DNA of 64,000 bases. Source: an uncultured Ignavibacteria bacterium. GTDB lineage: Bacteria; Zixibacteria; MSB-5A5; RBG-16-43-9. The notes under the pieces are model-generated. The model was not told the DNA's origin and did no database searches. It saw only the letters and a program-made list of their open reading frames with translations. Positions within the stretch are counted from its first letter, which is position 1, and the number at the start of each line of letters is the position of its first letter. The stretch is from NCBI GenBank assembly GCA_964570765.1, contig CAZMZF010000001.1:47626-111625 (forward strand). The letters are read 5' to 3'. This document shows, one piece after another, positions 1 through 64,000 of this stretch. The translations under genes and the position numbers were made by a program.

Positions 1-54
1 AAGATAGATAAATAAAATTAAATGACGAATATCGGATATCGAATGATGAATATA

Positions 55-83
55 ACGTCCGGGTTTACCCCGGACGTTTTTTC
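55..83 (+). terminator. Hairpin ACGTCCGGG-TTTA-CCCGGACGT followed by a T6 run; rho-independent terminator-like
   Basis: Perfect 9-bp stem and T-tract read directly from the sequence. It would terminate a gene lying upstream of the window. Confidence 0.4.
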
Positions 84-333
84 TTGTAGGGACAGGACAT
101 TGTCCTGTCCTTTGAATTTTTTTATTCAGGATGAAAGTTTTTGAGATAGAAAATGTAAATTCAGTTACAAATGACAGATAACGGATAAAATATTTATCTT
201 TTAGAAAAGAACCTCACCCTTAATCCCTCTCCTTGAAAAGGAGAGGGAAGTGTAGCGTCCGGTCTCAAGATGCATTGCAGTTTATCCCAGACGTCCTTTT
301 TCTATGTAGCGCGAGGCCATCTCCGCCTCAGTA

Positions 334-515
334 TAGTTTTTCAGTATTTTGGTAACATTTTTTATAGGTTAAGGATATAGGAAAGAGATTATAAATTAGA
401 AGGTAACTTGTTAAAACGGGATTCACATCCAAAAATTTGTTAGTAATTAACGAGATATTGCGTAGGGGTGGAGATTGTTGAGCTTTGCGAAACCCAGATT
501 TTAGGGTCTCCACCC
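334..515. repeat. Copy A of a ~183-bp noncoding element that is duplicated at 52457-52639
   Basis: About 88% identical to the second copy. Ends in the hairpin GTAGGGGTGGAGA...TCTCCACCC. The 61-aa ORF on the minus strand inside it is judged spurious. Confidence 0.6.
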
Positions 516-1090
516 TTAACCCTTATTATAATTTTCATTGTAACTTGAGATCACCTCCTCTATAAACGATTTGTTTTAAAACTATTTTTGCCTGGATTTT
601 CTCCTCCGGTTTTATTAGAGTCTCCATTCATAGTTATTTCTCCCTTTTTTACTCCAGCAAAAATTTGATTAATTTTAGGATTTTTAAACAAAATAAATTT
701 TACTTCAACGAAGATTTCAGGAGAAAGCTTCCTGGTTTAACTCTTTAATATAAGGTTCCAACCTAGTTAGCACCCAATAATTACAATAATAATTAAACTA
801 ATAAAATTTATTTTGTCGTCTTTTTTTAGATTTTTTGGGATTTTAATAGTGCGGGAAGATTATTCTAGCATTAAGTTTTATCACAAAAACGCATGATTGA
901 AAAGCCAACATTGCTAATTCATTCTAAACACTTGCACCATTTTAATCTTTAAGCCAATATAGTCACTCTCCTGAGCTAACTTATAAACTTTTCCTTGACT
1001 TGAAGCTTAAAAGTATTAAATTTTGCGGTGAACTAAAAGGTTAAAGAGTTTAATCCGCCAGAGGCGGAAAGGGTTCAAGGGAAAAAACTT

Positions 1091-1933
1091 ATGCTTAAAC
1101 TTGATGATAAAGAAGTCTATTCTATAGTGGATAATTCCTTTAAGATCGATGGAGGGGCGATGTTTGGAGTGGTTCCTAAAATTATCTGGGAAAGGATGAT
1201 GGTTCCGGATGAGTCAAACAGGATAACTTTAGACTTAAACCTTCTCCTGGTTAAAGCAGAAGGTAAAAACATCCTGGTCGATAGCGGAATTGGTGATACT
1301 CTGAATGAAAAACAGAAGAAGATATATGGTGTGGAAAAAGAGTCTAATCTTGAAAAAGGTCTTTTCGAGATTGGGTTAAAACCTGAGGATATTGATCTGG
1401 TTATTCTTTCTCATCTTCATTTAGACCACGCAGGAGGGATTGTTAAATTTAATTCTCAAGGTGAGAAGGTTCCCCGTTTTCCAAAAGCGAAACATGTGAT
1501 TCAAACCGAAGAATGGAAATATGCGCTTCAACCGGATGAAAGGACTAAAGCAACTTATATGGTGGAGAATTTTCAGGTTCTGGATGAATACGGGTTGATA
1601 GAGTTAGTGAAAGGAGATAGGGAGATTGTGCCGGGGATAAGGGTGAAATTGACTGGAGGACATACAAAAGGACAGCAGGTGGTTTTTATCCAGGGAGGGG
1701 ATAAAACGATTCTTTATCCTGGAGATATAATTCCTACTATTTCTCATCTTAGAATTCCTTATGTGGCAGGTGTTGATATCTATCCCTTAGAGGTTATGGA
1801 GGTCAAAAAGAAATTGATCCAGGACTGTCTGGAATATAACTGGATGATTGCTTTTGATCACGAGATCGAGACAAAGCTCTGTCGTTTAGAAAAAATAAAT
1901 GATAAGATAGAAATTAAAAAAGTTCCAATTTAG
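1091..1933 (+). CDS. MBL-fold metallo-hydrolase (metallo-beta-lactamase superfamily)
   Basis: HLHLDHAGG metal-binding motif and overall MBL-fold pattern. The gene is preceded by a GGTTCAAGG repeat and an A-rich run. Confidence 0.75.
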
Positions 1934-1947
1934 AAAAAAGGTGTTTT

Positions 1948-3498
1948 ATGTCCTTAGAAAAAAAATTAGAGGAGTTAAAAAAGAAAAGAGCAGAGGCGGA
2001 ATTAGGCGGTGGTCCCAAAAGGATAGAGGAACAGCATAAAAAGGGGAAGCTTACGGCCCGGGAGAGGTTGGACCTGCTTTTAGATGATGGTAGTTTTGAG
2101 GAATTCGATATGTTTGTTTTGCACCGCTGTAGAGATTTTGGCCTGGATAAGCAGAAATTTTTCGGTGATGCGGTAGTTACCGGGTACGGAACCATCGAAG
2201 GTAGATTGGTTTTTGTCTTCTCCCAGGATTTCACCACCTTTGGCGGGTCTTTATCCGAAGCCCATTCAGAGAAAATCTGCAAGATTATGGATTTAGCAAT
2301 GAAAATTGGTGCTCCGGTTATAGGTTTGAACGATTCAGGAGGTGCCAGGATTCAAGAAGGGGTGGTTAGTTTAGGTGCTTATGCCAATATATTTTTAAAA
2401 AACACCTTAGCCTCAGGTGTAATTCCGCAGATCTCGGTAATACTGGGTCCCTGCGCCGGAGGTGCTGTCTATTCGCCAGCGATTACTGATTTCACCTTGA
2501 TGGTCAAAGGGACAAGTTATATGTTTGTTACCGGACCTTCAGTAGTCAAAACGGTTACGCATGAAGAGGTAAGTTACGATGAGTTAGGTGGTGCTCTGGT
2601 TCATTCAAGTAAGAGCGGAGTGGCTCATTTCGCCTGTGAAAATGAAGCAGAGACTCTTCTTATAACCCGGAAACTTTTTAGTTTCATCCCTCTGAACAAT
2701 ATAGAAGACCCTCCGGATAAGGAATGCTCTGACCCAGTTGACCGAATGGATGAAGAGTTAAATTTCGTTGTTCCAGAAGAACCGACCAAGCCTTATGATA
2801 TGAAAGATGTGATAAAAAGGGTAGTGGATGATGGCGATTTTCTTGAGGTTCACAAAGACTATGCTCAGAATTTAGTGGTGGGGTTTGCGCGAATGGGTGG
2901 TAAATCTGTAGGGATTGTAGGTAATCAACCAGCGGTCTTAGCCGGGGTTTTAGATATCGATTCGGCAATAAAGGGAGCGAGATTTGTCAGGTTCTGTGAT
3001 GCTTTTAACATACCTTTAGTGGTATTTGAAGATGTACCCGGTTTTCTGCCTGGGACCGCTCAGGAGTTTGGTGGAATAATAAAGCATGGGGCAAAACTTC
3101 TCTATGCTTTCTGTGAGGCAACTGTTCCCAGATTAACTGTGATCACACGCAAAGCTTATGGAGGAGCTTATGATGTTATGAATTCCAAACACATAAGAGG
3201 GGATATAAACTACGGCTGGCCCACTGCAGAGATAGCAGTTATGGGTCCAAAAGGTGCAGTGGAGATTATCTTTAAAAAAGAGATAGCGGAATCTCCTGAT
3301 CCTGAAAAGGCAACTGAGGAGAAGTTAAAAGAATTCATTGAAAAGTTCGCTAACCCTTATATCGCCGCAGAAAGGGGTTATTTGGATGATGTGATTGAGC
3401 CCAAAGAGACCAGACCAAGATTAATCAAGGCTTTGTCGATGCTGGAGACTAAAAAAGATTTCAATCCGCCGAAAAAGCATGGGAATATACCATTGTAA
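1948..3498 (+). CDS. Acyl-CoA carboxylase carboxyltransferase subunit (propionyl-CoA carboxylase beta / methylmalonyl-CoA carboxyltransferase 12S-like)
   Basis: 516 aa. Typical carboxyltransferase N-terminus ([22 protein letters not shown]) and the paired CT domains. Confidence 0.85.
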
Positions 3499-3583
3499 AA
3501 AGGTTCAAGGGTTCAATGGTTCAAAAGCTCAAGGGAAAATAATGACAAATTATAGATGACAGATATAAAATAAAAGAATCATA

Positions 3584-3742
3584 GGCGGAGCACCTTGCTC
3601 CGCAAAAACGTAGATCGTAGAGTCCGACCTTTGTGTCGGACAATGAAAGGTTTATCGTAGCGCCCGTAGGGCAATGCGACCCTGTCCTACGGTGGCTACG
3701 CCAGACGTAGTCTCCGTTATTAGGAAAAGGGTCGCGCTACGA
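3584..3742. repeat. Cluster of REP-like palindromes (GGCGGAGC hairpin, GTCCGAC hairpin, GTAGCGC...GCGCTAC family)
   Basis: Nested palindromes. The last 65 bp (3678-3742) recur at 7725-7789 with one mismatch. Confidence 0.6.
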
Positions 3743-3753
3743 CAAAATATATT

Positions 3754-5280
3754 ATGTTCAAAAAAATTCTTATAGCTAATCGGGGAGAGATCGCAGTCAG
3801 GATTATACGAGCTTGCAGAGAGTTAGGGATAAAAGCGGTCGCGGTCTTTTCTGAAATAGACCGAAAAGGTTTACATGTTCGGATGGCAGATGAAGCTTAT
3901 TTTATCGGACCCTCACCTTCAGTTGCCAGTTACCTTAATATGGAAAAGTTAATTGAGGTGACAAAAAAAGCAGGGTGCGAGGGGATTCATCCGGGTTATG
4001 GCTTTTTAGCAGAAAATCCAGTGTTCGCCCGATTAGTTGAAAAAGAGGGATTGGTTTTCATCGGTCCGCCTGCCTCTGCCATTGAGCTTTTAGGGGATAA
4101 AATGGCGGCCAGAAAAACGATGAAAAAAGCCGGGATCGAAGTTGTTCCCGGAACTGAGGAACCTTTAGAGTCTGAAAAGCAGGGGCTTTCTATTGCTCAA
4201 AAAATAGGTTTCCCAATTTTAATTAAAGCGGCTGGTGGTGGAGGGGGAAAAGGGATGAGGATTGTCAGAAATGAAAAAGATTTAAAAGAGGCCATGAGGG
4301 CTTGTTCCTCTGAAGCTAAATCTGCCTTTGCGGATGCCAGGATCTATATTGAAAAATATTTAGAGAAACCCAGACATATTGAGATTCAGATCTTAGGTGA
4401 TAAATTCGGAAATATTATTTATTTAGGGGAGAGGGAGTGCTCTATTCAGAGAAGACATCAGAAGGTGATTGAGGAATCTCCTTCACCGATTGTAGATGAG
4501 GTTATGCGAAAGAAAATGGGTGAGACGGCGGTTAAAGCAGCTAAAGCGGCTGGATATCGCAATGCAGGAACAATGGAATTTTTGGTTGATTCTGATAAAA
4601 ACTTCTATTTCTTAGAGGCTAATACTCGACTTCAGGTAGAACATCCGGTTACGGAGATGGTTACCGGGATCGATATAGCCAAGGAGCAGATGAAGATTGC
4701 CTCAGGTTTGCCTTTAAGCTACAAGCAGGCGGATGTTACCTGGAAGGGAGCATCTATAGAATGTCGGATTTATGCTGAGGACCCGGAAAACAATTTTCTG
4801 CCTTCAACCGGTACGGTTTCATATTATGAAGAGCCAGCAGGTCCAGGGATCAGGGTTGATTCCGGTCTTTATGAAGGATGTGATGTCCCGATCTACTATG
4901 ATCCAATCATAGGAAAATTAATCACCTGGGGTAAAGATAGAGAGGAAGCTATTCAGAGAATGAGAAGAGCTTTAGCGGAATATCATATTTCCGGTGTAGC
5001 TACCACCATACCTTTTCACATTCAGGTGATGGAGAATGAAAAATTCAAGCAAGGAGAATTGTCTACTCATTTTATTGAAGAGGAGTTTAATCAAGGCAGA
5101 AAAGCTCAACTTGAAGAAAATAGTTATAGAATGGTGGCTTTGTTTTCGGCTTTAGCTGAATATAAAAATATACAAAAGGTTCAAAGGTTCAATCCGCCAG
5201 GGCGGACAAAGACTCAAGAGAAGGAAAATCCGTGGAAGATGGAAGGGAGAAGAAGAGGATTAAGAAAATTTGGGATTTAA
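3754..5280 (+). CDS. Biotin carboxylase subunit (ATP-grasp), partner of the upstream carboxyltransferase
   Basis: N-terminus MFKKILIANRGEIAVRIIRAC, glycine-rich ATP-grasp loop GGGGGKGMR and the downstream biotin-carboxylase domain pattern. The 3' end runs through a GGTTCAAAGG/CCGCC repeat, which may extend the C-terminus. Confidence 0.9.
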   Translation: MFKKILIANRGEIAVRIIRACRELGIKAVAVFSEIDRKGLHVRMADEAYFIGPSPSVASYLNMEKLIEVTKKAGCEGIHPGYGFLAENPVFARLVEKEGLVFIGPPASAIELLGDKMAARKTMKKAGIEVVPGTEEPLESEKQGLSIAQKIGFPILIKAAGGGGGKGMRIVRNEKDLKEAMRACSSEAKSAFADARIYIEKYLEKPRHIEIQILGDKFGNIIYLGERECSIQRRHQKVIEESPSPIVDEVMRKKMGETAVKAAKAAGYRNAGTMEFLVDSDKNFYFLEANTRLQVEHPVTEMVTGIDIAKEQMKIASGLPLSYKQADVTWKGASIECRIYAEDPENNFLPSTGTVSYYEEPAGPGIRVDSGLYEGCDVPIYYDPIIGKLITWGKDREEAIQRMRRALAEYHISGVATTIPFHIQVMENEKFKQGELSTHFIEEEFNQGRKAQLEENSYRMVALFSALAEYKNIQKVQRFNPPGRTKTQEKENPWKMEGRRRGLRKFGI

Positions 5281-5306
5281 GTATAAAGTAATACTTTAAA
5301 GCATAT

Positions 5307-5813
5307 ATGAAATACATTGCTAATATTGAAGATAAGAGTTTTGAAGTTGATATAATTGAGACTGATGGTAAACTGATAATAAAGCTTGATGGTCAACCTG
5401 TTGCGGTTGATTTTGTGCAAGTTAAACCACCTAATCTTTTTTCATTTCTGGTGGATAATCAATCGTTTGATGTGGAGATAGTAAAAAATGCTGAGGGGTA
5501 CTGGGTAAATTTTAATGGAAGAAGATATGAATGTATTTTAGAGGATGAGAAAATTCAAAAGATAAAAGATATTGTCGGGTTTAAAAAAGAGATTTTGCAT
5601 GATAGAGAACTTAAATCTCCAATGCCTGGTTTAGTCGTTGCCATTGAGGTTGAGGAGGGGGAGATGGTGAAAGTGGGGCAGGGTGTTGCCATAGTTGAGG
5701 CGATGAAGATGGAAAATGAGTTGAAAGCTAAATTTGATGGGAAAGTGAAAAAAGTCAGGGTGAAACCGGGACAGGCAGTGGAAAAGAACGAGATTCTGGT
5801 AATATTTGAATGA
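5307..5813 (+). CDS. Biotin carboxyl carrier protein (biotinyl domain)
   Basis: C-terminal EAMKM biotinylation motif (VEAMKMENEL). Confidence 0.8.
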   Translation: MKYIANIEDKSFEVDIIETDGKLIIKLDGQPVAVDFVQVKPPNLFSFLVDNQSFDVEIVKNAEGYWVNFNGRRYECILEDEKIQKIKDIVGFKKEILHDRELKSPMPGLVVAIEVEEGEMVKVGQGVAIVEAMKMENELKAKFDGKVKKVRVKPGQAVEKNEILVIFE

Positions 5814-6048
5814 GAAAAAACGTTTTTCGTGACCGTTGTTCGTGAGCGTTGAAAAAATGTAGAGAGGTTCAATAGTTCAAAGGTTTAATAGTTCAAGGGC
5901 AAAAAAGATATAGAATTCATTGCGGGGAAACCAGGCCGGAATGACGAAATTCGTAGGACGTTCGCCCGACACGATGGTCGGGCGTTAAGAGTTTCAGCTA
6001 CTTGCTACATGCTACCTGCTAAGAGCTATTAATAGATGAGAGAGGTAA

Positions 6049-7647
6049 ATGATGGATGATAAACGCAAATTTTTCACCACCTCAAATATTCCCATAAACG
6101 AGCTTTATACTACAGAAGACCTTTCTGATTTCGATTACACCAGTAACTTAAGCTATCCGGGGAAATATCCTTTCACCCGTGGGGTGCAGAAGGATATGTA
6201 TCGGGGACGCTTGTGGACGATGAGGCAGTATGCTGGCTTTGGGACTGCTCTGGAGACTAATAAACGGTTCAAATATTTATTACAGAAGGGACAGACCGGT
6301 TTATCAATTGCCTTCGATCTTCCTACCCAAATCGGTTATGATTCTGACCATCCCTTATCCTCAGGTGAAGTGGGCAAAACCGGAGTAGCGATCGATACGC
6401 TTAAGGATATGGAAATACTTTTTGATGGAATTCCATTGGATAAAGTTAGCACCTCAATGACTATAAATGCTACAGCTTCAATCCTTTTAGCGATGTACGT
6501 GGCTTTAGCTAAAAAGCAAAATGTCCCCCTAAATCTACTCTCCGGCACGATTCAAAATGATATTCTAAAAGAATATATTGCCAGAGGAACATACATCTTT
6601 CCCCCTCGCCCTTCGATGAGACTTACTACTGACATTTTTAAATACTCCAGTGAAAATCTTCCAAAATTTAATCCAATAAGTGTTAGCGGTTATCATATCA
6701 GGGAGGCTGGGGCAACTGCGGTGCAGGAGATTGCTTTTACATTAGCTAACGGCATAACCTATGTGCAGGAAGCGATAAATTCCGGGCTGAAAGTGAATGA
6801 TTTCGCTAAACGGGTTTCATTTTTCTTGAATTCTCACAGTAATTTCTTTGAGGAGATAGCCAAGTTCAGAGCAGCCAGGAGGCTCTGGGCGAAAATTATA
6901 AAAGAGAGATTCAGGGCAGAAGAAGATGTATGTAAATTAAGATTTCACACTCAGACTGCAGGATGTACCCTTACTGCCCAACAGCCTGAAAATAATATAA
7001 TTAGAGTAGCCCTGCAGGCACTTTCCTCAATCCTGGGAGGGACTCAATCGTTACATACCAATTCAATGGATGAGGCATTAAGTCTTCCCTCACAAAAGTC
7101 AGCTGAAATAGCTTTAAGAACACAACAGATTATTGCCTATGAGAGCGGGGTTACTGATACGGTTGACCCCTTAGCTGGAGCTTATTTTATTGAAGCTTTG
7201 ACCAATAGAATAGAGGATGAGGCGAGAAAATATATAGATTATATCGTAAAGAATGGTGGTGCATTATGGGCGGTCGAATCTGGATATTATCAGAAAGAGA
7301 TTCAGAAAAGCGCTTATGAATATCAAAAGATGATAGAATCAAAAGAGAAAATTATTGTAGGGGTGAACAAATTTGAGGCTGAAGTTGAAAAAGAGAAAAG
7401 AAAAAAGATTTTTAAGGTAAGTAAAAAGGGAACATTGGATCAGATTAAAAGATTAAAAGAAGTAAAAGAAAAAAGAGATAAAGAAAAAGTGAAAAAGTCA
7501 CTGGATGAATTGAGAAATAAAATTAATACGGATGAGAATTTAATGTATCCGATAATTCATTGCGTAGAAGCTTATACCTCAATTGGTGAGATCTGCGAGG
7601 TCTTAAAAAGTGTCTGTGGAGAGTATGAACAGAAAGTAATAATTTAA
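6049..7647 (+). CDS. Methylmalonyl-CoA mutase, catalytic (N-terminal) subunit without a B12-binding domain
   Basis: 532 aa with the mutase TIM-barrel pattern (RMYAGFGT..., SIAFDLPTQ...). Lys-rich C-terminal linker and no cobalamin-binding DxHxxG domain. Confidence 0.8.
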   Translation: MMDDKRKFFTTSNIPINELYTTEDLSDFDYTSNLSYPGKYPFTRGVQKDMYRGRLWTMRQYAGFGTALETNKRFKYLLQKGQTGLSIAFDLPTQIGYDSDHPLSSGEVGKTGVAIDTLKDMEILFDGIPLDKVSTSMTINATASILLAMYVALAKKQNVPLNLLSGTIQNDILKEYIARGTYIFPPRPSMRLTTDIFKYSSENLPKFNPISVSGYHIREAGATAVQEIAFTLANGITYVQEAINSGLKVNDFAKRVSFFLNSHSNFFEEIAKFRAARRLWAKIIKERFRAEEDVCKLRFHTQTAGCTLTAQQPENNIIRVALQALSSILGGTQSLHTNSMDEALSLPSQKSAEIALRTQQIIAYESGVTDTVDPLAGAYFIEALTNRIEDEARKYIDYIVKNGGALWAVESGYYQKEIQKSAYEYQKMIESKEKIIVGVNKFEAEVEKEKRKKIFKVSKKGTLDQIKRLKEVKEKRDKEKVKKSLDELRNKINTDENLMYPIIHCVEAYTSIGEICEVLKSVCGEYEQKVII

Positions 7648-7678
7648 AATACGTGTGAAGGATTCGATGATTGGAGAT

Positions 7679-7789
7679 TGTAGCGCGAGGCCTCAAGGTC
7701 TTGAGACTTTCAGCCTCGCAATGTGACCCTGTCCTGCGGTGGCTACGCCAGACGTAGTCTCCGTTATTAGGAAAAGGGTCGCGCTACGA
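7679..7789. repeat. REP-like palindrome cluster (GTAGCGCGAGGC...GCCTCGC, then GACCCTGTCC...GGGTCGCGCTAC)
   Basis: Palindromes read from the sequence. The terminal 65 bp repeat 3678-3742. Confidence 0.6.
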
Positions 7790-7802
7790 AAGGTCGAAAA
7801 TT

Positions 7803-8201
7803 ATGAAAATAGAAAAAATTGAACATATCGGGATTGCAGTGAAAAGCATTGATGAAGTGGCGAAATTCTACAGCAACATTCTTAATCTAAAAATCTCTGA
7901 AAAAATTGTGGTGCCTCAAAGAAAGATTAGAATTGCCTTTGTCCAGCTCTCTGAAACAAAGTTGGAGCTATTAGAGTCGATGGAGGAAGGGAGTGTTATT
8001 GATAAATTCATTCAGAAAAAGGGGGAAGGGATTCATCATATTTGCTTTGAGGTGGAGGATTTTGATAAGGTTGTAGCTGAGCTAAAGGATAAAAAAGTAG
8101 AATTGGTGGGCGAACCCCGGACAGGTGCAGAAGGAAAGAGAATCGTTTTCCTCCAGCCTAAAAATGCGTTTGGGGTGTTGATTGAGTTAAAGGAAAAATA
8201 G
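7803..8201 (+). CDS. Methylmalonyl-CoA epimerase (VOC/glyoxalase family)
   Basis: 132 aa. N-terminus IEHIGIAVKSIDE is typical of epimerases, and the gene sits in the methylmalonyl-CoA cluster. Confidence 0.75.
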   Translation: MKIEKIEHIGIAVKSIDEVAKFYSNILNLKISEKIVVPQRKIRIAFVQLSETKLELLESMEEGSVIDKFIQKKGEGIHHICFEVEDFDKVVAELKDKKVELVGEPRTGAEGKRIVFLQPKNAFGVLIELKEK

Positions 8202-8326
8202 CACAGCTGATTGGAATGATTAAGCAAATTAAAAAATACGGATGACAGAGTTTTTCGTAGCGCCCGTAGGGCAATGCGACCCTAAAAGGTCGCGCTACGA
8301 AACTGCAACTTGATTAAGAGAATTAA

Positions 8327-9325
8327 GTGATAGATATTTTTGGTTATCAAATTGAACGTGATTTATTTTTGACAATTCTAGGTATTATTGTTGCGGGTAT
8401 AATTAGCTTTTTTACTTGGATTCGTCCTCGTCGGGCAAAACTGAAAAAACAAGACGAAGAGCGTCTTTGGCGTATTGAAAAACAAGCAAAAGAAACAAAT
8501 GAAAACATAAAGCTAATACAAAGGCATTTTGACATTCCGATTTATGTAGATGAGTTACCTTCTGCACGTCCATCAGTATTTGTCCCATTTCTTAAAGGGT
8601 TAAAACTTATGATGCAGCTTAAATGGGATGAAGCAATACTTGAATTTAAGCAGGCGTTGAAAGATGCAAAAACCAGTCAATTAGTTGCCCTTTATAATTT
8701 TATAGGACTCTGTTACATTGTGTATGACAAACTCGATTTGGCTTTAGAAAGTTTTAATAATTCTTTAACTTTTGCTAGTGAGCTTGACAGCAAAGAGGGT
8801 GAAGCGGTCGCTCTTAGCATGCTTGCCATAACTTTTCGAAATAAAGGTGAATTGGACAAGTCCTTAGAATATTACCAAAATGCTTTAGTTGTATGTAGAG
8901 AAATTAACGACAAAAAATTGGAAGCAGCAATAATTTTCAGCCTTGGTCTAATCTATCAGATGAAAGGAGTTCTGGATAAAGCAGAGAAAAGCTATGAGGA
9001 AGCTCTGAAGATTTTTAGAGTAATTGGTGAAAAAGAAGGGGAAGCTAAATCGCTTGGAAACCTCGGTTTAATTTATCAGGCCAATGGTCTTTTAAATGAA
9101 GCCTTCAGATCTTTTCTATCTGCTCTTAAGATCAATAAAAAACTTGGCAGAAAGAAAGGTATAGCAGTCCAGATTAACAATATAGGTACAGTCTTTGAAG
9201 CTAAAAGAGAAAAGGAAAAAGCTCTGAGATATTTTGAAGATGCTTTGAGAATATTTACTGAAATTGGAGAGCAGAAGGGAATTGAACAAACTAAAGAAAA
9301 TATTAAAAGATTAAAAGGTGAATGA
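8327..9325 (+). CDS. TPR-repeat protein with an N-terminal transmembrane helix
   Basis: Multiple 34-aa TPR-like repeats (AxxxYxxALxI...). Hydrophobic N-terminus. Confidence 0.65.
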   Translation: MIDIFGYQIERDLFLTILGIIVAGIISFFTWIRPRRAKLKKQDEERLWRIEKQAKETNENIKLIQRHFDIPIYVDELPSARPSVFVPFLKGLKLMMQLKWDEAILEFKQALKDAKTSQLVALYNFIGLCYIVYDKLDLALESFNNSLTFASELDSKEGEAVALSMLAITFRNKGELDKSLEYYQNALVVCREINDKKLEAAIIFSLGLIYQMKGVLDKAEKSYEEALKIFRVIGEKEGEAKSLGNLGLIYQANGLLNEAFRSFLSALKINKKLGRKKGIAVQINNIGTVFEAKREKEKALRYFEDALRIFTEIGEQKGIEQTKENIKRLKGE

Positions 9326-9339
9326 GGTTCAAGTACTCC

Positions 9340-9390
9340 GTAGCGCGAGGCTTTTAGCCTCGCAATGCGACCCTGAAAGGGTCGCGCTAC
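9340..9390. repeat. REP element: GTAGCGCGAGGC-TTTTA-GCCTCGC-AATG-CGACCC-TGAAA-GGGTCGCGCTAC
   Basis: Double-hairpin palindrome with GTAG/CTAC termini, located 22 bp upstream of the RAYT gene. Confidence 0.75.
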
Positions 9391-9412
9391 GATTATAAGA
9401 AATGTAAATTAA

Positions 9413-9892
9413 ATGAAATATAGTTTTCAAAAGAGGATAAGATTAAAGGACTTTTCTTATAAAGGTTTGTGGAGATACTTCGTAACAATTTCGACGTACG
9501 AAGGTAAACGATATTTCGAAAATAATAAGTCTGTAGAGAGTTGTATTATTTATCTTAAAGATATATCGGTTTCATATAACTTCAACGTATTAGCGTATTG
9601 TTTTATGCCTGATCATTTGCATCTTTTGATTGAAGGAAAAGAGGAAGATTCTGATTTTAGGAAGTTTATGTCTATGTTTAAACAGAAGTCAAATTATCAT
9701 TGTAAAAACATCGAAGGAAATCCTCTTTGGCAAAAGGATTATTATGAACATGTTTTAAGAAGAAATGAGGATACTATACAGGTAATAAAGTATATATTAG
9801 ATAATCCGGTAAGAAAAGGGATGGTTAAGGATTTTAGAGATTATCCCTTTCTCGGTTCTTTTGTTTATGATTTAAAAGAGGTATTTTCGTAG
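9413..9892 (+). CDS. REP-associated tyrosine transposase (RAYT, IS200-like HUH Y1)
   Basis: HuH motif MPDHLHLLI and downstream catalytic Tyr region LWQKDYYEHVLR...NPVRKGMV. Same-family REPs flank the gene on both sides. Confidence 0.85.
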   Translation: MKYSFQKRIRLKDFSYKGLWRYFVTISTYEGKRYFENNKSVESCIIYLKDISVSYNFNVLAYCFMPDHLHLLIEGKEEDSDFRKFMSMFKQKSNYHCKNIEGNPLWQKDYYEHVLRRNEDTIQVIKYILDNPVRKGMVKDFRDYPFLGSFVYDLKEVFS

Positions 9893-9938
9893 CGCGAGGC
9901 TTCAGCCTCGCAATGCGATCCTAAAAGGATCGTCCTAC
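9889..9938. repeat. REP element of the same family. Its GTAG supplies the RAYT TAG stop codon
   Basis: GTAGCGCGAGGCTTCAGCCTCGCAATGCGATCCTAAAAGGATCGTCCTAC. Confidence 0.75.
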
Positions 9939-9978
9939 GAAAAGCAATACGAAAGACAAAAATATACAGGAGAACAAG

Positions 9979-11052
9979 ATGGGTCTTTTTGAGATGATGG
10001 AGGAGAAAGGGCATGAGCAGTTGATATTTTGCTACAATCAGCCCACGCATTTAAAAGCCATAATCGCTATCCACGATACTACCCTGGGAAAAGCAGTTGG
10101 AGGATGCAGGCTCTGGAAATATAATACAGAGAAAGAGGCGATTACGGATGCTTTGATTTTGTCTGAAATTATGACTTATCAATCTGCTATCTCGGATTGC
10201 GATACCGGCGGGGGCAAAGTAGTTTTGTGGCATGATTTTGAAGAAGAGCCGGATGAGGCTTATTACCGGGCTTTAGGGAGGTTTATCGAGGGGCTAAAGG
10301 GAAGGATCATTACCTATCCGGATTTAGGCACTGATACTCAGGAGATGAAGTACATTCGAAGAGAGACCGAGCATGTCCTTTTTTATGAGACCTCCTCAGG
10401 TTTGAGAGCGGAAAGCTCAGAGCTTACCGCTTATGGAGTTTACTGGGGGATGAAAGCCTGTGTTAAAGAGCTTTATGGTATATCCTCTTTAGATGGGCTT
10501 ACTGTGGCAATTCAAGGAGTAGGGAGTGTAGGTCGAATACTGGCTGATTATCTCAAGGAAGAAAAAGTAAAGCTTATCGTTACTGATTTGAACTATGATT
10601 CCATCAAAAAAGTTCAGGATAAATATCCGGATACAATTATTGCCAACCCTGAAAATATTTTAACCTGTGAATGCGATGTCTTTTCTCCCTGTGCTTTAGG
10701 TCCAGTATTCAGCAGGCAGAATATAGATAAGCTCCGATGTAAAATCATTGCTGGAGGAGCTTATAATATTTTAGAAGAGGCTTCATTGGCTGAGGAACTA
10801 TTTAAACGAGGGATTTTGTATGCTCCGGACTTTGTGATAAACAGTGGTGAGCTTTTTATGACTGCGGATGCTTTAAAGATATTATCCAAAGATGAAGCTT
10901 TAGCCTCAGCTAAAAAGATCTATGATATAATGGCAAAAGTACTGGCTATATCCAGAAGAGGGAATATCTCCCCTTATAAAGCTGCTTACCAGTTGGCAAA
11001 AGAAAGGATAATAAAAGTAGGGGATATAAAAAATATTTTATGTTGTATCTAA
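9979..11052 (+). CDS. Leucine/valine dehydrogenase (Glu/Leu/Phe/Val dehydrogenase family)
   Basis: 357 aa. IAIHDTTLG...GGCR motif and Rossmann GVGSVG motif. Confidence 0.85.
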   Translation: MGLFEMMEEKGHEQLIFCYNQPTHLKAIIAIHDTTLGKAVGGCRLWKYNTEKEAITDALILSEIMTYQSAISDCDTGGGKVVLWHDFEEEPDEAYYRALGRFIEGLKGRIITYPDLGTDTQEMKYIRRETEHVLFYETSSGLRAESSELTAYGVYWGMKACVKELYGISSLDGLTVAIQGVGSVGRILADYLKEEKVKLIVTDLNYDSIKKVQDKYPDTIIANPENILTCECDVFSPCALGPVFSRQNIDKLRCKIIAGGAYNILEEASLAEELFKRGILYAPDFVINSGELFMTADALKILSKDEALASAKKIYDIMAKVLAISRRGNISPYKAAYQLAKERIIKVGDIKNILCCI

Positions 11053-11158
11053 AAAACAGTTCAAAGGTTTAAAGGTTTAAAAGTTTAAAGGTAAAAAAGA
11101 AAATTAAACTGTTTACAATAAGAGTTCTTATCAAGGAAACAAAAGGATAGAAAAAAGT

Positions 11159-12250
11159 ATGAATAAGAAGAATAGTTTTAGAATTCTGGTAATCAACCCA
11201 GGTTCGACCTCTACCAAGGTCTCAATCTTTGAAGATGAAAAGGAGCTTTTTGGAAAAGCAATCTCCCATAGCAAATTAGAACTGGAGCCGTTTAAAAGAG
11301 TCTGGGATCAATATGAGTTCAGAAAGAAGCTGATTAAAGACTTATTGGAAGAGTATGAGATTAAGCCAGAAACTCTTTCGGCAGTAGTAGGTAGAGGTGG
11401 ACTTTTCAGGCCAGTGGTTGGTGGAACTTATCTGGTAAATGAACTGATGATCGAGGATGGTAGAAATGCTTTTGGAGGAGAACATGCGGCTAATTTAGGT
11501 GCAGTTTTAGCTTTTGGATTAGGCTGGGATTATCATATACCAGCCTTCATAGTGGATCCACCCTCTGTGGATGAATTCGAAGAATACTCCCGCTATTCAG
11601 GTTTACCGGAGTTTCCCAGGAAAAGTCTTTTTCATGCACTAAACGTAAAAGCCACAGCCCGATTAGCCGCAAACGATTTGAAGAAAAAGTTAGAGGAGAT
11701 AAATCTGATTGTGGCTCATTTAGGAGGTGGAGTTACCGTAGCGGCTCTGGAAAAGGGAAGAGCAATTGATGTTAATAATGGCTTGCACAGTGGTCCGTTT
11801 ACACCGGAAAGGTCTGGAACTTTGCCGATGTTTGATTTTGCGGAATGGTGTTTTTCCGGAAAAGTGACTTTAGAACAGGTGAAAAAAAGGATGGTGGGTG
11901 GTGGTGGTCTGGTGGCTTATTTAGGGACGAATGATGCTAAAGAGGTGGAAAAAAGAATAAAACAAGGGGATAAAAAGGCTGAAGCTGTCTATAATGCAAT
12001 GATCTATCAGATCGCCTGTGAAATCGGTGCCAGAGCTGTAGCCCTTAAGGGTAAGGTGGATGCTATCGTTTTAACCGGAGGATTAGCTTACTCGGATATG
12101 GTAGTTGAGAAGTTGAGAGAGTATGTGGGCTTTATTGCCAGGATATTAGTTTATCCAGGACAGGATGAGATGAAAGCTTTAGCTTTAGGGGCTCTCAGAG
12201 TATTAAGAGGGGAGGAGGAGGCAAAGACTTATCCGGAGATGGTCAAATAA
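11159..12250 (+). CDS. buk: Butyrate (branched-chain fatty acid) kinase
   Basis: RILVINPGSTSTK N-terminus and the acetate/butyrate-kinase fold pattern. Confidence 0.9.
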   Translation: MNKKNSFRILVINPGSTSTKVSIFEDEKELFGKAISHSKLELEPFKRVWDQYEFRKKLIKDLLEEYEIKPETLSAVVGRGGLFRPVVGGTYLVNELMIEDGRNAFGGEHAANLGAVLAFGLGWDYHIPAFIVDPPSVDEFEEYSRYSGLPEFPRKSLFHALNVKATARLAANDLKKKLEEINLIVAHLGGGVTVAALEKGRAIDVNNGLHSGPFTPERSGTLPMFDFAEWCFSGKVTLEQVKKRMVGGGGLVAYLGTNDAKEVEKRIKQGDKKAEAVYNAMIYQIACEIGARAVALKGKVDAIVLTGGLAYSDMVVEKLREYVGFIARILVYPGQDEMKALALGALRVLRGEEEAKTYPEMVK

Positions 12251-12377
12251 AAAACGTTCAAAAGCTTAAAAGTTCAAATGTTCAAAGGTAAAATATAAGT
12301 GATGTTGGAGTGCTTAGGTTGGTTCGGGAATTGTCGTTAAGATTTTCTAGGGTGAGAATTCCTGAACCAGAAACGTA

Positions 12378-12410
12378 ACGTCCGACAATCCTGTCGGACG
12401 TTATTATTTT
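12378..12410 (+). terminator. Hairpin AACGTCCGACA-ATCC-TGTCGGACGTT followed by a T-rich run
   Basis: Seen in the sequence. Lies about 125 nt downstream of the buk stop. Confidence 0.35.
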
Positions 12411-12551
12411 TGTAGCGGATCCGCCTTTGGCGGATAGGTTTCCATCTTCCTTTAACAAGAGAATGGAAGGCTGAAGTCTCAAGACTTTGACGGCCTTCCG
12501 CTACACAAATCGGACTTGTCTGCTCATTACACTCATACAAGAATGTCTGAG

Positions 12552-13352
12552 CTACTTCAGAGGTTTTGCGTCTTCAGGAATCTTGAGCTGAAATTTCTTT
12601 TCCGAGATAGATGAATTTATCTGAATTTCCAAAAATTTAAGCCTGAGCTTCTCTTTTCCCTCTAATGATTTTATCTCTATTGTCTGAGGGAGTTTTATCC
12701 CATTGAATTTCCTAAAATCTTTATATTCTATCATAAATCCCTGGGCTTTTTCTTGTTCTACTTCAAATGAATTCAATCTCTCCCAGATGCTTTTTCTTAA
12801 AAGTGCCTCTTTTTTATCCAGACAGAATTTTCTTTTCCACATTTGAATGCTATCTTCATAGATGTAGTTTTTCTGGTCAGCTCCGGTATAATAAGCCCTA
12901 TCTTCCTTTATCTGGATTTCAACTGCAAGAATTTTTAAAAGACAGAAAAGGCTGATCTCATTCTCGTAAATAGAATCATAAGAGCAGTTTTGAGTGATAC
13001 CTTTATAATATTTTTTTAGACGGGGGAAATAAAAAAGTAAGGTATCGCTATAGACTACTCCAGATATGTAATCGGGACCTAAAAAAGCTTTTACTCTGAA
13101 GGCAAGACTATCTGGCTTTTTTAAAAATAGTTCTAAGTCTCCGGAGAAACTTCCCTGTTTAGATTTGTAGTTGAAGTTTATAAGCGAAGAAGAGGTTTTG
13201 GTCTGGCTTTGATTTGAGATCGCTTTTTCCAGGACTTTTTGCGGAGTAAGCTCCTCTGGAGGAGGTTTCAGGCGAGCCGCTGGATAACAGCTGAAAAAAA
13301 AGAGAATTAAATAAAAAAGTAAAAGAAGGCTTATCAACTTCATAAATGTCAT
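12552..13352 (-). CDS. Hypothetical secreted protein or lipoprotein
   Basis: The longer ORF in the track (to 13568) extends across a REP. The start is placed at MTFMKLISLLLLF (signal peptide, possible lipobox FSC). Confidence 0.45.
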   Translation of the reverse strand: MTFMKLISLLLLFYLILFFFSCYPAARLKPPPEELTPQKVLEKAISNQSQTKTSSSLINFNYKSKQGSFSGDLELFLKKPDSLAFRVKAFLGPDYISGVVYSDTLLFYFPRLKKYYKGITQNCSYDSIYENEISLFCLLKILAVEIQIKEDRAYYTGADQKNYIYEDSIQMWKRKFCLDKKEALLRKSIWERLNSFEVEQEKAQGFMIEYKDFRKFNGIKLPQTIEIKSLEGKEKLRLKFLEIQINSSISEKKFQLKIPEDAKPLK

Positions 13353-13476
13353 TCTGAAGGAGTCCCCTACGGGACGACTGAAAAATCTTCTTGAGACGGT
13401 TGCAGATTCTTCCCCCGCCAAAGGCGGGGTCAGAATGACAGTAAGGGGTGTTGAAATCTTAAAACCTGAATCTTTT

Positions 13477-14163
13477 TCATACATAGATAAGCCGGATAAA
13501 CTCCGGACCTGCGAAGAGTGTTCCAAAAAAGAGGATAAATGGTTTGAAAATAGACCAGAGTATTCCAAGATTTAAAAAATAATCTAAAAGGATCACGCCC
13601 AATAAAACATAAGGTGCATATTTTTGAATCTGACTTAACTGGATATAATATTTAGGAGGTAAAAGGCCACTTAAGATATGGGAACCATCTAAAGGGTTTA
13701 CCGGGATGAGATTGAAGACTGCTAAAACCAGGTTCAATTGTATTCCCTTAACCAGCATTATCAGGAAAAGTTGCTGGGTAGATAGTTCTGAGCTAAGAGC
13801 GTAGGGTGTGATAAGTAACCTGAAGATAAGTCCGAAAATTAAAGCTAAAAGCATATTTGAGCCTGGTCCAGCCAAGGAGACCCAGAGCTCATCTTTATGA
13901 GGATTTTTAAAATTGAAAGGATTTACCGGGACTGGCTTTGCCCAGCCGAAGCCATAGAAATAAAGAAGCACCAGCCCGACTATATCGATATGGGAAAGCG
14001 GGTTTAAGGTGAGCCTTCCAGCGTGCTTAGCAGTAGGATCGCCTTTACGATATGCCATCCAGGCATGGGAATATTCGTGCACGGTGATTGCAAAAAGAAG
14101 CGGTGGGGTTATTATCAAATAATATACAAGTCGATCCATTTTATTTCCTCGAAACAAATCCAC
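13477..14163 (-). CDS. Site-2 protease family (peptidase M50) membrane metalloprotease
   Basis: HEYSHAW HExxH motif inside a transmembrane helix. Multi-TM protein. Confidence 0.7.
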   Translation of the reverse strand: MDLFRGNKMDRLVYYLIITPPLLFAITVHEYSHAWMAYRKGDPTAKHAGRLTLNPLSHIDIVGLVLLYFYGFGWAKPVPVNPFNFKNPHKDELWVSLAGPGSNMLLALIFGLIFRLLITPYALSSELSTQQLFLIMLVKGIQLNLVLAVFNLIPVNPLDGSHILSGLLPPKYYIQLSQIQKYAPYVLLGVILLDYFLNLGILWSIFKPFILFFGTLFAGPEFIRLIYV

Positions 14164-14719
14164 TTTCTTTTATATAAAAACGCCACTTTTTCTCTTTTCC
14201 TTTATCTACCCCAATCCGGTTAGTAGAAACGATTTTTCCTGTAGATTCACCTCTATCTTCTACATAGATGACCTCAGAGCAGAGGTCAGCCCCCCATAAG
14301 GCTCTATCTATTCCCATAGCCAGACATAACTTTCCTGGACCATTGGTTAAGTCTTCAAACTTTTCTTTTTTCCTTCTTTGCTGCATCGTTTCGACTCCTT
14401 GTTCCGGCTCTAAGGCTCGAATTAAAACTGCGGCTGGGTATCCATTTCTTTCAGTGACGAAATTCAGACAATGATACATTCCATAGGTTAAATAGACATA
14501 AGCATATCCTGGATTTCCAAACATAACCTTATTTCTTTCAGTCATTCCTCTATGAGCATGAGAGGCCGGGTCGTTCAGGCCGATATAAGCTTCGGTCTCC
14601 ACAATCTTTCCGGAAAGTTTTTCTCCATTCTTATGCACAACTAAATATTTACCTAATAACTCTTTTGCCACCTTTAAAGTTGAGCGATTGTAAAACTTTC
14701 TCTGTAGTATTTTTCTCAT
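14141..14719 (-). CDS. DNA-3-methyladenine glycosylase (Mpg/AAG family)
   Basis: N-terminal FYNRSTLKVAKELLGKYL and ETEAY motif typical of the family. Confidence 0.75.
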   Translation of the reverse strand: MRKILQRKFYNRSTLKVAKELLGKYLVVHKNGEKLSGKIVETEAYIGLNDPASHAHRGMTERNKVMFGNPGYAYVYLTYGMYHCLNFVTERNGYPAAVLIRALEPEQGVETMQQRRKKEKFEDLTNGPGKLCLAMGIDRALWGADLCSEVIYVEDRGESTGKIVSTNRIGVDKGKEKKWRFYIKESGFVSRK

Positions 14720-14759
14720 AACTTGTTAAGTTGGTTCGGGTCACCAGGATTACTCAGCA

Positions 14760-15716
14760 TTAGGCAGGGGGAAAATCCAATTCCCTAACCAACGAAGATA
14801 CAGCTTTAAGCTCATCTAAGGTTTCTTTTATCTTTCTTTTAACAAAGGGATGACTTTCTGTTTTAGATAAATTGATAATTGCCTTTATTCCATTTTTATC
14901 TCCGATCTTTCCTAAAGCTTCTACTGCAAAACCTCTTTCAGCCCAATCCTCTGATCTCAATTTTTCTAAAAGATATGGAACCGCACGAGGGTCTTTAAGT
15001 TTTCCTAAGGACTCGATAGCTAGATACCTGGTATTATCGACTGAGTCGTTCAAAACTTTCAAAAGAGGTTCAACTGCTTTTTGTCCCAGTTTAACCAGAG
15101 AGATTGAAGCGGTCATCCTCACGCTGAAATGTTTATCTTTTAAAGCTTTAATCAGAAAATCTATTGCTACTGGATTATTCAAATCCCCTAATGAAACTGC
15201 GGCACTTTTTCTTACTACTTCCACTGAATCGTTTAACAAAAAGCTTATGTTATTTAAAATCGTGGTATCTCTTATTTTACCCAGAGAGGAGCAAGCATTC
15301 GCACGGATGTTGAAATCGGGGTTATCCAGTAAATCTGAAAGTGGTTGAACTGCTCTTTTATCTTTTATATCTCCTAATATCCGGGATGCAGTTTTGATTT
15401 TATCTTTGTTTCCACTTTTCAGACAATCGATCAAAGGGAGGACTGCCGGCTCACCGATTTTACCTAAAATATCAACTAAGGTTAAAATCTCCCGGGCATC
15501 CTGAGTTGCTAATTTATCAACCAGAAAAGGAACTGCATCTTTCCCCATTTCGATTAAAGCTTTTTTAGATGGTTCCACCAAATCCCGGTATTTTTCTTCA
15601 CCAGAGGAGGCTTTGATGAAAAGTTCATCCACCTGAGATTTTATGTCTGAAGAGAAGGACAAAGAAAAGAGATTAAAAAGAATTACAGAAAATAAATAAA
15701 GGAAAGCCGAACGCAT
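14760..15716 (-). CDS. HEAT/PBS-lyase repeat protein with a signal peptide
   Basis: Repeated ...VRxxAxxALGxIGD... HEAT-like units. Hydrophobic N-terminus. Confidence 0.65.
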   Translation of the reverse strand: MRSAFLYLFSVILFNLFSLSFSSDIKSQVDELFIKASSGEEKYRDLVEPSKKALIEMGKDAVPFLVDKLATQDAREILTLVDILGKIGEPAVLPLIDCLKSGNKDKIKTASRILGDIKDKRAVQPLSDLLDNPDFNIRANACSSLGKIRDTTILNNISFLLNDSVEVVRKSAAVSLGDLNNPVAIDFLIKALKDKHFSVRMTASISLVKLGQKAVEPLLKVLNDSVDNTRYLAIESLGKLKDPRAVPYLLEKLRSEDWAERGFAVEALGKIGDKNGIKAIINLSKTESHPFVKRKIKETLDELKAVSSLVRELDFPPA

Positions 15717-15750
15717 AATAAATGCCTTTTTTTATTAATTTAAAAACTAC

Positions 15751-16647
15751 TCAACTAACCACCGCACCTAAGGCTATGGACAAAAGTTTAATCTCGGCTG
15801 AATCTGAGCGTGAGAGTAAAACTATTGGAGCTCCGCCTCCAACTACTATTCCACCCACTTTAGCTCCGGCTAAATAGATTAGTCCTTTAACCAGGATATT
15901 GCAGGAGGAAATGTTTGGACAGAGGAAGATGTCTGTTTCTCCTGAAACTGGTGAGATAATCCCTTTGGTTTGTGCGGATTTGGAATCAATAGCCACATCA
16001 AAGGCTAAGGGACCGTCCACTATCACGTCTTTTATCTCACCTCTTTCAGCCATCTTTGAGATTATAGAGGCATCGATGGTCTCAGGCATATCCGGATTTA
16101 CCAATTCTACTGCGGCCAGGCAGGCAGTTTTGGGTTTTTCTATTCCTAACTTTTTTGCAACCTCAATCGCATTTTTCAAAATATCGATTTTCTTCATAAC
16201 ATCAGGCGCAATATTCATCCCGCCATCGGTTATAAGCATAAGCTTGGGGTATTTTTCTACTTCCATCACTGCTACATGGCTCAAAAGCTTTCCACCTTTA
16301 AGCCCTTTTTCCTTGTCCAGCACTGCTTTTAAAAGAGTAGGAGTGTCAACTTTCCCTTTCATCAGCATATCAGCTTTCTTCTGTTTAACTAGCTCAACCG
16401 CTAAGGAAGCTATTTTCTGAGGCTCTTTCTCTCCTAAAATCTCTAATCGACTTAAATCAAAGTTTAATTTTTTACATAAACTCTCGATTTTATCCGGGTC
16501 ACCTATCAGAATCGGAGAAATAATCTTTTCTTCAGTAGCAATCTTAACTGCTTCTATTATCTCCTCGCCCTCTGCACCGGCAATTGCCAGGTATTTTTTC
16601 TCTTTGTTTTTGACTGATTCGAGAAGCTCTTTAAAACTCTTTATCAT
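15751..16647 (-). CDS. ptb: Phosphate butyryltransferase / phosphotransacylase
   Basis: 298 aa. Pta/Ptb fold. Paralogue of 18467-19366. Confidence 0.85.
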   Translation of the reverse strand: MIKSFKELLESVKNKEKKYLAIAGAEGEEIIEAVKIATEEKIISPILIGDPDKIESLCKKLNFDLSRLEILGEKEPQKIASLAVELVKQKKADMLMKGKVDTPTLLKAVLDKEKGLKGGKLLSHVAVMEVEKYPKLMLITDGGMNIAPDVMKKIDILKNAIEVAKKLGIEKPKTACLAAVELVNPDMPETIDASIISKMAERGEIKDVIVDGPLAFDVAIDSKSAQTKGIISPVSGETDIFLCPNISSCNILVKGLIYLAGAKVGGIVVGGGAPIVLLSRSDSAEIKLLSIALGAVVS

Positions 16648-16685
16648 CTTTACCCTCTGGAAAAGTCTAACTTCTGTCTTCCAAT

Positions 16686-17609
16686 TTATTTCACATAAGT
16701 AAGCCAGCCGTATTTATCTTCAGCCTCACCTGACACTATCTGGAAAAACCTCTCCTGTAATTTTGCAGTTATAGGACCTCGTTTTCCTGAACCAATGCTT
16801 ACCTTGTCGATTGAGCTTATCGGGGTAATCTCTGCGGCACTACCTGTAAAGAAAACCTCATCTGCGATATAAAGCGCTTCACGGGGGATATTTTCCTCGA
16901 TGACCTTTATTCCTAACTCCTGGGCTAAATAAAGTACCGTATTACGAATGATTCCTGGAAGTATAGAGGAACCAAAGGATGGGGTGATTAAAGCTCCATC
17001 CCTGACTATGAATATATTCTCACCGCTTCCCTCGCTTACATAGCCATAGACATCCAGAGCGATCCCCTCGACATAGCCATGCTCTTTGGCTTCTAATTTT
17101 ATCAACTGGGAGTTCATATAGTTGGCTCCGCTTTTTGCCATGGCTGGAAATGTGTTAGGTGCCATCCGGTTCCAGGAAGAGACACAAACCGGAACACCAT
17201 TCTCCAGAGCATCTTTGCCCAGATATTTTCCCCATTTCCAGACTGCAATTGAGACATCGATAGGACAGCCGGTTGGATCAACTCCCAATTGTTCGTATCC
17301 GCGGTAAGCCACCGGTCGAATATAGCATTCGTCTAATTTATTCACTTTTATAAGGTCGATTATTGCCTGATTGATCTCTTCTTTAGTATAGGTGATTTTC
17401 ATCCGGTAGATTTTGGCGGAATTAAAAAGCCTGTCAGTATGTTCTTTCAGTCGGAAAATAGCAGGACCTTTTTTGGATTTATAACATCTGGCCCCCTCAA
17501 AAACGCTGGAGCCATAATGCACCACATGGGAAAGGACGTGAATCATGGCATCATCCCAGTTCATCATCTTTCCATTCATCCATATTTTTTCAACTTTTTC
17601 AAACGGCAT
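16686..17609 (-). CDS. ilvE: Branched-chain amino-acid aminotransferase
   Basis: 307 aa. Class IV aminotransferase pattern (EGxGxNxF, ITPxxxxSILPGITR). Confidence 0.85.
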
Positions 17610-17630
17610 ATAAATCCTCCTTTTTTTCGT

Positions 17631-17663
17631 TAGGTCATAGGTAATAGGTTATAGGTCATAGGT
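17631..17663. repeat. Tandem heptamer array (NATAGGT) x5
   Basis: TAGGTCATAGGTAATAGGTTATAGGTCATAGGT. An inverted counterpart lies at 18442-18477. Confidence 0.6.
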
Positions 17664-17757
17664 TTTTAATACCTTAAAAATATTTTTCCAGTTTAATTTA
17701 ACAAAATTAATGATTCGCTTTCTATTTTCATATTTGTAAAACATATTTAATCCTTTA

Positions 17758-17952
17758 TTATTTTTTAGATTCCCAATAAATTATGATAACTGCCACATTA
17801 CGATATTTGCCCGGTCTTACTGCGTAAATAAATTGAACTATAGATTTATCCTTATTAGAATCCAGCCACTTATTAAGTGCTTTATTAACTGTCAGAGAAA
17901 ACATTTTGTCTTCAACTGGCTCTAACTCCACCGTATCAAATCCCCTATCCAT
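17758..17952 (-). CDS. Small hypothetical protein (64 aa)
   Basis: The only ORF in an AT-rich segment. No recognisable motif. Confidence 0.25.
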   Translation of the reverse strand: MDRGFDTVELEPVEDKMFSLTVNKALNKWLDSNKDKSIVQFIYAVRPGKYRNVAVIIIYWESKK

Positions 17953-18051
17953 AGATCTACTTTTAAAAAAGGTTTAAAGTTAACTGTTCCGTGAAAATTT
18001 TCTTTATAAAAAGTTTAGACTACATTTTAAAAAACCTCCTCACACTCTGGA

Positions 18052-18441
18052 TTAACGGTGGAACAGTACTTTCTGTCTTTCTAAAGACCTTTCTAATCCC
18101 TTTAACATCCTTCCACATTCATCATACCGTGCAATATAATCAGTGTAGAGTTCCTTAGTGAGATAATTTTTTTTAAAAGCTATAGTTAGATGATGTGCAG
18201 TTTCTCTTAATTCTCCTAAGGCTCTATTTATGCCTTCTAAATAAAGATTTATATGTTTATTATTCCAGCCCTCAGCCAGATTAGCTGGAATCGAATTAGA
18301 AGACCTTCTTAACTGCGAACCTAACTCATGCAACTCGAATTTAGGGAAAGCTAATGTCAATTTATGAATATCCAAATGCAGCTTACAGAGCTTCTGATAA
18401 ACTTCTAAATCCTCAAAACTTTTAATCCTTTCCTTTTCCAT
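18052..18441 (-). CDS. Four-helix-bundle protein (family often found in 23S rRNA intervening sequences, TIGR02436-like)
   Basis: FEDLEVYQK...IPANLAEGW motif. The track ORF starts at a GTG codon at 18456. The in-frame ATG at 18441 is the likely start. Confidence 0.65.
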   Translation of the reverse strand: MEKERIKSFEDLEVYQKLCKLHLDIHKLTLAFPKFELHELGSQLRRSSNSIPANLAEGWNNKHINLYLEGINRALGELRETAHHLTIAFKKNYLTKELYTDYIARYDECGRMLKGLERSLERQKVLFHR

Positions 18442-18477
18442 CCTACTACCTACCACCTATTACCTATCACCTACTAC
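18442..18477. repeat. Tandem heptamer array (ACCTAY) x5, inverted relative to 17631-17663
   Basis: CCTACTACCTACCACCTATTACCTATCACCTACTAC. Overlaps the ptb2 stop region. Confidence 0.6.
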
Positions 18478-19366
18478 TTGCCACCCCCAAGGCAATCGAC
18501 ATAAACTTGGTCTCGTGTGAATCAGCCCTTGAAGTTAAGACCACTGGTGCTTTTGTGCCTAAGACGACAGCGGCGCATTTTGCTTTTGCAAATTCAACTA
18601 AAGTCTTGTAAATAGCATTCCCCGTCTCAATATCCGGGCAAAGGAGGATATCTGCTTTTCCTGCTATAGGACTTTTCACCCCTTTTATCCTAGCAGATTC
18701 CTCGGAGATGGCATTATCTAAGCCAAAAGGACCATCTACAATCGCACCTTTGATCTGTCCCCTTTTTGCCATCATTGAAAGACAGGCGGCATCTACAGTT
18801 GCTGGCATCTTTTCTGGATTGACCTTTTCCGTTGCGGCAATGCAGGCAACTTTGGGTTTTTCAATCCTTAGAGATATTGCTAAATCCACAGCATTCTGTA
18901 TTATCTGAGCTTTTTCCATAAGGGTGGGGGCGATATTTATGGCCGTATCAGTTAGGAGTAAAAGTCGAGGAAAATCCGGTATCTCAAAAACCGCTATATG
19001 GGTCAGAAGTTTTCCTATGGCTAACCCTTTTTCTTTATCCAAAATCCCCTTCATAAAAATACCGGTATCTAAAAGCCCTTTCATCATCAAATCTGCTTTT
19101 CCCTGATGGATTAATTGAGTGCAAAAAAGTGAGACTTTAAGTAAATCTTTTTCCTCGATTAATTCATACTCTGAGAGGTTTATCTTATTTTTATCAGCCA
19201 ACTCTTTTATCTTCTCCTTGGAACCAACTAAAATACCCTGAACAATTTTTTCTCTGCGTGCCTGGTCTAAAGCTAAGAAAACTTTTTCATCCTCAGCCTT
19301 AGCCACAGCAATTCTCTTGGGTCCGATTGATTTGGCTAAGTTTAATATCTCCCTTAGTTCCTTCAT
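18467..19366 (-). CDS. ptb: Phosphate butyryltransferase, second paralogue
   Basis: Roughly 45% identical by eye to 15751-16647. Same domain order. Confidence 0.85.
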   Translation of the reverse strand: MKELREILNLAKSIGPKRIAVAKAEDEKVFLALDQARREKIVQGILVGSKEKIKELADKNKINLSEYELIEEKDLLKVSLFCTQLIHQGKADLMMKGLLDTGIFMKGILDKEKGLAIGKLLTHIAVFEIPDFPRLLLLTDTAINIAPTLMEKAQIIQNAVDLAISLRIEKPKVACIAATEKVNPEKMPATVDAACLSMMAKRGQIKGAIVDGPFGLDNAISEESARIKGVKSPIAGKADILLCPDIETGNAIYKTLVEFAKAKCAAVVLGTKAPVVLTSRADSHETKFMSIALGVASSR

Positions 19367-19867
19367 AGATTTCCCTTGTCAAAAAAGTTCGGTATAATAT
19401 ATTGATTAAGAAGATATTTATCAACAGAAAAGATGAAAAGAAATATCAGATTTTATATTAAACGATAGAATTTAAAATACATAAAAGGGCGACCCGCCGG
19501 GTCGTCCCTACGATCTGTAAACGATGAAAGAACGTTGTAAGGAGAGAGGATAGGGGAGAGGTTTTATTTTGTCGATAAAGGAATTAAGACCAGTAGGGCG
19601 GAAACCTTCAGGTTTCCATATTATTTGAAAATGGAAAGTTGAAATCTCAAGACTTTGTCCGAAATTGGATCCATAGGAACGGTCTTCCGCTACAAAAAAC
19701 AAGAAGAGGGCAGGGGAGAGGTTTTAAAAAATTCTTGCCAAAAATAATTTATATGCTATACTTACAAGTGGAGAAGTAAGTTAGACACCAGAGAGTTTCC
19801 GTCAAGTCAGTCCGCCTGAGGTGGATGACGGGCATATTGAAAAATAAAAAATTGGAAGGAGGTTTTT

Positions 19868-20248
19868 ATGGCCTTCTGTCTTTTCTGCGGAAAAGAAATA
19901 ATGGAGGGTAATAACTTTTGTCAATTTTGTGGTTACTCGAACAGTTTAGCCCTTCCCTTTCCTTCAACTAAGATTAGCTTTTCTAATATATTATTAGCTT
20001 CCTTGGGATTGATTTCAGGAATAGGCTCATGTATTTTCTCTTTGCTCCCATATTACAATTATTTAGGATTTATTCTGGTCATATCCACGGTTGTCTTTTC
20101 AGGTATTTCTCTGGAGAAACTCGCTAAAAAATTTGACACTGTTCCGATTAAAGTTCTTTCAGTAATTGCTCTGGTTTTTGCTGCGGTAGGCTACCTTCTT
20201 TTTATTTTTTATAACTCCCGTATGCCTGGCAGTGGGAGCCATGCTTGA
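19868..20248 (+). CDS. Small membrane protein with an N-terminal zinc-ribbon (CxxC...CxxC)
   Basis: CLFCGKEI...CQFCG followed by 3 hydrophobic helices. Confidence 0.5.
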   Translation: MAFCLFCGKEIMEGNNFCQFCGYSNSLALPFPSTKISFSNILLASLGLISGIGSCIFSLLPYYNYLGFILVISTVVFSGISLEKLAKKFDTVPIKVLSVIALVFAAVGYLLFIFYNSRMPGSGSHA

Positions 20249-20448
20249 GTCTATAAGGGCACGGCGTCCATGCTCCTACAATAAAAAATGGAAGGCTAAA
20301 GCCTTCCGCTATAAAAAAACGTCAGGGTCAAACCCTGACGCTACGAAAATATTGGTAACGCCCGACCATCGTATGGGGCGTTTATTTTTCGTCCGATCCT
20401 GCGGATCCGTTAATGGGACAGAAACGCCGGAAGTTATATTAAAGTATT

Positions 20449-21516
20449 TTAATACTCTTTTTCTTTTTCTTCTCCGGTCAACACCCTCAAAACCCCTAAG
20501 GTTAAAGCTTCCATCTCATCTTCTCCCGGGAAGACCAGAACTTTGGAGAGGAAATCGACCCTCGGTTTGATCATATTTATCAATCTTTCCGAATTGGCTA
20601 TCCCACCAGTTAGTATGATTGCATCTACTTTGCCAGATAGAGTGGTTGCCATAGCCCCGATCTCTTTAGCAATCTGATAGACCATTGCCTCATAGGTCAG
20701 TTTTGCTTTTTTATCTCCAGAATCGATCATTTTTTCAATTTCTTCCACATCGTCTGTATCCAGATAAGCTAAGAGTCCACCTTTTTTGGTTATCTTATCA
20801 TACATCTCTGCATAAGTATATTTACCAGAGAAGCAAAGTTTTGCTAAACCCGTTACTGGCAGGCTCCCGCACCTCTGGGGTGAGAAAGGTCCACCATCAT
20901 TAGCATTATTTACATCGATCATCTGCCCTTTTAAATGGGAACTAACGCTGATTCCTGAACCAAGATGCACGATGATCAGATTAAGCTCCTCATATCTTTT
21001 TCCTAATTCAAATGCAGCTTTCCTTGCTACCATCTTGATATTCAAAGCATGCGAAAGGCTTTTCCTTTCTAATTCCGGCAGACCAGAAATTCGTGCAATA
21101 GGTGGGAATTCATCCACCGAGACCGGATCAACAATGAAGGCAGGTATCTCAGTTTCTCTGGTTAACTCATTAGCGATTAACGCCCCGAGATTAGAAACAT
21201 GGTCTGCCTGGACATTTCCAGCTCTTATATCTGAAAGCATCCTCTGATTAACTCGATAAGTGCCACTGGATAAGGGCTTAAAAGCACCTCCTCTTCCTAC
21301 CACTGCAGAAAGGTTCATAATTTTTAGATTGTTCCTTTTCAAAAACTCTAAAACAATATTCTTTCTGTAATCTAACTGATCTAAGGTCTTGGCATAAACT
21401 TTAAGCTCCTCTGCAGAATGTCTTAAAACCTCCACGATCAGAGGATTTTTATCCACATACAAAGCTACCTTGGTGGAAGTTGCCCCTGGATTAATGCTTA
21501 AGATTTTATAAGACAT
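20449..21516 (-). CDS. buk: Butyrate kinase, second paralogue
   Basis: ILSINPGATSTKVA N-terminus. Roughly 45% identical to 11159-12250. Confidence 0.9.
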   Translation of the reverse strand: MSYKILSINPGATSTKVALYVDKNPLIVEVLRHSAEELKVYAKTLDQLDYRKNIVLEFLKRNNLKIMNLSAVVGRGGAFKPLSSGTYRVNQRMLSDIRAGNVQADHVSNLGALIANELTRETEIPAFIVDPVSVDEFPPIARISGLPELERKSLSHALNIKMVARKAAFELGKRYEELNLIIVHLGSGISVSSHLKGQMIDVNNANDGGPFSPQRCGSLPVTGLAKLCFSGKYTYAEMYDKITKKGGLLAYLDTDDVEEIEKMIDSGDKKAKLTYEAMVYQIAKEIGAMATTLSGKVDAIILTGGIANSERLINMIKPRVDFLSKVLVFPGEDEMEALTLGVLRVLTGEEKEKEY

Positions 21517-21706
21517 GTTAGACGTTAGACGGAAGACGTGAGACGATTTTTATCGTTATCCAATATCTGCCATCCGTTATTTTCTATTTTAATTTCCCCT
21601 CTTCCTTCTTCCATCTTCCTTTGCTAAGGGCAGACACATAAGTCTACCATTTTTTATCTGTCATCCATCATTCGACATTCGTCATTCTTTTTATCTTCCT
21701 TTTCTT

Positions 21707-22771
21707 TTAGGCATGTCTCTGTCTGAACTTTTTCACCTCGGCGATTCTGGCTTTGGCTAAGATATTAGCGGCTTTGTAGGTTGGTATTTTCGATTCCTCA
21801 GAAATCTCTAAGATTCTTTTCATAATATCATAAATTCCAGTTGCCTGTTTTATCGCTTTTTCTTTAATATAACCTCCTAATTCATTAGCCACATTGATCA
21901 TTCCGCCTGCACCGATTACAAAATCTGGCGCATAGAGGATTCCTTTCTTGTGCAAAATCTCTCCATATTTTTCATCTGCTAATTGATTATTGGCTGGACC
22001 AGCTATTATTTTAACTTTAAACTTCTCAACCGTTTCAGCATTTATCACTCCACCTAAGGCACAGGGGGAGAAAACATCCGCTTTAATTTCGAAGATCTTT
22101 TCTGGCGAAACTATCTCTGCGCCTAACTCCTGTCTGGCTTTCTCGGTTTTCTCCGTTATAATATCCGCAACGATCAATCTGCATCCTGCCTCTTTCAATT
22201 TCTGAGCCAGATGATACCCTACATGACCTACTCCTTGAATCGCTACTGAAACACCTTCCAACGATTTTCTGTTAAAAACTTTTTCTACACAGGCTAAAAG
22301 CCCATGGTATAATCCGATAGCTGTAATCGGTCCTGGGTCTCCGCTCCCACCTAAAGCTCTGGAGAGACCCACTACGTATTTGGTCTCATATCGGACAATC
22401 TCCATATCCTCAACTGTGGTTCCAACATCTTCGGCAGTGATATATCTACCATTAAGACCTTGCACAAACCTTCCGAATGCCCTTAAGAGTAATTCGTTTT
22501 TATCTCTGAGAGGGTCTCCAATTATCACCCCTTGACCTCCACCTAAGTTAATCCCGGCAGCAGAGGCTTTATAAGTCATAGCTTTAGAAAGAAGCAATAC
22601 ATCTTTTAACGCCTCCTCCTCAGATTTGTAAGGAAACATCCTTACTCCACCAATTGCCGGCCCTAAGGTGGTATCATGAATAGCGATGATTCCCCGGAGC
22701 TGTGCTACTTTATCCGAGCAGAAGATTATCTGCTCATGTTGGTCTTCAGCTAAAGATTCAAAAATTTCCAT
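21707..22771 (-). CDS. Leucine/valine dehydrogenase, second paralogue
   Basis: IIAIHDTTLGPAIGGVR and GVGHVG motifs. Confidence 0.85.
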   Translation of the reverse strand: MEIFESLAEDQHEQIIFCSDKVAQLRGIIAIHDTTLGPAIGGVRMFPYKSEEEALKDVLLLSKAMTYKASAAGINLGGGQGVIIGDPLRDKNELLLRAFGRFVQGLNGRYITAEDVGTTVEDMEIVRYETKYVVGLSRALGGSGDPGPITAIGLYHGLLACVEKVFNRKSLEGVSVAIQGVGHVGYHLAQKLKEAGCRLIVADIITEKTEKARQELGAEIVSPEKIFEIKADVFSPCALGGVINAETVEKFKVKIIAGPANNQLADEKYGEILHKKGILYAPDFVIGAGGMINVANELGGYIKEKAIKQATGIYDIMKRILEISEESKIPTYKAANILAKARIAEVKKFRQRHA

Positions 22772-22929
22772 AGTTTAATTAATTTAAAGTTTGTAAATTA
22801 GTAGTGCGACCCTTTTAGGGTCGCCTTAGCGAGGCTAAAAGCCTCGCACTACGAAAGCTTCCTGGTAAACCTGAAGGTTTACACTCCATAATTACGTTCA
22901 CGAAAAACGAATAACGTTCACGTTTTTTC

Positions 22930-23703
22930 CTAAACCCAGTTCGGTTTTCTTTTCTGTAAAAATGCCTCCATCCCTTCTTTTGCTTCTCCGGAGGCGAAAC
23001 ACTCCCCAAAAGCATCCACTTCAAAGGAACTCCCTGTGGCAAAATCTGTTTCTACTCCCCGGCTTATTACCCTTTTAGCCTGTCTAACTGCAGTTGGTCC
23101 TTTGGAAGCTATTTTTCTTGCCATCTCCATACAGACATCCATCAGGTTATCATGGGGGACCACTTGATTAACCAGTCCGATATTCAAAGCAGTTTGAGCA
23201 TCGACTATATCTGCAGTTAAAATCAACTCCTTAGCTTTAGCAGCACCTACCATTCGAGCCAATCTTTGAGTTCCGGCAAAACCAGGAATTACTCCTAAGT
23301 TCACCTCCGGCTGTCCTAATTTAGCTTTGTCTGAAGCTATCCTGATGTCACAAGCCATAGCTAACTCACACCCTCCGCCTAAAGCGAAACCATTGACCGC
23401 GGCAATGACTGGCTTATCCTGAGATTCTATCAGGGAGAAAACTTTTTGTCCCATCTCAGAGAAATCTATTGCCTGTTGTCTGGTCATATCTTTCATCTCT
23501 GTAATATCCGCTCCGGCCACGAATGCCTTTCCCTCTCCAGTAATTATAATTACTTTGATCTTTTCATCTCTGCTCCACTGATGGGCTATATCGTTAAGCT
23601 CATGAATGGTCTCAGTATTTAAGGCATTTAACTGCATAGGTCGGTTTATCTTTATTATGCCGATACTGTCTTTAATCTCAGATAGAAGATTCTTATATTC
23701 CAT
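22930..23703 (-). CDS. Enoyl-CoA hydratase (crotonase family)
   Basis: 257 aa. Crotonase fold with the oxyanion-hole pattern (AAVNGFALGGGCELA). Confidence 0.85.
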   Translation of the reverse strand: MEYKNLLSEIKDSIGIIKINRPMQLNALNTETIHELNDIAHQWSRDEKIKVIIITGEGKAFVAGADITEMKDMTRQQAIDFSEMGQKVFSLIESQDKPVIAAVNGFALGGGCELAMACDIRIASDKAKLGQPEVNLGVIPGFAGTQRLARMVGAAKAKELILTADIVDAQTALNIGLVNQVVPHDNLMDVCMEMARKIASKGPTAVRQAKRVISRGVETDFATGSSFEVDAFGECFASGEAKEGMEAFLQKRKPNWV

Positions 23704-23917
23704 TTCTCCTCCTTTGATTGTTGAATTGTTTTTCGTAGTGCGACCCTTCAGGGTCGCTTAAGCAAGACTAAAGCCTCGCACTTCTTTTTGAAGTCTACAG
23801 GCTAAAATCCGTAGGGACAACCCTTATGATTGTCCGAAATCGGTAGAACAGACATTCCTGTCTGTTCATCGTAGTCAGACAAGAATGTCTGACTTACCAA
23901 TACCAAGAGCCTATTGC

Positions 23918-25051
23918 CTATTTCATCAGTTCCCTGAAGATAACCAATCTCTGTATTTCTGAAGTTCCCTCACCTATCTCACAGAGCTTTATATCCCGCA
24001 GATACCTTTCCACTGGATAATCTCTGGAATAACCATATCCTCCAAAGATTTGAATTGCCTGATAGGTAACAAATCTACCAACTTCAGAAGCAAAAAGTTT
24101 TGCCATAGCAGATTCTTTAACGTATTTCTCTCCTCTGTCTTCTAAAAAGGCAGAGTGGTAGATCAGATGACGGGCGGCTTCAATCTGAGTTGCCATATCA
24201 GCTAATTTAAACTGGATTGCCTGAAATTCAATCAAAGGTTTTTCAAATTGAACCCTTTCCCTGGCATACCGCAAAGCTTTATCAAATGCGCCTTGAGCTA
24301 TGCCTAAAGCCATTGCACCTATACTTATCCTGCCTCCATCTAAGGTAATCAAAAATTGCTTGAACCCTTCGCCTTCTTTGCCTAAAAGATTTTCTCTTGG
24401 AACTTTCAAATCTTCAAAATGTAAGGTGGCGGTATCAGAACCTCGTATACCCATCTTGGTTTCTTTTTTGCCTACGGAGAATCCTTTCATCCCTTTTTCG
24501 AGGATAAATGAACTTATACCTCTGGTACCTTTGGTTTTGTCTGTTACTGCGGTTATTATGAAGGTCTCTGCCACTGAGGCGTTAGTGATAAAACATTTAG
24601 AACCGTTGATTATATAACTATCACCATCTAAAACTGCTGTGGTTTTAGTTCCTCCAGCATCTGAGCCTGCATCAGGTTCAGTTAAACCAAAAGCGCCTAA
24701 CTTCTCACCCTTAGCTAAAGGTGGAATATATCTTTTCTTCTGTTCTTCACTCCCGAAAAGGTAGAGCGGGCAGATAGCCAAAGAATTATGTGCGGCAACT
24801 GTTATTCCAGTTGAGCCACAAACCCGGGAGAGCTCCTCTACTGCGATCGCATATCTCAATGTATCTATTCCTGTTCCTCCATACTCAGGAGGGACTACCA
24901 TCCCTAAAAGACCAAGATTTGCAACCTTTTTTATATTTTCGTAAGGGAACTCTGCCTTCTCGTCTATTTTTTGAGCTTCAGGCTCTATAACTTTTTCTGC
25001 AAACTCCCTTATCTTATTCCTGAAATCTTCATATTTTTTATCTAAATACAT
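23918..25051 (-). CDS. Acyl-CoA dehydrogenase
   Basis: 377 aa. ACAD N/M/C domain pattern, catalytic Glu near the C-terminus ([10 protein letters not shown]). Confidence 0.9.
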
Positions 25052-25080
25052 TATGTTCCCCTATTCTATGGATCCGTTTT

Positions 25081-26223
25081 TTAGGATTTCAAAAGGTCTC
25101 TGGAGATGACCATCCTCTGAGCTTCAGAGGTTCCTTCATAGATCTCGGTTACCCTGGCATCCCGGAAATATCTTTCCACTGCATATTCTTTCATATATCC
25201 ATACCCGCCGTGAATCTGAACCGCCTCGTTCACCACATAATTGGCTATTTCAGAAGAAAAGAGCTTAGCCATTGAAGCCTCTATACTGCATCTTATTTTA
25301 TTCTGTTTCAACCAGGCGGCACGATAGACTAAAAGGCGTGCGGCTTCTATCTGGGTAGCCATATTAGCTAATTTGAATTGAATCGCCTGAAAGTTGCAGA
25401 TTGGCTGACCGAATTGAACTCTTTCTTTTGAATATTTTAAAGCTTCAGCCAGGGCTGATTGGGCAATTCCTATGGATTGAGCACCTACTCCGATCCTTCC
25501 AGAATCAAGTAACTCCAGAGCTATGCGGAAACCTTTGTTTTCCTCTCCAATTAAATTTTCTTTAGGCACAAGGCAATCCTCAAAGGAGATCTCTCTGGTA
25601 TCAGAGCCTCTGATCCCCATTTTCTTTTCTTTGGCACCAATATTAAACCCTTTTAATCCTTTTTCTACTAAAAGGCAGGAGATACCTTTGGATTTAGCCT
25701 CTGCATTGGTTAAAACAAAAAGGACAAAAAGGTCTGCTATTCCGCCATTGGTTACGAAGGTTTTAGTGCCGTTAACCAAATAGTGGTCCCCTTTTAAGAA
25801 AGCACTTGTTTTTAAACTTCCAGCATCGGTTCCAGCCTGCGGTTCAGTTAAAGAGTAAGCACCGATAAATTCACCTTTAGTTAATTTAGGCAGATATTTT
25901 TTCTTCTGCTCCTCAGTACCAAATTTATATATGGCCTCGCAGACTAAGCAATTATGAACAGATAAGGAGATCATTAAGGCGGCACAGGCTTTGGCAAACT
26001 CCTCCATAGTCAGAATGTAGCTGATGAAATCTAAGCCAGAGCCACCATACTCTTCTGGCATCAACATTCCCAAGTAACCTAACTCAGCTAATTCTTTATA
26101 AAGCTCCTTTGGAAGCTCTTCCTTCTCATCGAACTCTTGAGCTTTAGGAGCTAACTTCTCAGAAGCAAATTCCCTGGCGGCTTCCTTTATCATCTTTTGA
26201 TCTTCATTAAATTCAAAGTCCAT
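25081..26223 (-). CDS. Acyl-CoA dehydrogenase (paralogue)
   Basis: 380 aa. IYEGTSEAQR motif. Confidence 0.9.
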   Translation of the reverse strand: MDFEFNEDQKMIKEAAREFASEKLAPKAQEFDEKEELPKELYKELAELGYLGMLMPEEYGGSGLDFISYILTMEEFAKACAALMISLSVHNCLVCEAIYKFGTEEQKKKYLPKLTKGEFIGAYSLTEPQAGTDAGSLKTSAFLKGDHYLVNGTKTFVTNGGIADLFVLFVLTNAEAKSKGISCLLVEKGLKGFNIGAKEKKMGIRGSDTREISFEDCLVPKENLIGEENKGFRIALELLDSGRIGVGAQSIGIAQSALAEALKYSKERVQFGQPICNFQAIQFKLANMATQIEAARLLVYRAAWLKQNKIRCSIEASMAKLFSSEIANYVVNEAVQIHGGYGYMKEYAVERYFRDARVTEIYEGTSEAQRMVISRDLLKS

Positions 26224-26380
26224 AATTTTCTCCTGGTTAAGCGATTTTAAAAATTTATTTATAACATTAGAAATTCGGCGGGCAAGGGTGCCCGCCCTAC
26301 GATATATAAAAAATTTAACAACCGTAGGTGGGGCTCCCAGCCCCGCAATTTTAGTTTTTCAGAGACCTCTTCATATTTTT

Positions 26381-27628
26381 TTACTCAGCTTTTTTGAAAA
26401 TCATAGCAGTAACAGTTTTATCGTTACCACCCATGCTGATCATCAGAGCGTAAGGTTTATTCGGGTTAAGTTTTACCTGATAATCACTGGCTTTACCTGT
26501 TAGCTGATGCACACAATCCACTGCTTGCCTGACACCTGTTCCACCAACGTAATGACCAAAACCGACCAAACCGCCACCTGGGTTTGTAGGAAGCTCACTC
26601 TGTAAATTGGTCTTTCCTTCCTGGACGAAAGCTGAGCCTTCTCCATATTTAACAAAACCAGCCGCCTCTAAAGCCAGAAGACCGCCTACAGTGAAACAAT
26701 CATGAACCTCTAAAACACCAATATCCTCAGGACTGAGCCCGGCCATCTGGAAGGCTTTTTCAACCGCTTTCTTGGTCGTGCTCATCACTGTAAGATCTGG
26801 AGGGGTTTTGGTGATATCAGCCACCGCTGTCCCGAATCCTACCACTTCTATTGCACCTTTCTTATCCACACCTATTTTCTTCAACCCCTCTTCTGAAGCG
26901 AAAATTAAAGCAGAGGCTCCATCAGAAACTTTAGAGCAATCATAAATATTGAGATGGTCAACAAAAACTTTGGGATTAGAAGGGGTCATTCCTGCTGCAA
27001 ATAAGTCTTCTATACTATTATGATATTCCTGAGCTTTTGGATTTTTTCGGGCATTTTCTATGGCTTGTTTATACCATAAAGCCATACCTTTTCTCATATA
27101 TTCATAACCGAATTTATCATAACAAACACCAGCTCTATCTGAGAATAGAGCCGGGAAAAAGTAGGCATGCCCATTTTTCCTCTCTGAGGCATAATGTCCT
27201 GCCCCAGCTAATATGTCTGCCCCGTAGATAGCTTTGACTGTGTTCTGTACCTCTACTCCAATGGTCAACACCACATCCGATATATCTGAGCAGATGCTCT
27301 TCACCGAGGTAAGCAAAGCCAATCCCCCCGAACCGCAAGCACCTTCCACTCTGGTATGGGGTTTATACTCCAGGGAAGGGTGAACAGTGGGAATGAGGGC
27401 GGCTAAGTTCCCCTGTTTATTAAATCTTGCAGCCATAAAGTTGGAGATTATACCTTCATCTATATTTTCCGGATTATTTATCTGAGAAATCACTCCTCTA
27501 CCCGCCTCCTGAATATAATCCTCCAATCCCGGTCTGGGTTTTTTGGGGTTAAACTCTTTTCTCCCTGAGCCAAATGAAATGGTATTATATCCAGCGGTTA
27601 GATAGACTTTCTTCCTTAGTCTGGTCAT
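26381..27628 (-). CDS. Thiolase-like protein (SCP-x / nonspecific lipid-transfer-type thiolase family)
   Basis: 415 aa. Thiolase fold with Cys-containing segments (GACGSGG, HDCFTV). Confidence 0.7.
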   Translation of the reverse strand: MTRLRKKVYLTAGYNTISFGSGRKEFNPKKPRPGLEDYIQEAGRGVISQINNPENIDEGIISNFMAARFNKQGNLAALIPTVHPSLEYKPHTRVEGACGSGGLALLTSVKSICSDISDVVLTIGVEVQNTVKAIYGADILAGAGHYASERKNGHAYFFPALFSDRAGVCYDKFGYEYMRKGMALWYKQAIENARKNPKAQEYHNSIEDLFAAGMTPSNPKVFVDHLNIYDCSKVSDGASALIFASEEGLKKIGVDKKGAIEVVGFGTAVADITKTPPDLTVMSTTKKAVEKAFQMAGLSPEDIGVLEVHDCFTVGGLLALEAAGFVKYGEGSAFVQEGKTNLQSELPTNPGGGLVGFGHYVGGTGVRQAVDCVHQLTGKASDYQVKLNPNKPYALMISMGGNDKTVTAMIFKKAE

Positions 27629-27640
27629 CTTTTTCCTCCC

Positions 27641-28981
27641 TTAAATATAATCGTTTATTGGTCCATAGATGTGATAAAAGCCATTTAACAATACATTATT
27701 AACATCTTCAGCAGTTTTAGCCACACCGGTTCTCACTAATTTTTCTCCAACTTCTTTGGAGTTTTTGAGGTAGGCTAAAGCAAGTTTTGCTCCGAGTGTG
27801 TTTGAGGCTCTTAGATTCTGGAAAAAGGCTGAAAGCTTATCACCTTTCTTCGGGTCCATCAGTAAATTTTTCCAGGGTGAAAAACCAGAAGGATATTCGC
27901 CTAATTTTTTATCTATATCCCCGGTCCAGCCCTGAGGGTTGAAAAGCTTATATTCTCCTTTGTCTAGGTCATAGACCCCGACTGGTCTATTCTTATCATA
28001 TTTCAGGAAACCATCCTTCTGGGTGTTGTCGCTTCTCTGTCCGCCCAGGACCTTTTTGTCATACATTTTTTTCAGAAGGTCATCTTTTAAATCTTCATCT
28101 TCGATATATTGAGCGCTCGTCTCAGATATGCTCTGGAAAACATCCACCCCCACATAATCGATCAACTGGAAGATTCCCATAGGTCTGATCAACAAATCTT
28201 GACTGATTTTATTCATTATATAAAGAGCACCGGGAAGTGTATAATTTCCGGATAATTTCTTAGCTTCTCTTAAGGCATAAAGACCATCTCTTAAGAAATG
28301 TCCATTCCCGATAAATCCAGCAATGTCGTTGGATGGAACGATTTTTTTATTCAACCTTTTTGCCAGATCAAGGGAGAAATCTTTCACTTCTTGAATAGTA
28401 GCATCTGTGGAGATAAGCTCTGCTAATCTCTGAACTGCAGGTGGATTATAAAAATGGAATCCGATTATTCTCCCTCCAAGGTTGGCTTCTTTGTTTAAAA
28501 TATTTATAGGTATAGATGATGTATTGGTAAGGTAGAGGGTGTCTTTGCTACAGAATTTGTCAATCTTTTTCAACAGATCTACTTTTAAATCCTTATTTTC
28601 CAGGACTGCCTCAAAGATGACCTTGGAATCTTTTGCCATTCCCAGATCTGTTCCGGTTCGGATTACCGAGAGTGCATCCTCTACAAACTGGTTAATACAA
28701 TCGTAATTCTCCACTAGATCTTCTCTATCTTTATATAACTGCCTTAACATCACACAGGATTTTTCACCAGCTTTGACTAACTGGGACTTCAGATATTGCA
28801 ATAGACCTGCAAGTGAATCGTAATTAATATCTATCAGGTAGAGTCGATAATTTTTATCCTTGTTCTCAGGTTTGTTTTTCAGTCTGGCCATCTCCTGAGC
28901 TAAAAGCAAAGCTATTCCGCTCCCCATCTTTCCCGCCGCCCCGATTATTACCACATTTTGCAGCCTCTCATCAAAATTCAT
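27641..28981 (-). CDS. 3-Hydroxyacyl-CoA dehydrogenase (NAD-binding) with a C-terminal extension
   Basis: VVIIGAAGKMGSGIA Rossmann motif. 446 aa. Confidence 0.75.
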   Translation of the reverse strand: MNFDERLQNVVIIGAAGKMGSGIALLLAQEMARLKNKPENKDKNYRLYLIDINYDSLAGLLQYLKSQLVKAGEKSCVMLRQLYKDREDLVENYDCINQFVEDALSVIRTGTDLGMAKDSKVIFEAVLENKDLKVDLLKKIDKFCSKDTLYLTNTSSIPINILNKEANLGGRIIGFHFYNPPAVQRLAELISTDATIQEVKDFSLDLAKRLNKKIVPSNDIAGFIGNGHFLRDGLYALREAKKLSGNYTLPGALYIMNKISQDLLIRPMGIFQLIDYVGVDVFQSISETSAQYIEDEDLKDDLLKKMYDKKVLGGQRSDNTQKDGFLKYDKNRPVGVYDLDKGEYKLFNPQGWTGDIDKKLGEYPSGFSPWKNLLMDPKKGDKLSAFFQNLRASNTLGAKLALAYLKNSKEVGEKLVRTGVAKTAEDVNNVLLNGFYHIYGPINDYI

Positions 28982-29505
28982 CGAGTAAACCTCCTGTTCT
29001 TGTGATTTATATCAAAAAAAGCAAAAATTCTTCTGTTTTATATATAATCTTTTTTAAATCAAGATTCAAGGATTTTCTTTCATACTTTGAGATTTTTTTC
29101 ACAAGGTATTTTATAGGGACCACCCTTGTTGAACTTTGTGAAATCCCCGCCAAAGGCGGGGGTGGTTGTCCGTATTTCGTAGTGCGACCCTTTTAGGGTC
29201 GCCTGGGAACTATCTATTGCGGAGACGCATGCAATGCGTCTCTACGTTTCTTTTAGCTTCTGCGGAGCAAGTCCGCCTCTGGCGGAAGCTTACGATTCTA
29301 CATTTGTCATTTCCTACGGATCCGTTTCTCGGACTGAGCAAGTCCGCCTTTGGCGAGACGATCGAAGAATCTCTTAAACTTGACAAGAGAATAGATTCTT
29401 CGTCCGCCTTTGGCGAGACTCAGAATGACAGTTCATTGTGTCCCTTGAGCCTTTGAACCCCTCAACCACATAAGCGAGGCTAAAGCCTCGCACTACGAAA
29501 AAAAT
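28982..29505. repeat. 524-bp intergenic region made almost entirely of REP palindromes inside a long minus-strand catabolic gene string
   Basis: Palindrome families CCGCCAAAGGCGG, GTAGTGCGACCC...GGGTCGC, GAGACGCATGCAATGCGTCTC, TCCGCCTCTGGCGGA, ...CTCAGAATGAC and GCGAGGCTAAAGCCTCGCACTAC. Confidence 0.6.
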
Positions 29506-30033
29506 TCATTTTTCTTCTTCCAACTCCATAATAGGCTCTTCGGTATCGACCATCTGGTTTTCTTTGAAATTTACCTTTTTAACCACTCCATCTAAAGCCG
29601 ATTTTATCTCATGCTCCATCTTCATTGCCTCTACGATTGCCAGGCTCTGTTTCTTTTTTACCTTCTCACCTTCAGAAACTAAAATTTTAAGTATCCGTCC
29701 TGGCATTGGAGCACAGATTAATTGTTTACCTTCAGCTAAACCTGATTCTTCTTCTTTTCTTTTAGCTCGGGTGGCTTCTTTTTCCTGGAGGATGAATTGT
29801 TCACCCTGAATAAATATGAATCTTTTATTCTCACCCTCAGCCATATAAATTGTCTGAATATTTCCATCGATCTCGAAGGATAAGCAGTTTGGAGAGATAA
29901 TTTGACAATCTACCTCCATTTTGTTATTCCTGAAATCTACAGAGTATTTCTCACCCTTTTTCTCTATATGTACTTTATAGATTTTATCCTCTAAGAGGAA
30001 TTCAAATTCCATAGTTATCCACCTATTTCCCAT
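29506..30033 (-). CDS. Biotin carboxyl carrier protein (second set)
   Basis: IVEAMKMEHEI biotinylation motif. Confidence 0.8.
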   Translation of the reverse strand: MGNRWITMEFEFLLEDKIYKVHIEKKGEKYSVDFRNNKMEVDCQIISPNCLSFEIDGNIQTIYMAEGENKRFIFIQGEQFILQEKEATRAKRKEEESGLAEGKQLICAPMPGRILKILVSEGEKVKKKQSLAIVEAMKMEHEIKSALDGVVKKVNFKENQMVDTEEPIMELEEEK

Positions 30034-31511
30034 TTGCCCAGCGAAACCCAGGGGTCAAATCCTGTGGCTTTAACCATCTTGCCCTTCACTGAGGTCTTGT
30101 TCAATGATAGAATAGCTCCAGCTGTTAAAGCAATCTCTTTGAATTTATCTCCGGCTCTTTTATCTTTCCAATCTCCCATATTCTTAGGGATGAAATCGGT
30201 CTGGGTATTACCGGCAGTAAACTCAGGATGGGATAATAAATCTTTAAGATAACCTATCTGGGTTTTAATCCCTAAAATGGCATAATCGGAAAGAGCCTGA
30301 ATTGCCCTTTTCCTGGCAGATTCTCTGTTTTCGCCCCAGCAGATGAGTTTAGCCAGAATTGGGTCATAATGCATAGTTACTTCGATTCCGGAATATAGCC
30401 CTGAGTCATTCCTGATTCCGGGTCCGGAAGGTTCTTTAACAAACAGGATTTTTCCGAAAGAGGGGAGGAAATCATTTTCCGGGTCTTCGGCATAGATCCT
30501 GCATTCGATCGCATGTCCTCTTTGTGAAAGATCCTCCTGCTTGAAAGAAAGTTTTTCACCACTTGCAATTTTTATCTGAGTTTTAACTAAATCCACACCA
30601 GTTACCATTTCAGTAATAGGGTGCTCCACCTGAATGCGTGCATTGACCTCCAGGAAATAGTATTTTCCATTCTCATCTAAGAGAAACTCGACTGTGCCAG
30701 CATTATTATATTTTGCAGTCTGGATTACTTTCACTGCTGTTTTACCCATCTCAGCTCGAAGTTCAGGAGTTAAAGCAGTTGAGGGAGTCTCCTCAATAAT
30801 CTTTTGATGTCTTCTCTGGATGGAACATTCCCTTTCAAAAAGATGAGCTGCATTTCCATAATTATCCGCCAAGATTTGAAACTCGATATGCCTGGGTCTT
30901 TCAATACATTTCTCCAGATAAACCGACTCATCTCCAAAAGCAGACTTTGCCTCTCTCATCCCGGCTTCAATTGAGGATTTTAAATCTTCTTTAGAGCGGA
31001 TAATCCTCATCCCTTTTCCACCACCACCAGCAGAGGCTTTGAGCATCACCGGGTAGCCGATTCTTTCTGCCTGCTCTTCAAATTCCTTAAGATTTCCACC
31101 TTTCATTCTCATCCCGGGGATTATAGGGATTTTCGCCTGGGTCATTGTTTTTCGAGATTCAATTTTATCTCCAACTAATCTTAATGCCTCTGAATTGGGA
31201 CCGATGAAAATGATTTTCTCATCTTCACATCTTTTGGAAAAAAGGTAGTTTTCAGCCAAAAAGCCATAACCCGGATGAATTCCTTCTACTTTAGTCTTTT
31301 TAGTTACCTCGATGATTTTGTCTATATTTAAGTAACTTTCTAAAGGAGGAGCAGGACCTAATAGATAAGCTTCATCTGCTAATTGAACATGTAGAGCTTT
31401 TTTATCCACCTCAGAATATACCGCTACAGTTTCAATCCCTATCTCCCTGCAAGCCCGGATAATCCGAACTGCAATCTCCCCCCGGTTAGCTATTAGTATT
31501 TTTTTGAACAT
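30015..31511 (-). CDS. Biotin carboxylase (second set; methylcrotonyl-CoA carboxylase alpha-like but lacking a fused BCCP)
   Basis: MFKKILIANRGEIAVRIIRAC N-terminus and the ATP-grasp fold pattern. Confidence 0.9.
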   Translation of the reverse strand: MFKKILIANRGEIAVRIIRACREIGIETVAVYSEVDKKALHVQLADEAYLLGPAPPLESYLNIDKIIEVTKKTKVEGIHPGYGFLAENYLFSKRCEDEKIIFIGPNSEALRLVGDKIESRKTMTQAKIPIIPGMRMKGGNLKEFEEQAERIGYPVMLKASAGGGGKGMRIIRSKEDLKSSIEAGMREAKSAFGDESVYLEKCIERPRHIEFQILADNYGNAAHLFERECSIQRRHQKIIEETPSTALTPELRAEMGKTAVKVIQTAKYNNAGTVEFLLDENGKYYFLEVNARIQVEHPITEMVTGVDLVKTQIKIASGEKLSFKQEDLSQRGHAIECRIYAEDPENDFLPSFGKILFVKEPSGPGIRNDSGLYSGIEVTMHYDPILAKLICWGENRESARKRAIQALSDYAILGIKTQIGYLKDLLSHPEFTAGNTQTDFIPKNMGDWKDKRAGDKFKEIALTAGAILSLNKTSVKGKMVKATGFDPWVSLGKWEIGG

Positions 31512-31561
31512 ATCTGACCTGAAACGATTTGAACTCTATATTAAGTTCTCGAAAAAAAGAG

Positions 31562-32314
31562 TTATATTTTTACATTATATTGTTTAAGGTATTGGTCTTT
31601 AAATTTTAGAAGCTGTTTTCCTAACTTTTCTTTTTCATATGTGAGCTTACTAAAAGCCTCCTCACATTTATTAATTAACTCTTCTTTTATTAAGAAAGTT
31701 TTCTTAAAAATTGTTTTAAGAAGATCTAATGACATCCCAAGAAATCTAGTAAAAAGATACATTGTTAGTGTAGCATCTTTCTCTTGGTAAACAATCCCGT
31801 ATGGCAAAAGATCCATTTCTTGTGATGCGGAAAACACAGCAATAATATTAAGGGTTGCCCCATGTGAGAACCTACAGAGATTTTGATAGTCAGTGTACCC
31901 TTCATTGAAATTAGTATCTTTGAACCTTTTACTGACAGGAAACTTTCTCGCAAATTTCTCTGGGTCTGTAATTACAGAATCAATGTATTGTTGATTTCTT
32001 GAAAAGAAAATAATGTTTGCTATTGACTCCAACCAAGGTCTCAACAAAGACATGGCATCAAAATAAAATCCTGTTTTAATTAAATTATAGATTGCTTTAA
32101 CAGAGTAGAAATTACGATAAAATTGTATAAAGGAATAATTTTCAAATTTAGATGTACTTTTGTTGATTTCTTCCATCAATATCTTTAGAAGCTCTGAGTA
32201 GATATTCATTGCATCTTTATGAATATTCAAACTTTCAGAGAAATTCTCTTCGGTTTGGTTAATTACTTCATTTTCTTGGAAGATCAAGTCATCATAATTT
32301 ATTAACTCAAGCAT
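31562..32314 (-). CDS. Hypothetical protein (very AT-rich ORF inside the carboxylase operon)
   Basis: 250 aa with no recognisable motif. Its GC looks clearly lower than the flanking genes. Confidence 0.4.
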   Translation of the reverse strand: MLELINYDDLIFQENEVINQTEENFSESLNIHKDAMNIYSELLKILMEEINKSTSKFENYSFIQFYRNFYSVKAIYNLIKTGFYFDAMSLLRPWLESIANIIFFSRNQQYIDSVITDPEKFARKFPVSKRFKDTNFNEGYTDYQNLCRFSHGATLNIIAVFSASQEMDLLPYGIVYQEKDATLTMYLFTRFLGMSLDLLKTIFKKTFLIKEELINKCEEAFSKLTYEKEKLGKQLLKFKDQYLKQYNVKI

Positions 32315-32407
32315 TTTTTAAGTCCTTTAAAGAACGATCCTTCGTTGCCACAGGAGTCGTAACGCTACGATTTTTTCCCCTTTGAACCTTTGAACTTTTA
32401 AACTGTT

Positions 32408-33196
32408 TTATTGACTCCACTTCGGTTTTCGTTTCTCCAGAAAAGCGTTCATCCCTTCCTGTCCTTCTTCGCTGACTCTCATCTCAGCTATGACTTCAGC
32501 GGTATATCTTTTAAATTCTTCAGGTTTCATCCCTGGAACTTTCTGCAATAAATCTTTGCACATAGCTAAAGCTTTAGGACCTGAGGAAAAGAGCTGTTTT
32601 ATCCTTTCGTTTACTGCTTCATCTAACTTATCTTCTGTAACTACCTGGTTTGCCATACCGAATTGTAAAGCCTTTTGAGCATCTATCCTTTCGCCGGTTA
32701 AAAATAATTCCTTGGCTACTCTTTCACCAACTCTCCGCAATACATAGGGGGAGATACAGGCGGGGACTAAACCTAATTTTACCTCGGATAAGCTGAACTT
32801 AGCCTTTTCTGAGGCAATAACTATGTCACAGACCGCTACCAGTCCTGCTCCACCTCCAATAGCCGCACCATTTACCCTGGCGATAGTTGGCTGAGGAAGG
32901 GTGTACATCAAATAGAAAAGCTCTGCCAACTGCAGAGACTCGTTCAAATTCTCTTCATATGAATAATTGATTACTCTTTTCATCCAGTTCAAATCCGCAC
33001 CCGCACAGAAGGATTGACCGATTCCAGTAAGGACTGCAATTCTGATTTTTTCATCAGTAGAAATATTCTTGAAAACCTCAGACAGCTCTAAAATCATAAC
33101 GTCATTAAAGGCATTATGAACCTCTGGACGGTTCAAAAAAATTCTGGCGATTCGATTTTCGATTTTAAAAGCTATGGTCTGATATTCTAAAGACAT
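32408..33196 (-). CDS. Enoyl-CoA hydratase (methylglutaconyl-CoA hydratase-like)
   Basis: Crotonase fold (ARVNGAAIGGGAGLV) in an MCC-type operon. Confidence 0.8.
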   Translation of the reverse strand: MSLEYQTIAFKIENRIARIFLNRPEVHNAFNDVMILELSEVFKNISTDEKIRIAVLTGIGQSFCAGADLNWMKRVINYSYEENLNESLQLAELFYLMYTLPQPTIARVNGAAIGGGAGLVAVCDIVIASEKAKFSLSEVKLGLVPACISPYVLRRVGERVAKELFLTGERIDAQKALQFGMANQVVTEDKLDEAVNERIKQLFSSGPKALAMCKDLLQKVPGMKPEEFKRYTAEVIAEMRVSEEGQEGMNAFLEKRKPKWSQ

Positions 33197-33292
33197 CTTT
33201 ATTATCCTTTGTCATTCTGAGGAAGTCCCACCAAAGGTGGGACGACTGAAGAATCTATAGATTCTTCGCCCTGCGGTCTCAGATATATTATT

Positions 33293-34900
33293 TTACATCC
33301 TGAAAATCCCATATTTAGTCTCAGGGACAGGGGTATTAAGTGCCATAGAGATTCCTAAAGCTAATGCAGTTCTGGTCTCTACAGGATCGACTATCCCATC
33401 ATCCCATATTCGAGCGGTGCTATAATAGGGGCTGGATTCCTCTTCATATTTTTTCAAAATCGGCTCTTTGAATTTCTCCTGCTCCTCCTCGGTCATCTTA
33501 ATCCCTTTAGCTTCTAAGGATCTCATCCTTACAGTCAATAAGACATTAGCGGCCTGGTCTCCTCCCATAACGCAGATCTTGGCATTGGGCCACATCCATA
33601 AAAGACGAGGGTTATATGCTCGACCACACATTCCATAATTTCCAGCACCATAAGAGCCACCCACAATCACCGTGAACTTGGGCACATCTGCATTGGCTAC
33701 TGCATGCACCATCTTAGCTCCATCTTTGGCAATTCCTCCATGCTCATACTGCTTGCCGACAATAAACCCGGTGATATTCTGCAGGAATATCAAAGGGATT
33801 TTTCTCATAGTGCAAAGGGTGATAAAATGTGCGGCTTTAACTGAGCTTTCAGAAAAAAGAACGCCATTGTTAGCTAAGATTCCTACTGGATAGCCCATTA
33901 TCCTGGCAAAGCCTGTGACTATGGTTGGTCCATAAAGCTCCTTGAACTCCTGGAATTTGCTTCCATCCACTATGCGGGCGATAATCTCCCTCTGGTCATA
34001 AGGCTTTCTTATATCCCTGGGAATAATCCCATAGATTTCCTTTGGGTCATAATAGGGTTCTTCAGGTTCCTTTGTATCCAACTCAAATCTTTTAGGTGGG
34101 TCTAAATTCTCGATTATATTTCTGGTGATCTCTATGGCATGTTCATCGTTTAAAGCATAATGGTCAGCCACACCTGAGATTCGGCAGTGAACATCTGCTC
34201 CGCCTAATTCCTCATCTGTAACTTCCTCACCGGTTGCGGCTTTAACCAGAGGTGGACCTCCGATGAAAATCGTTCCCCGTTTTCTTACTATAACTGCCTC
34301 ATCGCTCATCGCCGGGACATAAGCTCCACCTGCAGTGCAAGAGCCTAAGACCACTGCTATCTGGGGAATCCCTAAAGCTGAAAGACGAGCTTGATTATAG
34401 AAAATTTTGCCAAAATGGTCTTTATCTGGAAATGTTCCAGATTGATAGGGCAGAAAAATTCCACCTGAATCGACTAAGTAAACGCAGGGGAGACGATTCT
34501 GTTCTGCGATTTCCTGGGCTCTAACATGTTTTTTTATGGTCATCGGGAAATAGGTTCCGCCTTTAACTGTGGCATCATTTGCCACAATCAGAACCTCTCT
34601 TCCGTGAACCACACCCACACCCGTGATTATTCCCGCACCCGGAGGCTCTTCCTCATACATCTTGTAAGCGGCTAAATGGGAGAACTCTAAGAAAGGGGTG
34701 TTTTTATCGAAAATAAGATTCAGTCTTTCCCTGGGTAAAAGCTTTCCTCTGGCTTTATGTCTTTCCTTATCCTTGGCAGAGCCACCTTCCTTAATCTTGC
34801 CTAAAACCTCCTTATACTCATCCACCACCCTTTGCATTGCCTCGGAATTGGCTTTGTATTCTAAGGAGCCTGTATCGATTTTAGATTCTATGCGGAACAT
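33293..34900 (-). CDS. Methylcrotonyl-CoA carboxylase beta-like carboxyltransferase
   Basis: 535 aa. N-terminus ...[15 protein letters not shown] is typical of the MCCB/PCCB carboxyltransferase family. Confidence 0.85.
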
Positions 34901-35239
34901 TTTGTATTTCCTTGTTTATCGTAGTGCGACTCTTTCAGGGTCGTGTAGCAGAGGTTTTAGATCTCTGCCGAGCCCTGAAGGCTCGGCTACGCGTCTATTT
35001 TCATGGTTGGGCTACCCAACACATTATACGGCCTGTCCCGAAGGACGACCAAGGTGTAAACGGGCCTGCACGACCATTTTTTCAACATAAGTTTTTTGTG
35101 CGGTAGAATAGACATTCTTGTCTGTTCTTTTATTTGTCAGACAGGAACGTCTGACGTTACGTCTTGTCATTCTGAGGGAGCGTAGCGACCGAAGAATCTG
35201 AAGACTCTTCGCTTTCGCTCAGAGTGACAGTAAAAATAA

Positions 35240-35629
35240 TTACACCGGCACGCACTTATAACCGTAGCATATAATCCCGGCTTCGCCTTCCTGAAAGATT
35301 TTCCGGAACTCGATTCTCAACGGCATCCCGATCTCTAATTTGTCAAAGTCGCAATCTGCTACCTGGGATAAAATCTTTACCCCATCATTTAGTTCCACAA
35401 TTCCCATAGCATAAGGCGTCTGGTCTGTGAATTGACTGGGTGCTACCCGGATTACAGTATAGGTAAGAAGCTTACCTTCTTTTTGTAATTTAATCTTCTC
35501 GAATTCTCTGGATTTACAACCATCGCAGATTAATCTTGGCGGAAAGAATATCTTACCGCATTTTTTGCATTTCCCAGCCTCTAATCTATATCTCTGAGGG
35601 ATTTCCCTCCAGTATTTTGGCGATGACAT
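35240..35629 (-). CDS. DUF35 protein with OB-fold and zinc-ribbon (thiolase/HMG-CoA synthase partner)
   Basis: CKKCGKIFFPPRLICDGC Zn-ribbon followed by an OB-like segment. Its stop abuts the thiolase gene upstream. Confidence 0.75.
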   Translation of the reverse strand: MSSPKYWREIPQRYRLEAGKCKKCGKIFFPPRLICDGCKSREFEKIKLQKEGKLLTYTVIRVAPSQFTDQTPYAMGIVELNDGVKILSQVADCDFDKLEIGMPLRIEFRKIFQEGEAGIICYGYKCVPV

Positions 35630-36786
35630 TATACCACCTCCACTATATGAACAATGCTACTTCCTCCGCTTCCTCCCATATTCTGGGTTAACCCTACCTT
35701 AGCATTTTTGACCTGTCTTTCACCAGCATCACCCCTGAGCTGTTTTACGATCTCGATTGCCTGGGCAACTCCGGTTGCTCCTACTGGATGTCCTTTTGAT
35801 TTTAGTCCACCGGAAGTATTAACCGGTATCTTTCCACCGAGAGTGGTTAACCCGTGCTCAGTTTCAGGACCACCTTTCCCTTTTTCCACAAAACCTAATG
35901 CCTCGATCACGCATATCTCCGCAATGGTAAAGCAGTCGTGAACCTCTGCTAAATCTATCTCTTCTGGTCTTTTGCCGGACATATCATAAGCAATTTTTGC
36001 GGCTCGCTCAGTAGATTTAATCTCAGTTAAATCATTCCGGCTGTGAAGGGCAATGGTATCAGTTGAATGACCCGACCCTATGATTTTAACAATGGGCTTG
36101 TTGGATATCTTCTTAGCTAAATCCAGGGGCACTAAAATTACTACGGCGGCTCCATCAGTTATTGGAGAGCAGTCTAAAATCCTTAACGGGTCTGCCACCA
36201 TGACCGAGTCCAGAACCTCTTCTAAAGTTATTTTCTGAGGATATTGAGCTAAGGGGTTCATTGAGCCGTGATAATGGTTTTTTACAGCGACCTGGGCAAG
36301 TTGTTTTCTCGTGGTTCCATATTTCTGCATATGGGCACGCGCCATCAAAGCATAAAGTCCAGGGAAAGTTATTCCTTGATAAACCTCATATTCCTGGTCT
36401 GCGGCAGTGGAGAGGGCAAAAGTAGCGCCAGCTACTGAAACATCGGTCATTTTCTCCACACCACCTACTAAGACTATATCGTTTAATCCTGAGGCAACTT
36501 CAATAAATCCGGTTCTTAAAGCCAATCCTCCGGAAGCACACGCAGACTCAACCCTGGTTGCTGGAATTGGCCCCATTCCTAAATAATCAGACAAAAGGGA
36601 AGAGAGGTGCTCCTGATCCACAAAAAGACCTGAGGACATACAGCCAACATACATAGAGTCGATATGGTCAACACCCGCATCTTCAATCGCCAATAATGCG
36701 GCTTCAGTGAAGATATCCCTTAAAGATTTTTCCCATAACTCCCCCCATTTATTCATTCCTACACCGATTATGGCTACGTCTCTCAT
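35629..36786 (-). CDS. Archaeal-type acetyl-CoA C-acetyltransferase (thiolase)
   Basis: 385 aa. Catalytic Cys region VESACASGG and the HDCF motif. Confidence 0.85.
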
Positions 36787-36794
36787 TTTCCCTC

Positions 36795-37841
36795 CTATTC
36801 TCCCTTCCTGATTTTTCCACGGTATTTAGCATAAGTTCCGTATTCCACGTAGAATTTATTATTATTTAACATCTCTCTGGTTTTAATTGCTTTGTCCCTG
36901 ACCTGATTTATCCTCTCGGTTACCCTCCAGACAAAAGCATCACTACCAGCACCTGAACCATAAGAAACCATAAAGATTAAATCATCAGGCTTAGCTTCAT
37001 CCAGGATGGCAGTTAATCCCATTGGGGATGAACCTGAATAGGTGTTTCCTAATTTGGGGCACAAAAGACCGGTTTCCATCTGTTTTTTTTCAAATCCTAA
37101 GAGCTTACCTACCTTCACAGGAAATTTTCCATTGGGCTGGTGAAAAACTGCATATTGAAAATCATTAGGCTTCATTTTTACTTTCTCTAACAGACCTTTT
37201 CCTGCACCCAGGATATGTTTGAAATAAGCCGGGTCACCGGTAAATCTGGAGGCATGTCTGGGATAGAATTGATACTCTCTTCTCCAGAAATCCGGGGTAT
37301 CGGTCATATAGGAATAGCTATCAACTGCCTCAGCGATAATATTGTTCTTGCCCATAATGAAAGCCGCAGCTCCTGCAGCTGCAGTATATTCTAAGGCATC
37401 CCCGGGTGCTCCCTGAGAAGTGTCTGCTCCAATTGCCAAGCCATATTCGATAGAGCCGGATCCGACCAAACCGAGGCAGACGAACATCGCCTCAGACCCA
37501 GCCTTGCAGGCGAACTCAAAGTCTGCGCAGTGAACGTCTGGAGTAGCTCCGATTGCCTCTCCTACAACTGTTCCGCTCGGTTTTACTGCATAAGGATGTG
37601 ATTCTGAGCCCACATAGACTGCTCCAATTTTTTTAGGATCGATCTGCGCTCTTTTCAAAGCACTTAAAGCGGCTTCGACTGACATAGTGATAGTGTCCTG
37701 ATCTGGAGCTGGTACAGATTTTTCTTCCACGTTAAGCCCCTTCTTATAGGCTTGTGCATCAGCACCCCAGACCTTGGCGATCTCTTCCACCTTTATCCTG
37801 TGTCTGGGGATGTAAGCCCCGTATCCTGTGATTCCAACCAT
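36795..37841 (-). CDS. Hydroxymethylglutaryl-CoA synthase (archaeal-type)
   Basis: 348 aa. Catalytic GADTS..., CKAGSEAM and HQPNGKF motifs typical of HMGCS. Confidence 0.85.
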
Positions 37842-38279
37842 AGATTACCCTCGCTTTCTTTTTATTTTCAAAAGGAAAAGTATTATACTAAATAGATATG
37901 GAAAAAGTCAAGATTTTTTGACAGAATATTTTTTTAAAGTTTTAGGGATCCAGTTTTGGAGAAAGCACAGGTGACTTTCTAGGTAGAGACGCATTGCCAT
38001 GCGTCTCTACTTCTTTCGTAAAACTCATCTTGACATGGAAGACGGTTTCTCTCCTACAGGAAAGGGGATAGTTGAAAGCTGTAGGGGTGAAGTTACCTCG
38101 TCCCTACAAAAAATATTTAATTTTAATGTTCTTTGTCCGAGTTTGTCATCAAGACCCAAAATCGGGGATCCATAGGATTGGTATCCTCACCAAGAAGAAA
38201 AAATCGTTGGTCGGGAGACCAACGATTAGCAAAGGGCGTATGGCAATACGCCCCTACGATCTATTCGATATCTGATATT

Positions 38280-38678
38280 TTATTCCTGAGGAACCCTTTT
38301 GTCTTCTTCTAAGGCGATGGTTAGAAGACTGCGGGTGAATTCTATTTCCTGTTTGATCCGGGTAAGCTCACCTTTTAAGTCGATTTCTTCTTCTTTTTGT
38401 TCCTGAAATTTCAAAAGTTTTGATTCCAGCCGGGAGAGCCTCTGGTCGAAATTCTCCAAGACTTCCTTGAGCTCTAAAAACTCTTTCTTCAGGTCAAACA
38501 GGTCTTCTTTTATGATCTTGCCTGAAGAATCCAGATTTTGTAAACTGGTTTTTAGCTCAGAGAGTTTTTCAGAGACTTTTTGCAGTTCTTTTTCCAAGGA
38601 TACGCCTACCCTTTCGATGGCTTCCCCTACCTCTTCGATATCCTGTTTTTCTAAACTCATCTCGTTTTCTTTGTTCAT
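38280..38678 (-). CDS. Coiled-coil protein
   Basis: Heptad-rich, E/K/L-rich 132-aa ORF. Confidence 0.4.
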   Translation of the reverse strand: MNKENEMSLEKQDIEEVGEAIERVGVSLEKELQKVSEKLSELKTSLQNLDSSGKIIKEDLFDLKKEFLELKEVLENFDQRLSRLESKLLKFQEQKEEEIDLKGELTRIKQEIEFTRSLLTIALEEDKRVPQE

Positions 38679-38808
38679 TATTTAATTTCTTAGTTTACAT
38701 ATCTACTTTAAGGACAGAACAGTGTTCTGTCCCTACAATCCCCACCTTGTGGGCAAGGTGGGTCTACCAGTTTTTTTGGACAGAATCCACTTGAGATGGG
38801 TCCTGTCC

Positions 38809-39708
38809 CTACAATTCTTGCACAGAGCCCAGTTTCTCGGATGACCCATTCTGGATTGCAGTTTTCAAAATATGCTTTGCCTCAGCAAATCTTCTTTTGT
38901 TGGAGGAAGCGCCTAAAATTACCACGCAGAGTTTTTCTTTTACATTGTTAAGCATTACTGCCAGGCACCAGCCGGATTTACCTATGAAGCCGGTCTTTCC
39001 ACCCAGGATATCAAAATCTTCTCTAAGCAAACGGTTGCTGTTGCCAAGCTGATGGAACCTTTTTCTTTTATTCACCGAGTAAAACTTATATTGCTTAGTA
39101 GTGGTGATCTGTGAGATGAGCGGGTCAGTTAAAGCCATCTTCAGAAGTTTTGCAGTTTCCCAGGCAGTGGAGATGTTATCAGCATTCAAGCCGGTTGGAT
39201 CAGCGAATTGAGTGTTTCCCAGACCTAAGGAGTCAGCTTTCAAGTTCATTCTTTCCACAAATTCCCCCTCTCTCATCCCGGTAGCTCTCACTAAGGCTCG
39301 TGTAGCCCGATTATCTGAAGACATTAAACTGGCGTGCAAGAGATCAATCAGATAAAAAGTCTCTCCCGGACGCAGGCGGGACTTGGCAGAAGCTCTGGCA
39401 TCATCCCGGGTGATACTTATAGTATCGAAAAGGTCAATCCCTGATTCCAGAAGTACCATAGCGGTCATCAATTTGGTCAAGCTGGCAATGGAGCGAACAT
39501 CTTCGCTGTTCATATCGTAAAGCACGGTCTCATTGTCAAGATCCAGAACTAGAGCGGATTTGGCAGTTAGTTTGAATTCTTTCTTCTTTTTGGAAGTTTT
39601 GGTTTTGCTGTAGGCAGGGCTGGTTGAGGAAAAGAGAAATCCTGAAAGAAGGATTAGACTTAAAAGATATATCCCCCACTTAATATTCCAGTCTTTAAAA
39701 TTTCGCAT
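38809..39708 (-). CDS. D-alanyl-D-alanine carboxypeptidase (peptidase S11, serine type)
   Basis: SLTKLMT (SxxK) motif, SDN-like SSDN motif, KTG motif. Signal peptide. Confidence 0.75.
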   Translation of the reverse strand: MRNFKDWNIKWGIYLLSLILLSGFLFSSTSPAYSKTKTSKKKKEFKLTAKSALVLDLDNETVLYDMNSEDVRSIASLTKLMTAMVLLESGIDLFDTISITRDDARASAKSRLRPGETFYLIDLLHASLMSSDNRATRALVRATGMREGEFVERMNLKADSLGLGNTQFADPTGLNADNISTAWETAKLLKMALTDPLISQITTTKQYKFYSVNKRKRFHQLGNSNRLLREDFDILGGKTGFIGKSGWCLAVMLNNVKEKLCVVILGASSNKRRFAEAKHILKTAIQNGSSEKLGSVQEL

Positions 39709-39842
39709 CTTTTTCTCCTTTTCTCTTTCTTACCTGTTGAAACCTGACCTTTCCACAGTTCGGGCAAATCCATTTCCTCTGTTTATGAAAAGGTCTTCTC
39801 TCCTCCTGCATCTTGTTTTTACATCTGGGACAATACATTAGT

Positions 39843-40922
39843 TCATTTATTTACACCAGTTTTTACCTTTAAATATTCAAGAGCTTTTAAAAATCTTGAA
39901 GACCCAAACCTGACCGGGTCAGTAGTTGGCAGATTAGTTTCGTCTTCAGTTTTCTCTATCTCATGCCTGGCTTCTTTTTCATTCAAATTTGAGGTGTTCA
40001 GAGCTATGCCTATCATCTTAGATGGTTTCAAAGGTCTGGCTATTTCCTCGTGCAATCTAATATATTCGGATAATGAAGGCAAAAGCAAATCGTAATTATT
40101 GAATTTTTTCTTACCTGGAAAATGACATAAGACCATCGCATCTGGTAATGAGCCATGCAGAAGAGCTAAGGATACTCCGGAATAACCTGGATGGAGAATG
40201 GTTCCCTGTCCTTCCACTAATAGAAGGTCATAGGACTTAGATTTCTGGATCAAAAAATCCTCTATTGCTCCAGCCATAAAATCACCTTTGATAGCATCTA
40301 TGGGAACCCCTTCTCCGGTAATTATCATTCCGGTCTGGCCGGTTGCCACAAAGCAGGGGTTCCAGCCGAACTTTTCTGCCTCTTTTGTCATCTCAAAAGC
40401 GGTAATCATCTTGCCTGACCGGCAATCGGTGCCCACGGTTAAAACTACTTTCGATTTAATCTTCTCCGGTTTATAATCTGCAACTTTGTTATAATTTTTT
40501 GCCTCTCTTAAATCCCAGATTTTAGCCTTCCTGAAATTTGCCAGGGTAGCCAGTTCCGGGTCTTCATTTAACATATCGTGCAATCCATTGAGAATATTTA
40601 GCCCATTTTCAAGTGCAGAGACGATTTCTTTTCTCCACTCCAAAGGTAATTTCCCACCCCGGGGAGCGATACCGATTAAGAGTGAATCTGGTTTATAAGG
40701 CAGGGAGCTTAAAACATCCTTAACCACGGGGATTTTCCCACCCAGACCTAAAATCTCCTGAGCAGTTTTACCTGCCCGGGTCGAATCTATAACCGCCGCC
40801 ACATTCTCCGGCTTATACCTGATTAATCCATAAGCCGTCTTCGCCTCCAGTGCCGTAAAACACCCCTCCGCTAAAATTACGATCCTTCTTTTCCCCTCTC
40901 CCCCTCCCTCTACTAAAAACAT
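39843..40922 (-). CDS. DUF1611-family protein (tentative). Rossmann-like N-terminus
   Basis: The start is placed at MFLVEGGGEGKRR, which has a GGAGG Shine-Dalgarno sequence 4 nt upstream. The ATG lies 16 nt after the stop of the PAPS-reductase-like gene. The family assignment is from memory of the pattern only. Confidence 0.45.
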   Translation of the reverse strand: MFLVEGGGEGKRRIVILAEGCFTALEAKTAYGLIRYKPENVAAVIDSTRAGKTAQEILGLGGKIPVVKDVLSSLPYKPDSLLIGIAPRGGKLPLEWRKEIVSALENGLNILNGLHDMLNEDPELATLANFRKAKIWDLREAKNYNKVADYKPEKIKSKVVLTVGTDCRSGKMITAFEMTKEAEKFGWNPCFVATGQTGMIITGEGVPIDAIKGDFMAGAIEDFLIQKSKSYDLLLVEGQGTILHPGYSGVSLALLHGSLPDAMVLCHFPGKKKFNNYDLLLPSLSEYIRLHEEIARPLKPSKMIGIALNTSNLNEKEARHEIEKTEDETNLPTTDPVRFGSSRFLKALEYLKVKTGVNK

Positions 40923-40938
40923 CTTACCTCCGTGTAGT

Positions 40939-41949
40939 CTACATCCTCTCATTCAAAATTTGTCTTTCCAAATCCCTGAGAGGTATTCTTTGACCATTTT
41001 TGTAAATAAAAGTAAATCCACTTTTATTTCCTTCTTCAAGTTCGACTAATTTATAAAACATATCTCGATTCAAACCATATAATTTCCTGAAATCTGTCTC
41101 AGTTTTATATGCACCACACCAGCATTCTGTTGATGATCCGAGGGAATGTAATAAAGTCTTAGGTAACCCGTTACTATTTATTAACGAAGTTACTTGTAGG
41201 TCAGACCAATAAAAAATAGGACTAACAGAAAGACACTTGAAACTTGGGTGATACCATATCGGTATATATTGTTTTCTTACATTGGATTCAGCTGCTCTTA
41301 TCCCGTCAAAAACAACTTTTGGTTCTTTTACGCTATCTAGATATTCTTCAATAGGCTTAATTTTTAGCTCCCGACAACACCATCTATATCCAAAACTTGG
41401 AATACCCCATTCTTTTGCTAAAGTAAAATAATCCACTTTCGGTCTCACTATTTTAAGATTAATTTTCAAATGTTTGCAGACCTTCTTTACATATTTGGTA
41501 TTCTCAGGAAGCCCTGCTGTTGTGTCAACATATAGTGCAGTTAAGTCGTTATTGGCTGTTTTTGCAATGTCTTTCAGATAAGCTAAAGTGGCAAGACTAT
41601 CTTTCCCACCACTAAACAGCACAAACGACTTTTTTGTCTCCAATAGTTTTCTAATATCACTTTCAAATATGGAAACTTTTCCTCTGATATTTTTAGACTG
41701 TTCTTCGCTAAGTTCACATACTTTTCTTACTTTTCTCCATTTTATATGAAAAATATAAATGGGTTTTAATGCTGGACCTTTAATCCATCTGGTGACAACT
41801 AAACCTTTTTCTCTACAGAGGGGGCAAATGACTTTAAGGCTTTTCAAACTAAACCCACTAAAAGCCTCTTCAGTCCTTTTCCACCATTGTTTGGGAAAAT
41901 CATTTCCCTGATCTGGATTAAAATTTTGAAAGTTGTAGAATTGTTTCAT
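40939..41949 (-). CDS. PAPS-reductase-like PP-loop ATP pyrophosphatase domain protein with an ~110-aa N-terminal extension
   Basis: SGGKDS PP-loop (VLFSGGKDSLATL), WCCRELKIKP and ECWCG motifs characteristic of the PAPS reductase / DndC / SspD / IbrA superfamily. Confidence 0.75.
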   Translation of the reverse strand: MKQFYNFQNFNPDQGNDFPKQWWKRTEEAFSGFSLKSLKVICPLCREKGLVVTRWIKGPALKPIYIFHIKWRKVRKVCELSEEQSKNIRGKVSIFESDIRKLLETKKSFVLFSGGKDSLATLAYLKDIAKTANNDLTALYVDTTAGLPENTKYVKKVCKHLKINLKIVRPKVDYFTLAKEWGIPSFGYRWCCRELKIKPIEEYLDSVKEPKVVFDGIRAAESNVRKQYIPIWYHPSFKCLSVSPIFYWSDLQVTSLINSNGLPKTLLHSLGSSTECWCGAYKTETDFRKLYGLNRDMFYKLVELEEGNKSGFTFIYKNGQRIPLRDLERQILNERM

Positions 41950-41950
41950 G

Positions 41951-42559
41951 TTATTTTATCTTTTTTATCAACTCGACGAACTTTATAAAAGACTCTATGT
42001 TAGGAATATCAATCGAGCCATCCTCGTTAACTCTGTAAAGATAAAAGAAATTTGTATATCCTGCTTCCTTTAATCCTTTTTCTATCACTTTTGCGCGAGA
42101 CGTGCTTTTCGCGAAACAACACTCAGCAAAATACCACACTTCAGGTACAAACTTTTGGAGGCCAGAACAATATGCCTTATCATCTTTAGATACATAGCTT
42201 ATGTTACTGCGAACTTGAATAACTACCCTCGCTTGTTCTTTGTCAACCAAAACAAATCTCATAGATTTATTATTGTAAGTTTTACATCCAGGTTTGCCTT
42301 CATATATGATTATATCATTTTCATTTGATAGTGCGTTGCCAGTTTTTTTGTTTATAATCTGCCCCCAATCAGCTCTGTATCCATTTGGCAAATATTTATC
42401 AATTACTTCAATGATATTAGTTGAAAGTATAAGACCTTTTACAAAATCATGAATAGTAGGATTTCCAAAATTAGGAGTTGACAATGAATAGGGAGTAGCT
42501 TTACTAATTAACTCCTTCAACTCGCCTGCTATAGCATCAATATATCTCGAGTGTTTCAC
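41951..42559 (-). CDS. Hypothetical protein, possible degenerate PD-(D/E)xK-like motif
   Basis: 202 aa. NDIIIYEGK resembles a D...ExK nuclease motif but is very short. Otherwise unrecognised. Confidence 0.35.
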   Translation of the reverse strand: MKHSRYIDAIAGELKELISKATPYSLSTPNFGNPTIHDFVKGLILSTNIIEVIDKYLPNGYRADWGQIINKKTGNALSNENDIIIYEGKPGCKTYNNKSMRFVLVDKEQARVVIQVRSNISYVSKDDKAYCSGLQKFVPEVWYFAECCFAKSTSRAKVIEKGLKEAGYTNFFYLYRVNEDGSIDIPNIESFIKFVELIKKIK

Positions 42560-43257
42560 TACTTAGGCTCCTGCATATATTCACGCACTAAAGCATTACC
42601 TAATTTTGCTAGAGGGACTTTCAGTTCTTTTGATTTAGTTCTCATCGCAAACAATCCCTCTTTTAAAACTTTAATTATAACTACCCGACCATTTAATTCT
42701 AAAGAGACAATATATTTCGCAGGTACAACTCTGTTAAAAAAAGACTTTATAGTTTTTTGTATATCTTTGTTTTTGATTATCTTTTGGAGATTCTCAAATA
42801 TATCCTTTTCAATACCAAGGTAAGCCACGTAGATTTTTTTGACTTTGGATTTAAGGACTTTATTAATAACTTTATTGATAGGCATTTTGGAATTAACTAT
42901 TTTATACTTTACAATTGCCCTCACATCTTCTGAAGGAATGTTTTTACTCGCAATTTCTTTCGCGAATACGATTTGATCTTTTTCTCTCAGTTTTGAGATT
43001 CTGTAGCAAATATCAACACCTCTAATTAAATCCCTCTTAATCAGTTCTTTAACTTTTACATTCAATTCTGTTATTTTTAAAAATTGCCTTACCATTTCAG
43101 GAGAAAGTCTTACAACTTTCGCCACCTCATCTAGCGATTTATGGATATCGTATAGAAATTTCATCTCCTCAGCAACTTCAAGAAGGTTTATATCTCGTTT
43201 TTTTCTTTTTGTCCCCTTTCCAATTTTCGCTAATGATTTAAGATTCATTTCATCCAT
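42559..43257 (-). CDS. Hypothetical HTH protein resembling the central DNA-binding region of ParB/KorB
   Basis: SLDEVAKVVRLSPEMVRQFL helix-turn-helix-like segment. There is a 1-nt start/stop overlap with both neighbouring genes. Confidence 0.4.
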   Translation of the reverse strand: MDEMNLKSLAKIGKGTKRKKRDINLLEVAEEMKFLYDIHKSLDEVAKVVRLSPEMVRQFLKITELNVKVKELIKRDLIRGVDICYRISKLREKDQIVFAKEIASKNIPSEDVRAIVKYKIVNSKMPINKVINKVLKSKVKKIYVAYLGIEKDIFENLQKIIKNKDIQKTIKSFFNRVVPAKYIVSLELNGRVVIIKVLKEGLFAMRTKSKELKVPLAKLGNALVREYMQEPK

Positions 43258-44087
43258 TACTTATAAAAACCCTTATTGCTCAGCCAGTCTTCTATTGCTT
43301 TTCTAGCAATTTCCTCACGACTTAACCCAATTTCTTTTACCGCATTATCTAATGCCATCAGTAGCGGAGGGGATAAAGGAACCACTATCTTTTCTTCTGT
43401 ATATGTACTTTTAGCTTTTTTTATTAATTCGTCTGTTTTAATCTCTGGCGAACTCTTTTTGATCTCAACTGTTCTTATCCTCTCTGGTGGAGTAAGTTTT
43501 GCAAATTCTTTTGCCAATTTGATCATGTCTTCCTTGTTTTTCGGAGCAAGTTCCATAATTCTTTTTACATCTTGTTTACCAATTTCCTTTTTATAATACA
43601 TTTCTTTTACTTCTTGAGGTGCAGTGTCAATTTTCAGATATTCATAAATATATCCTGGTGGTTTCCCTAAAATTTTGGATAACTTTTTAACTGATTTTTC
43701 ATATTTCTTATATAGGTATGCTATAGCTTTTACAATATCTTCCCTATGTAATTCAACTCTGTGGATATTTTCACTCAAAGATAATATTTTCGCACTTTCC
43801 TCATCAGGTTTCTTCGTTAAAACAATTGCGAGAATTTTATTAAAGTCAGAGTATCCTCTTTTTCTTAATTCTTTAAATGCAAGTAATCTCCGTTGACCTA
43901 TAATTAAATTGTACCTATCGCCCTCACGAAAAACCACAATTGGTTGTAGTAATTTATATTTCAATATACTATCAGCAAGTTCTTCCATTTTCTTTTGTCT
44001 ATCTAAGGTCCTTACATTCCATTTGTCAATATTTGCTAAATTAACTTTATCGATTGATATTTTTTGAATATCTCTGTCGTCTGCCAT
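43257..44087 (-). CDS. ParB N-terminal domain (ParB/Srx fold) protein
   Basis: LLQPIVVFREGDRYNLIIGQRRLLAFKEL matches the ParB box with the GxRR arginine motif. Downstream SENIHRVELHREDIVKAI resembles ParB box III. Confidence 0.75.
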   Translation of the reverse strand: MADDRDIQKISIDKVNLANIDKWNVRTLDRQKKMEELADSILKYKLLQPIVVFREGDRYNLIIGQRRLLAFKELRKRGYSDFNKILAIVLTKKPDEESAKILSLSENIHRVELHREDIVKAIAYLYKKYEKSVKKLSKILGKPPGYIYEYLKIDTAPQEVKEMYYKKEIGKQDVKRIMELAPKNKEDMIKLAKEFAKLTPPERIRTVEIKKSSPEIKTDELIKKAKSTYTEEKIVVPLSPPLLMALDNAVKEIGLSREEIARKAIEDWLSNKGFYK

Positions 44088-44266
44088 TTTAATAACTCCT
44101 TTATTCTAAAAAAATTAATGCCATTATTCTCTTTGTTCCAATATGTATTTATGTATGTTTTTTTGAAGCTTCAATGGTGTTTACAGATTTAATTTTTAAA
44201 TAAATTACTCGTTTCGAAAAATTTTTTAGTAATTTAACTATATCTGTCTCTTCCTGCAACAATTAT

Positions 44267-44863
44267 TTATCTCAAAACCCCTAAAAAATCACCCAAGAGA
44301 AACTGAGCTCTGCCGATCAGGAGGGTGACTCGGGACATTACGGTGTAACCAAAGGTAGCTCCGAAGAAGACCATCATAAAGAAAACCCCGATTTTGGCTG
44401 AAGTGCCCAGAACTCCTTTATGCTCCCTGGAAAAGAAAAAGTAGCTCAGGGTGGTAATCACGGCTAAGGCAACGATGATATTATTGACTGAAGCATATGA
44501 GCCCATTGAGGCTTTCATCTGGGTGTAAATCTGCGCCTGCATCACTGCAGGAATGGAAACTCCTGCTCCTGCGCCTATTATTAAAGCCATTGAAATTCGT
44601 GAAAGCCAGGAAAGTTTCGGTAAAAAGCGGAGGAACATAAAGATGCCTAATATTCCAGGAATGAGATAGAGAAGATCGCCTTCTCTGAAAATCGGGTAGT
44701 AAAGCTTGGGCAGAACAATAGTTTTGATCGAGATAACGATGAGATACCCAACGGAGATACCGACCAAAAGATACTCGGCGAATTTATAAAAGGGGTTATC
44801 CTTATAGAGAAAAGAAAAGATAAACAAGGTTAAAATTACTGCGATTAAAGTGCCTGAGTCCAA
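44267..44863 (-). CDS. Integral membrane protein (about 6 TM), unknown function
   Basis: Hydrophobicity pattern only. Confidence 0.5.
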   Translation of the reverse strand: MDSGTLIAVILTLFIFSFLYKDNPFYKFAEYLLVGISVGYLIVISIKTIVLPKLYYPIFREGDLLYLIPGILGIFMFLRFLPKLSWLSRISMALIIGAGAGVSIPAVMQAQIYTQMKASMGSYASVNNIIVALAVITTLSYFFFSREHKGVLGTSAKIGVFFMMVFFGATFGYTVMSRVTLLIGRAQFLLGDFLGVLR

Positions 44864-45011
44864 ATTGTCTTACTCCTTTCTGTCATTCTGAGGGACTCCG
44901 CTTTTGGTGAGACGACCGAAGAATCTAATTTAGCGGATAGATTCTTCCCCCGCCAAAAGCGGGGTCAGAATGACATTGATTTGCTACAAGCTACTTGCTA
45001 CATGCTTCAAG

Positions 45012-45815
45012 CTATTTTTTCCTCTTCTCTATCCAGTATCCTATATTCCCCAAGATCACCAAAATTATAATCAGAAGATGAGCTATGGATTGGGCATCCA
45101 TACCTCTTGCGCCCATACCAGGTTGACCCAGCAAAATCTCATATTCTGCAGCTCCTTTGAGTCCATTGACCAGTCCCTGGATCTGTCCGGAATTTAAAAA
45201 AGGATAAAAACTGGTTGCCATAACTGCAGTCGTTAAAACAAACAATTTTTTTTCATATCTTGCCACTGCATAATTTATCCAGGAAAAAGGTATATCCCCG
45301 TCAGTAACTGAGATTATAAGAGCTATCTTTTTATAATCTTTTATCTCTTTAGTCAGTTCCAGATCAAAAGTTGAATTACCAGTATAATCCTCAGGAAAGA
45401 CCTGATGGAAATCCTCTCCCAATCCTAAGATGGTAGCAGTAACCTGTGGTCTGAATCCCAAGAAAACATAATCTTTCCCATAGGTTTTATTATGTTTTAA
45501 AGCGTTTTCCTTTAAGACCTTTTCTCCTAAAGCGGTCCCTTCAGCTAAAAGGGAAAGACCTATAGCTTTCAGATTTTTTGAAAAAGAGTGTTGTAAAATT
45601 GCATTGGCTAAAGGCTGGACCTCTGGAAAAGATGAGGCTTCAAAATCAAAGGAGATTAAAACCACTGAGCTGTCTTCTAAATTATTTATTTTCTCAAATA
45701 CATTTTTGACCTCTGGAGTTACCTTATTCGGCAGGCTTAGTTTAAAAATCAGAGGGAAGATTACCGCTACTGCCATCAGGATGAATATCGTTTTTCGGTT
45801 AAAATTTAGTTTCAT
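45012..45815 (-). CDS. Membrane-anchored protein (N- and C-terminal TM helices), unknown function
   Basis: Hydrophobic N- and C-termini. Confidence 0.5.
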   Translation of the reverse strand: MKLNFNRKTIFILMAVAVIFPLIFKLSLPNKVTPEVKNVFEKINNLEDSSVVLISFDFEASSFPEVQPLANAILQHSFSKNLKAIGLSLLAEGTALGEKVLKENALKHNKTYGKDYVFLGFRPQVTATILGLGEDFHQVFPEDYTGNSTFDLELTKEIKDYKKIALIISVTDGDIPFSWINYAVARYEKKLFVLTTAVMATSFYPFLNSGQIQGLVNGLKGAAEYEILLGQPGMGARGMDAQSIAHLLIIILVILGNIGYWIEKRKK

Positions 45816-46101
45816 ATTCTCTTTTGGTGGAACAGATATCCTGTCACTTCTTATTATCAGACAGGAATGTCTGACCTACCACTTTTTTGGACCCACCTTG
45901 GGGGCAAGGTGGGTCTACCGATTTAAGGATAGAATTCACCGAAGGTGGATTCTGTCCCTCCAACCAGTTTCGTCGGGCGTGAAGCCCGACGCTACGAGCA
46001 TTCACTCTTTCACCATCGGATCAGTCCGCTTGAGGTGGACGACGGACACATAACTCCATATTTTTGCTACAAGCTCCTTGCTACGTGCTACCTGCTTAAA
46101 T

Positions 46102-46722
46102 TCATCCTTTACCCAAATAGGTTCTCTCGATTCCAACAATTATCCTTAAAGATGTGGCTATAGAGCCCAGACCGATTCCGATTAAAATCCCTCTTCTGGC
46201 AGCCATACTGGGGATATTCAGTACCCAGGTTGCAGATTGAGGTATAGATGAATGAATCATCTCTCCTATGGGGACTCGGCCTAAGATGACTAAAATCCCA
46301 GCAATCAGAAGGATGGTTGCCTGTATATTTCTTGCCCTGAAACCTCGATAAGCGGCTGAGGCAACAAAAAAAGCTAAAAGTGAAAACATAGTTGACTGCA
46401 TTGGGACCTGGAGATTATCGAAAATCCATAAAAAAGGCGAGCCCTTCTGAATTCCCTTCCAGAAGCCAAAAAATACCATAATAAGAAGTCCGACTATGGC
46501 AACTGAGTTATATCCCCAACCCTTTTGTTTCTTAGATATTTTTTCCAGATGGAGAAGTAAAAAACTTAAAGCGCCGACCAAGAGTGCAAAAACGTAGATT
46601 ATCTGCATCCAGTCTAAAACATTTTGATAACCTTTTAGAAAAAGAGGATGGGGCACAAAAAACTGTGCCAGCATAAATGCCCCAAAACCAAAACATACCC
46701 AGAGAGGTATCTGCCTGCTCAT
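46102..46722 (-). CDS. Integral membrane protein, unknown function
   Basis: Multiple TM helices. Confidence 0.5.
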   Translation of the reverse strand: MSRQIPLWVCFGFGAFMLAQFFVPHPLFLKGYQNVLDWMQIIYVFALLVGALSFLLLHLEKISKKQKGWGYNSVAIVGLLIMVFFGFWKGIQKGSPFLWIFDNLQVPMQSTMFSLLAFFVASAAYRGFRARNIQATILLIAGILVILGRVPIGEMIHSSIPQSATWVLNIPSMAARRGILIGIGLGSIATSLRIIVGIERTYLGKG

Positions 46723-46726
46723 CTCC

Positions 46727-47512
46727 TTATCCTTTTCCTAAAAAATTGATCAAGAAATTATAACCGAGGGTGGATAAAATCCCACCGGCGACTATAAGAA
46801 ATCCTATGATTAATTTCAAAAAGTCCTGCCCTTTAATGCTTCCCAGAACTAAAGGGTCTTTAGTTAAATAGCCACTGGCGGCAAAAAGCTCCTCGCCTAT
46901 CAAAGTGTAGTCGCAGGCAACAATAAAAAAGGAAAGCTGAATAGTAGAATCTGTGCCTGCAATCTGCAAAGCGCCAATGGAGTTTCCGGTCTCAGCTAAG
47001 ATCAGAGATTCAGCTTCAAAGGTCCCTAAGAAAAGATTAGTAGCCGGTCTTTCTCTTAACATAATTCCATCCACTGCGGCTACATATCCAAACTGGCTCT
47101 GGGTTACAAAGTAGATGTTTTCCTTTTTGTATGATTCTGGATGTCCCGTACGGGTAAAACTCTCTTTAACTACTTCCTGGGCAACAGTTGTTACCATCGG
47201 GTCGTAGTTCGGGATTAGAAGAGGAGTGTTATACTCAGCTATTTTCTCCGCTACGCTCCCCAGGATATTCATCGAAGCCATGGTTGCCACCCTTTCCATT
47301 TTTCCCAGACCAGAAGAAAAAAGAATGGGCTTACCCATTTCCGTAGCCCTGCCAACTGCCTCATCTAAAGCCTCAAGCCCGGGAATGGAACGAATCTTCA
47401 GGCTTTTTCCTTTTTTAGCATAAAGGATAAACCCGAAGATAAAAATTAAGGTAACGATTATCCCGATTAAAAGATTTATTTTCTGCGGGTCAAACCAGCT
47501 TTCTTTTTTCAA
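46727..47512 (-). CDS. Membrane protein with a large extracytoplasmic domain, unknown function
   Basis: N-terminal and C-terminal TM helices. Separated by 4 bp from the gene at 46102-46722. Confidence 0.5.
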   Translation of the reverse strand: MKKESWFDPQKINLLIGIIVTLIFIFGFILYAKKGKSLKIRSIPGLEALDEAVGRATEMGKPILFSSGLGKMERVATMASMNILGSVAEKIAEYNTPLLIPNYDPMVTTVAQEVVKESFTRTGHPESYKKENIYFVTQSQFGYVAAVDGIMLRERPATNLFLGTFEAESLILAETGNSIGALQIAGTDSTIQLSFFIVACDYTLIGEELFAASGYLTKDPLVLGSIKGQDFLKLIIGFLIVAGGILSTLGYNFLINFLGKG

Positions 47513-47973
47513 AGCAAAAGCTGAGGAGTTAAAGCTAAATATTATAACAAGAAGAAGAATTAAGTGACGGATTTTCCTCTTCAGGTTAATCCTCCTTGAT
47601 AAGTTTTTAAGTAAAGTAGAAAATAAAATTTCTTTGTCAAGGGAAATTAAAATTTGAAGTAAATCATATAGACCCGCCTTGGGGGCGAGGTGGGTTTACC
47701 GAGTTGACAATTGCTCAGTTTATCAAGTAAAAGCCTGCCCAATGAATTGGGTAACAATATTTATAAATTCATTTTGTCTACCCTACGGGGGCAAGCTCCG
47801 GATCCATTTCTCGGACGAGGAGAGGGGGAAGATCCACTTTTTACTTGACAATTTAATTTGATTATTCTATATATTTTCTGGTTAGAGAAGATAGGGAGCA
47901 AAAAACCGTTTAACATTTTTCCCCGCCTTTGGCGGGATCCCGCTTAAAGCGGGAAAACCAACAGGAGGGTGGT

Positions 47974-50400
47974 ATGCGTTACCGTGTTTTGTTTTTGGTA
48001 GTGGTGGGGCTTCTGGTCTGCAATTTAGTTTATGCAGACGTACCCAGGCTGATTAACTTTCAGGGGAGGCTCACAGATGCATCAGGCAAGTTCGTGGCAG
48101 ATGGTAGCTATTCTGTGACCTTCAGTATTTACTCAGTCCCCTCAAGCGGGAGTGCTTTATGGACTGAGGCGCAATCTGTAACGGTAACCAAGGGGTTGTT
48201 TAATGTCATCCTGGGTTCTGTTACACCGATTCCCAACACCATTTTCGATTCTTATGTTGATACCTACCTGGGAGTACAGGTGGGTGCAGATGTAGAGATG
48301 ACACCTCGCCAGAGACTTACCAGCTTAGGGTATTCCTATTATTCTCTGAATTCAGACAAACTCGACGGTTATCATGCTTCAGATTTCACCAGTCCGGTAT
48401 CTGATTTTGGACGCTCAGGTGTAGCATCTGATTTATATGAGGGAACGACTACTTTGACTGACAAGTATGTAAATGAAGAAGGCCCTGAGATTGTTAGTTG
48501 CACTACCTCTGGCTCAGCCTTTACAGGAAATGCCTCAGGCAGCAACACAGGATCTATGCGAGGAATAACCGGGTATGTATCTAACTCTTCCAGCGGAGAT
48601 TGTTATGGAGTATGGGGAGAAGTGAGTTCTTCAGGCACATCGAGTCAACATTATGCAGTTGTGGGTTTAAGTAGCGGTACTTCTTCTAATAATTTCGCTA
48701 TGGGTCTTTATGGTCAAGCTTCTGGTAATGCCAGTGTCGGTTCCTATGCTGCCTATGGTACTAGTTCAAACTCCGGCTCCGGCAAAGCTTATGGTGGATA
48801 TTTTTCTACTGGTACCTCTGGTACTGGTGAGCATTATGGGGTCTATGCCTACGGTAATGGTAATTCTGATACCACATCCTATGGTGCCTATGGTTATGGT
48901 CGGAACGCTTCCACCGGAGATGTTTATGGCGGATATTTCACCACCTCTTCTTCGGGCACAGGAACCCATTATGGAGTTTATGGAGATGCTTATGGTAGCT
49001 CCTCTTCCGATGTTTATGGTTCTTATAGTATAGCTGAAAATACCTCCAATGGTAACGTTTATGGTGGCTATTTTGTAGCTGATTCCTCAGGCACAGGCGG
49101 CCATATAGGAGTTTGGGCAGAAGGTTATGGAGACTCACCTACAGAGAATGTTTATGGTGTAAGGGGCTATGCTCATAACTCCTCGTCTGCTTATGTCTAT
49201 GGTGGAATTTTTTCTACCTCTTCTTCCGGAACGGGTTATCATTATGGTTTAAGAGCAGAAGGGGTTGGTAACGGTCCTGCGACTTATGGTTCATATAACA
49301 GCGCTACTAACTATTCTGATGATGAGGCTTATGCAGGGTATTTTTATGCCTCCTCCTCAGGCAGTGGAAAGCGTTACGGGGTGTATTCCACCTCTTACAG
49401 CAATTCCGACTCCTCCGCTTACGGTGTTTATGGATATGGCTCAAATTATGTAACAGGTGATGCTTATGGTGGATTTTTTGAGACCTCTACTTCTGGCACA
49501 GGGTATCATTATGGTTTAAGAGCAGAAGGTAATAGTGGCACCGCAGGACCTGCTCGAGGGGTCTATGCAATAGCTGAGAATACCTCCAGTGGTAGTGCCT
49601 ATGCAGGGCAGTTTTATACCTCATCTTCCGGCACAGGATACCATGCTGGTGTTAGTTCATCTTGTTATGGTTCTTATTCTTATATAGATGGTGTTAATAG
49701 TTATGTTTCAAACAGTTCCTCTGGCGACGCTTATGCTGGGTATTTTACCGCCTATTCTAACACTGGAACAGAATACGGAGTCTATGCCTATGCTCCTGCC
49801 ACAGGTTATGCGGGATATTTTTCAGGGAATCATGTAATTACCGGAACCAAGAGCGCGGCAGTGAAGGTGGATAATGGGGAATATCGGTTACTTTACTCTA
49901 TGGAATCACCGGAGAACTGGTTTGAGGATTTTGGTGAAGGGAAATTAGTTAACGGTAAGGCATTGGTGCAGATTGACCCACTCTTTGCTCAATCGGTTAA
50001 TACCTCAGTTAAATATCATGTGTTCTTAACTCCTCAGGATGAGCCTTTGACCTTAGCTGTGGCGAACAGGACTGTAAGCTCTTTTGAGGTGAGAGGTCCA
50101 GCAGGCTCTGATATTTCCTTCTCCTATCGCATCGTAGCCAAGAGGAAAGGTTATGAGGATTTGAGGATGGCTAAGATGCTTGGCTCCACTCCAGAAGAGA
50201 TGCAGGCAGAGCAGTCAAAGCGCCTGGCTGAATCAGAACAGGAAAGAGCACAGATGAAGCTTGAAAGAAAAGAGAGAACAGAAGAAGAGGAGCAACAGTA
50301 TAGACCCAAGCCACCTGAGATAGAGAGCGTGCAGAAGGTAAGAAGAGAAGAGCCAAGACCGGATACAGAGAAGATGAGGGTGGTATCCCAAGAGAGGTAA
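47974..50400 (+). CDS. Secreted Tyr/Gly/Ser-rich repeat protein with a conserved N-terminal domain and a charged C-terminal tail
   Basis: The start is placed at MRYRVLFLVVVG (signal peptide) with GGAGGG before the ATG. There are more than 10 degenerate ~35-aa repeats ...YGVYGYG..S.GD.YGGYF.TSSSGTG.HYG... The E/K/R-rich C-terminus looks coiled-coil-like. Confidence 0.7.
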   Translation: MRYRVLFLVVVGLLVCNLVYADVPRLINFQGRLTDASGKFVADGSYSVTFSIYSVPSSGSALWTEAQSVTVTKGLFNVILGSVTPIPNTIFDSYVDTYLGVQVGADVEMTPRQRLTSLGYSYYSLNSDKLDGYHASDFTSPVSDFGRSGVASDLYEGTTTLTDKYVNEEGPEIVSCTTSGSAFTGNASGSNTGSMRGITGYVSNSSSGDCYGVWGEVSSSGTSSQHYAVVGLSSGTSSNNFAMGLYGQASGNASVGSYAAYGTSSNSGSGKAYGGYFSTGTSGTGEHYGVYAYGNGNSDTTSYGAYGYGRNASTGDVYGGYFTTSSSGTGTHYGVYGDAYGSSSSDVYGSYSIAENTSNGNVYGGYFVADSSGTGGHIGVWAEGYGDSPTENVYGVRGYAHNSSSAYVYGGIFSTSSSGTGYHYGLRAEGVGNGPATYGSYNSATNYSDDEAYAGYFYASSSGSGKRYGVYSTSYSNSDSSAYGVYGYGSNYVTGDAYGGFFETSTSGTGYHYGLRAEGNSGTAGPARGVYAIAENTSSGSAYAGQFYTSSSGTGYHAGVSSSCYGSYSYIDGVNSYVSNSSSGDAYAGYFTAYSNTGTEYGVYAYAPATGYAGYFSGNHVITGTKSAAVKVDNGEYRLLYSMESPENWFEDFGEGKLVNGKALVQIDPLFAQSVNTSVKYHVFLTPQDEPLTLAVANRTVSSFEVRGPAGSDISFSYRIVAKRKGYEDLRMAKMLGSTPEEMQAEQSKRLAESEQERAQMKLERKERTEEEEQQYRPKPPEIESVQKVRREEPRPDTEKMRVVSQER

Positions 50401-50630
50401 GATTTATGTAGGGGCACGGCGCACCGTGCCCCTACGGATGTCATTGCGACCCCGCCACAGGAGGGGGAAGCAATCTGCTGACTATGTGAAGGTTGCTTCG
50501 TCGTCCCCGAAGGGGGCTCCCCGCAATGACAGGTAAAAGAAAAATATTTTGAAATTTTTCTTGCTTTTTGAAAAGTTATCTATATGTTAGTTAATGGTAG
50601 TATAAAAAACCTAAAACTAAGGAGTGGAAG

Positions 50631-51176
50631 ATGTCAAGAACTCTGAAATTTCTACCAGTAGTTTTAGTAATTGTCTTTCTTTCTTTTTCTTTGGCTTTCT
50701 CCATAGAAAAAGAAAAAGTTTTTGAAGAAAGAACAGTAAAGGAGAATTCTATAGATGAGAAAGTCCTGATAGGAAAAGAGGTGATCATACCTAAAGATAC
50801 CACTGCCACTCCCCAGAATTATCATATTCCCTGGAGCAGTTTTAATGGCGGTGGAAAAGATATGGCTTCCACCAATTATAAGACTATGGTCTCTTCAGCG
50901 CAAAGTTTTATCGGAGAGTCTCAGAGTACCAATTATCAGTTAAAAAGCGGATACTGGTATGGTGGTAAGCCTTTTCTATGTGCAGATGTTAATGAAACCG
51001 GGAATGTATCTTTAGGGGATATCGTTTACCTGATCAACTATCTTTTCAAATTTGGTCCTGAGCCAGATCCATTTTATCGTGAAGCAGATACGAATGGAGA
51101 TGGAAAGGTAAGCTTATCTGATATCGTCTGGTTGATCAACTATCTTTTTAAATTTGGACCAGCCCCTGTTTGTTAA
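50631..51176 (+). CDS. Secreted protein with a C-terminal dockerin-like duplicated Ca-binding segment
   Basis: Signal peptide. ADVNETGNVSLGDIVYLINYLFKFGP and ADTNGDGKVSLSDIVWLINYLFKFGP form a tandem pair resembling dockerin type I repeats. Confidence 0.55.
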   Translation: MSRTLKFLPVVLVIVFLSFSLAFSIEKEKVFEERTVKENSIDEKVLIGKEVIIPKDTTATPQNYHIPWSSFNGGGKDMASTNYKTMVSSAQSFIGESQSTNYQLKSGYWYGGKPFLCADVNETGNVSLGDIVYLINYLFKFGPEPDPFYREADTNGDGKVSLSDIVWLINYLFKFGPAPVC

Positions 51177-51217
51177 AGCCGTAATTAAAAGGGTCTTTCA
51201 GTAATAAGTATGTAGAG

Positions 51218-51251
51218 GTCCCTCTGGCAAAAATGCCGGAGGGACTTTTTT
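51218..51251 (+). terminator. Hairpin GTCCCTCTGGC-AAAAAT-GCCGGAGGGAC followed by T6
   Basis: Stem with 1 mismatch and a T-tract, 42 nt after the stop of the dockerin-like gene. Confidence 0.5.
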
Positions 51252-51344
51252 ATATTTAAAAAGAAGTTATAAAGAATAATTTATCCTCCGATAAGATAAA
51301 AAGGGGTTAAAATTTCTTAAATATCCGGCTTGAAGGAGGAAAAG

Positions 51345-52277
51345 ATGGATAAGATAAAAAATTTTTTGGTAAAACACTTAGAGAAAATATTAATTCTGGG
51401 CTTGACCGGTATTATTTTGATTACTAACCATTTTGTTTTTCAGAAGATGGCTTTCCTTAATTTTTATTATCTGCCGGTCTTGGTCTCTGGTTATTTCCTT
51501 GGAAAAAAGTATGCTATCTACACCAGTGTTTTCAGCATAGGGCTGGTGGTTTTCCTGGCGATTTTATACCCGAACTCTTTTTACCATCAATCCACGGATC
51601 TAAGGTTAGCTTTAGATCTGGTGATCTGGGGTGGGTTTCTGTTTTTAGCCGGAGCGGTGGTGGGGACTTTATATGAACAGAAGGAAAATAAAATTCAGGA
51701 GATCAAAAAAGCGTATGTGGGAGTGATTGAGATTTTAACTAAATACTTGGAATCCTCGGACCGATATACCAAAGGCCACTCGCTCAGAGTGGCAGATTAT
51801 GCTTCGGAAATCGCCAAGTCGTTGGAATTATCTAAAAGTGAAGTTGAAAACATCAGAGTAGCAGGTCTTCTGCACGATATAGGAAAAATTGAGATCTCGA
51901 GCGAGCTTATAACCAAAGCTGCCAGTTTGACCACGGAAGAGAAGAAAATAGTTGAAACCCATGTGGAAAAGGGCGTAGAGATATTAAGCTCAGTTGGAAC
52001 GGTCTTAAAAGAGTCTATTCCTATAGTTTTATCCCATCATAAATTCTTCATCGAGAGCAGTGAGGAGGAGAAAAAATTCAATACCCTTCCCTTAGGAGCC
52101 AGGATTTTAGCAGTGGCAGATAGCTTTGATGCGATGGTCACAGATAGGCCTTACCGGGCAGGGAAACCGTTATGGCAGGCGATGGAGGAGTTAGAAAAGG
52201 GAAGCGGGATACAATTTGATCCGCATGTGGTTGAGGCTTTTAAAAGGGTGTTAGCGGATAAAGTGGAAGTAACGTAA
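51345..52277 (+). CDS. Membrane-anchored HD-GYP-family phosphohydrolase with a degenerate GYP motif
   Basis: N-terminal 4-5 TM helices. HD domain motifs (LLHDIGK, SHHKF, VADSFDAMVTDRPYR). The expected HHExxDGxGYP segment reads HHKFFIESSEEEKK, so no GYP is present. The start is chosen at MDKIKN, preceded by AAGGAGG. Confidence 0.7.
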   Translation: MDKIKNFLVKHLEKILILGLTGIILITNHFVFQKMAFLNFYYLPVLVSGYFLGKKYAIYTSVFSIGLVVFLAILYPNSFYHQSTDLRLALDLVIWGGFLFLAGAVVGTLYEQKENKIQEIKKAYVGVIEILTKYLESSDRYTKGHSLRVADYASEIAKSLELSKSEVENIRVAGLLHDIGKIEISSELITKAASLTTEEKKIVETHVEKGVEILSSVGTVLKESIPIVLSHHKFFIESSEEEKKFNTLPLGARILAVADSFDAMVTDRPYRAGKPLWQAMEELEKGSGIQFDPHVVEAFKRVLADKVEVT

Positions 52278-52456
52278 AAAAAGTTCAAGGGTTTAAGAGT
52301 TTAAAGGTTCAAAGGGAAAAAAGAAGTGGAATTGATTCGGGTTTCGTGAACGTAAATATAACCTTACCCTAACCCTATCATTAGGAAGGAGAGGGGATGA
52401 ATTATGTACAGTAGAGGTTCAAAATTTTGAACCCTTACTTTTTTCCAAATTCAGTT

Positions 52457-52639
52457 TAGTTTTTCAGTATTTTGGTAACATTTTTTATAGTTAAGGCTAG
52501 AGGAAAGAGATTATAAATTAGAAGGTAACTTGTTAAAACGTGATTCACATTCAAGAAATTGTTAGTAATTAAAGAGATATCGCGTAGGGGTGGAGCTTGT
52601 TGAGCGAAGCGAAATCCCGCTTCTGCGGGGTCTCCACCC
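52457..52639. repeat. Copy B of the ~183-bp noncoding element
   Basis: About 88% identical to 334-515. Same terminal hairpin GTAGGGGTGGAGC...GGGTCTCCACCC. Confidence 0.6.
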
Positions 52640-52868
52640 TTTACCTTGGGCGGAGTTAAACTCCCTACGGGGAGCTAAACCTGTTAACAAAATTGTGAAG
52701 TAGTGCAACGGGCAGGAGTACAACTCCTGCCCGAGCAGATTACCTCATCAGATATTCACAGAATTGATAAAATAGCCGATAAAAATAATAATACTGAATA
52801 GTATGTTACTGCGGATAATTTATTGTAGAGTAATGTGTTAGCAAATGCTTTTCTTTTAAAAAAAACGA

Positions 52869-52896
52869 TTGACAAATTTAAAAAATTGATTATTAT
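52869..52896 (+). promoter_or_regulatory. Sigma-70-like promoter: TTGACA, 16-bp spacer, TATTAT
   Basis: Consensus -35 and near-consensus -10 about 60 nt upstream of the 52956 start codon, which is itself preceded by AGGAGG. Confidence 0.4.
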
Positions 52897-52955
52897 ATAT
52901 TCAGATTGAGGGGGAAAAGAAAACCTTTTTGCTCCTGCTTCCCAGAGGAGGTTTT

Positions 52956-54221
52956 ATGAGAGTAATGACTAAAATTTTGTTATCTTTTTTAATCCTTTTT
53001 TCCCTGGTCAGTTCTTCACAATCCAGAATAATCTATATTCCCTCCCCCTCTTTAGCCACAATTCAAGGTGGGATAAATGTTGCCTCCAACGGTGACACGG
53101 TTCTGGTCAATGTGGGAACCTATTATGAGAATATAGACTTCAAGGGAAAAAATATCGTGGTGGCAAGCAGGTATCTTATTGAAGGGGATAGCAGTTTAAT
53201 TGAGGCGACCTTCATAGACGCAACTTATTCTTCATCCAAACCTGTGGTAACTTTTAAATCCGGTGAGGACTCCCTTACCCTTTTAACCGGGTTCACCATT
53301 CGTAACAATTCTGATTCCTTAGGGATACTTTGCGACAGCAGTTCCAGCCCCCGGATCATCTATAACCAGATTAAGAATAACCTGGGAGGTCTTTCCTGTT
53401 CCAATTCTTCTAATCCTTTGATAAAAAATAATTTCTTTAAAGATAATGTCAACAATGGGGTGCGGAGTCAGAGCGGTTCTTCTCCTCAGGTGGAGAATAA
53501 TTTCATCTCTGGACACCAAGTGGGGATAAATTGTTCTGCTGGTGCTCCACTTATCAAAAGGAATGTAGTAACTCAGAGCAGTAAGATGGGAATTAACATA
53601 AGTAGTGCGTCTCCACAAGTTTACAATAACACTATAGCAAATATCACCGGGGATGGAGTAGAGATTGTTTCCTCCTCAGATGTGAAATTAATAAATAACA
53701 TCATAGCAAGTTGCAGTCTTGGCGTGGGCATAAAGGTTTCAAGCTCTAATCCTATTATAAAGTATAACGATGTCTGGGGCAATGCTGGTGGAAATTTCTC
53801 CGGAACACCTATAGGTGTTGGGAATATGTCCTGGGGTAAAAATTTAAAAGGGATAGCCTGTGACCAGTTTCTAAATATCAGCCAGGAGCCTAAATTTGTA
53901 AACCCACCTGCTGATTTTTCATTGCAGTGTTCTTCTCCCTGTATAGATGTTGGAGATCCGGGTTTCCCCGTTCCGAGTTCAGGTGGACCCAGGATCGATA
54001 TGGGGGCTTATGAGTACCTTATCTCCACTGGAGATGTTTATGTAGATGGTAAGATCAATGTTTCAGATGTAATCTTCCTGATAAATTATCTTTTCAAAAA
54101 TGGTCCCGCTCCAGATCCCTTATTAAAAGGAGATGTGACTGCAGATAGTTTAGTAAATGTCCAGGATATATTCCATCTGATAAATTATCTTTTCAGAAAC
54201 GGTATGCAGCCCTGTCATTGA
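52956..54221 (+). CDS. Secreted right-handed parallel beta-helix repeat protein with a C-terminal dockerin-like module
   Basis: Signal peptide MRVMTKILLSFLILFS. The start is chosen at MRVMTK rather than the track start at 52929. Repeated ...N.I..N..G....SS.P.I..N... units. C-terminal GDVYVDGKINVSDVIFLINYLFKNGP / GDVTADSLVNVQDIFHLINYLFRNG. Confidence 0.6.
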   Translation: MRVMTKILLSFLILFSLVSSSQSRIIYIPSPSLATIQGGINVASNGDTVLVNVGTYYENIDFKGKNIVVASRYLIEGDSSLIEATFIDATYSSSKPVVTFKSGEDSLTLLTGFTIRNNSDSLGILCDSSSSPRIIYNQIKNNLGGLSCSNSSNPLIKNNFFKDNVNNGVRSQSGSSPQVENNFISGHQVGINCSAGAPLIKRNVVTQSSKMGINISSASPQVYNNTIANITGDGVEIVSSSDVKLINNIIASCSLGVGIKVSSSNPIIKYNDVWGNAGGNFSGTPIGVGNMSWGKNLKGIACDQFLNISQEPKFVNPPADFSLQCSSPCIDVGDPGFPVPSSGGPRIDMGAYEYLISTGDVYVDGKINVSDVIFLINYLFKNGPAPDPLLKGDVTADSLVNVQDIFHLINYLFRNGMQPCH

Positions 54222-54283
54222 CCTATGTGGGAGTGGAGGCTGGAACTCCTTTTACGAAAACCGAGGGAACGGTTTCATTAAGG

Positions 54284-54315
54284 CGAATCCCGAATTTCAG
54301 GGACTCGCTTTTTTG
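54284..54315 (+). terminator. Hairpin GCGAATCCC-GAATTTCA-GGGACTCGC followed by T6
   Basis: Seen in the sequence about 60 nt after the stop of the beta-helix gene. Confidence 0.45.
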
Positions 54316-54545
54316 TTATCAAAAAGCGTTTGTTTTTTCCAGTTGAAAGATTTATAATAAAAAATGAGTATGGAATAAGGAAGATGGAAAATGAAAAATG
54401 GAATAGGTAAAAAGTAGTAAACCGTTAGTGGAGATTTATGTATAGGTATTGACAATTTAGTTTAGAGTGTGTCATGGAAAATAAAAACGTAACGTTATCT
54501 TTACAAAGTTACCAAAATATGATTTAATTATGAAGAGAGTAAGCA

Positions 54546-55025
54546 ATGCGAGTTGAAGATCAAATAAACAATGACAATGTGACCTTGCCCCGACAGAATT
54601 TATTCTCCATCTTAAAATGGGGATTTTTTTTGACCTTAATACTTTTTTTAATAAATTGCGGGCTGAAAAGACCAAAGGATGAGATTGGTCCCCTTAAGGA
54701 GGTGATAAGCAGGTTTGAGAGAGGGGTTATTAATGAAAACAGAATAGTCCTGGATTCGGTCTATAGCAAAAAAGATATAAACAGGGATTCGCTTATCAGC
54801 TCAGTTCTTCAAGAATTTTCTGCCTTGAAATCGAAAGGATTTTATTCCTTTAAGAGGAGGAAGTTTTCGATAATAGAGAATAAAATAATTGCTACAGTGG
54901 AGCTTTTCATAAGCAGAGAGGATCAGAAATCCGCGAGTGGATCCGTAGGAGAGGAGAAGATATTAGAGGTTTTCTTAGAAAAGAAAAGGGGTGAATGGAA
55001 AATAGTTGGACAGGATATAAAATAA
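54546..55025 (+). CDS. Hypothetical lipoprotein
   Basis: TM/signal region ending in LINCG (lipobox-like). Confidence 0.4.
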   Translation: MRVEDQINNDNVTLPRQNLFSILKWGFFLTLILFLINCGLKRPKDEIGPLKEVISRFERGVINENRIVLDSVYSKKDINRDSLISSVLQEFSALKSKGFYSFKRRKFSIIENKIIATVELFISREDQKSASGSVGEEKILEVFLEKKRGEWKIVGQDIK

Positions 55026-55225
55026 AGAACGTTTAATCCGCCAAAGGCGGACAAAAGTTCAAAGGCTCAAAGGAAGAAAAAATAATAATGGATGAAGAAT
55101 GACGAATGACGGAAAAAATATTGTAGGGGCAACCCCCTGCGGTTGCCCATTATGGGAGCAGGCGCTGGAGCCTGCCCCTACATAAAATATAAAATGTCAA
55201 CACTTATGAATTCAGAGGTCAATAG

Positions 55226-56284
55226 ATGTTAGGTTTGAATGAGATTATCGAAAAAGAAGTTACTAAGGCGATTTCTTTCATCCAGGAAGCTTTGAAGGAA
55301 AAACCTGAGTATATCGAAATTGAGCGGGGTGAGGAGGAGAAAGAGCTATTACTTTTAGATAAAAATTTAGACCAACTTTCCTTTGATAAAATCCCGGAGC
55401 TTAGCTGTGAAAACAAAGTCGCGGCAGTGGATGGTGGGTCTGCTACAGTCCTTAAAACCAGGTCTTTTCTGATCGGAGTTTATCGGGCAGGATATGTAAT
55501 TTTTCAGAAAGGGAAAAGAGTTAAGGAGAAGTTTGTTCCTCTGAGGATGGAGATTCTATCTCTGGAAAACAAAGCAGAGAAATATCTGCAAGCGTATCAA
55601 GAACTGGTAGGTGAGGTGCCGAATGAGGTCCCGGAGTTAGATAAGATTTTAGACCGGTTAAGGCTTTTTGCGGAATGGGGGCTGGTCAAGGGATTAATAA
55701 CTGATTTAGAAAAGAGTGATATGATTTTAGTAGATGGCTCATTAAGGGCAAGCATTGTGCCTCCGTATGAGCTTCTTTTAAAAGTAACAGAAGAAGCCAA
55801 ACAGAAAAATATCCATTTAGTTGGAGTGACCAAGACCTCTACTCTATACTGGGGTAAAAAATCTCCTTTGATTCCGATGGTGGTTAAAAGCTCAGAGAAG
55901 TTCTGTCCAGAATCTAAGTGGTTCTGCCGTTTGTCTGATCTGGATTTAGCTTTGAAAAATTCCAACTGGTTCGGGACGATCTATGTATCCAGGCTTAAAG
56001 CCTCTTCTGATTATGCTTTTAGAGTGGATATAAATCGTCTGGATAATACTGAGCCAGCAAAGATTTTCTCCTGGCTGTCCAATCTTTCCTCTGACCCAGC
56101 ATACTTAGGTTATCCCTATCCTTTAGCTGCAGTGCATAATCGGGCCAGGATTTTAGGAAGTGAGATCGAAGATATAAAATATAGATTGCAGAGCAAGGCT
56201 TTAGAAAAAGGGATTTCATTTGCGGACTGGAACCTTTTGTTCCGGGATTTTCATGAGGTGTTGAATGCGGATTTAAATAAATAA
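55226..56284 (+). CDS. NurA-like nuclease domain protein (tentative)
   Basis: KVAAVDGGSATV matches the NurA N-terminal catalytic Asp motif (..DGS). Size about 350 aa. A HerA-like ATPase gene lies 1 kb downstream. Confidence 0.5.
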   Translation: MLGLNEIIEKEVTKAISFIQEALKEKPEYIEIERGEEEKELLLLDKNLDQLSFDKIPELSCENKVAAVDGGSATVLKTRSFLIGVYRAGYVIFQKGKRVKEKFVPLRMEILSLENKAEKYLQAYQELVGEVPNEVPELDKILDRLRLFAEWGLVKGLITDLEKSDMILVDGSLRASIVPPYELLLKVTEEAKQKNIHLVGVTKTSTLYWGKKSPLIPMVVKSSEKFCPESKWFCRLSDLDLALKNSNWFGTIYVSRLKASSDYAFRVDINRLDNTEPAKIFSWLSNLSSDPAYLGYPYPLAAVHNRARILGSEIEDIKYRLQSKALEKGISFADWNLLFRDFHEVLNADLNK

Positions 56285-56382
56285 AATAAATGACTAATGA
56301 TTAATGATAGATAACGGATAAAAAAAATGGAAAATGAAAGAAAGAAGAAGAGAAATAAAAAGATAATGACGAATAAATAACT

Positions 56383-56443
56383 GTAGGAGCAGGCCCCTGT
56401 GCCGGCCCTGATATTCTGGGCGAACACACAGGTTAGCCCCTAC
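56383..56443. repeat. REP element GTAGGAGCAGGCCCCTG...GCCCCTAC (GTAGGGGC family)
   Basis: Palindrome with GTAG/CTAC termini 18 bp upstream of the RAYT2 start. Confidence 0.6.
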
Positions 56444-56460
56444 AAATACCAGAATAAAAA

Positions 56461-57048
56461 ATGCAACAGAATTCGGAAAAATATCAACGTCGTTCAATCC
56501 GATTAAAGGAATACGATTATTCACAAGCTGGGGCGTATTTTGTAATGATATGCACGCAGAACAATGAATGCGTTTTTGGAGAGGTGATTAATGAAGAGAT
56601 GAGATTGAATAAATATGGGAAAATTGTTAAAGATGAGTGGTTGAGGACAAGGGAGATACGTTCAAATGTGATGTTGGATGAATATATCGTGATGCCAAAT
56701 CATTTTCATGGTATTATACTGATTATTGATGATGTGTTTGTAGGGGCGACCCGCCGGGTCGCCCCTACAGTAAAATCAACCACGTTGAAGTCAAATACCC
56801 TCGGTTCAATTATTGGTCAAATAAAATCCATTGTTACCAAAAATATTCACAAAATGGGATTAAAACATTTTCACTGGCAAAGAAATTATTATGAACATGT
56901 TATTAGGAATGAAGATAAGTTGAACAAAATCAGACAATATATTCAGAACAAACCTCTAAGCTGGCATCTGGATAGAGAAAATCCGGAAAGGGTAGGAATA
57001 AATAGGTTAGAAGATGAGATTTTTAATTTGAAGAAGACAATTAAATAA
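56461..57048 (+). CDS. REP-associated tyrosine transposase (RAYT / IS200-like Y1), second copy with a REP palindrome embedded in the coding sequence
   Basis: HuH motif MPNHFHGIIL. Catalytic Tyr region WQRNYYEHVIRNE...YIQNKP. The palindrome GTAGGGGCGACCCGCCGGGTCGCCCCTAC at 56740-56768 lies in-frame between the two motifs. Confidence 0.75.
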   Translation: MQQNSEKYQRRSIRLKEYDYSQAGAYFVMICTQNNECVFGEVINEEMRLNKYGKIVKDEWLRTREIRSNVMLDEYIVMPNHFHGIILIIDDVFVGATRRVAPTVKSTTLKSNTLGSIIGQIKSIVTKNIHKMGLKHFHWQRNYYEHVIRNEDKLNKIRQYIQNKPLSWHLDRENPERVGINRLEDEIFNLKKTIK

Positions 57049-57328
57049 ATAGCGGATGACGAATATCGAACGACGAATAATGGATAAAAGAAGAAGGGAT
57101 ATAGAAGAAGGAATATGAAAATGAAGAAAAATGGTAGATATTGAAGATTGATTAAAAGATTGTAAGGTCAATCTCCCGTGCCTGTCCCGGAAAGGTGCTA
57201 TCATTGCGAGGAGTCTCCCCGCCTTTGGCGGGGGACGACGAAGCAAGCACCTTACTCAATCAGTGTAAACAGATTGCTTCGCACCGCAGGGGACTCGCAA
57301 TGACACTATTATAACCTGAGGAGAAAAA

Positions 57329-58894
57329 ATGGATTACAAAGGCAGAATAATCGGAAAAAGTATAACCGAGATTTATTTCCGGACTTTTTATGAGGAGGAA
57401 CTTCATTTAGGGGATATCCTGGTGGCACAGGACGAGGAGAAAAATCTTCCTTTTTATTTAAGAGTAGTGGAGGTCAGTTACGGAGTTGAAGCAACTGATC
57501 CGGACTGGGCTTCTCGCACTGCGGGGAATATGATGCTTTTAGACCGGCAGACCGAGTCTTATCAGTTTCAGGAAAAAGAGAGAAGGCTTTTCAAAATTGG
57601 AAAATGTGTCCCCTTAGGTTATATTAAAGATAATCTCTTCAGAAAACCAAAAACTATACCGGAACATTTCTCCAGAGTGCGCACTCCAAATAATGAAGAT
57701 TTTCTTTTTCTGAAAAAATATACGGGTGATATAGACGTTGGTAAACTGCGCTCAGGTGAAGATGTGATTGATTTCAAAATCGGAGTCTCCGGAGAGCTGT
57801 TTCCTTATCATATCGGGATATTCGCTACCACCGGTATGGGGAAAAGTAATTTGATGAAGGTTTTAGCCAGTTCAGTTTTAGAATCGGGCAAATACGGGAT
57901 GCTGATTTTGGACCCGCACGGAGAATATTATGATGGGGGAGGTGATCCGAAACATAAGGGGTTGGTTGATCATCCTTTAGCAAAAGAATGGCTGAGAGTC
58001 TATTCTTCCAGAGATTTAAAAGGTCCTTATAATAAACTCAAGATAAGCTCCAAGGAGATAGAGATCAAGGATGTTCGGCAGATTTACGGGTTCACCCAGG
58101 CACAGGTGGAAGCGCTTTATGCCTTAGCGCATCATTTTGGCAGGGATTGGCTGGATGGAGTAAAGAGAAGTTCTATTTCAGAGCTGGCGATGAGTTTGTC
58201 ATCTGGCGGTGCTTTTTTTGAATCAACGATAGGAGTCATCCAGAGGAGAGCAGAGCAGATTTTGAGACTTCCCTTTGTGCATGGTGACCCTAATGTCTCT
58301 ATTACTGTTAATGTGATTAATGATTTATCCTCAGGTAAAGTGGTTTTGATAGATACTTCCAATATGTCTGAACAGGAGGAGCTTTTGATCTCTGCGGTTC
58401 TGGCACGGGCTGTTTTCTCCAGAAATAAAGAGGCATATCAGGATCCTGCCAAGTTCAAAAAGATCTTACCTACTCTGATCGTGATGGAAGAAGCCCAGAG
58501 AGTTTTATCTCAAAAGGGCGAAGCGGATATAAATATCTTTGCTCAAGTCTCAAGAGAAGGAAGGAAGTTCAAAACCGGGCTTTGTGCCATTACCCAACAG
58601 CCAAAACTAATCGATGAGGAGCTTTTGTCTCAGTTCAATACCCTTTTCATCTTAGGTCTGGCAGATGAACGGGACCGGAATATCCTGAAAAGCTCTGCCA
58701 AGCAGGATATTTCTGATCTGGGAACAGAGATTCAGATGCTTGAAGCAGGCGAAGCTTTGATCACCTCTCCCCAGGCTCCTTTTGCCATCCCGGTTAAGGT
58801 CTATCTTTTTGAAGAATGGCTGAAGGAAAGAAAAGAAAGCTTGAAAGAAAAAAATTCTGTGGATGTAAAGGTGGATGAGGGATTTTTTAAATAG
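57329..58894 (+). CDS. HerA-like ATPase (FtsK/HerA superfamily, DUF87)
   Basis: Walker A GIFATTGMGKSNL, Walker B LIVMEEAQR. About 520 aa. Confidence 0.7.
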   Translation: MDYKGRIIGKSITEIYFRTFYEEELHLGDILVAQDEEKNLPFYLRVVEVSYGVEATDPDWASRTAGNMMLLDRQTESYQFQEKERRLFKIGKCVPLGYIKDNLFRKPKTIPEHFSRVRTPNNEDFLFLKKYTGDIDVGKLRSGEDVIDFKIGVSGELFPYHIGIFATTGMGKSNLMKVLASSVLESGKYGMLILDPHGEYYDGGGDPKHKGLVDHPLAKEWLRVYSSRDLKGPYNKLKISSKEIEIKDVRQIYGFTQAQVEALYALAHHFGRDWLDGVKRSSISELAMSLSSGGAFFESTIGVIQRRAEQILRLPFVHGDPNVSITVNVINDLSSGKVVLIDTSNMSEQEELLISAVLARAVFSRNKEAYQDPAKFKKILPTLIVMEEAQRVLSQKGEADINIFAQVSREGRKFKTGLCAITQQPKLIDEELLSQFNTLFILGLADERDRNILKSSAKQDISDLGTEIQMLEAGEALITSPQAPFAIPVKVYLFEEWLKERKESLKEKNSVDVKVDEGFFK

Positions 58895-58946
58895 AGTATT
58901 TTGTATGGACAGAACACTGTTCTGTCCTACTTTTTTATCTAACTAC

Positions 58947-59888
58947 ATGAATATCCAGAAAGAAAAAATCAAATTTTATCTTGATAAAAATATTTGGTCG
59001 CATAAAATAATGGAGATGACTCCATCTGAGCTTGAAGAGTTTAAAATTTTATTGAAACCTTTAAAAGAACAATCAAAAATAGAGATATATTATTCTCCGA
59101 TTAATGTATTGGAGTTGATAAAGGGAATGTAATTAGAAAAATATTATGAGGTTTGTCAAAAAGAAATAAGGTTAGTCGACAGAATAACAGACAAACATAT
59201 ACTTGAATATCCGTGGCACCATATACAGCGAATAGCATTTTGGTTCCTTGGAAAGCCATTTCAGGAAATTGACCTTACCTTTTTGAATTTATGTAGAAAA
59301 ATTGCAAATTCATCATATCGAGATATTGAACGTGATATTCAACCAATTCATAACATCTTAAATAGATGGATTAATGAATGGGTAGACAATCTTAACTCTA
59401 TTATAATAAGATTTAGAGAGGAACTTGGTTTAGAGATCATAGGCGAATGTAAGTTATTAAAGATTAAAGAATATTGGACCAAAGAATCAACTCCTAAGAG
59501 AAGACAAAGAATGTGGATATCTTTCTGTAACCACTTTTCTCTTTCACCTCAACTAAAGGATTACCCTTTTATCTCAGCATATGATAACTTTCATTCATTT
59601 AGATATTGGGTAGATTATCGACTTACTTTTGAAAACAAACTAATCTTTAAGAACAAAAGAGTTGAATCTGGTGATTATTTGGATTGGGAACAAACTGTCT
59701 ATCTTAACATAATGGATTATTTAGTAACTGAAGATGGAGATTTAAGAAGTATTTTCGAAGAATGCGATAATGATGAAATTCATAGTAGGACAATTACTTT
59801 TAATAAATTTATTGACTACCTCAAAGGTGAATTACCTCCTAAACGAGCACCTGATACTACAGCTGAGCAATGGTATGATACCAGTTAA
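58947..59888 (+). pseudogene. AT-rich hypothetical reading frame interrupted by a single in-frame TAA (59130-59132). Possible pseudogene or two small genes
   Basis: The ORFs 58875-59132 and 59283-59888 are in the same frame and the stretch 59133-59282 is also open. The first ~70 nt of the upstream ORF cover a REP (GGACAGAACACTGTTCTGTCC). Confidence 0.3.
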
Positions 59889-60312
59889 AATTGGTGTAGG
59901 AATTCCCCAGAATGGGTCTTGGCGACATTTCCCGCACGAACAGTAAATCTCTTTTTCCGTCAGGTCAGGGTACCTGACGGGCACTTGGAATTCCTTTAAT
60001 AGGTCGTATATTATAATAAATCAATGGTAGGGGTTAAAAATTTTGAACCCTTTCAAGGTTTATCAACTCGCTCTAGACCTCACCCTGCCCTTGTATTTTA
60101 AATTGGAAGGATTTATAATTATACGGACCGGGATGAAACTGTCCTTACCCAAAGGTATTAAAGCCTGAAGGAGAGATTAGTTCGCCCGGTCCGTTAATCC
60201 GCCAGAGGCGGACCTGATACCGGACGGTATCTTAGGCGATCAGATTTGACCAGCCTGTATTCACAAGGTCGGTACAAGGCGTCCAGGGGTAAAGGTAAAA
60301 CAGGAGGTTACA

Positions 60313-61042
60313 ATGAGCAAGGGAATTTTTTACATTGGAGTTGATGTGGGGCAAGAGGAGTTATGGGTAGCAATAGAAGGACACAAGCCACATTCTTTTA
60401 CCCATACTGTGGCTGGCGCTAAGGAGTTGTGGAATTGGATTCGGAAGAGAGTAATCCTGAGGCAACTTTGCATTTCTGTATGGAAGCTACCGGAGTCTAT
60501 AGTCAGAGATTAGCAGCCATTCTTTCCAACTATGAGGATACAGAGATTAGCATTATCAATCCAGCCCAAATCGCCTCCTTTTCTAAAGCCCAACTCAAGC
60601 GTAGTAAAACTGATCGAATAGACTGTCAGGTCATTGTATCAAAACCCAGATCCAGCTTCTCTGCAGTGTTCAGTGCATAGGAGAAGGCACTGCTACTCAC
60701 TTGCTAGCCTATGGCAAAACAGCGCTGACCAATTATTCAGTCAGAGCTTTAGTGGCTCATGTCGGGATAGCGCCCAGACACCGACAATCCGGAATCTCAG
60801 TTTGGGGCAAAAGCCACCTGGCTAAAGAAGGAGATAAACGCTTACGCTGTATCCTTTATATGCCTACTCTTGTCGGAATTGTACCTAACCCTATCCACAA
60901 GAAATTCTACCAAAGACTATTGGCTAAGGGTAAACCCAAAAAGGTAGCTTTAATCGCTTGTATGAAAAAGTTACTGCTTATCGTTAGAGCTATCCTGATC
61001 AAACAAGTTCCATTTAACCCGGCTATCCAAGGCGTAATATGA
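60313..61042 (+). pseudogene. IS110-family transposase remnant (frameshifted and internally deleted)
   Basis: N-terminal DEDD-type segment IFYIGVDVGQEELWVA. C-terminal segment VAHVGIAPRHRQSG...ALIACMKKLL is typical of the IS110/IS116/IS902 C-domain. The remnant is split over three frames and only about 240 of an expected ~350 aa remain. Confidence 0.7.
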
Positions 61043-61182
61043 AAAAATCATCTTGACATGGAAGACGGTATCTCTCCTGAAAGGAGAGGGGAGGGTGGGG
61101 TCTATCTATGGAGACCTTGCCTACGAGTTGTGGAGACGCATGCCATGCGTCTCTACGAAAAAATCTACATAAATTTGTAGTT

Positions 61183-61204
61183 GCCCAATTTATTGGGCTT
61201 TTTT
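61183..61204 (+). terminator. Hairpin GCCCAAT-TTA-TTGGGC followed by T6
   Basis: Perfect short stem plus T-tract read directly from the sequence. Confidence 0.45.
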
Positions 61205-61372
61205 GCTTGATAAATCAAGCAACTATAGATAAAGGGGACTGTAGCGTCGGGTTTTACGCCCGATGTATTTTTTTCAATTATGGAGTACATCCATTTGGAT
61301 GCTTTCTATAATCCAAATTTCTGACTTGACACTGTTTTTTCCGTATATAAGTTAGGATTTAAAAGGAATGAT

Positions 61373-63373
61373 ATGGCTAAGTTTGGACTGGTTTCAAATT
61401 ACAAACCCACTGGTGATCAGCCTCAGGCGATTGAGAAATTAACTGAAGGTGTCCGGAGATGTGAAAAATATCAGACCCTTTTGGGTGTAACCGGCTCAGG
61501 GAAGACTTTTACGGTTGCTAATCTCATCGCCAATGTGGGTAAGCCAAGTATAGTGATTTCCCATAATAAAACCTTAGCGGCTCAGCTTTACGGTGAGCTA
61601 AAGGGTTTTTTCCCGCATAACGCGGTGGAGTTTTTCATAAGTTATTATGACTATTATCAGCCAGAGGCTTATGTCCCGCAGACTGATACTTATATAGAGA
61701 AAGATACCTCGATGAATGATGATATCGATAGACTGCGCCTGCGGGCTACCTCATCTTTATTAGAAAGAGAAGATGTGGTTATCGTTGCCAGTGTCTCCTG
61801 CATATATGGGTTAGGTTCTCCTAAGGATTACAAGGAGCTACTCTTGTTCTTAGAGGTAGGAGAAGAGTTCGAAAGGGACCAGATTTTAAAATCTCTGATC
61901 GATATCCATTATTCCAGAAACGATATCGAATTTGCCCGGGGAACTTTCCGGGTAAGAGGGGATACGATTGAGGTTCATCCAGCTTATGAGGAGACCGCAA
62001 TCAGATTAGAGCTGTTCGGCGATAAACTCGAGAGGATTTCGGTTATCGATACCTTAAAAGGTGATCTCTTGGAGGAGAAGAAAAGGGTTGCGATTTATCC
62101 GGCTAAACATTTTGTTACCACACCACCTCAATTAGAACAGGCGATCAAAAATATCGAAATAGAATTAGAGGAGAGGTTGAACTGGTTCAGGGACCAGGGA
62201 AAGCTCCTGGAGGCACAGAGACTGGAATCACGCACGAAATTTGATTTAGAGATGATGAGGGAGATCGGTTATTGTCCTGGAATTGAAAACTATTCACGTC
62301 ATCTTTCCGGCAGGAAACCAGGAGAAAAGCCTTATTGTCTTTTAGATTTTTTTCCAAAGGATTTTTTGATAATCATAGATGAATCTCATCAAACAATCCC
62401 TCAGATAAGAGGGATGTATGCCGGGGACAGGTCCAGGAAAGAGGTCTTAGTTGAATATGGGTTCAGGCTCCCTTCAGCCTTAGATAATCGTCCACTGTTT
62501 TTCAAGGAGTTCGAATCTATGATTAATCAGGTTGTCTTCGTCTCAGCCACTCCTGCAGAATTTGAGTTAGAAAGAAGCAAAGGGGTAGTAGTTGAACAGA
62601 TCATCCGGCCTACTGGACTGATAGACCCTCTAATTATAGTTAAACCTTTAAAAAATCAGGTGGATGATCTTTTAGAGGAGATAAAATTAAGGTCAGAGAA
62701 AAAGGAAAGGGTTTTAGTTACTACCTTAACCAAAAGGATGGCTGAAGATTTAGCAGATTATCTTGCACAGATGGGCATAAAAGTTAGGTACCTTCATTCG
62801 GAAATAGATGCGATTGAGAGGGTGGATATCTTAAGGGATTTAAGGTTAGCAGAGTTCGATGTCCTGGTGGGGATTAATCTATTAAGAGAAGGTCTTGACC
62901 TGCCAGAGGTTTCCCTGGTAGCCATCTTAGATGCAGATAAAGAGGGTTTTCTCCGTTCGGAAACTTCACTCATTCAGATTGCAGGCAGGGCTGCCAGGAA
63001 TAAAGCGGGTGAGGTGATTATGTATGCGGGTGAAGTAACAGACTCTATGAGAAAGGCGATTGAGGAGACGAATCGGAGGAGAAAGATTCAAGAAGAGTAT
63101 AATAAATCTCACGGGATTACACCTCAAACCATTTATAAAACCAGAGAGGAGATTTTGAAAACCACAACCTTTGCAGATTCCAGGACCGAATCTGTGGTCA
63201 AAGAAGAGAGGATGGATTATCTGGACCTTTTAACCTTAGAAGATAAGATCGAACATTTAGAAAGGGCAATGAAAAAGGCATCTCAAAACTTAGAGTTCGA
63301 AAAAGCAGCTATTTATCGAGATGAGTTGAAGAAATTAAAGGAAGGCCAGAAAAAAAGGTTCAGAAGAAATTGA
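61373..63373 (+). CDS. uvrB: Excinuclease ABC subunit B
   Basis: 666 aa. Walker A GVTGSGKT, helicase motifs, beta-hairpin region and C-terminal UVR domain ([12 protein letters not shown]). Confidence 0.95.
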
Positions 63374-63573
63374 AGATCTAAGATGGGGGGTATATTGCAA
63401 TATGCACATTTTTTGTTTGTCATTGTGGGGAGTCCCGCAATATGCGGGACGACGAAACAATCCGTTTTATAAGGGTATATGGATTGCTTTGTCTCGCCTG
63501 CGACGGACTCGTAATAACAGCCCTGGGGATAGGGGGTTCGATTTATCGAACCCTGATTTGTCTCAGAAATAAG

Positions 63574-63601
63574 TTGACAAAAAGATGTTTTTTTATATAA
63601 T
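63574..63601 (+). promoter_or_regulatory. Sigma-70 consensus promoter: TTGACA, 16-bp spacer, TATAAT
   Basis: Perfect hexamers 63574-63579 and 63596-63601, about 65 nt upstream of the atpC start. Confidence 0.45.
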
Positions 63602-63665
63602 CGTAAATTAAATGCGTTTTTAAAGAATCGAACAGCAAACAGCTAATAGCGAATACCGAAACAAA

Positions 63666-64000
63666 ATGTTTCTGTTGACCATCGTAACCCCGGAAAAAAT
63701 ATTCTATGAAGAAGAAGTTTCTTCTCTGGTTGCACCAGGGGTTGAAGGATATTTAGGGGTTTTAACGGACCATGCTCCTTTGATTACTTCCTTAGTTCCA
63801 GGAAAATTAACTGTAAAAGATTTAAAAAATACAGAGGTTGTGCTGGCAATAAGTGGAGGGTTTTTAGAAGTCCTGAAGAATAAGGTAGTGATTTTAGCTG
63901 ATGCGGTGGAATTTGCCAGAGATATAGATTTGGAAAGGGCAAAAAAAGCCTTAGAAAGAGCAAAACAAAGACTCAAGTCGAAGGAAAAAGAGATCGATAT
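63666..64000 (+). CDS. atpC: F-type ATP synthase epsilon subunit, 3' end truncated by the window edge
   Basis: MFLLTIVTPEKIFYEEEV...GYLGVLTDHAPLIT...GGFLEV is a conserved epsilon-subunit pattern. The minus-strand ORF 63704-63976 is its antisense shadow. Confidence 0.8.
   Translation, partial: MFLLTIVTPEKIFYEEEVSSLVAPGVEGYLGVLTDHAPLITSLVPGKLTVKDLKNTEVVLAISGGFLEVLKNKVVILADAVEFARDIDLERAKKALERAKQRLKSKEKEID

What the first reader, a model, noticed from the sequence alone, without database searches (positions are those of the whole stretch)
9340..9938. RAYT gene bracketed by two same-family REPs in direct orientation. The downstream REP supplies the stop codon
The REP at 9340-9390 sits 22 bp upstream of the RAYT start. 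A second copy of the same REP begins at 9889, so that its GTAG contains the TAG stop of the transposase (TTT TCG TAG). Both copies read GTAGCGCGAGGC on the + strand, which is direct rather than inverted orientation. The described E. coli-type RAYTs are flanked by inverted REPs. This may be a REPIN-like unit that mobilises the gene with its substrates.
Basis: seen in the sequence. Interest (0 to 1): 0.5.

Follow-up and report, generated by a model that had tools for sequence, protein, structure and literature searches.

The report
RAYT gene flanked by REP doublets
This is an ordinary "REPtron": a domesticated single-strand-DNA transposase gene (RAYT) sits between copies of the short GTAG-tagged hairpin repeats it is thought to spread. 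The "direct orientation" and the borrowed stop codon are normal features of such loci, not a new kind of mobile unit.

Summary
The sequence facts hold. ORF 9413-9892 (159 aa) is a RAYT (NCBIfam NF047646, 112.9 bits, cut-off 80). It has H68-L-H70, and Y127 and N131 align with Y115 and N119 of E. coli TnpAREP. Two similar elements (51 and 50 nt) flank it at 9340-9390 and 9889-9938, and the TAG stop lies in the downstream GTAG.

Each element is not one REP. It is a head-to-head dimer of two different inverted REPs: a, GTAG-C-GCGAGGC/GCCTCGC, and b, on the other strand, GTAG-C-GCGACCC/GGGTCGC. The dimer folds as a Y-shaped junction. The gene-proximal REPs are therefore inverted, as in the classical description; only the dimers as units are direct.

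E. coli K-12 rayT has the same geometry (all y REPs on +, all z on -). In this window every clear dimer points the way the neighbouring genes are transcribed.

A REP-supplied stop is conserved in all close orthologues. It occurs in 25 of 72 RAYT loci of this clade, against 19 of 1017 control ORFs, and it is already described in the literature.

The RAYT is syntenic in four relatives (76-91% identity), so gene mobility is not supported. This is a new member of a known kind, probably in a Zixibacteria-like genome.

The parts
9340..9390 (+). Upstream REP dimer (head-to-head heterodimer, GTAG ends outside). REP a is 9340-9363 on + (GTAG C GCGAGGC TTTTA GCCTCGC). The spacer AAT is 9364-9366. REP b is 9367-9390 and is read on the - strand (GTAG C GCGACCC TTTCA GGGTCGC). 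The dimer ends 22 nt before the RAYT ATG.
   Evidence: Sequence. The ssDNA fold is a Y-shaped three-way junction, -23.5 kcal/mol, z -7.65. GTAG-plus-hairpin is detected on both strands.
9413..9892 (+). RAYT / TnpAREP gene, 159 aa. HUH motif is H68-L69-H70. The predicted catalytic Tyr is Y127 and the metal ligand is N131.
   Evidence: NCBIfam NF047646 scores 112.9 bits (cut-off 80); IS200 model NF033573 scores 24.9 (cut-off 55). Pfam Y1_Tnp. Best PDB match is E. coli TnpAREP 4er8, E 3.8e-11, with the Y115, N119 and HUH columns aligned. These residues are invariant in 32 homologues.
9889..9938 (+). Downstream REP dimer. REP a is 9889-9911 on +, and its GTAG holds the RAYT stop TAG at 9890-9892. 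The spacer AAT is 9912-9914. REP b variant is 9915-9938, read on the - strand (GTAG GA CGATCC TTTTA GGATCG). The outer stem extends to TTTC (9885-9888) / GAAA (9939-9942), so the last RAYT codons TTT TCG are part of the structure.
   Evidence: -19.6 kcal/mol, z -5.39. Flank consensus TTTC|GTAG...CTAC|GAAA across 21 copies.
8257..8298 (+). Same-family dimer (a' variant GCCC GTA GGGC, plus b) between the epimerase and the TPR gene. Together with 9340-9390 it brackets the TPR gene as direct repeats.
   Evidence: L002 lacks the TPR gene and carries a chimeric dimer made from this copy and the right flank of 9340-9390.
7680..7787 (+). Same-family dimer with foreign inserts in both hairpin loops (17 nt in a, 44 nt in b).
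   Evidence: family D12.
3657..3740 (+). Same-family dimer (a' plus b). The b loop carries the same 44-nt insert as the 7680 copy.
   Evidence: D12, 97% identity over 72 nt.
22801..22852 (-). Intact same-family dimer in the opposite orientation, in a stretch of minus-strand genes. Its outer stem is GTAGT/ACTAC, a compensatory variant.
23735..23784 (-). Degenerate same-family dimer, minus orientation.
29179..29496 (-). Same-family dimer split by about 270 bp of other small repeats inserted between b and a.
34921..34946 (+). Single b-type REP (GTAGTGCGACTC...). Its orientation matches that of the minus-oriented dimers.
   Evidence: (D8).

Best explanation
The locus is a REPtron. It holds a single-copy, vertically inherited HUH/Y1 nuclease gene (RAYT/TnpAREP) embedded between copies of its cognate repeat.

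The repeat unit here is a compact 50-51-nt head-to-head heterodimer of two REPs, a and b. Each REP is GTAG followed by a perfect 7-8-bp palindrome. The two differ by a GG/CC swap in the stem, so each folds on its own and the dimer forms a Y-shaped junction.

By analogy with E. coli, S. maltophilia and Marinomonas TnpAREP, the protein would bind GTAG-plus-hairpin on single-stranded DNA: REP a on the top strand and REP b on the bottom strand. It would then cut and rejoin nearby, which maintains and spreads the dimers through intergenic DNA. The gene itself would stay put.

The direct orientation of the two flanking dimers follows from a general polarity: a lies upstream of b in the direction of transcription. 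The TAG stop inside GTAG reflects the tight, conserved abutment of the RAYT ORF to its downstream REP.

Shown here: family membership, catalytic residues, repeat anatomy and fold, conservation of the arrangement in orthologues, dispersal of the repeat, and synteny.

Inferred: binding, cleavage and repeat dissemination.
For: - RAYT identity. NF047646 scores 112.9 bits against a cut-off of 80, while the IS200 model falls below its cut-off. The best solved relative is E. coli TnpAREP, with HUH, Y115 and N119 aligned to H68/H70, Y127 and N131. These residues are invariant in 32 homologues.
- Repeat anatomy and fold.
- Compensatory pair changes among 16 dimers from several phyla. Outer pair 5 is C-G in 8 and T-A in 6. 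Pair b4 is A-T in 14 and T-A in 2. Pair b5 is C-G in 11 and T-A in 4.
- Conservation in orthologues. At 91, 78, 76 and 72% identity, all have an a-b dimer ending CTAC 11-23 nt before the ATG and a TAG stop inside the GTAG of a downstream a REP.
- Clade-wide pattern. 25 of 72 RAYT ORFs end inside a REP: 13 in GTAG, 11 in the loop of an inverted REP, 1 other. The figure for control ORFs is 19 of 1017, Fisher p = 2e-20.
- Both flanks. 39 of 71 loci have strict REPs within 120 nt on both sides. In 26 of these the proximal pair is inverted, and the window belongs to this class.
- Dispersal. At least 9 further copies lie next to unrelated genes in the window.
- Synteny. The neighbours are 78-97% identical in L002, L003, L007 and L008.
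- The E. coli prototype has the same dimer geometry.
- Literature. RAYTs flanked by REPs/BIMEs, sometimes immediately after the stop (PMC2817692). HH heterodimers 1-5 bp apart, GTAG supplying TAG stops, and REPs overlapping RAYT 3' ends (PMC3733652). GTAG-plus-hairpin binding and cleavage (PMC3479197, PMC8266576). Single-copy vertical inheritance (PMC5581495).
Against: - There is no biochemical evidence for this protein.
- Only 64 kb of the genome is available, so genome-wide copy numbers of the RAYT and its REPs are unknown.
- The third metal ligand of E. coli TnpAREP (H123) is Lys here (K135), so metal use or activity may differ.
- REP b downstream of the gene has a degenerate outer stem (GTCCTAC).
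- The polarity rule rests on small numbers, and gene strand is confounded with GC skew.
- Near-identical REP sequences occur with only 50-55%-identical RAYTs in other phyla. That could mean occasional horizontal movement of gene plus repeats, which the 'gene stays put' picture does not cover.
Confidence: 0.85

Rival explanations
1. First reader's reading. The two direct elements plus the RAYT form a self-mobilising composite unit: the gene travels with its substrates, cut out between same-strand REPs like an IS200/IS605 element.
For: - Same-strand a REPs on both sides give the geometry that Y1 'peel-and-paste' transposases use. This rests on established knowledge of IS608 and on the models in PMC2817692.
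- The RAYT-plus-dimer unit occurs in a different gene context in L005 (DnaK...ClpB).
- Almost the same REP sequence occurs with 50-55%-identical RAYTs in Dehalococcoidales, Omnitrophota and Deltaproteobacteria MAGs.
- The neighbouring TPR gene is a dimer-bounded presence/absence polymorphism.
Against: - One copy in 64 kb; the only other hit is a 27%-identical paralogue.
- Fixed syntenic position in four relatives, with divergence similar to the neighbours.
- The IS200/IS605 HMM scores below its cut-off.
- No mobility of tnpAREP has been found in the literature (PMC8266576, PMC5581495).
- Direct orientation is the default for all dimers in co-directional clusters.
Confidence: 0.07
2. The flanking dimers act mainly at the RNA level. 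They are transcribed with the operon, and their hairpins stabilise or attenuate transcripts. They throttle RAYT translation through a structured 5' leader 22 nt from the ATG and a stop codon sequestered in a stem. The polarity with transcription reflects this role. This reading can coexist with the best explanation.
For: - All clear dimers are co-oriented with transcription.
- No promoter-like or terminator-like site lies between the upstream gene and the RAYT, so read-through transcription is plausible.
- The stop codon pairs in the outer stem.
- PMC3733652 argues that REPs are mostly transcribed and that RAYT expression may depend on read-through and be down-regulated by REP hairpins.
Against: - There are no expression data.
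- The dimer is nearly palindromic, so an RNA hairpin would form in either orientation. Structure alone therefore does not obviously explain the polarity.
- No Rfam family matches.
- The promoter scan covers sigma-70-type sites only.
Confidence: 0.25
3. The association is incidental. These are ordinary intergenic repeats that happen to lie on both sides of a small transposase-like gene in a repeat-rich region.
For: Five of the intergenic gaps between 3.5 and 10 kb carry this family, so two flanking copies could arise without any link to the gene.
Against: - The same flanking, including the stop-in-GTAG overlap, is kept in orthologues in other contexts and phyla.
- Stop-in-REP is about 18-fold enriched for RAYT ORFs (35% against 1.9%, Fisher odds ratio about 28).
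- Paralogous RAYTs in one MAG carry different REP families (L009 against L020).
Confidence: 0.03

Closest known systems
E. coli K-12 REPtron (rayT/yafM = TnpAREP with y/z REPs in BIMEs; PDB 4er8)
   Same: - HUH/Y1 fold family, with HUH, catalytic Tyr and Asn ligand aligned.
- The gene is flanked on both sides by dimers of two different inverted REPs with GTAG tags.
- One REP type is always on + and the other always on -, so the dimers are direct.
- A flanking GTAG supplies a TAG stop; in E. coli it is the stop of the upstream gene yafL.
- Single copy.
   Different: - About 30% identity only.
- E. coli REPs are 29-37-nt imperfect palindromes with bulges and 10-30-nt linkers. Here the REPs are perfect 7-8-bp stems with 3-5-nt loops and a 3-nt linker.
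- In E. coli the upstream dimer lies about 95 nt from the ATG and the stop is TAA outside the REP.
- E. coli ligand H123 is Lys here.
Group 3 REPtrons (S. maltophilia Sm, Marinomonas Mb; PMC8266576) and S. maltophilia RAYTs (PMC2817692)
   Same: Short perfect palindromic REPs, directly or nearly directly preceded by GTAG. REPs lie immediately next to the rayt stop codon. RAYT and REP co-vary.
   Different: Group membership of this protein was not tested. Here the repeat is an obligate a/b heterodimer with a 3-nt spacer.
REPIN-RAYT systems of Pseudomonas (PMC3116915)
   Same: The unit is a doublet of inverted REPs. Doublets predominate over singlets. Compensatory changes keep the pairing. The RAYT is single copy and vertically inherited.
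   Different: Pseudomonas REPINs are roughly 90 nt or longer (GI REPINs have 71 bp between the two conserved 16-mers), and the two REPs pair with each other in one long hairpin. Here the a/b stem swap prevents that, and the minimum-energy fold is the 'clover'/Y form in which each REP folds alone.
GTAG REP head-to-head heterodimers and REPtrons catalogued by Di Nocera et al. (PMC3733652)
   Same: HH dimers with partners 1-5 bp apart. Heterodimers differ in stem bases. GTAG termini provide TAG stop codons. REPs overlap the 3' end of RAYT genes. The organisation of REPtron flanks is variable.
   Different: That catalogue did not include Zixibacteria-like genomes. I found no statement there about polarity of heterodimers relative to transcription.
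IS200/IS605 insertion sequences (IS608 TnpA)
   Same: HUH/Y1 catalytic core. The gene is bordered by sub-terminal hairpins, with same-strand hairpins at both ends.
   Different: - The HMM score is below the family cut-off (24.9 against 55).
- Single copy and syntenic.
- The flanking hairpins are a dispersed genome-wide repeat.
- RAYT-specific motifs (WQ..YYEH.LR, NPVRKG) are present.

Membership tests
RAYT / TnpAREP (REP-associated tyrosine transposase) | Sequence matches the curated family model above its cut-off and better than the IS200/IS605 model | tested here: met
   NF047646 scores 112.9 bits (cut-off 80). NF033573 (IS200) scores 24.9 (cut-off 55).
RAYT / TnpAREP (REP-associated tyrosine transposase) | HUH motif and catalytic tyrosine | tested here: met
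   H68-L-H70 and Y127 align with H59-M-H61 and Y115 of 4er8. They are invariant in 32 homologues.
RAYT / TnpAREP (REP-associated tyrosine transposase) | Gene flanked on both sides by GTAG-tagged palindromes, with at least one inverted pair | tested here: met
   Proximal REPs are at 9390 (-) and 9889 (+), distal REPs at 9340 (+) and 9938 (-). The arrangement is kept in orthologues.
RAYT / TnpAREP (REP-associated tyrosine transposase) | The same REP family is dispersed in intergenic DNA of the genome | tested here: met
   At least 9 further copies in 64 kb, all intergenic. The genome-wide count cannot be tested because the source genome is not in the collection.
RAYT / TnpAREP (REP-associated tyrosine transposase) | Single copy, no sign of mobility of the gene itself | tested here: inconclusive
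   One copy in the window plus a 27%-identical paralogue. Syntenic in four relatives. The whole genome is not available.
RAYT / TnpAREP (REP-associated tyrosine transposase) | Binds and cleaves single-stranded cognate REP DNA | not testable with these tools
   Needs purified protein. Shown only for the E. coli, S. maltophilia and Marinomonas enzymes (PMC3479197, PMC8266576).
REPIN (REP doublet forming a hairpin) | Two REPs in inverted orientation separated by a short spacer, with the doublet as the predominant form | tested here: met
   The a-b dimers have 3-5-nt spacers. Most copies in the window are dimers.
REPIN (REP doublet forming a hairpin) | The two REPs pair with each other to give one long hairpin | tested here: not met
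   The minimum-energy and centroid ssDNA folds are a three-way junction with each REP folded on itself. The a and b stems differ by a GG/CC swap, so they cannot pair fully.
BIME-like REP heterodimer | Two distinct REP types alternate in opposite orientation | tested here: met
   Type a is always followed by type b on the other strand. Some orthologues have a-b-b triplets. The layout matches y/z in E. coli.
IS200/IS605 insertion sequence | Transposase matches the family model, and the element is present in multiple copies with its own ends | tested here: not met
   HMM score below the cut-off. No second copy in the window. Fixed syntenic position.

The most novel reading that the evidence does not exclude
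Type-a REPs lie on the same strand at every junction of a co-directional gene cluster. Any dimer-bounded segment could therefore be a substrate for RAYT-catalysed single-strand excision and insertion. This applies to the RAYT itself (9340-9938) and to the TPR gene between 8257 and 9390.

This reading would explain three things:
- the dimer-bounded TPR presence/absence polymorphism (window and L007 against L002 and L008);
- the occurrence of RAYT-plus-dimer units with near-identical REPs in several phyla;
- the strict polarity of the dimers.

It would make the system a gene-cassette shuffler rather than only a repeat spreader.
Probability: 0.08. Interest if true: 0.55.

Novelty: new member of a known kind. 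Interest (0 to 1): 0.2.

Why it matters
The result mostly matters as a correction. The apparent exception to the 'inverted REPs' rule disappears once the 51-nt element is read as a two-REP dimer, and the E. coli prototype shows the same geometry.

It also adds a clean, compact REPtron from a poorly studied lineage (closest genomes are Zixibacteria MAGs), with an obligate a/b heterodimer that folds as a Y junction.

The comparison across 72 loci gives figures for something the literature mentions only in passing. In this clade about a third of RAYT ORFs terminate inside their downstream REP, either in GTAG or in the loop of an inverted REP.

The polarity of heterodimers with transcription and the dimer-bounded gene indel are small leads for anyone studying how REPs spread.

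Tried and rejected
- Single-REP reading of the 51-nt element: rejected after folding both strands and finding GTAG-hairpins on both strands.
- IS200/IS605 membership: rejected on HMM scores.
- Known RNA family: Rfam gave only a sub-threshold chance miRNA hit elsewhere.
- Own promoter or terminator for the RAYT: the scan found nothing above shuffled expectation, so this stays uninformative.
- Recovering the source genome for a genome-wide REP census: the single genome-contig scan returned no identical locus. The best was 78%, and only a 4-kb Logan contig holds the exact protein.
- MAFFT alignment of 16 dimers: it put the b arms out of register in rows with shorter loops. I did not use the count of structure pairs on it and counted pairs with a script that parses each arm instead. 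The a arm was fixed by the search pattern, so its invariance is not evidence.
- First guess of the E. coli rayT coordinates: it hit the wrong region and was corrected.
- Incidental flanking by abundant intergenic repeats: considered and rejected on the orthologue comparison and the stop-overlap enrichment.

Full report
**1. Observation**

The region reads exactly as described. The ORF listing gives an ORF at 9413..9892 (+), 159 aa, ending TTT TCG TAG. The upstream element, GTAGCGCGAGGCTTTTAGCCTCGCAATGCGACCCTGAAAGGGTCGCGCTAC, occupies 9340-9390 and ends 22 nt before the ATG. A similar element begins at 9889, so the stop TAG (9890-9892) is the last three bases of its GTAG. It runs to 9938. GTAGCGCGAGGC with up to 2 mismatches occurs 11 times in the window against 1.04 expected, and no shuffle out of 100 reaches that.

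**2. What the elements are**

Folded as single-stranded DNA on either strand, each element forms a three-way junction: an outer stem GTAGC/GCTAC enclosing two separate 7-8-bp hairpins. The energies are -23.5 and -19.6 kcal/mol, with z -7.65 and -5.39.

- Hairpin a is GCGAGGC-loop-GCCTCGC, with its GTAG on the + strand.
- Hairpin b is GCGACCC-loop-GGGTCGC, with its GTAG on the - strand (it reads CTAC on +).

Each '51-nt REP' is therefore a head-to-head dimer of two different REPs separated by 3 nt. Di Nocera et al. call this an HH heterodimer (PMC3733652). It corresponds to a minimal BIME or REPIN-like doublet. The a and b stems differ by a GG/CC swap, so the REPs cannot pair with each other and each folds alone.

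I parsed 16 distinct dimers of this family from the window and from loci in several phyla. They show compensatory double changes:

| Pair | Commonest | Alternative |
|---|---|---|
| Outer pair 5 | C-G, 8 | T-A, 6 |
| b4 | A-T, 14 | T-A, 2 |
| b5 | C-G, 11 | T-A, 4 |

The a arm was fixed by my search pattern, so its invariance says nothing. The flanks of 21 copies give the consensus TTTC|GTAG...CTAC|GAAA. The last two RAYT codons (TTT TCG) are therefore effectively part of the element.

**3. The gene**

The protein passes NCBI's curated REP-associated tyrosine transposase model (NF047646, 112.9 bits, cut-off 80). It fails the IS200/IS605 model (24.9 against 55). Pfam gives Y1_Tnp.

Its best solved relative is E. 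coli TnpAREP (4er8, E 3.8e-11). In that alignment H68-L-H70, Y127 and N131 match H59-M-H61, the catalytic Y115 and the metal ligand N119 (residue roles from PMC3479197). E. coli H123 is Lys here. These residues are invariant in an alignment of 32 homologues. The closest genome-derived relatives are Zixibacteria MAGs (78% and 69%). The source is therefore probably Zixibacteria-like, which is an inference.

**4. Orientation**

With dimers on both sides, the REPs nearest the gene are b on the left (GTAG at 9390, - strand) and a on the right (GTAG at 9889, + strand). They are inverted, with both GTAGs facing the gene. [quoted passage not shown] Only the dimers taken as units are direct (a-b, gene, a-b).

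I read the E. coli K-12 rayT locus directly. Upstream there is a y REP on + followed by a z REP on -. Downstream the order is z(-) y(+) z(-) y(+). The prototype therefore also has every y on one strand and every z on the other, which means dimers in direct orientation on both sides.

The orientation is also not specific to the RAYT. Genes run on + from 1 to 12250 and on - from 12552 to 47512.

- The five clear dimers in the + block all read a-b on +: 3657, 7680, 8257, 9340, 9889.
- The four in the - block all read the other way: 22801, 23735, 29179, and the b-only copy at 34921.

That is 9 of 9, a two-sided binomial probability of about 0.004. In related loci a generic detector found 18 a-b dimers in +/+ contexts, 1 b-a in -/-, 3 b-a in +/+ and none a-b in -/-. 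Numbers are small and gene strand is confounded with GC skew. Even so, two dimers in a co-directional cluster are expected to be direct.

Across 71 RAYT loci of the clade, 39 have strictly defined REPs within 120 nt on both sides. The proximal pair is inverted in 26 and direct in 13. The flanking organisation therefore varies, as PMC3733652 also reports for REPtrons.

**5. The stop codon**

The overlap is real and conserved. The orthologues all end TTT NNG TAG inside the GTAG of an a-type REP (L002/L003/L004 91%, L008 78%, L007 76%, L005/L009 72%). All have an a-b dimer ending CTAC 11-23 nt before the ATG.

In 72 loci of the clade (44-78% identity plus the window), 25 RAYT ORFs end inside a strictly defined REP. 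Of these, 13 end in GTAG, 11 end in a TAA/TGA sitting in the loop of an inverted REP (for example GCAAACC-TAA-AGGTTTGCCCTAC), and 1 ends elsewhere in a REP. The rate for other ORFs of at least 150 aa in the same loci is 19 of 1017 (35% against 1.9%). The Fisher odds ratio is about 28 and p = 2e-20. The detector demands perfect stems, so the RAYT figure is a lower bound. The control set includes spurious ORFs.

This feature is not new. [quoted passage not shown] PMC3733652 states that GTAG termini often provide the TAG stop to flanking ORFs and marks REPs overlapping RAYT 3' ends. In E. coli K-12 the GTAG of the y REP upstream of rayT supplies the stop of yafL. In L008 the upstream dimer supplies the stop of the epimerase gene.

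**6. Is the gene mobilised with its repeats?**

tblastn finds a single copy in the window. The only other hit is a 27%-identical paralogue at 56461-57048.

The order mutase, epimerase, (TPR), RAYT, Leu-DH-type dehydrogenase, butyrate kinase is kept in L002, L003, L007 and L008. The neighbours are 78-97% identical and the RAYT 76-91%. This is the pattern of a vertically inherited resident gene, as described for RAYTs (PMC5581495, PMC8266576).

More distant relatives sit in other contexts (L005). Nearly the same a/b REP sequences accompany 50-55%-identical RAYTs in Dehalococcoidales, Omnitrophota and Deltaproteobacteria MAGs. Rare joint transfer over long times therefore cannot be excluded.

One local observation fits dimer-mediated rearrangement. 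The TPR gene (8327-9325) lies between two direct dimers. L002 lacks it and carries a chimeric dimer made of the left copy joined to the right copy's flank. Ordinary recombination between 50-nt direct repeats explains this as well as any RAYT-catalysed event.

**7. Mechanism**

The best-supported account is the REPtron model. The RAYT is an HUH/Y1 nuclease that recognises GTAG-plus-hairpin on single-stranded DNA and cuts and rejoins nearby, which maintains the dispersed repeat family. The gene is resident and tightly bounded by its substrates.

- Family, residues, repeat structure, conservation and dispersal are shown here.
- Binding, cleavage and spread are inferred from the E. coli, S. maltophilia and Marinomonas enzymes (PMC3479197, PMC8266576).

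No promoter-like or terminator-like site separates the RAYT from the upstream gene, and no Rfam family matches. Read-through transcription with structured 5' and 3' ends is therefore plausible, as PMC3733652 suggested, but it is untested.

**8. Verdict**

This is a new member of a known kind, with no departure from known REPtron organisation once the dimer structure is recognised. Interest is low. The polarity of heterodimers and the quantified stop-in-REP habit are modest side results.

Noticed in passing
window 56461-57048 (+), palindrome at 56740-56768: There is a second, divergent RAYT-like ORF (195 aa, 27% identical to the first). NF047646 scores 47 bits, below the cut-off of 80. It carries an in-frame perfect palindrome, GTAGGGGCGACCCGCCGGGTCGCCCCTAC, inside the coding sequence between the HUH and Tyr regions. 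GTAGG...CCTAC-type repeats lie upstream at about 56384-56444.
   Followed up: partly
window 8257-9390; L002 570-612: The TPR gene 8327-9325 is bounded by two direct a-b dimers. The 91% relative L002, and also L008, lack the gene and have one dimer at the junction. In L002 that dimer is a chimera of the window's 8257 copy and the right flank of the 9390 copy. L007 has a TPR homologue. This is a repeat-bounded insertion/deletion polymorphism.
   Followed up: partly
window 3657-3740, 7680-7787, 8257-8298, 9340-9390, 9889-9938 (+); 22801-22852, 23735-23784, 29179-29496, 34921-34946 (-): All clear copies of the a-b dimer are co-oriented with the transcription direction of the surrounding genes (9 of 9). 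The same tendency appears in related loci (19 of 22 in unidirectional contexts). Five of the nine lie within 6 kb of the RAYT.
   Followed up: partly
window 3683-3726 and 7730-7773; 7692-7708; 29205-29473: Foreign DNA is nested inside the dimers. The same 44-nt insert sits in the loop of hairpin b in two copies (97% identical over 72 nt). A 17-nt palindrome sits in the loop of hairpin a. About 270 bp of other small repeats separate b from a in one copy. Loops and spacers appear to be insertion targets.
   Followed up: no
loci L018, L019, L025, L028, L030, L032, L059, L062, L067, L068, L070 (downstream ends of the RAYT ORFs): In many RAYT relatives the ORF runs into an inverted REP and stops at a TAA or TGA located in the hairpin loop (e.g. 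GCAAACC TAA AGGTTTGCCCTAC). This is a second recurrent way in which the REP supplies the stop codon.
   Followed up: partly
window, e.g. 86, 19511, 26300, 37983-38010, 38736-38767, 45879-45995, 50408-50435, 55123-55181, 58930, 61156: More than a dozen other GTAG-plus-hairpin repeat families share the window (GTAGGGACAG.., GTAGAGACGCAT.., GTAGACCCACCTTG.., GTAGGGGCACGG.. and others). This is far more families than the two RAYT-like genes seen here.
   Followed up: no
window 3497-3542, 5853-5914, 11053-11106, 12250-12295, 52277-52330, 55035-55088: Short tandem arrays of an 8-nt unit (GTTCAAAG / GTTTAAAG) sit just after stop codons in several intergenic regions. They are often followed by an A-rich run.
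   Followed up: no
L089 1459-1462 (E. coli K-12 NC_000913.3 about 247458-247461); L008 2774-2777: The GTAG of the REP dimer upstream of the RAYT supplies the TAG stop of the preceding gene: yafL in E. coli, and methylmalonyl-CoA epimerase in a Zixibacteria MAG.
   Followed up: yes
L015 6422-6472, L026 9710-9760, L012 3593-3648, L017 2394-2445, L021 10514-10566: Almost the same a/b REP dimer (GTAG[CT]GCGAGGC...GCGACCC...CTAC) accompanies RAYTs only 50-55% identical in MAGs labelled Dehalococcoidales, Omnitrophota and Deltaproteobacteria. This points either to very old conservation of RAYT-REP specificity or to horizontal transfer.
   Followed up: no

Follow-up and report, generated by a model that had tools for sequence, protein, structure and literature searches.

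Four-helix-bundle (4HB) proteins of TIGR02436, also called 'S23 ribosomal IVS' proteins, are a conserved and abundant family to which no function has been assigned. Such proteins are encoded by the S23p ORF in the intervening sequences (IVSs) of 23S rRNA in Leptospira, Coxiella, Xanthomonas and Brucella. In the Coxiella IVS, three to four copies of the heptamer GACAGAT lie ahead of the ORF and a terminal stem of 28 bp (4 x 7) is formed; cleavage by RNase III at the first repeat has been shown experimentally, and the ORF was reported as decaying, with its protein probably not made (PMC4990558).

Tandem heptamer arrays are also known as dispersed repeats, including the STRR of cyanobacteria, GGGAATC in Xanthomonas, GGGGAYT in Nostoc and TAACTGA in Beggiatoaceae. 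The STRR were reportedly described in 1990; neither they nor the GGGAATC and TAACTGA arrays, both of 2015, have an accepted function. Among the long SSRs of bacteria, tandem heptamers form the most strongly over-represented class. The Xanthomonas and Nostoc arrays were described by Rehm in 2015 (PMC4692102) and the TAACTGA arrays by MacGregor in 2015 (PMC4679880); in these reports the arrays were taken for G-quadruplex repeats or for regulatory ones, and were not tied to 4HB genes. X. campestris contains 70 convergent inverted array pairs, and a supplementary table of Rehm lists one GGGAATC array that lies between bccP and XCC0516 and extends over the start of the latter (PMC4692102). The 4HB protein solved as PDB entry 2gsc is XCC0516.

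In this study, a 4HB gene lying between two heptamer arrays was analysed in the window, which is the whole 64-kb stretch of DNA. The two arrays are very probably the built-in arms of a 4HB cassette of the IVS type.

Results

Arrays and gene content of the locus

The first-pass annotation of the window had reported inverted heptamer arrays on both sides of an AT-rich segment with a 4HB gene, and this was confirmed by repeat finding, shuffled sequences, GC content and the match to PF05635. The minus strand reads ptb, 5' array, 4HB gene, 64-aa ORF, 3' array, Shine-Dalgarno (SD) sequence and BCAT, with the following features.

19396..19424, minus strand: promoter-like TTGATA-17-TATATT upstream of ptb; consensus match only
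18467..19366, minus strand: ptb, the upstream gene; C-terminus ..ALGVASSR, then stop
18442..18485, minus strand: 5' arm; transcript sense ...GTAGTAGGTGATAGGTAATAGGTGGTAGGTAGTAGG then ATG; about 5-6 TAGGTNN units
18052..18441, minus strand: 4HB gene, 129 aa; PF05635 23S_rRNA_IVP, TIGR02436
17664..18051, minus strand: AT-rich filler from the 4HB stop to the 3' arm; includes the 64-aa ORF and a 31-aa ORF call
17758-17952, minus strand: orphan 64-aa ORF of no recognised family
17631..17663, minus strand: 3' arm; transcript sense ACCTATGACCTATAACCTATTACCTATGACCTA; 5 NNACCTA units, the inverse of the 5' arm
17616..17621, minus strand: BCAT Shine-Dalgarno sequence AGGAGG; lies 10 nt past the end of the 3' arm and is not part of the predicted stem
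16686-17609, minus strand: BCAT CDS

On the window sequence, a TAGGTNN-type array of five units occupies 17631-17663, and its inverse copy 18442-18480. Tandem Repeats Finder reported a period of 7 at both places, with 4.7 copies, 88% matches and the unit TAGGTCA at 17631-17663, and 6.3 copies of the unit CCTACCA at 18442-18485. The arrays first noted are therefore real, but their conserved unit is TAGGT plus two variable bases, instead of the NATAGGT given at first, and the right-hand array overlaps the final codons and the stop of ptb. When the whole 64-kb window was searched for TAGGTNNTAGGTNNTAGGT with at most two mismatches, only the two arms matched; 0.08 matches were expected by chance, and the observed count was reached in 0/100 shuffles. 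Within the window, TAGGTNN arrays were thus confined to the cassette. The arm units are imperfect, unlike the products of recent slippage, and the segment between the arms is AT-rich, with a GC content of 0.25-0.34 against 0.40 for the whole window. The window also holds many further 7-8-nt arrays, all with units other than TAGGTNN.

The two arms (17631-17662 and 18442-18473) are 32 nt each, 84% complementary and separated by 779 nt. The arm-arm duplex had a predicted energy of -43.1 kcal/mol, compared with -15.7 +/- 3.3 for shuffles, and in the 876-nt RNA the arm-arm stem closed both the MFE and the centroid folds. The 5' arm contains the TGA stop of ptb (18469-18467), it ends at the ATG of the 4HB gene, and it has stop codons in all three frames of the sense strand; the 3' arm has stops in all three frames of both strands.

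The 4HB protein matched PF05635 (E 2.2e-28, 99 bits, cutoff 33.8), TIGR02436 (91 bits, cutoff 24) and, in PDB, 2gsc (E 7e-7); its PDB matches 2gsc and 2rld are each listed with five chains, and 2gsc was described as a homopentamer forming a toroid (PMC4990558). The protein shares 57-88% identity with homologues across phyla. Its dN/dS was 0.03-0.08 against orthologues at dS above 1, which indicates that the gene is under purifying selection. The 64-aa ORF matched no Pfam or NCBIfam family and found itself alone among 5.8 billion proteins; it was rejected as a partner gene of the 4HB gene and is regarded as an orphan or filler. Identity with the Avd protein of diversity-generating retroelements (DGRs) was likewise rejected, with 28.3 bits to NF033474 against a cutoff of 80, and with ptb, BCAT, buk and ldh as neighbours.

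The genes ldh-buk-(zn-ribbon)-ptb-4HB-BCAT-ptb2 all lie on the minus strand, the zn-ribbon gene excepted. A second ldh-buk pair occurs on the plus strand at 9979-12250, 5.4 kb off with six other genes between, so the block does not sit exactly between two mirror-image ptb/buk/ldh sets as had been described. No terminator-like site was found between ptb and BCAT, and ptb through BCAT is apparently one transcription unit, for which 19396..19424 is a candidate start of a ptb-4HB-BCAT-ptb2 transcript. The neighbours of the 4HB gene within 5 kb on each side are metabolic genes, and a search of 16.5-20.5 kb against Rfam gave nothing relevant and no rRNA match. A RAYT gene lies 8 kb from the cassette; the RAYT-associated REP hairpins of the window belong to a sequence class other than that of the heptamer arms.

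The ptb-BCAT junction in Zixibacteria relatives

Related genomes were compared for presence or absence of the block, as had been proposed, and Zixibacteria were found to vary at the ptb-BCAT junction. The cassette is present there in L008, L012, L021, L022 and L038, whereas L206 has a clean ptb-BCAT spacer of 84 nt; in L202 a single 3' arm is left, and in L205 there is a single array of the 5' type. In the relatives the cassette measures about 470-540 bp, and roughly 390 bp with the 64-aa ORF are missing from the orthologous Zixibacteria cassettes. The block originally given as 800 bp is AT-rich as stated, but the unit itself is the shorter one, and the roughly 390-bp part with the 64-aa ORF is a lineage-specific addition without homologues in other lineages. 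The first-pass annotation had held that arrays occurring only here, with the same block in relatives lacking them, would point to coincidental simple sequence; the arms found in the relatives contradict this.

In cassette-free relatives the C-terminus of ptb reads ..ALGVASC[KQR][EKR] before the stop and is altered only in cassette bearers, with the divergence beginning exactly at the start of the 5' arm. These data demonstrated that the 5' arm takes the place of the final ptb codons and provides the ptb stop. When the cassette-free spacers of L206, L203 and L205 were compared with the window, the spacer was largely replaced and no direct repeat was recognisable. Between the window and L008, dS was 1.48 for the 4HB gene against 0.26-0.43 for its neighbours, which suggests replacement of the cassette. 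Orthologues still share the arm core despite saturation of their synonymous sites, and inheritance of the cassette locus is stable throughout a Zixibacteria clade in which dS is saturated.

Flanks of 4HB genes across phyla

The survey covered 81 homologous 4HB genes at about 77 loci from many phyla. Period-7 arrays lay on both sides of the ORF in about two thirds of the 81 homologues, compared with 3-5% of controls. Mean lag-7 identity over the 56-nt flanks reached 0.52 on the upstream side and 0.47 on the downstream side; control flanks and other lags both gave about 0.29. A best 28-nt window with at least 0.7 lag-7 identity was found in 51/81 upstream and 51/80 downstream flanks; at the same threshold, the flanks of control genes gave 7/220 and 12/223. 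When the upstream consensus heptamer was set against the reverse-complemented downstream one, 5.3/7 positions agreed within a cassette and 4.2/7 across cassettes, and distant subfamilies carry the heptamers ACGGAAG, GAAGTCA, TACGTCC, ACGGACA, GTAGGGA and GGGAAAA, each time with the complement downstream. In Azospirillum lipoferum AZO_p2 (L331), which has a true 23S rRNA IVS, the 4HB ORF lies within LSU rRNA (RF02541, 1132 bits), between arms of (GACRGAN)x4-5 and (NTCYGTC)x4-5. The survey demonstrated that the arm-4HB-arm architecture is conserved across the protein family and that the arms travel with the ORF, rRNA included. The arms thus occur at unrelated loci, in many phyla and in 23S rRNA IVSs, which supports the first suggestion in that the arrays behave as terminal inverted repeats of an insertion-like unit.

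By duplex energy, arms paired better with their own partner than across loci in 62/81 cassettes (p 2e-8), and only 38/81 arm pairs exceeded composition-matched shuffles at z < -3. Sense pairing was more stable than antisense pairing in 58/81, an effect best explained by purine-rich spacers. In gapless alignments transversions at the two variable positions made up most of the mismatches between arms (170), against 52 G.U and 62 A.C; the excess of G.U over A.C that selection for pairing at the RNA level predicts was absent (52 vs 62). In AGGT-type cassettes the variable dinucleotide matched at 0.36 within and 0.27 across cassettes, a difference that was not significant (p 0.37). The lengths of the two arms were weakly correlated (rho 0.26), and arms most often had 4-5 units, with extremes of 3 and above 10. 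In the 5' arm, G filled position 6 in 63% of units, giving AGGTG; stops in all three upstream frames were present in 43/81 cassettes, and in many cassettes a canonical SD distinct from the arm stands between arm and ATG.

Of the cassettes, 65/76 ran in the direction of the upstream gene and 51/60 in that of the downstream gene, at median spacers of 52 nt upstream and 50 nt downstream. In the Pseudanabaena cassette (cas6-4HB-cas4) the arrays are direct, not inverted, and L016 has three cassettes, 31-77% identical to the query. The exact heptamer of a cassette recurred in 19.5% of other arrays at the same locus and in 0.65% across loci, a 30-fold difference, and several genomes have ORF-less inverted pairs with the cassette's heptamer nearby.

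Arrays without the gene

In viruses, 80 loci with TAGGTNN x4 (102 matching stretches) were analysed; most were perfect microsatellite- or telomere-like runs, and 0/80 adjoined a 4HB gene. Among metagenomic TAGGTNN arrays 3/120 adjoined one. TAGGTNN arrays are therefore not diagnostic of a 4HB gene. The metagenomic arrays are mostly solo, so that no stem can form; ORF-less inverted pairs made up 15/56 of them, always with the purine arm first (reverse order 0/52).

Discussion

The element is described here as a promoterless single-gene element, composed of a purine-rich heptamer array, a 4HB ORF and an inverse heptamer array. In kind it equals the ORF-bearing IVSs of 23S rRNA, but it is placed co-directionally in the ptb-BCAT-ptb2 operon, a fermentation operon, of a Zixibacteria genome. 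The best explanation of the locus, with a probability of about 0.55, is an IVS-type cassette in an operon whose arms are paired and processed by RNase III. The cassette would be transcribed by read-through from the host operon. Once the 3' arm was made, the arms would come together in a long but imperfect stem, with about 29 pairs in 32 nt, which would loop out the 4HB ORF and sequester its start region. RNase III may cut this stem, by analogy with the Coxiella IVS, and cleavage would yield separate RNAs for ptb, 4HB and BCAT-ptb2, or would at any rate shield the flanking cistrons from the insert. Moreover, the period of 7 nt, which is not a multiple of 3, would spread the TAG, TGA or TAA of the unit over all frames, and therefore the upstream frame would be closed at any landing site. 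That the arms act mainly through RNA pairing and RNase III processing is a tentative part of this reading, drawn from the analogy and given slightly less than an even chance. Against it stand the missing G.U excess, the unmatched spacers, the weak length correlation, the 38/81 pairs beyond shuffles, the Pseudanabaena arrangement and the solo arrays.

It is possible, though on balance doubtful, that the heptamers are instead bound sequence-specifically by the pentameric 4HB protein which the cassette itself encodes. Single-stranded RNA or DNA might be wrapped round the toroid, or duplex DNA might be bound, with 4-5 units for about five subunits; the sites would serve autoregulation or flag the element to be maintained or mobilised, and arm complementarity would be a by-product of inverted placement. 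This is consistent with a 5-nt core fixed at 7-nt spacing between free spacers, with mismatches that fall in the spacers and are non-compensatory, and with a core kept despite saturated synonymous sites. The modal 4-5 units per arm would fit as well, but the number runs from 3 to more than 10; the heptamer type shifts with the protein subfamily, but this co-variation is equally expected from co-inheritance of ORF and arms. The direct arrays of Pseudanabaena are compatible with binding and incompatible with pairing, solo arrays are common, and exact heptamers are shared by other arrays at the same loci (19.5% vs 0.65% across loci); yet only 3/120 metagenomic TAGGTNN arrays have a 4HB gene near. 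The 4HB family includes the DGR protein Avd, which binds nucleic acid and reverse transcriptase. Of the solved structures, 2gsc comes closest and was described as a homopentameric toroid (PMC4990558), and 2gsc and 2rld are listed with five chains each. On the other side, the arms persist in Coxiella, where the protein was reported as probably not made (PMC4990558).

The arms might also be ends recognised at the DNA level in transposition or site-specific recombination, by an enzyme acting in trans such as a Y1/RAYT-type transposase on single-stranded hairpins, and the ORF-less inverted heptamer pairs would then be MITE-like non-autonomous forms. The many unrelated insertion points (rRNA included), the presence or absence at ptb-BCAT, the ORF-less pairs with the same heptamer near cassettes in several genomes, the single arrangement of the 15/56 metagenomic pairs (reverse 0/52), the raised 4HB dS between the window and L008 (1.48 vs 0.26-0.43) and the RAYT gene 8 kb off would all fit. 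This explanation is nevertheless unlikely: the cassette has no transposase or recombinase, no target-site duplication was recognised, near-identical copies are lacking (TAGGTNN at one location in 64 kb, L016 cassettes only 31-77% identical), inheritance is stable in a Zixibacteria clade with saturated dS, and the RAYT-associated REP hairpins are of another sequence class. Purely translational signals are more improbable still. The 5' array would be an SD-like AGGTG(A) run with frame-independent stops and the 3' array an anti-SD-like (TCACCT) run masking it, together tuning 4HB translation and uncoupling it from ptb and BCAT. The 3' end of 16S rRNA is complementary to AGGTGAT, unit position 6 is G in 63% (AGGTG), the ptb stop lies within an arm that abuts the ATG, and both arms have three-frame sense stops. 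For the TAACTGA arrays, stops in all frames were argued by MacGregor (PMC4679880). However, the heptamers of other subfamilies (TACGTCC, GAAGTCA, ACGGACA) have neither SD likeness nor stops, many cassettes own a separate canonical SD after the arm, three-frame upstream stops occur in only 43/81, and the same arms lie inside rRNA, where translation signals are irrelevant. The SD/anti-SD explanation is rejected as a universal one because of the non-SD heptamers elsewhere and the arms in rRNA. Coincidental slippage-prone simple sequence, or operators of divergent BCAT and 4HB promoters as the first-pass annotation had suggested, can hardly be credited, even though heptamer SSRs are over-represented in bacteria generally (cited in PMC4692102, PMC4679880) and many other 7-8-nt arrays occur in the window. 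Array position, orientation and core are conserved across phyla, and the units are imperfect rather than fresh slippage products. BCAT and the 4HB gene run in one direction, which leaves no divergent promoters, and the arrays lie within one apparent transcription unit.

Beyond the IVS-type cassette with paired and processed arms, a wider proposal, which is speculative and rather unlikely, is that heptamer-armed 4HB cassettes form a widespread unnamed class of selfish elements. ORF-bearing forms would be autonomous, the 4HB protein would bind its own iterons, the rRNA IVS would be a special case, and dispersed arrays would be ORF-less derivatives or remnants, meaning the STRR of cyanobacteria, GGGAATC of Xanthomonas and perhaps also TAACTGA and several of those in the window. 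In the literature open without subscription, no report linking heptamer arrays to 4HB genes in general was found, and the general link appears to be undescribed. If it is true, two long-standing loose ends, the 4HB proteins and the heptamer arrays, are joined, with 4HB genes carrying inverted heptamer arms in rRNA and ordinary operons alike. For annotation, operon spacers with such arms are probably processed, and the element can provide the stop codon of the upstream gene, as for ptb here.

Several known systems resemble the cassette in part. DGR Avd has the same fold and superfamily, and the window protein matches the Avd model weakly; unlike a DGR, the window locus has no reverse transcriptase or template/variable repeat nearby. 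MITEs and REP/RAYT elements are likewise small intergenic inverted-repeat elements, non-coding ones, with terminal inverted repeats, and the autonomous and non-autonomous forms of MITEs resemble the ORF-bearing cassettes and the ORF-less heptamer hairpins. In contrast to their unique terminal repeats or GTAG-type palindromes, the window arms are tandem heptamer arrays, with no transposase and no target-site duplication seen, and the REP hairpins and RAYT gene of the window are a system separate from the cassette. Integron cassettes share the single promoterless ORF, imperfect inverted repeats, expression by read-through and co-directional insertion. The window cassette differs in having no integrase or attI platform and, in place of attC, periodic repeats on both sides, and heptamer-armed 4HB cassettes are scattered in ordinary operons, unlike integron cassettes. 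The dispersed arrays (STRR, GGGAATC/GGGGAYT, TAACTGA) are imperfect intergenic tandem 7-mers as well, often begin at the stop of the upstream gene and often form convergent inverted pairs; each genome has one such heptamer in high copy number, whereas in the 64 kb TAGGTNN is confined to the cassette.

The 23S rRNA IVS has PF05635/TIGR02436 in common with the window cassette. In both, terminal inverted repeats close the element, heptamers lie directly upstream of the ORF, and the element has no enzyme of its own. RNase III excision is experimental for the Coxiella IVS and is extrapolated by analogy to the window cassette. The heptamer here is TAGGTNN, against GACAGAT in Coxiella and GACRGAN in Azospirillum. 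The window cassette lies between coding genes of an operon rather than in helix 25 or 45, and its ORF is strongly purified by selection, in contrast to the decaying ORF of Coxiella.

Heptamer arrays and gene order in the window

TRF returned a period-7 array of 4.7 copies at 17631-17663 and a second of 6.3 copies at 18442-18485, which together form 32-nt arms with 84% complementarity and a separation of 779 nt. The arrays are thus present as the first-pass annotation described them, and a three-unit TAGGTNN pattern matched the two array sites alone in the 64-kb window (expected 0.08). The segment between the arms is AT-rich (GC 0.25-0.34 vs 0.40 for the window) and carries a gene for a four-helix-bundle protein (4HB), PF05635/TIGR02436, the family of the ORFs of 23S rRNA intervening sequences (IVSs). 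The gene order, from Pfam, is as follows.

Genes around the 4HB cassette (5' array, 4HB ORF and inverse 3' array)
22771-21707, minus strand, Leu/Val dehydrogenase (ldh; Pfam)
21516-20449, minus strand, butyrate kinase (buk; Pfam)
19868-20248, plus strand, zinc-ribbon gene of 126 aa between buk and ptb
19366-18467, minus strand, ptb (Pfam)
18441-18052, minus strand, 4HB gene (PF05635)
17952-17758, minus strand, 64-aa ORF
17609-16686, minus strand, BCAT (Pfam)
16647-15751, minus strand, second ptb (Pfam)

Given in the sense of the transcript, the 5' array is GTAGTAGGTGATAGGTAATAGGTGGTAGGTAGTAGG, with the ATG of the 4HB gene directly after it and the TGA stop of ptb inside it; the 3' array is ACCTATGACCTATAACCTATTACCTATGACCTA, and 10 nt separate its end from the AGGAGG of BCAT. 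Upstream of ptb there is a promoter-like site, and no terminator-like sites were found from ptb to BCAT. The block therefore sits within one co-directional minus-strand gene string and not between mirror-image gene sets, and the suggestion of a regulator acting on divergent promoters was wrong. In each of the two window arms, all three frames carry sense stops; with a period of 7 nt, the units' stop triplets fall into every frame, which explains how an arm can terminate ptb. All-frame stops are not universal, being found in 43 of 81 cassettes, and several heptamers lack any stop.

All related Zixibacteria loci examined, cassette-bearing or not, have the zinc-ribbon gene at this position, and the 500-nt spacer at 19367-19867 also contains REP-like hairpins.

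The same locus in related genomes

The arrays are identical in near-identical strains. The comparison that the first-pass annotation had called for was made among Zixibacteria with and without the 4HB gene at the ptb-BCAT junction. Four more distant Zixibacteria loci (L008, L012, L021 and L022) carry the gene at this junction, with identities of 81-84% for 4HB and 83-97% for BCAT, and L038 has the same ptb-4HB-BCAT locus (4HB 78%, BCAT 89%). The arms in the more distant Zixibacteria are TAGGTNN and NNACCTA, with unit numbers and spacers that differ from those of the window; the 64-aa ORF region is absent, and the 4HB stop lies about 0-35 nt from the 3' arm. A protein search gave no homologues of the 64-aa ORF except itself, so about 390 nt of the proposed 800-bp block is a lineage-specific addition.

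The 4HB gene is absent from other Zixibacteria whose BCAT is 82-86% identical. The ptb-BCAT spacer is a clean 84 nt in L206 and 134 nt with a small palindrome in L203 and L204, while L205 has a solo TRGTTRY array of four units directly after the ptb stop and L202 retains a solo ACCTAAN array directly before the BCAT SD. The C-terminus of ptb ends in ALGVASC[KQR][EKR] without the cassette and in ALGVASSR or GVIGSRS with it, which indicates that the 5' arm replaces the last ptb codons and supplies the stop. The cassette is clearly dispensable and separable at this junction, and the earlier idea of terminal inverted repeats of an insertion was essentially right. Between L008 and the window, dS is 1.48 for 4HB, 3-6 times the values for ptb (0.43) and BCAT (0.26), a hint of cassette replacement or conversion at a fixed site.

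L038 (DATKKH010000133.1) is labelled Terriglobales, yet its locus is of the Zixibacteria type; the label may be a binning error.

Architecture across the 4HB family

The 80 best genomic loci encoding 4HB relatives, from 100% to 31% identity, were compared, and further loci brought the set to 81 cassettes. The MAG labels include Zixibacteria, Ignavibacteria, Thermodesulfovibrionia, Verrucomicrobia, Kiritimatiellia, Omnitrophota, Planctomycetota, Acidobacteriota, CPR lineages and one Ca. Argoarchaeum. A sharp period-7 signal marked both flanks: lag-7 identity was 0.52 and 0.47, whereas control flanks and other lags gave about 0.29. A best 28-nt window with lag-7 identity of at least 0.7 was found in 51/81 upstream and 51/80 downstream flanks, and other genes of the same loci reached 0.7 in 7/220 and 12/223, respectively. 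The array downstream of 4HB is the inverse of the upstream array. Relatives at least 57% identical share the heptamer NAGGTNN, whose form tracks genome composition (TAGGTGA, AAGGTGA, GGGAGGTG, CGGGTGA, TAGATTA), and distant subfamilies have ACGGAAG, GAAGACA, GAAGTCA, TACGTCC, ACGGACA or ATCGTTA, each with its complement downstream. Cassette orientation matched the two neighbours in 65/76 and 51/60 cases, and the median spacers to them were 52 and 50 nt, so that the arms occupy the whole spacer.

A tblastn search of a plasmid collection gave 36 records, mostly Nostocales. Among finished genomes, N. edaphicum has (GTAGGGA)n-4HB-(TCCCTAC)n, Calothrix brevissima (TAGGGTG)n and (CTACACC)n, Geminocystis (GGGAAAA)n and (TTTTCCC)n, and N. 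punctiforme G-rich 8-mers with their complement. The exception to the inverted-arm rule is the Pseudanabaena galeata plasmid pPg_01 (L334), where the 4HB gene at 46268-46627 lies between cas6 and cas4 in a CRISPR-Cas locus and the arrays are direct, (AAAGCTA)x14 upstream and (AAAGCCA)x10 downstream.

Two further loci were observed. In L016 (logan SRR25580105_1007), three distinct 4HB genes, with identities to the query of 77%, 34% and 31%, are set between actB, actC, actD, actE and the cytochrome gene of an alternative-complex-III operon; clear AGGT/ACCT arms accompany the first only. In L043 (CAJHIS010000036.1), labelled as the archaeon Ca. Argoarchaeum, the cassette is 65% identical and its arms are of the GGTGATG/CACCCAA type, which reflects either transfer or contamination.

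Arrays without an ORF

Among the fetched loci, arrays more than 300 nt from a cassette matched its heptamer exactly in 19.5% of cases within the same locus and 0.65% across loci (34% vs 7% at 6/7 or better, p 2e-6). Many ORF-less arrays there are short inverted pairs (L082, L053, L031). In the reverse test, 3/120 metagenomic TAGGTNN x4 loci abutted a 4HB ORF, which shows that such arrays are far commoner than the gene. Among the imperfect metagenomic TAGGTNN arrays, an inverse partner lay downstream, at most 300 nt away, in 15/56 and upstream in no case, and about one third began no more than 15 nt from the stop of a gene that precedes them on the same strand. Heptamer arrays have been described without a protein partner in Xanthomonas (GGGAATC; 186 arrays, 70 convergent pairs) and Nostoc (GGGGAYT/STRR) (PMC4692102), and as TAACTGA in Beggiatoaceae, cyanobacteria and Bacteroidetes (PMC4679880). 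A distance of 6 nt separates array 15 of the Xanthomonas supplementary table from bccP, and this array overlaps the XCC0516 start; the structure of the XCC0516 protein is PDB 2gsc, the best structural match of the window 4HB. A search of the freely accessible literature found no statement of a general 4HB-heptamer link. The interest lies in the general cassette architecture and its possible link to these long-unexplained bacterial repeats.

Other repeats and mobile elements in the window

9413-9892, within 9326-9978: REP-associated tyrosine transposase (NF047646 113 bits, cutoff 80; Pfam Y1_Tnp)
3600-3750, 7690-7790, 8250-8310, 22850-22900, 23860-23900, 28985-29350, 50405-50530: examples of CGTAG...CTACG hairpins
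3499-3535, 5865-5896, 11058-11099, 12252-12286, 32379-32404 (minus), 52279-52315, 55055-55075, about 29465-29445 (minus): GGTTCAAR-type octamer arrays
60313-61042: frameshifted IS110-family transposase pseudogene (stitched frames, DEDD_Tnp_IS110 E 2e-13, Transposase_20 E 2e-10)

Nested REP-like hairpins (CGTAGCGCGAGGC..GCCTCGCAATGCGACCC..GGGTCGCGCTACG) flank the transposase on both sides, and dozens of similar hairpins occupy intergenic spacers across the window. The octamer arrays (GGTTCAAR / AGTTTAAA, 3-4 units) begin within a few bases of the upstream gene's stop codon, always in the sense of this gene; GAATGAC-type heptamers often come next, with a REP hairpin behind them, and no inverse partners were seen in the window. 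The 190-nt ldh-buk spacer (21517-21706, minus) holds three different heptamer arrays, GAATGAC, GGAAGAN and CGTCTNN, the last of which adjoins the ATG of buk without an obvious SD. GGAAGAN pairs with CGTCTNN in its fold (MFE -38.2, z -3.2), and GAAGACG-type heptamers serve as arms in the 4HB cassettes of Kiritimatiellia (L076-L080); the spacer arrays may be an ORF-less cassette relative. Related arrays keep the same sense relative to transcription (GGAAGAN at 54370-54403 and 21600-21621; GAATGAC at 55092-55111 and 21669-21687). GTAGCAN, a third heptamer family, is found at three distant loci and in both orientations with respect to transcription: in sense after minus-strand stops at 44982-45014 and about 46065-46098, and as GCTACNT at 5996-6028, just upstream of a gene starting at 6049.

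Possible action of the arms

The arms may pair in RNA, with RNase III involved. The window arm duplex has an energy of -43.1 kcal/mol, against -15.7 +/- 3.3 for shuffles, the arms form the closing stem of the 876-nt RNA in MFE and centroid folds alike, and in 62/81 cassettes the own arms gave better pairing than foreign ones (p 2e-8); IVSs provide an experimental precedent. As a sole constraint, however, pairing accords poorly with arm mismatches that fall in the two spacer positions and are mostly transversions (170 vs 52 G.U and 62 A.C), with an arm-to-arm spacer match no better than background, with weakly correlated arm lengths and with the direct arrays of Pseudanabaena. Purifying selection acts on the 4HB protein (dN/dS 0.03-0.08), and the heptamer core is kept despite saturated synonymous sites (dS >1). 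A conserved core, fixed spacing and free spacers have the look of multimeric binding sites, and the typical 4-5 units per arm may be set beside 2gsc, the closest relative with a solved structure, which has been described as a homopentameric toroid (PMC4990558). For these reasons, heptamers as putative iterons bound by 4HB are a strong rival or complement to pairing. The arms may act through an RNA stem with RNase III, through protein iterons or through both; this action, like any movement of 4HB cassettes, is inferred.

Comparison with rRNA intervening sequences

In Azospirillum lipoferum AZO_p2, the 4HB match lies inside a 23S rRNA gene (RF02541, 1132 bits), and its ORF is bracketed by GACGGAT GACAGAG GACGGAG GACAGAA and ATCCGTC CTCTGTC TTCTGTC ATCCGTC. 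This heptamer is the one reported for the Coxiella IVS, in which GACAGAT stands in 3-4 strain-variable copies ahead of the S23p ORF, the termini form a 28-bp stem and cleavage by RNase III occurs at the first repeat (PMC4990558). Native rRNA lacks such arrays, so the arms are part of the element and not of its target. The window element shares this anatomy but not the location, a defining feature, and is therefore not classed as an rRNA IVS; it very probably works like one.

Follow-up and report, generated by a model that had tools for sequence, protein, structure and literature searches.

Three adjacent, co-oriented genes encoding an HMG-CoA synthase (HMGCS), an SCP2-type thiolase and a DUF35 protein were found to share a transcriptional direction and a conserved neighborhood with the genes for methylcrotonyl-CoA carboxylase (MCC). 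These genes were analyzed within a 64,000-nucleotide stretch of DNA, referred to here as the window. The chances appear evenly balanced that the seven genes constitute one leucine/isovalerate catabolic operon in which the thiolase/HMGCS/DUF35 complex replaces HMG-CoA lyase, converting HMG-CoA and two CoA to three acetyl-CoA. A broader claim would be that the complex is physiologically reversed as a thiolytic "HMG-CoA cleavage system", standing in as a non-orthologous substitute for the lyase in Zixibacteria, Ignavibacteria, Aminicenantes and allied phyla, and that this would be the first case of HMGCS running backwards in nature; the chances of this claim are put a little below even. In both statements we infer the direction of flux, the formation of the complex and the energetic benefit.

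Identity and conserved residues of the trio proteins

The trio lies on the minus strand and consists of HMGCS (36795-37841, 348 aa), which is the first gene of the unit, an archaeal-type (SCP2-like) acetoacetyl-CoA thiolase (35629-36786, 385 aa) and a DUF35 scaffold protein (35240-35629, 129 aa) with a Zn-ribbon and an OB fold (Pfam zf-ChsH2 and OB_ChsH2_C). The tight or overlapping junctions described in the initial annotation were confirmed from the ORF coordinates, with a gap of 8 nt between HMGCS and thiolase and an overlap of 1 nt between the thiolase stop and the DUF35 start. HMGCS passed the cut-offs of two archaeal equivalog models, TIGR00748 (549.5 bits, cut-off 353.35) and NF003274 (558 bits, cut-off 244). 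The thiolase passed the subfamily model PRK06064 (550 bits, cut-off 420) and scored 556.7 bits, under the cut-off of 600, against NF053570 (AcCoTHIOL_METTL), the equivalog for the Methanothermococcus-type acetyl-CoA acetyltransferase. The top PDB matches of the trio proteins, which are close orthologues of the crystallized ones, were the three chains of the Methanothermococcus thiolase/HMGCS/DUF35 complex (6ESQ/6ET9): 6ESQ chain I for HMGCS (487.6 bits), chain A for the thiolase (370 bits) and chain E for DUF35 (126 bits). The HMGCS scores, the DUF35 domains and these PDB matches agree with the archaeal type previously claimed for the trio.

Glu80, Cys112, His234 and Asn266 of HMGCS were invariant in an alignment of 81 sequences, as were Cys83, His283 and His333 of the thiolase in an alignment of 71. 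Cysteines 21, 24, 35 and 38 of DUF35 were kept in 64-65 of 65 sequences. At the sequence level, the catalytic residues and Zn-ribbon cysteines of the trio are intact. The high similarity to the crystallized proteins suggests that the three would assemble into a heteromeric complex with a fused CoA-binding site.

Two other identities were rejected for the trio. A PhlABC/Muc-type acyltransferase was set aside because HMGCS reached only 96-224 bits against PhlA/Muc-type proteins, as compared to 488 bits against archaeal HMGCS. Identity with BbsAB was set aside because the scores were far lower than those to the 6ESQ chains.

Organization of the MCC genes and the transcription unit

MCC-beta, the carboxyltransferase subunit (33293-34900, minus strand, 535 aa), scored 753 bits against P. 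aeruginosa MCC-beta (3U9R) and 752 bits against human MCCC2, as compared to 470 bits against geranyl-CoA carboxylase and about 250-290 bits against PCC-type chains. It is followed on the same strand by a crotonase-family hydratase (32408-33196, 262 aa; Pfam ECH_1). The best NCBIfam models for this protein were PRK07468 (281.7 bits) and the gamma-carboxygeranoyl-CoA hydratase model PRK05674 (264.4 bits). Both scores to these LiuC/AtuE-like models were under cut-off but well above those to generic enoyl-CoA hydratases, and the PDB matches were unannotated crotonases. The NCBIfam ranking and the conserved position of the gene indicate that it is probably a 3-methylglutaconyl-CoA hydratase.

The MCC-alpha functions are split between two minus-strand genes that overlap by 19 nt. 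The first encodes the biotin carboxylase (BC) part (30015-31511, 498 aa), with Biotin_carb_N, CPSase_L_D2 and Biotin_carb_C domains and matches to accC-type models. The second encodes a BT-like domain and BCCP (29506-30033, 175 aa), with a Biotin_lipoyl domain and an ACCA_BT match under cut-off. This split, in the order BC then BCCP, recurs in related loci. A non-conserved ORF of 250 aa (31562-32314, minus strand), with a weak match to DUF5677 and no NCBIfam match, lies between the hydratase and BC genes; relatives carry unrelated ORFs or none at this spot. The presence of MCC-beta, hydratase, BC and BCCP on the strand of the trio, as first described, was upheld, with the hydratase assignment a probable one.

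The order on the minus strand is HMGCS, thiolase, DUF35, MCC-beta, hydratase, BC and BCCP, and then a long branched-chain amino-acid catabolic cluster. The trio had been placed downstream of the MCC operon. This placement is incorrect: with every gene on the minus strand, transcription begins with the trio, the promoter-proximal head of the unit, and reaches MCC afterwards. A candidate sigma-70-like promoter, TTGACT-18-TATAAT (37911-37882, minus strand), lies about 40 nt ahead of the start of HMGCS. It is a consensus match only, agreeing at 11 of 12 positions, and is the best sigma-70-like site of the region. Upstream of it, a terminator-like hairpin (38227-38202) closes the preceding gene. 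The spacer between DUF35 and MCC-beta is 339 nt long (34901-35239) and is packed with hairpin repeats, one of them a REP-like element (34919-34942); it holds no terminator-like site on the minus strand. Among relatives the length of the spacer has a median of 130 nt and goes down to 2-7 nt. Scans for Rfam families and tRNAs gave no hit in the window.

Surrounding catabolic genes

Genes on the same strand continue over 15751-28981. In order of transcription, they encode a 3-hydroxyacyl-CoA dehydrogenase (27641-28981), a second SCP2-type thiolase (26381-27628), two Bcd-type short-chain acyl-CoA dehydrogenases (25081-26223 and 23918-25051), a short-chain enoyl-CoA hydratase (22930-23703), a Leu/Val-type amino-acid dehydrogenase (21707-22771), a butyrate kinase (20449-21516), a phosphate butyryltransferase (18467-19366), a branched-chain aminotransferase (16686-17609) and a second phosphate butyryltransferase (15751-16647). 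A companion Val/Ile branch on the plus strand (1948-12250) comprises PCC-beta, biotin carboxylase, BCCP, methylmalonyl-CoA mutase and epimerase, along with a second amino-acid dehydrogenase, a second butyrate kinase, a TPR-repeat ORF and a Y1-transposase-like ORF. The amino-acid dehydrogenase, aminotransferase (BCAT), Ptb/Buk, acyl-CoA dehydrogenase, PCC, mutase and epimerase genes recur in relatives. The context of the trio and MCC is branched-chain amino-acid catabolism.

Both acyl-CoA dehydrogenases scored 415-486 bits against Bcd-type enzymes and about 290-320 bits against IVD, and neither NCBIfam nor PDB comparison singled out a substrate for them. That these neighbors are Bcd-type and not clear isovaleryl-CoA dehydrogenases was noted, together with the hydratase scores under cut-off, as a point against replacement of the lyase. 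Signs of a bacterial host include Peptidase_S11, UvrB and Zixibacteria-labelled relatives.

Conservation of the linkage between trio and MCC

Related loci, in which genes were assigned by tblastn, were compared from both ends of the operon. MCC-beta was next on the same strand in 45 of 54 informative HMGCS-anchored genome loci (83%), and the linked loci carried the labels Zixibacteria, Ignavibacteria, Aminicenantes/Acidobacteriota and Eisenbacteria. Where at least 6 kb of downstream sequence was available, MCC-beta and BC were both present in 36 of 41 HMGCS-anchored loci. From the MCC side, HMGCS and thiolase lay directly upstream in 44 of 46 MCC-beta-anchored metagenome loci (96%), and two of three MCC-beta-anchored contig look-ups agreed with linkage to the trio; in a homologue search with MCC-beta aimed at lyase-bearing MCC operons, the matches listed were all at least 76% identical and of the same clade. 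The pairwise identities of trio and MCC co-varied across 39 loci (r = 0.72-0.90), as tightly as within each module. The linkage is not incidental, and the genes form one conserved operon across several phyla.

In the remaining nine of the 54 HMGCS-anchored loci the trio was not followed by MCC, and one MAG contained two trios, one with MCC and one without. The trio thus also has an MCC-independent role, which was counted against replacement of the lyase. Two stand-alone trios (L016 and L051) were checked for adjacent mevalonate genes and none were found; their neighbors were unrelated transporters and regulators.

Search for HMG-CoA lyase and HMG-CoA reductase

No match to HMG-CoA lyase, or to HMG-CoA reductase with class I and class II queries, was obtained by tblastn at E<=1 in the window and 80 genome loci. 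At E<=1e-6, neither enzyme was matched in 80 metagenome loci. The related loci searched number about 160-165 and amount to about 2.1 Mb; comparison with the PDB confirmed the identity of the lyase queries and of the query for class II reductase. No HMGL-like domain (Pfam) was present in the scanned ORFs of the window, so the earlier remark that no lyase is in sight was borne out. A lyase encoded elsewhere would make reversal of the complex needless.

Proposed route from leucine to acetyl-CoA

In the proposed pathway, the amino-acid dehydrogenase or the aminotransferase would turn leucine into 2-ketoisocaproate, from which an enzyme encoded outside the window would form isovaleryl-CoA. A short-chain acyl-CoA dehydrogenase would yield 3-methylcrotonyl-CoA, which MCC would carboxylate at the expense of ATP to 3-methylglutaconyl-CoA, and the hydratase would form HMG-CoA. 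HMGCS, running in reverse, would then convert HMG-CoA and CoA to acetoacetyl-CoA and acetyl-CoA. This uphill step would be followed by a strongly downhill one, in which acetoacetyl-CoA is passed via the shared CoA site to the thiolase and cleaved by a second CoA. The reversed complex would keep all three thioesters, with no free acetoacetate formed and no CoA-transferase required, and the saving relative to the lyase route may be about one ATP equivalent per leucine.

Since a thioester is hydrolyzed in its last step, HMGCS is considered irreversible under physiological conditions. The energy change is about +25 kJ/mol for condensation by the thiolase and about -20 to -25 kJ/mol for the HMGCS step. 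As these energies offset one another, the interconversion of three acetyl-CoA and HMG-CoA would be near equilibrium, and channelling would be equally helpful in reverse. We know of no report of physiological HMGCS reversal, and to our knowledge the sole characterized function of the thiolase/HMGCS/DUF35 complex is biosynthetic. No description of reverse HMGCS or of a trio-MCC operon was found in the searchable literature, and leucine, HMG and isoprenoids go unmentioned in the genome paper on Zixibacteria RBG-1.

Alternative explanations

The same genes could be read as an anabolic operon, which is considered unlikely. The complex would make HMG-CoA from acetyl-CoA, the hydratase would dehydrate it, and MCC, reversed as an ATP-yielding decarboxylase, would give 3-methylcrotonyl-CoA, whose reduction would yield isovaleryl-CoA. 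The latter would prime iso-branched fatty acids or feed leucine synthesis, in an Aib-like pathway of the Myxococcus kind with MCC replacing AibA/B. In such a flux HMGCS would work in its established, exergonic direction and the complex in its established role (Vogeli et al. 2018, as cited in PMC11522927). The operon linkage fits as well as it does for the catabolic reading, and the neighboring acyl-CoA dehydrogenases are similar to the Bcd enzymes that reduce enoyl-CoA in fermenters. Myxococcus pairs HMGCS and the liu hydratase in exactly this way, and iso-C15:0 lipids are probably abundant in many carrier phyla. However, physiological reversal of an ATP-dependent biotin carboxylase would be required, for which no precedent is known, and Myxococcus evolved a separate decarboxylase instead. 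Pfam families for AibA/AibB (glutaconate CoA-transferase family) and for the AibC reductase were absent from the scanned ORFs of the window. In addition, the amino-acid dehydrogenase, aminotransferase, PCC and mutase would already yield isovaleryl-CoA from leucine, and they indicate catabolism.

The initial annotation had left two routes side by side, a mevalonate pathway and a lyase-independent handling of leucine-derived HMG-CoA. For the former, the trio (from acetyl-CoA) and MCC with the hydratase (from leucine) would both feed an HMG-CoA reductase encoded elsewhere. The trio is the entry module to mevalonate in archaea, leucine feeds isoprenoids in haloarchaea and trypanosomatids, with flow from leucine to mevalonate known in the haloarchaea, and stand-alone trios exist. 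This supply route is nevertheless quite improbable. The stand-alone trios lack neighboring mevalonate genes, queries of both classes picked up no reductase across the window and the ~2.1 Mb surrounding about 160 related operons, and bacterial isoprenoid demand would hardly warrant a dedicated ATP-consuming carboxylase operon. Bacterial mevalonate genes are also usually clustered, and these lineages, which rely on MEP "in a ubiquitous manner", are absent from the list of main carriers (PMC6107057). Lyase-independent handling is favored instead because the operon is conserved across phyla, its context is catabolic and neither the window nor any of about 165 related loci yielded a lyase.

It is very unlikely that the two modules share no pathway, with the trio serving acetoacetyl-CoA/PHA metabolism or another acyl-CoA condensation independently of MCC, a lyase encoded elsewhere and the adjacency an inherited gene order: some trios do lack MCC, and DUF35/thiolase pairs have varied roles (PHA, archaeal fatty-acid synthesis, acyltransferases), but the linkage seen from both sides in several phyla, the spacers down to 2-7 nt, the co-variation of the modules and the closeness of HMGCS to bona fide archaeal HMGCS rather than to the repurposed PhlA/Muc-type enzymes all speak against it.

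If the complex runs backwards, the textbook irreversibility of HMG-CoA synthase would be overturned and the channelling architecture of archaeal isoprenoid synthesis would be a two-way device. Abundant uncultivated sediment and subsurface bacteria would then possess a more energy-efficient route of leucine/isovalerate degradation, and the anaerobic process would gain in ATP yield. If the pathway is anabolic instead, an equally unexpected ATP-yielding reversal of biotin carboxylase would be implied. In either case, and barring a lyase or reductase at another place in the genome, one of two "irreversible" enzymes would be working opposite to its normal direction. For these phyla, pathway-annotation pipelines would wrongly record gaps in leucine degradation and a partial mevalonate pathway.

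Comparison with known systems

The thiolase/HMGCS/DUF35 complex of Methanothermococcus has the same three proteins encoded in one operon, and its catalytic Glu/Cys/His and Cys/His/His residues and Zn-ribbon cysteines are kept here. The present trio differs in its bacterial host and in being joined with MCC and a hydratase, apparently in place of a role in mevalonate synthesis; no reductase is nearby, and the flux proposed is opposite to the characterized one.

The liuRABCDE genes of Pseudomonas and the yng genes of Bacillus subtilis resemble the present locus in MCC-beta, MCC-alpha, a hydratase probably of the methylglutaconyl-CoA type and nearby acyl-CoA dehydrogenases, and in B. subtilis MCC-alpha is likewise split into BC and BCCP. 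Canonical liu/yng operons encode the lyase. In contrast, neither the window nor any related locus searched contains the lyase gene (liuE/yngG), and the operon carries the trio in its stead.

In the case of the alternative isovaleryl-CoA pathway of Myxococcus xanthus (MvaS, LiuC, AibA/B and AibC), an HMGCS is also coupled to a leucine-pathway hydratase via HMG-CoA. That pathway uses a bacterial-type MvaS, a dedicated decarboxylase (AibA/B) and a reductase (AibC), none of which was seen here, whereas the partner in the present operon is the ATP-dependent MCC and HMGCS is archaeal-type, with thiolase and DUF35.

The benzoylsuccinyl-CoA thiolase BbsAB (7PXP) and Ltp2-ChsH2 (6OK1) are also among the structural relatives, at 199 and 105 bits, respectively, for the thiolase, with DUF35 scores of 38 and 50 bits. 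These much more distant complexes lack an HMGCS partner and act on other substrates. In both, however, DUF35 is bound to an SCP2-type thiolase-fold enzyme that operates in the direction of C-C cleavage, and the existence of such cleavage-direction complexes was counted in favor of a reversed thiolase/HMGCS/DUF35 complex.

Identity of the trio proteins and their bacterial context

The genes for HMG-CoA synthase (HMGCS; 36795–37841), thiolase (35629–36786) and a DUF35 protein (35240–35629) are all on the minus strand, with exactly the coordinates proposed in the initial annotation. The first two are separated by 8 nt, and the thiolase stop codon and DUF35 start codon overlap by 1 nt. For HMGCS, the two archaeal equivalog models both gave scores over their curated cut-offs. 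The thiolase passed the PRK06064 subfamily model and fell narrowly below the Methanothermococcus thiolase equivalog (556.7, cut-off 600), while profile searches placed Zn-ribbon and OB domains in the DUF35 protein. The top PDB match of each protein was the corresponding chain of the crystallised M. thermolithotrophicus complex, 6ESQ/6ET9 (487.6, 370 and 126 bits for HMGCS, thiolase and DUF35, respectively). An identity as PhlABC/Muc acyltransferase or BbsAB was rejected because scores to those systems were far lower. Glu80, Cys112, His234 and Asn266 of HMGCS and Cys83, His283 and His333 of the thiolase were invariant among 71–81 bacterial homologues, and the four DUF35 cysteines were kept in 64–65 of 65 sequences. 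Judged as proteins, the three are genuine thiolase/HMGCS/DUF35 family members.

The window (G+C approximately 40%) is of bacterial origin, encoding a Peptidase_S11 D-Ala-D-Ala carboxypeptidase, UvrB and dockerin proteins. Its closest genomic relative in the genome scan was a Zixibacteria MAG (L002; HMGCS identity 93%). The stretch at 40939–44087 is low in GC (0.32), codes for a PAPS-reductase-like protein, a DUF6602 protein and two ParB-like proteins, and is possibly a mobile or defence island. On the plus strand at 55226–58894, a NurA nuclease gene lies near that of a HerA-type (DUF87) ATPase, with a 195-aa ORF matching no family between them.

Operon organization

The trio had been described as downstream of the methylcrotonyl-CoA carboxylase (MCC) genes. 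This order must be reversed: all genes are on the minus strand, so the trio forms the first part of the unit and MCC follows. The best-scoring sigma-70-like sequence of the region, a predicted promoter, is found approximately 40 nt upstream of the HMGCS start, and the preceding gene is predicted to end in a terminator-like hairpin. The order of transcription is HMGCS, thiolase, DUF35, MCC-beta, a crotonase-family hydratase, a non-conserved 250-aa ORF, biotin carboxylase and a BT-like/biotin carboxyl carrier protein (BCCP). The same strand continues with a 3-hydroxyacyl-CoA dehydrogenase, a second SCP2-type thiolase, two Bcd-type acyl-CoA dehydrogenases (23918–26223), a short-chain enoyl-CoA hydratase, a Leu/Val-type amino-acid dehydrogenase, butyrate kinase, phosphate butyryltransferase, a branched-chain aminotransferase and a second phosphate butyryltransferase. 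The carboxyltransferase is MCC-beta, with 753 bits to the P. aeruginosa and 752 to the human enzyme, as compared to approximately 250–290 to PCC-type chains. A second carboxylase, PCC (1948–5813), has as neighbours methylmalonyl-CoA mutase, epimerase, another amino-acid dehydrogenase and another butyrate kinase. Together with the MCC unit and its catabolic neighbours, this group marks the region as a branched-chain amino-acid catabolic supercluster.

At 29506–31511, MCC-alpha is encoded by two genes with a 19-nt overlap, one for a 498-aa biotin carboxylase and the other for a BT-like/BCCP protein of 175 aa; this division recurs in relatives. The closest matches of both acyl-CoA dehydrogenases are the Bcd enzymes of electron-bifurcating Bcd/EtfAB complexes (5OL2, 4L1F) and not isovaleryl-CoA dehydrogenase; the window showed no Etf genes. 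The 250-aa ORF (31562–32314) has only a weak DUF5677 match. Other Zixibacteria loci carry unrelated ORFs at this hydratase/biotin carboxylase junction, one a probable transposase-like candidate, which points to an insertion hot spot within the operon. In some relatives genes for an aldehyde:ferredoxin oxidoreductase, a ThiS-like protein and an aldehyde dehydrogenase come after the operon (L082, 15018–19309; L086 and L087, approximately 15601–19964).

The 339-nt DUF35–MCC-beta spacer contains no terminator-like site on the minus strand and owes its length to REP-like hairpins. A 24-nt hairpin, GACCCT-NAAAG-NGTCGC-ACTACGA (on the opposite strand, GTAG then the palindrome), occurs in four copies with 0 expected (9369–9392, 22799–22822, 29177–29200 and 34919–34942). 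All four are intergenic and upstream of a same-strand gene start, three within approximately 30 nt, and one lies 21 nt upstream of an IS200/Y1-transposase-like ORF (9413–9892). Hairpin and ORF look like a REP/RAYT system, which accounts for the long spacers within the operon. A second palindrome family, GAGACGCAT-N3-4-ATGCGTCTC, has three copies with 0 expected (29222–29242, 37986–38007 and 61133–61153), two of which flank the seven-gene HMGCS-to-BCCP unit; a similar hairpin, GGGCGTAT...ATACGCCC, is found near by at 38234–38253. This family may represent a REP-like element, mark the end of a transcript or serve as an operator.

Conservation of the trio-MCC linkage

A genome scan with one genome per species gave 80 loci with HMGCS 71–93% identical to that of the window, labelled Zixibacteria, Ignavibacteria, Calditrichaceae, Aminicenantes/Acidobacteriota, Eisenbacteria, Gemmatimonadota and several unclassified bins. 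MCC-beta came next on the same strand, by tblastn assignment, in 45 of the 54 loci extending at least 2.2 kb beyond DUF35 (median spacer 130 nt; shortest 2–7 nt), and both MCC-beta and biotin carboxylase were present in 36/41 loci with at least 6 kb. Viewed from the other side, an independent metagenome scan starting from MCC-beta yielded 46 loci with at least 3.2 kb of upstream sequence. HMGCS and thiolase lie directly upstream in 44 of them; of the remaining two, one has the pair at 4.3 kb upstream and in the other it is absent. Two of three contigs looked up via MCC-beta, with precomputed Pfam annotation, agreed with the linkage. Pairwise identities of trio and MCC proteins co-varied as tightly as inside each module (r = 0.72–0.90). 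In a neighbour-joining tree, HMGCSs linked to MCC were found across almost all of the bacterial clade, and those without the link fell into a few small subclades. The adjacency of trio and MCC exceeds chance.

One Aminicenantaceae MAG, JBGVTE01, carries two trios (L016 and L045; HMGCSs 78% identical), one followed by MCC and the other stand-alone. Trios of this second kind in Aminicenantes (L016, L051) make up a separate clade and adjoin no mevalonate genes; the choice is between functionally distinct paralogues and a mixed bin.

Possible replacement of HMG-CoA lyase

Lyase and reductase were sought with sequences of human HMG-CoA lyase (identical in a PDB check to 2CW6, residues 28–325) and P. 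mevalonii HMG-CoA reductase (928 bits to 1QAX), a P. aeruginosa lyase from a PDB alignment and an unverified catalytic domain of human reductase. Tblastn matched neither enzyme in the window and 80 genome loci (1.17 Mb; E<=1) or in 80 metagenome loci (1.0 Mb; E<=1e-6), and the scanned window ORFs included no Pfam HMGL-like or HMG-CoA_red domain. The claim that no HMG-CoA lyase is in sight thus holds for the window. When neighbouring ORFs were clustered without bias, no family resembling mevalonate enzymes recurred; those that did were short-chain acyl-CoA dehydrogenases, hydroxyacyl-CoA dehydrogenase/thiolase pairs, the mutase, the amino-acid dehydrogenase and sigma/anti-sigma factors, among others.

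HMG-CoA is the sole metabolite joining the two modules, so their operon implies flux between them. The complex may run in reverse and replace HMG-CoA lyase (HMG-CoA + 2 CoA -> 3 acetyl-CoA), a proposal to which we give an even chance. It is favoured since it fits the context, the direction in which an ATP-dependent carboxylase usually works and the fact that an operon otherwise of liu/yng type systematically lacks the lyase. Thiolase condensation requires approximately +25 kJ/mol and the HMGCS reaction releases approximately 20–25 kJ/mol, so the interconversion of 3 acetyl-CoA and HMG-CoA should lie near equilibrium. Free acetoacetyl-CoA would be tiny in either direction, and the fused CoA site, which overcomes this difficulty in synthesis, would do so equally in cleavage. 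As compared to lyase plus CoA-transferase, all three thioesters would be retained, worth about one extra ATP per leucine via phosphotransacylase and kinase. Several points count against lyase replacement. HMGCS is regarded as irreversible, and the only proven role of the complex is, to our knowledge, biosynthetic. In addition, some trios are without MCC, two trios occur in one MAG, and a lyase might be encoded elsewhere in the genome.

Synthesis of isovaleryl-CoA from acetyl-CoA, as in Myxococcus, would keep HMGCS in its usual direction, but MCC would have to run backwards and the scanned window ORFs include no Aib-type decarboxylase; we consider it improbable. Supply of a mevalonate pathway by the trio is slightly less probable still, as no reductase lies near any of ~160 operons and a published survey reports that the mevalonate genes of bacteria mostly occur in clusters and chiefly in other phyla (PMC6107057).

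Conservation of the operon is strong, and the implied enzymology is surprising and directly testable.

Comparison with known systems

The pathway encoded in the window resembles that of liu-type operons, except that the lyase is missing from the operon. Our literature search found no description of the trio-MCC arrangement; recent related work concerns the reuse of DUF35/thiolase complexes in archaeal fatty-acid synthesis and antibiotic acylation, not leucine catabolism.
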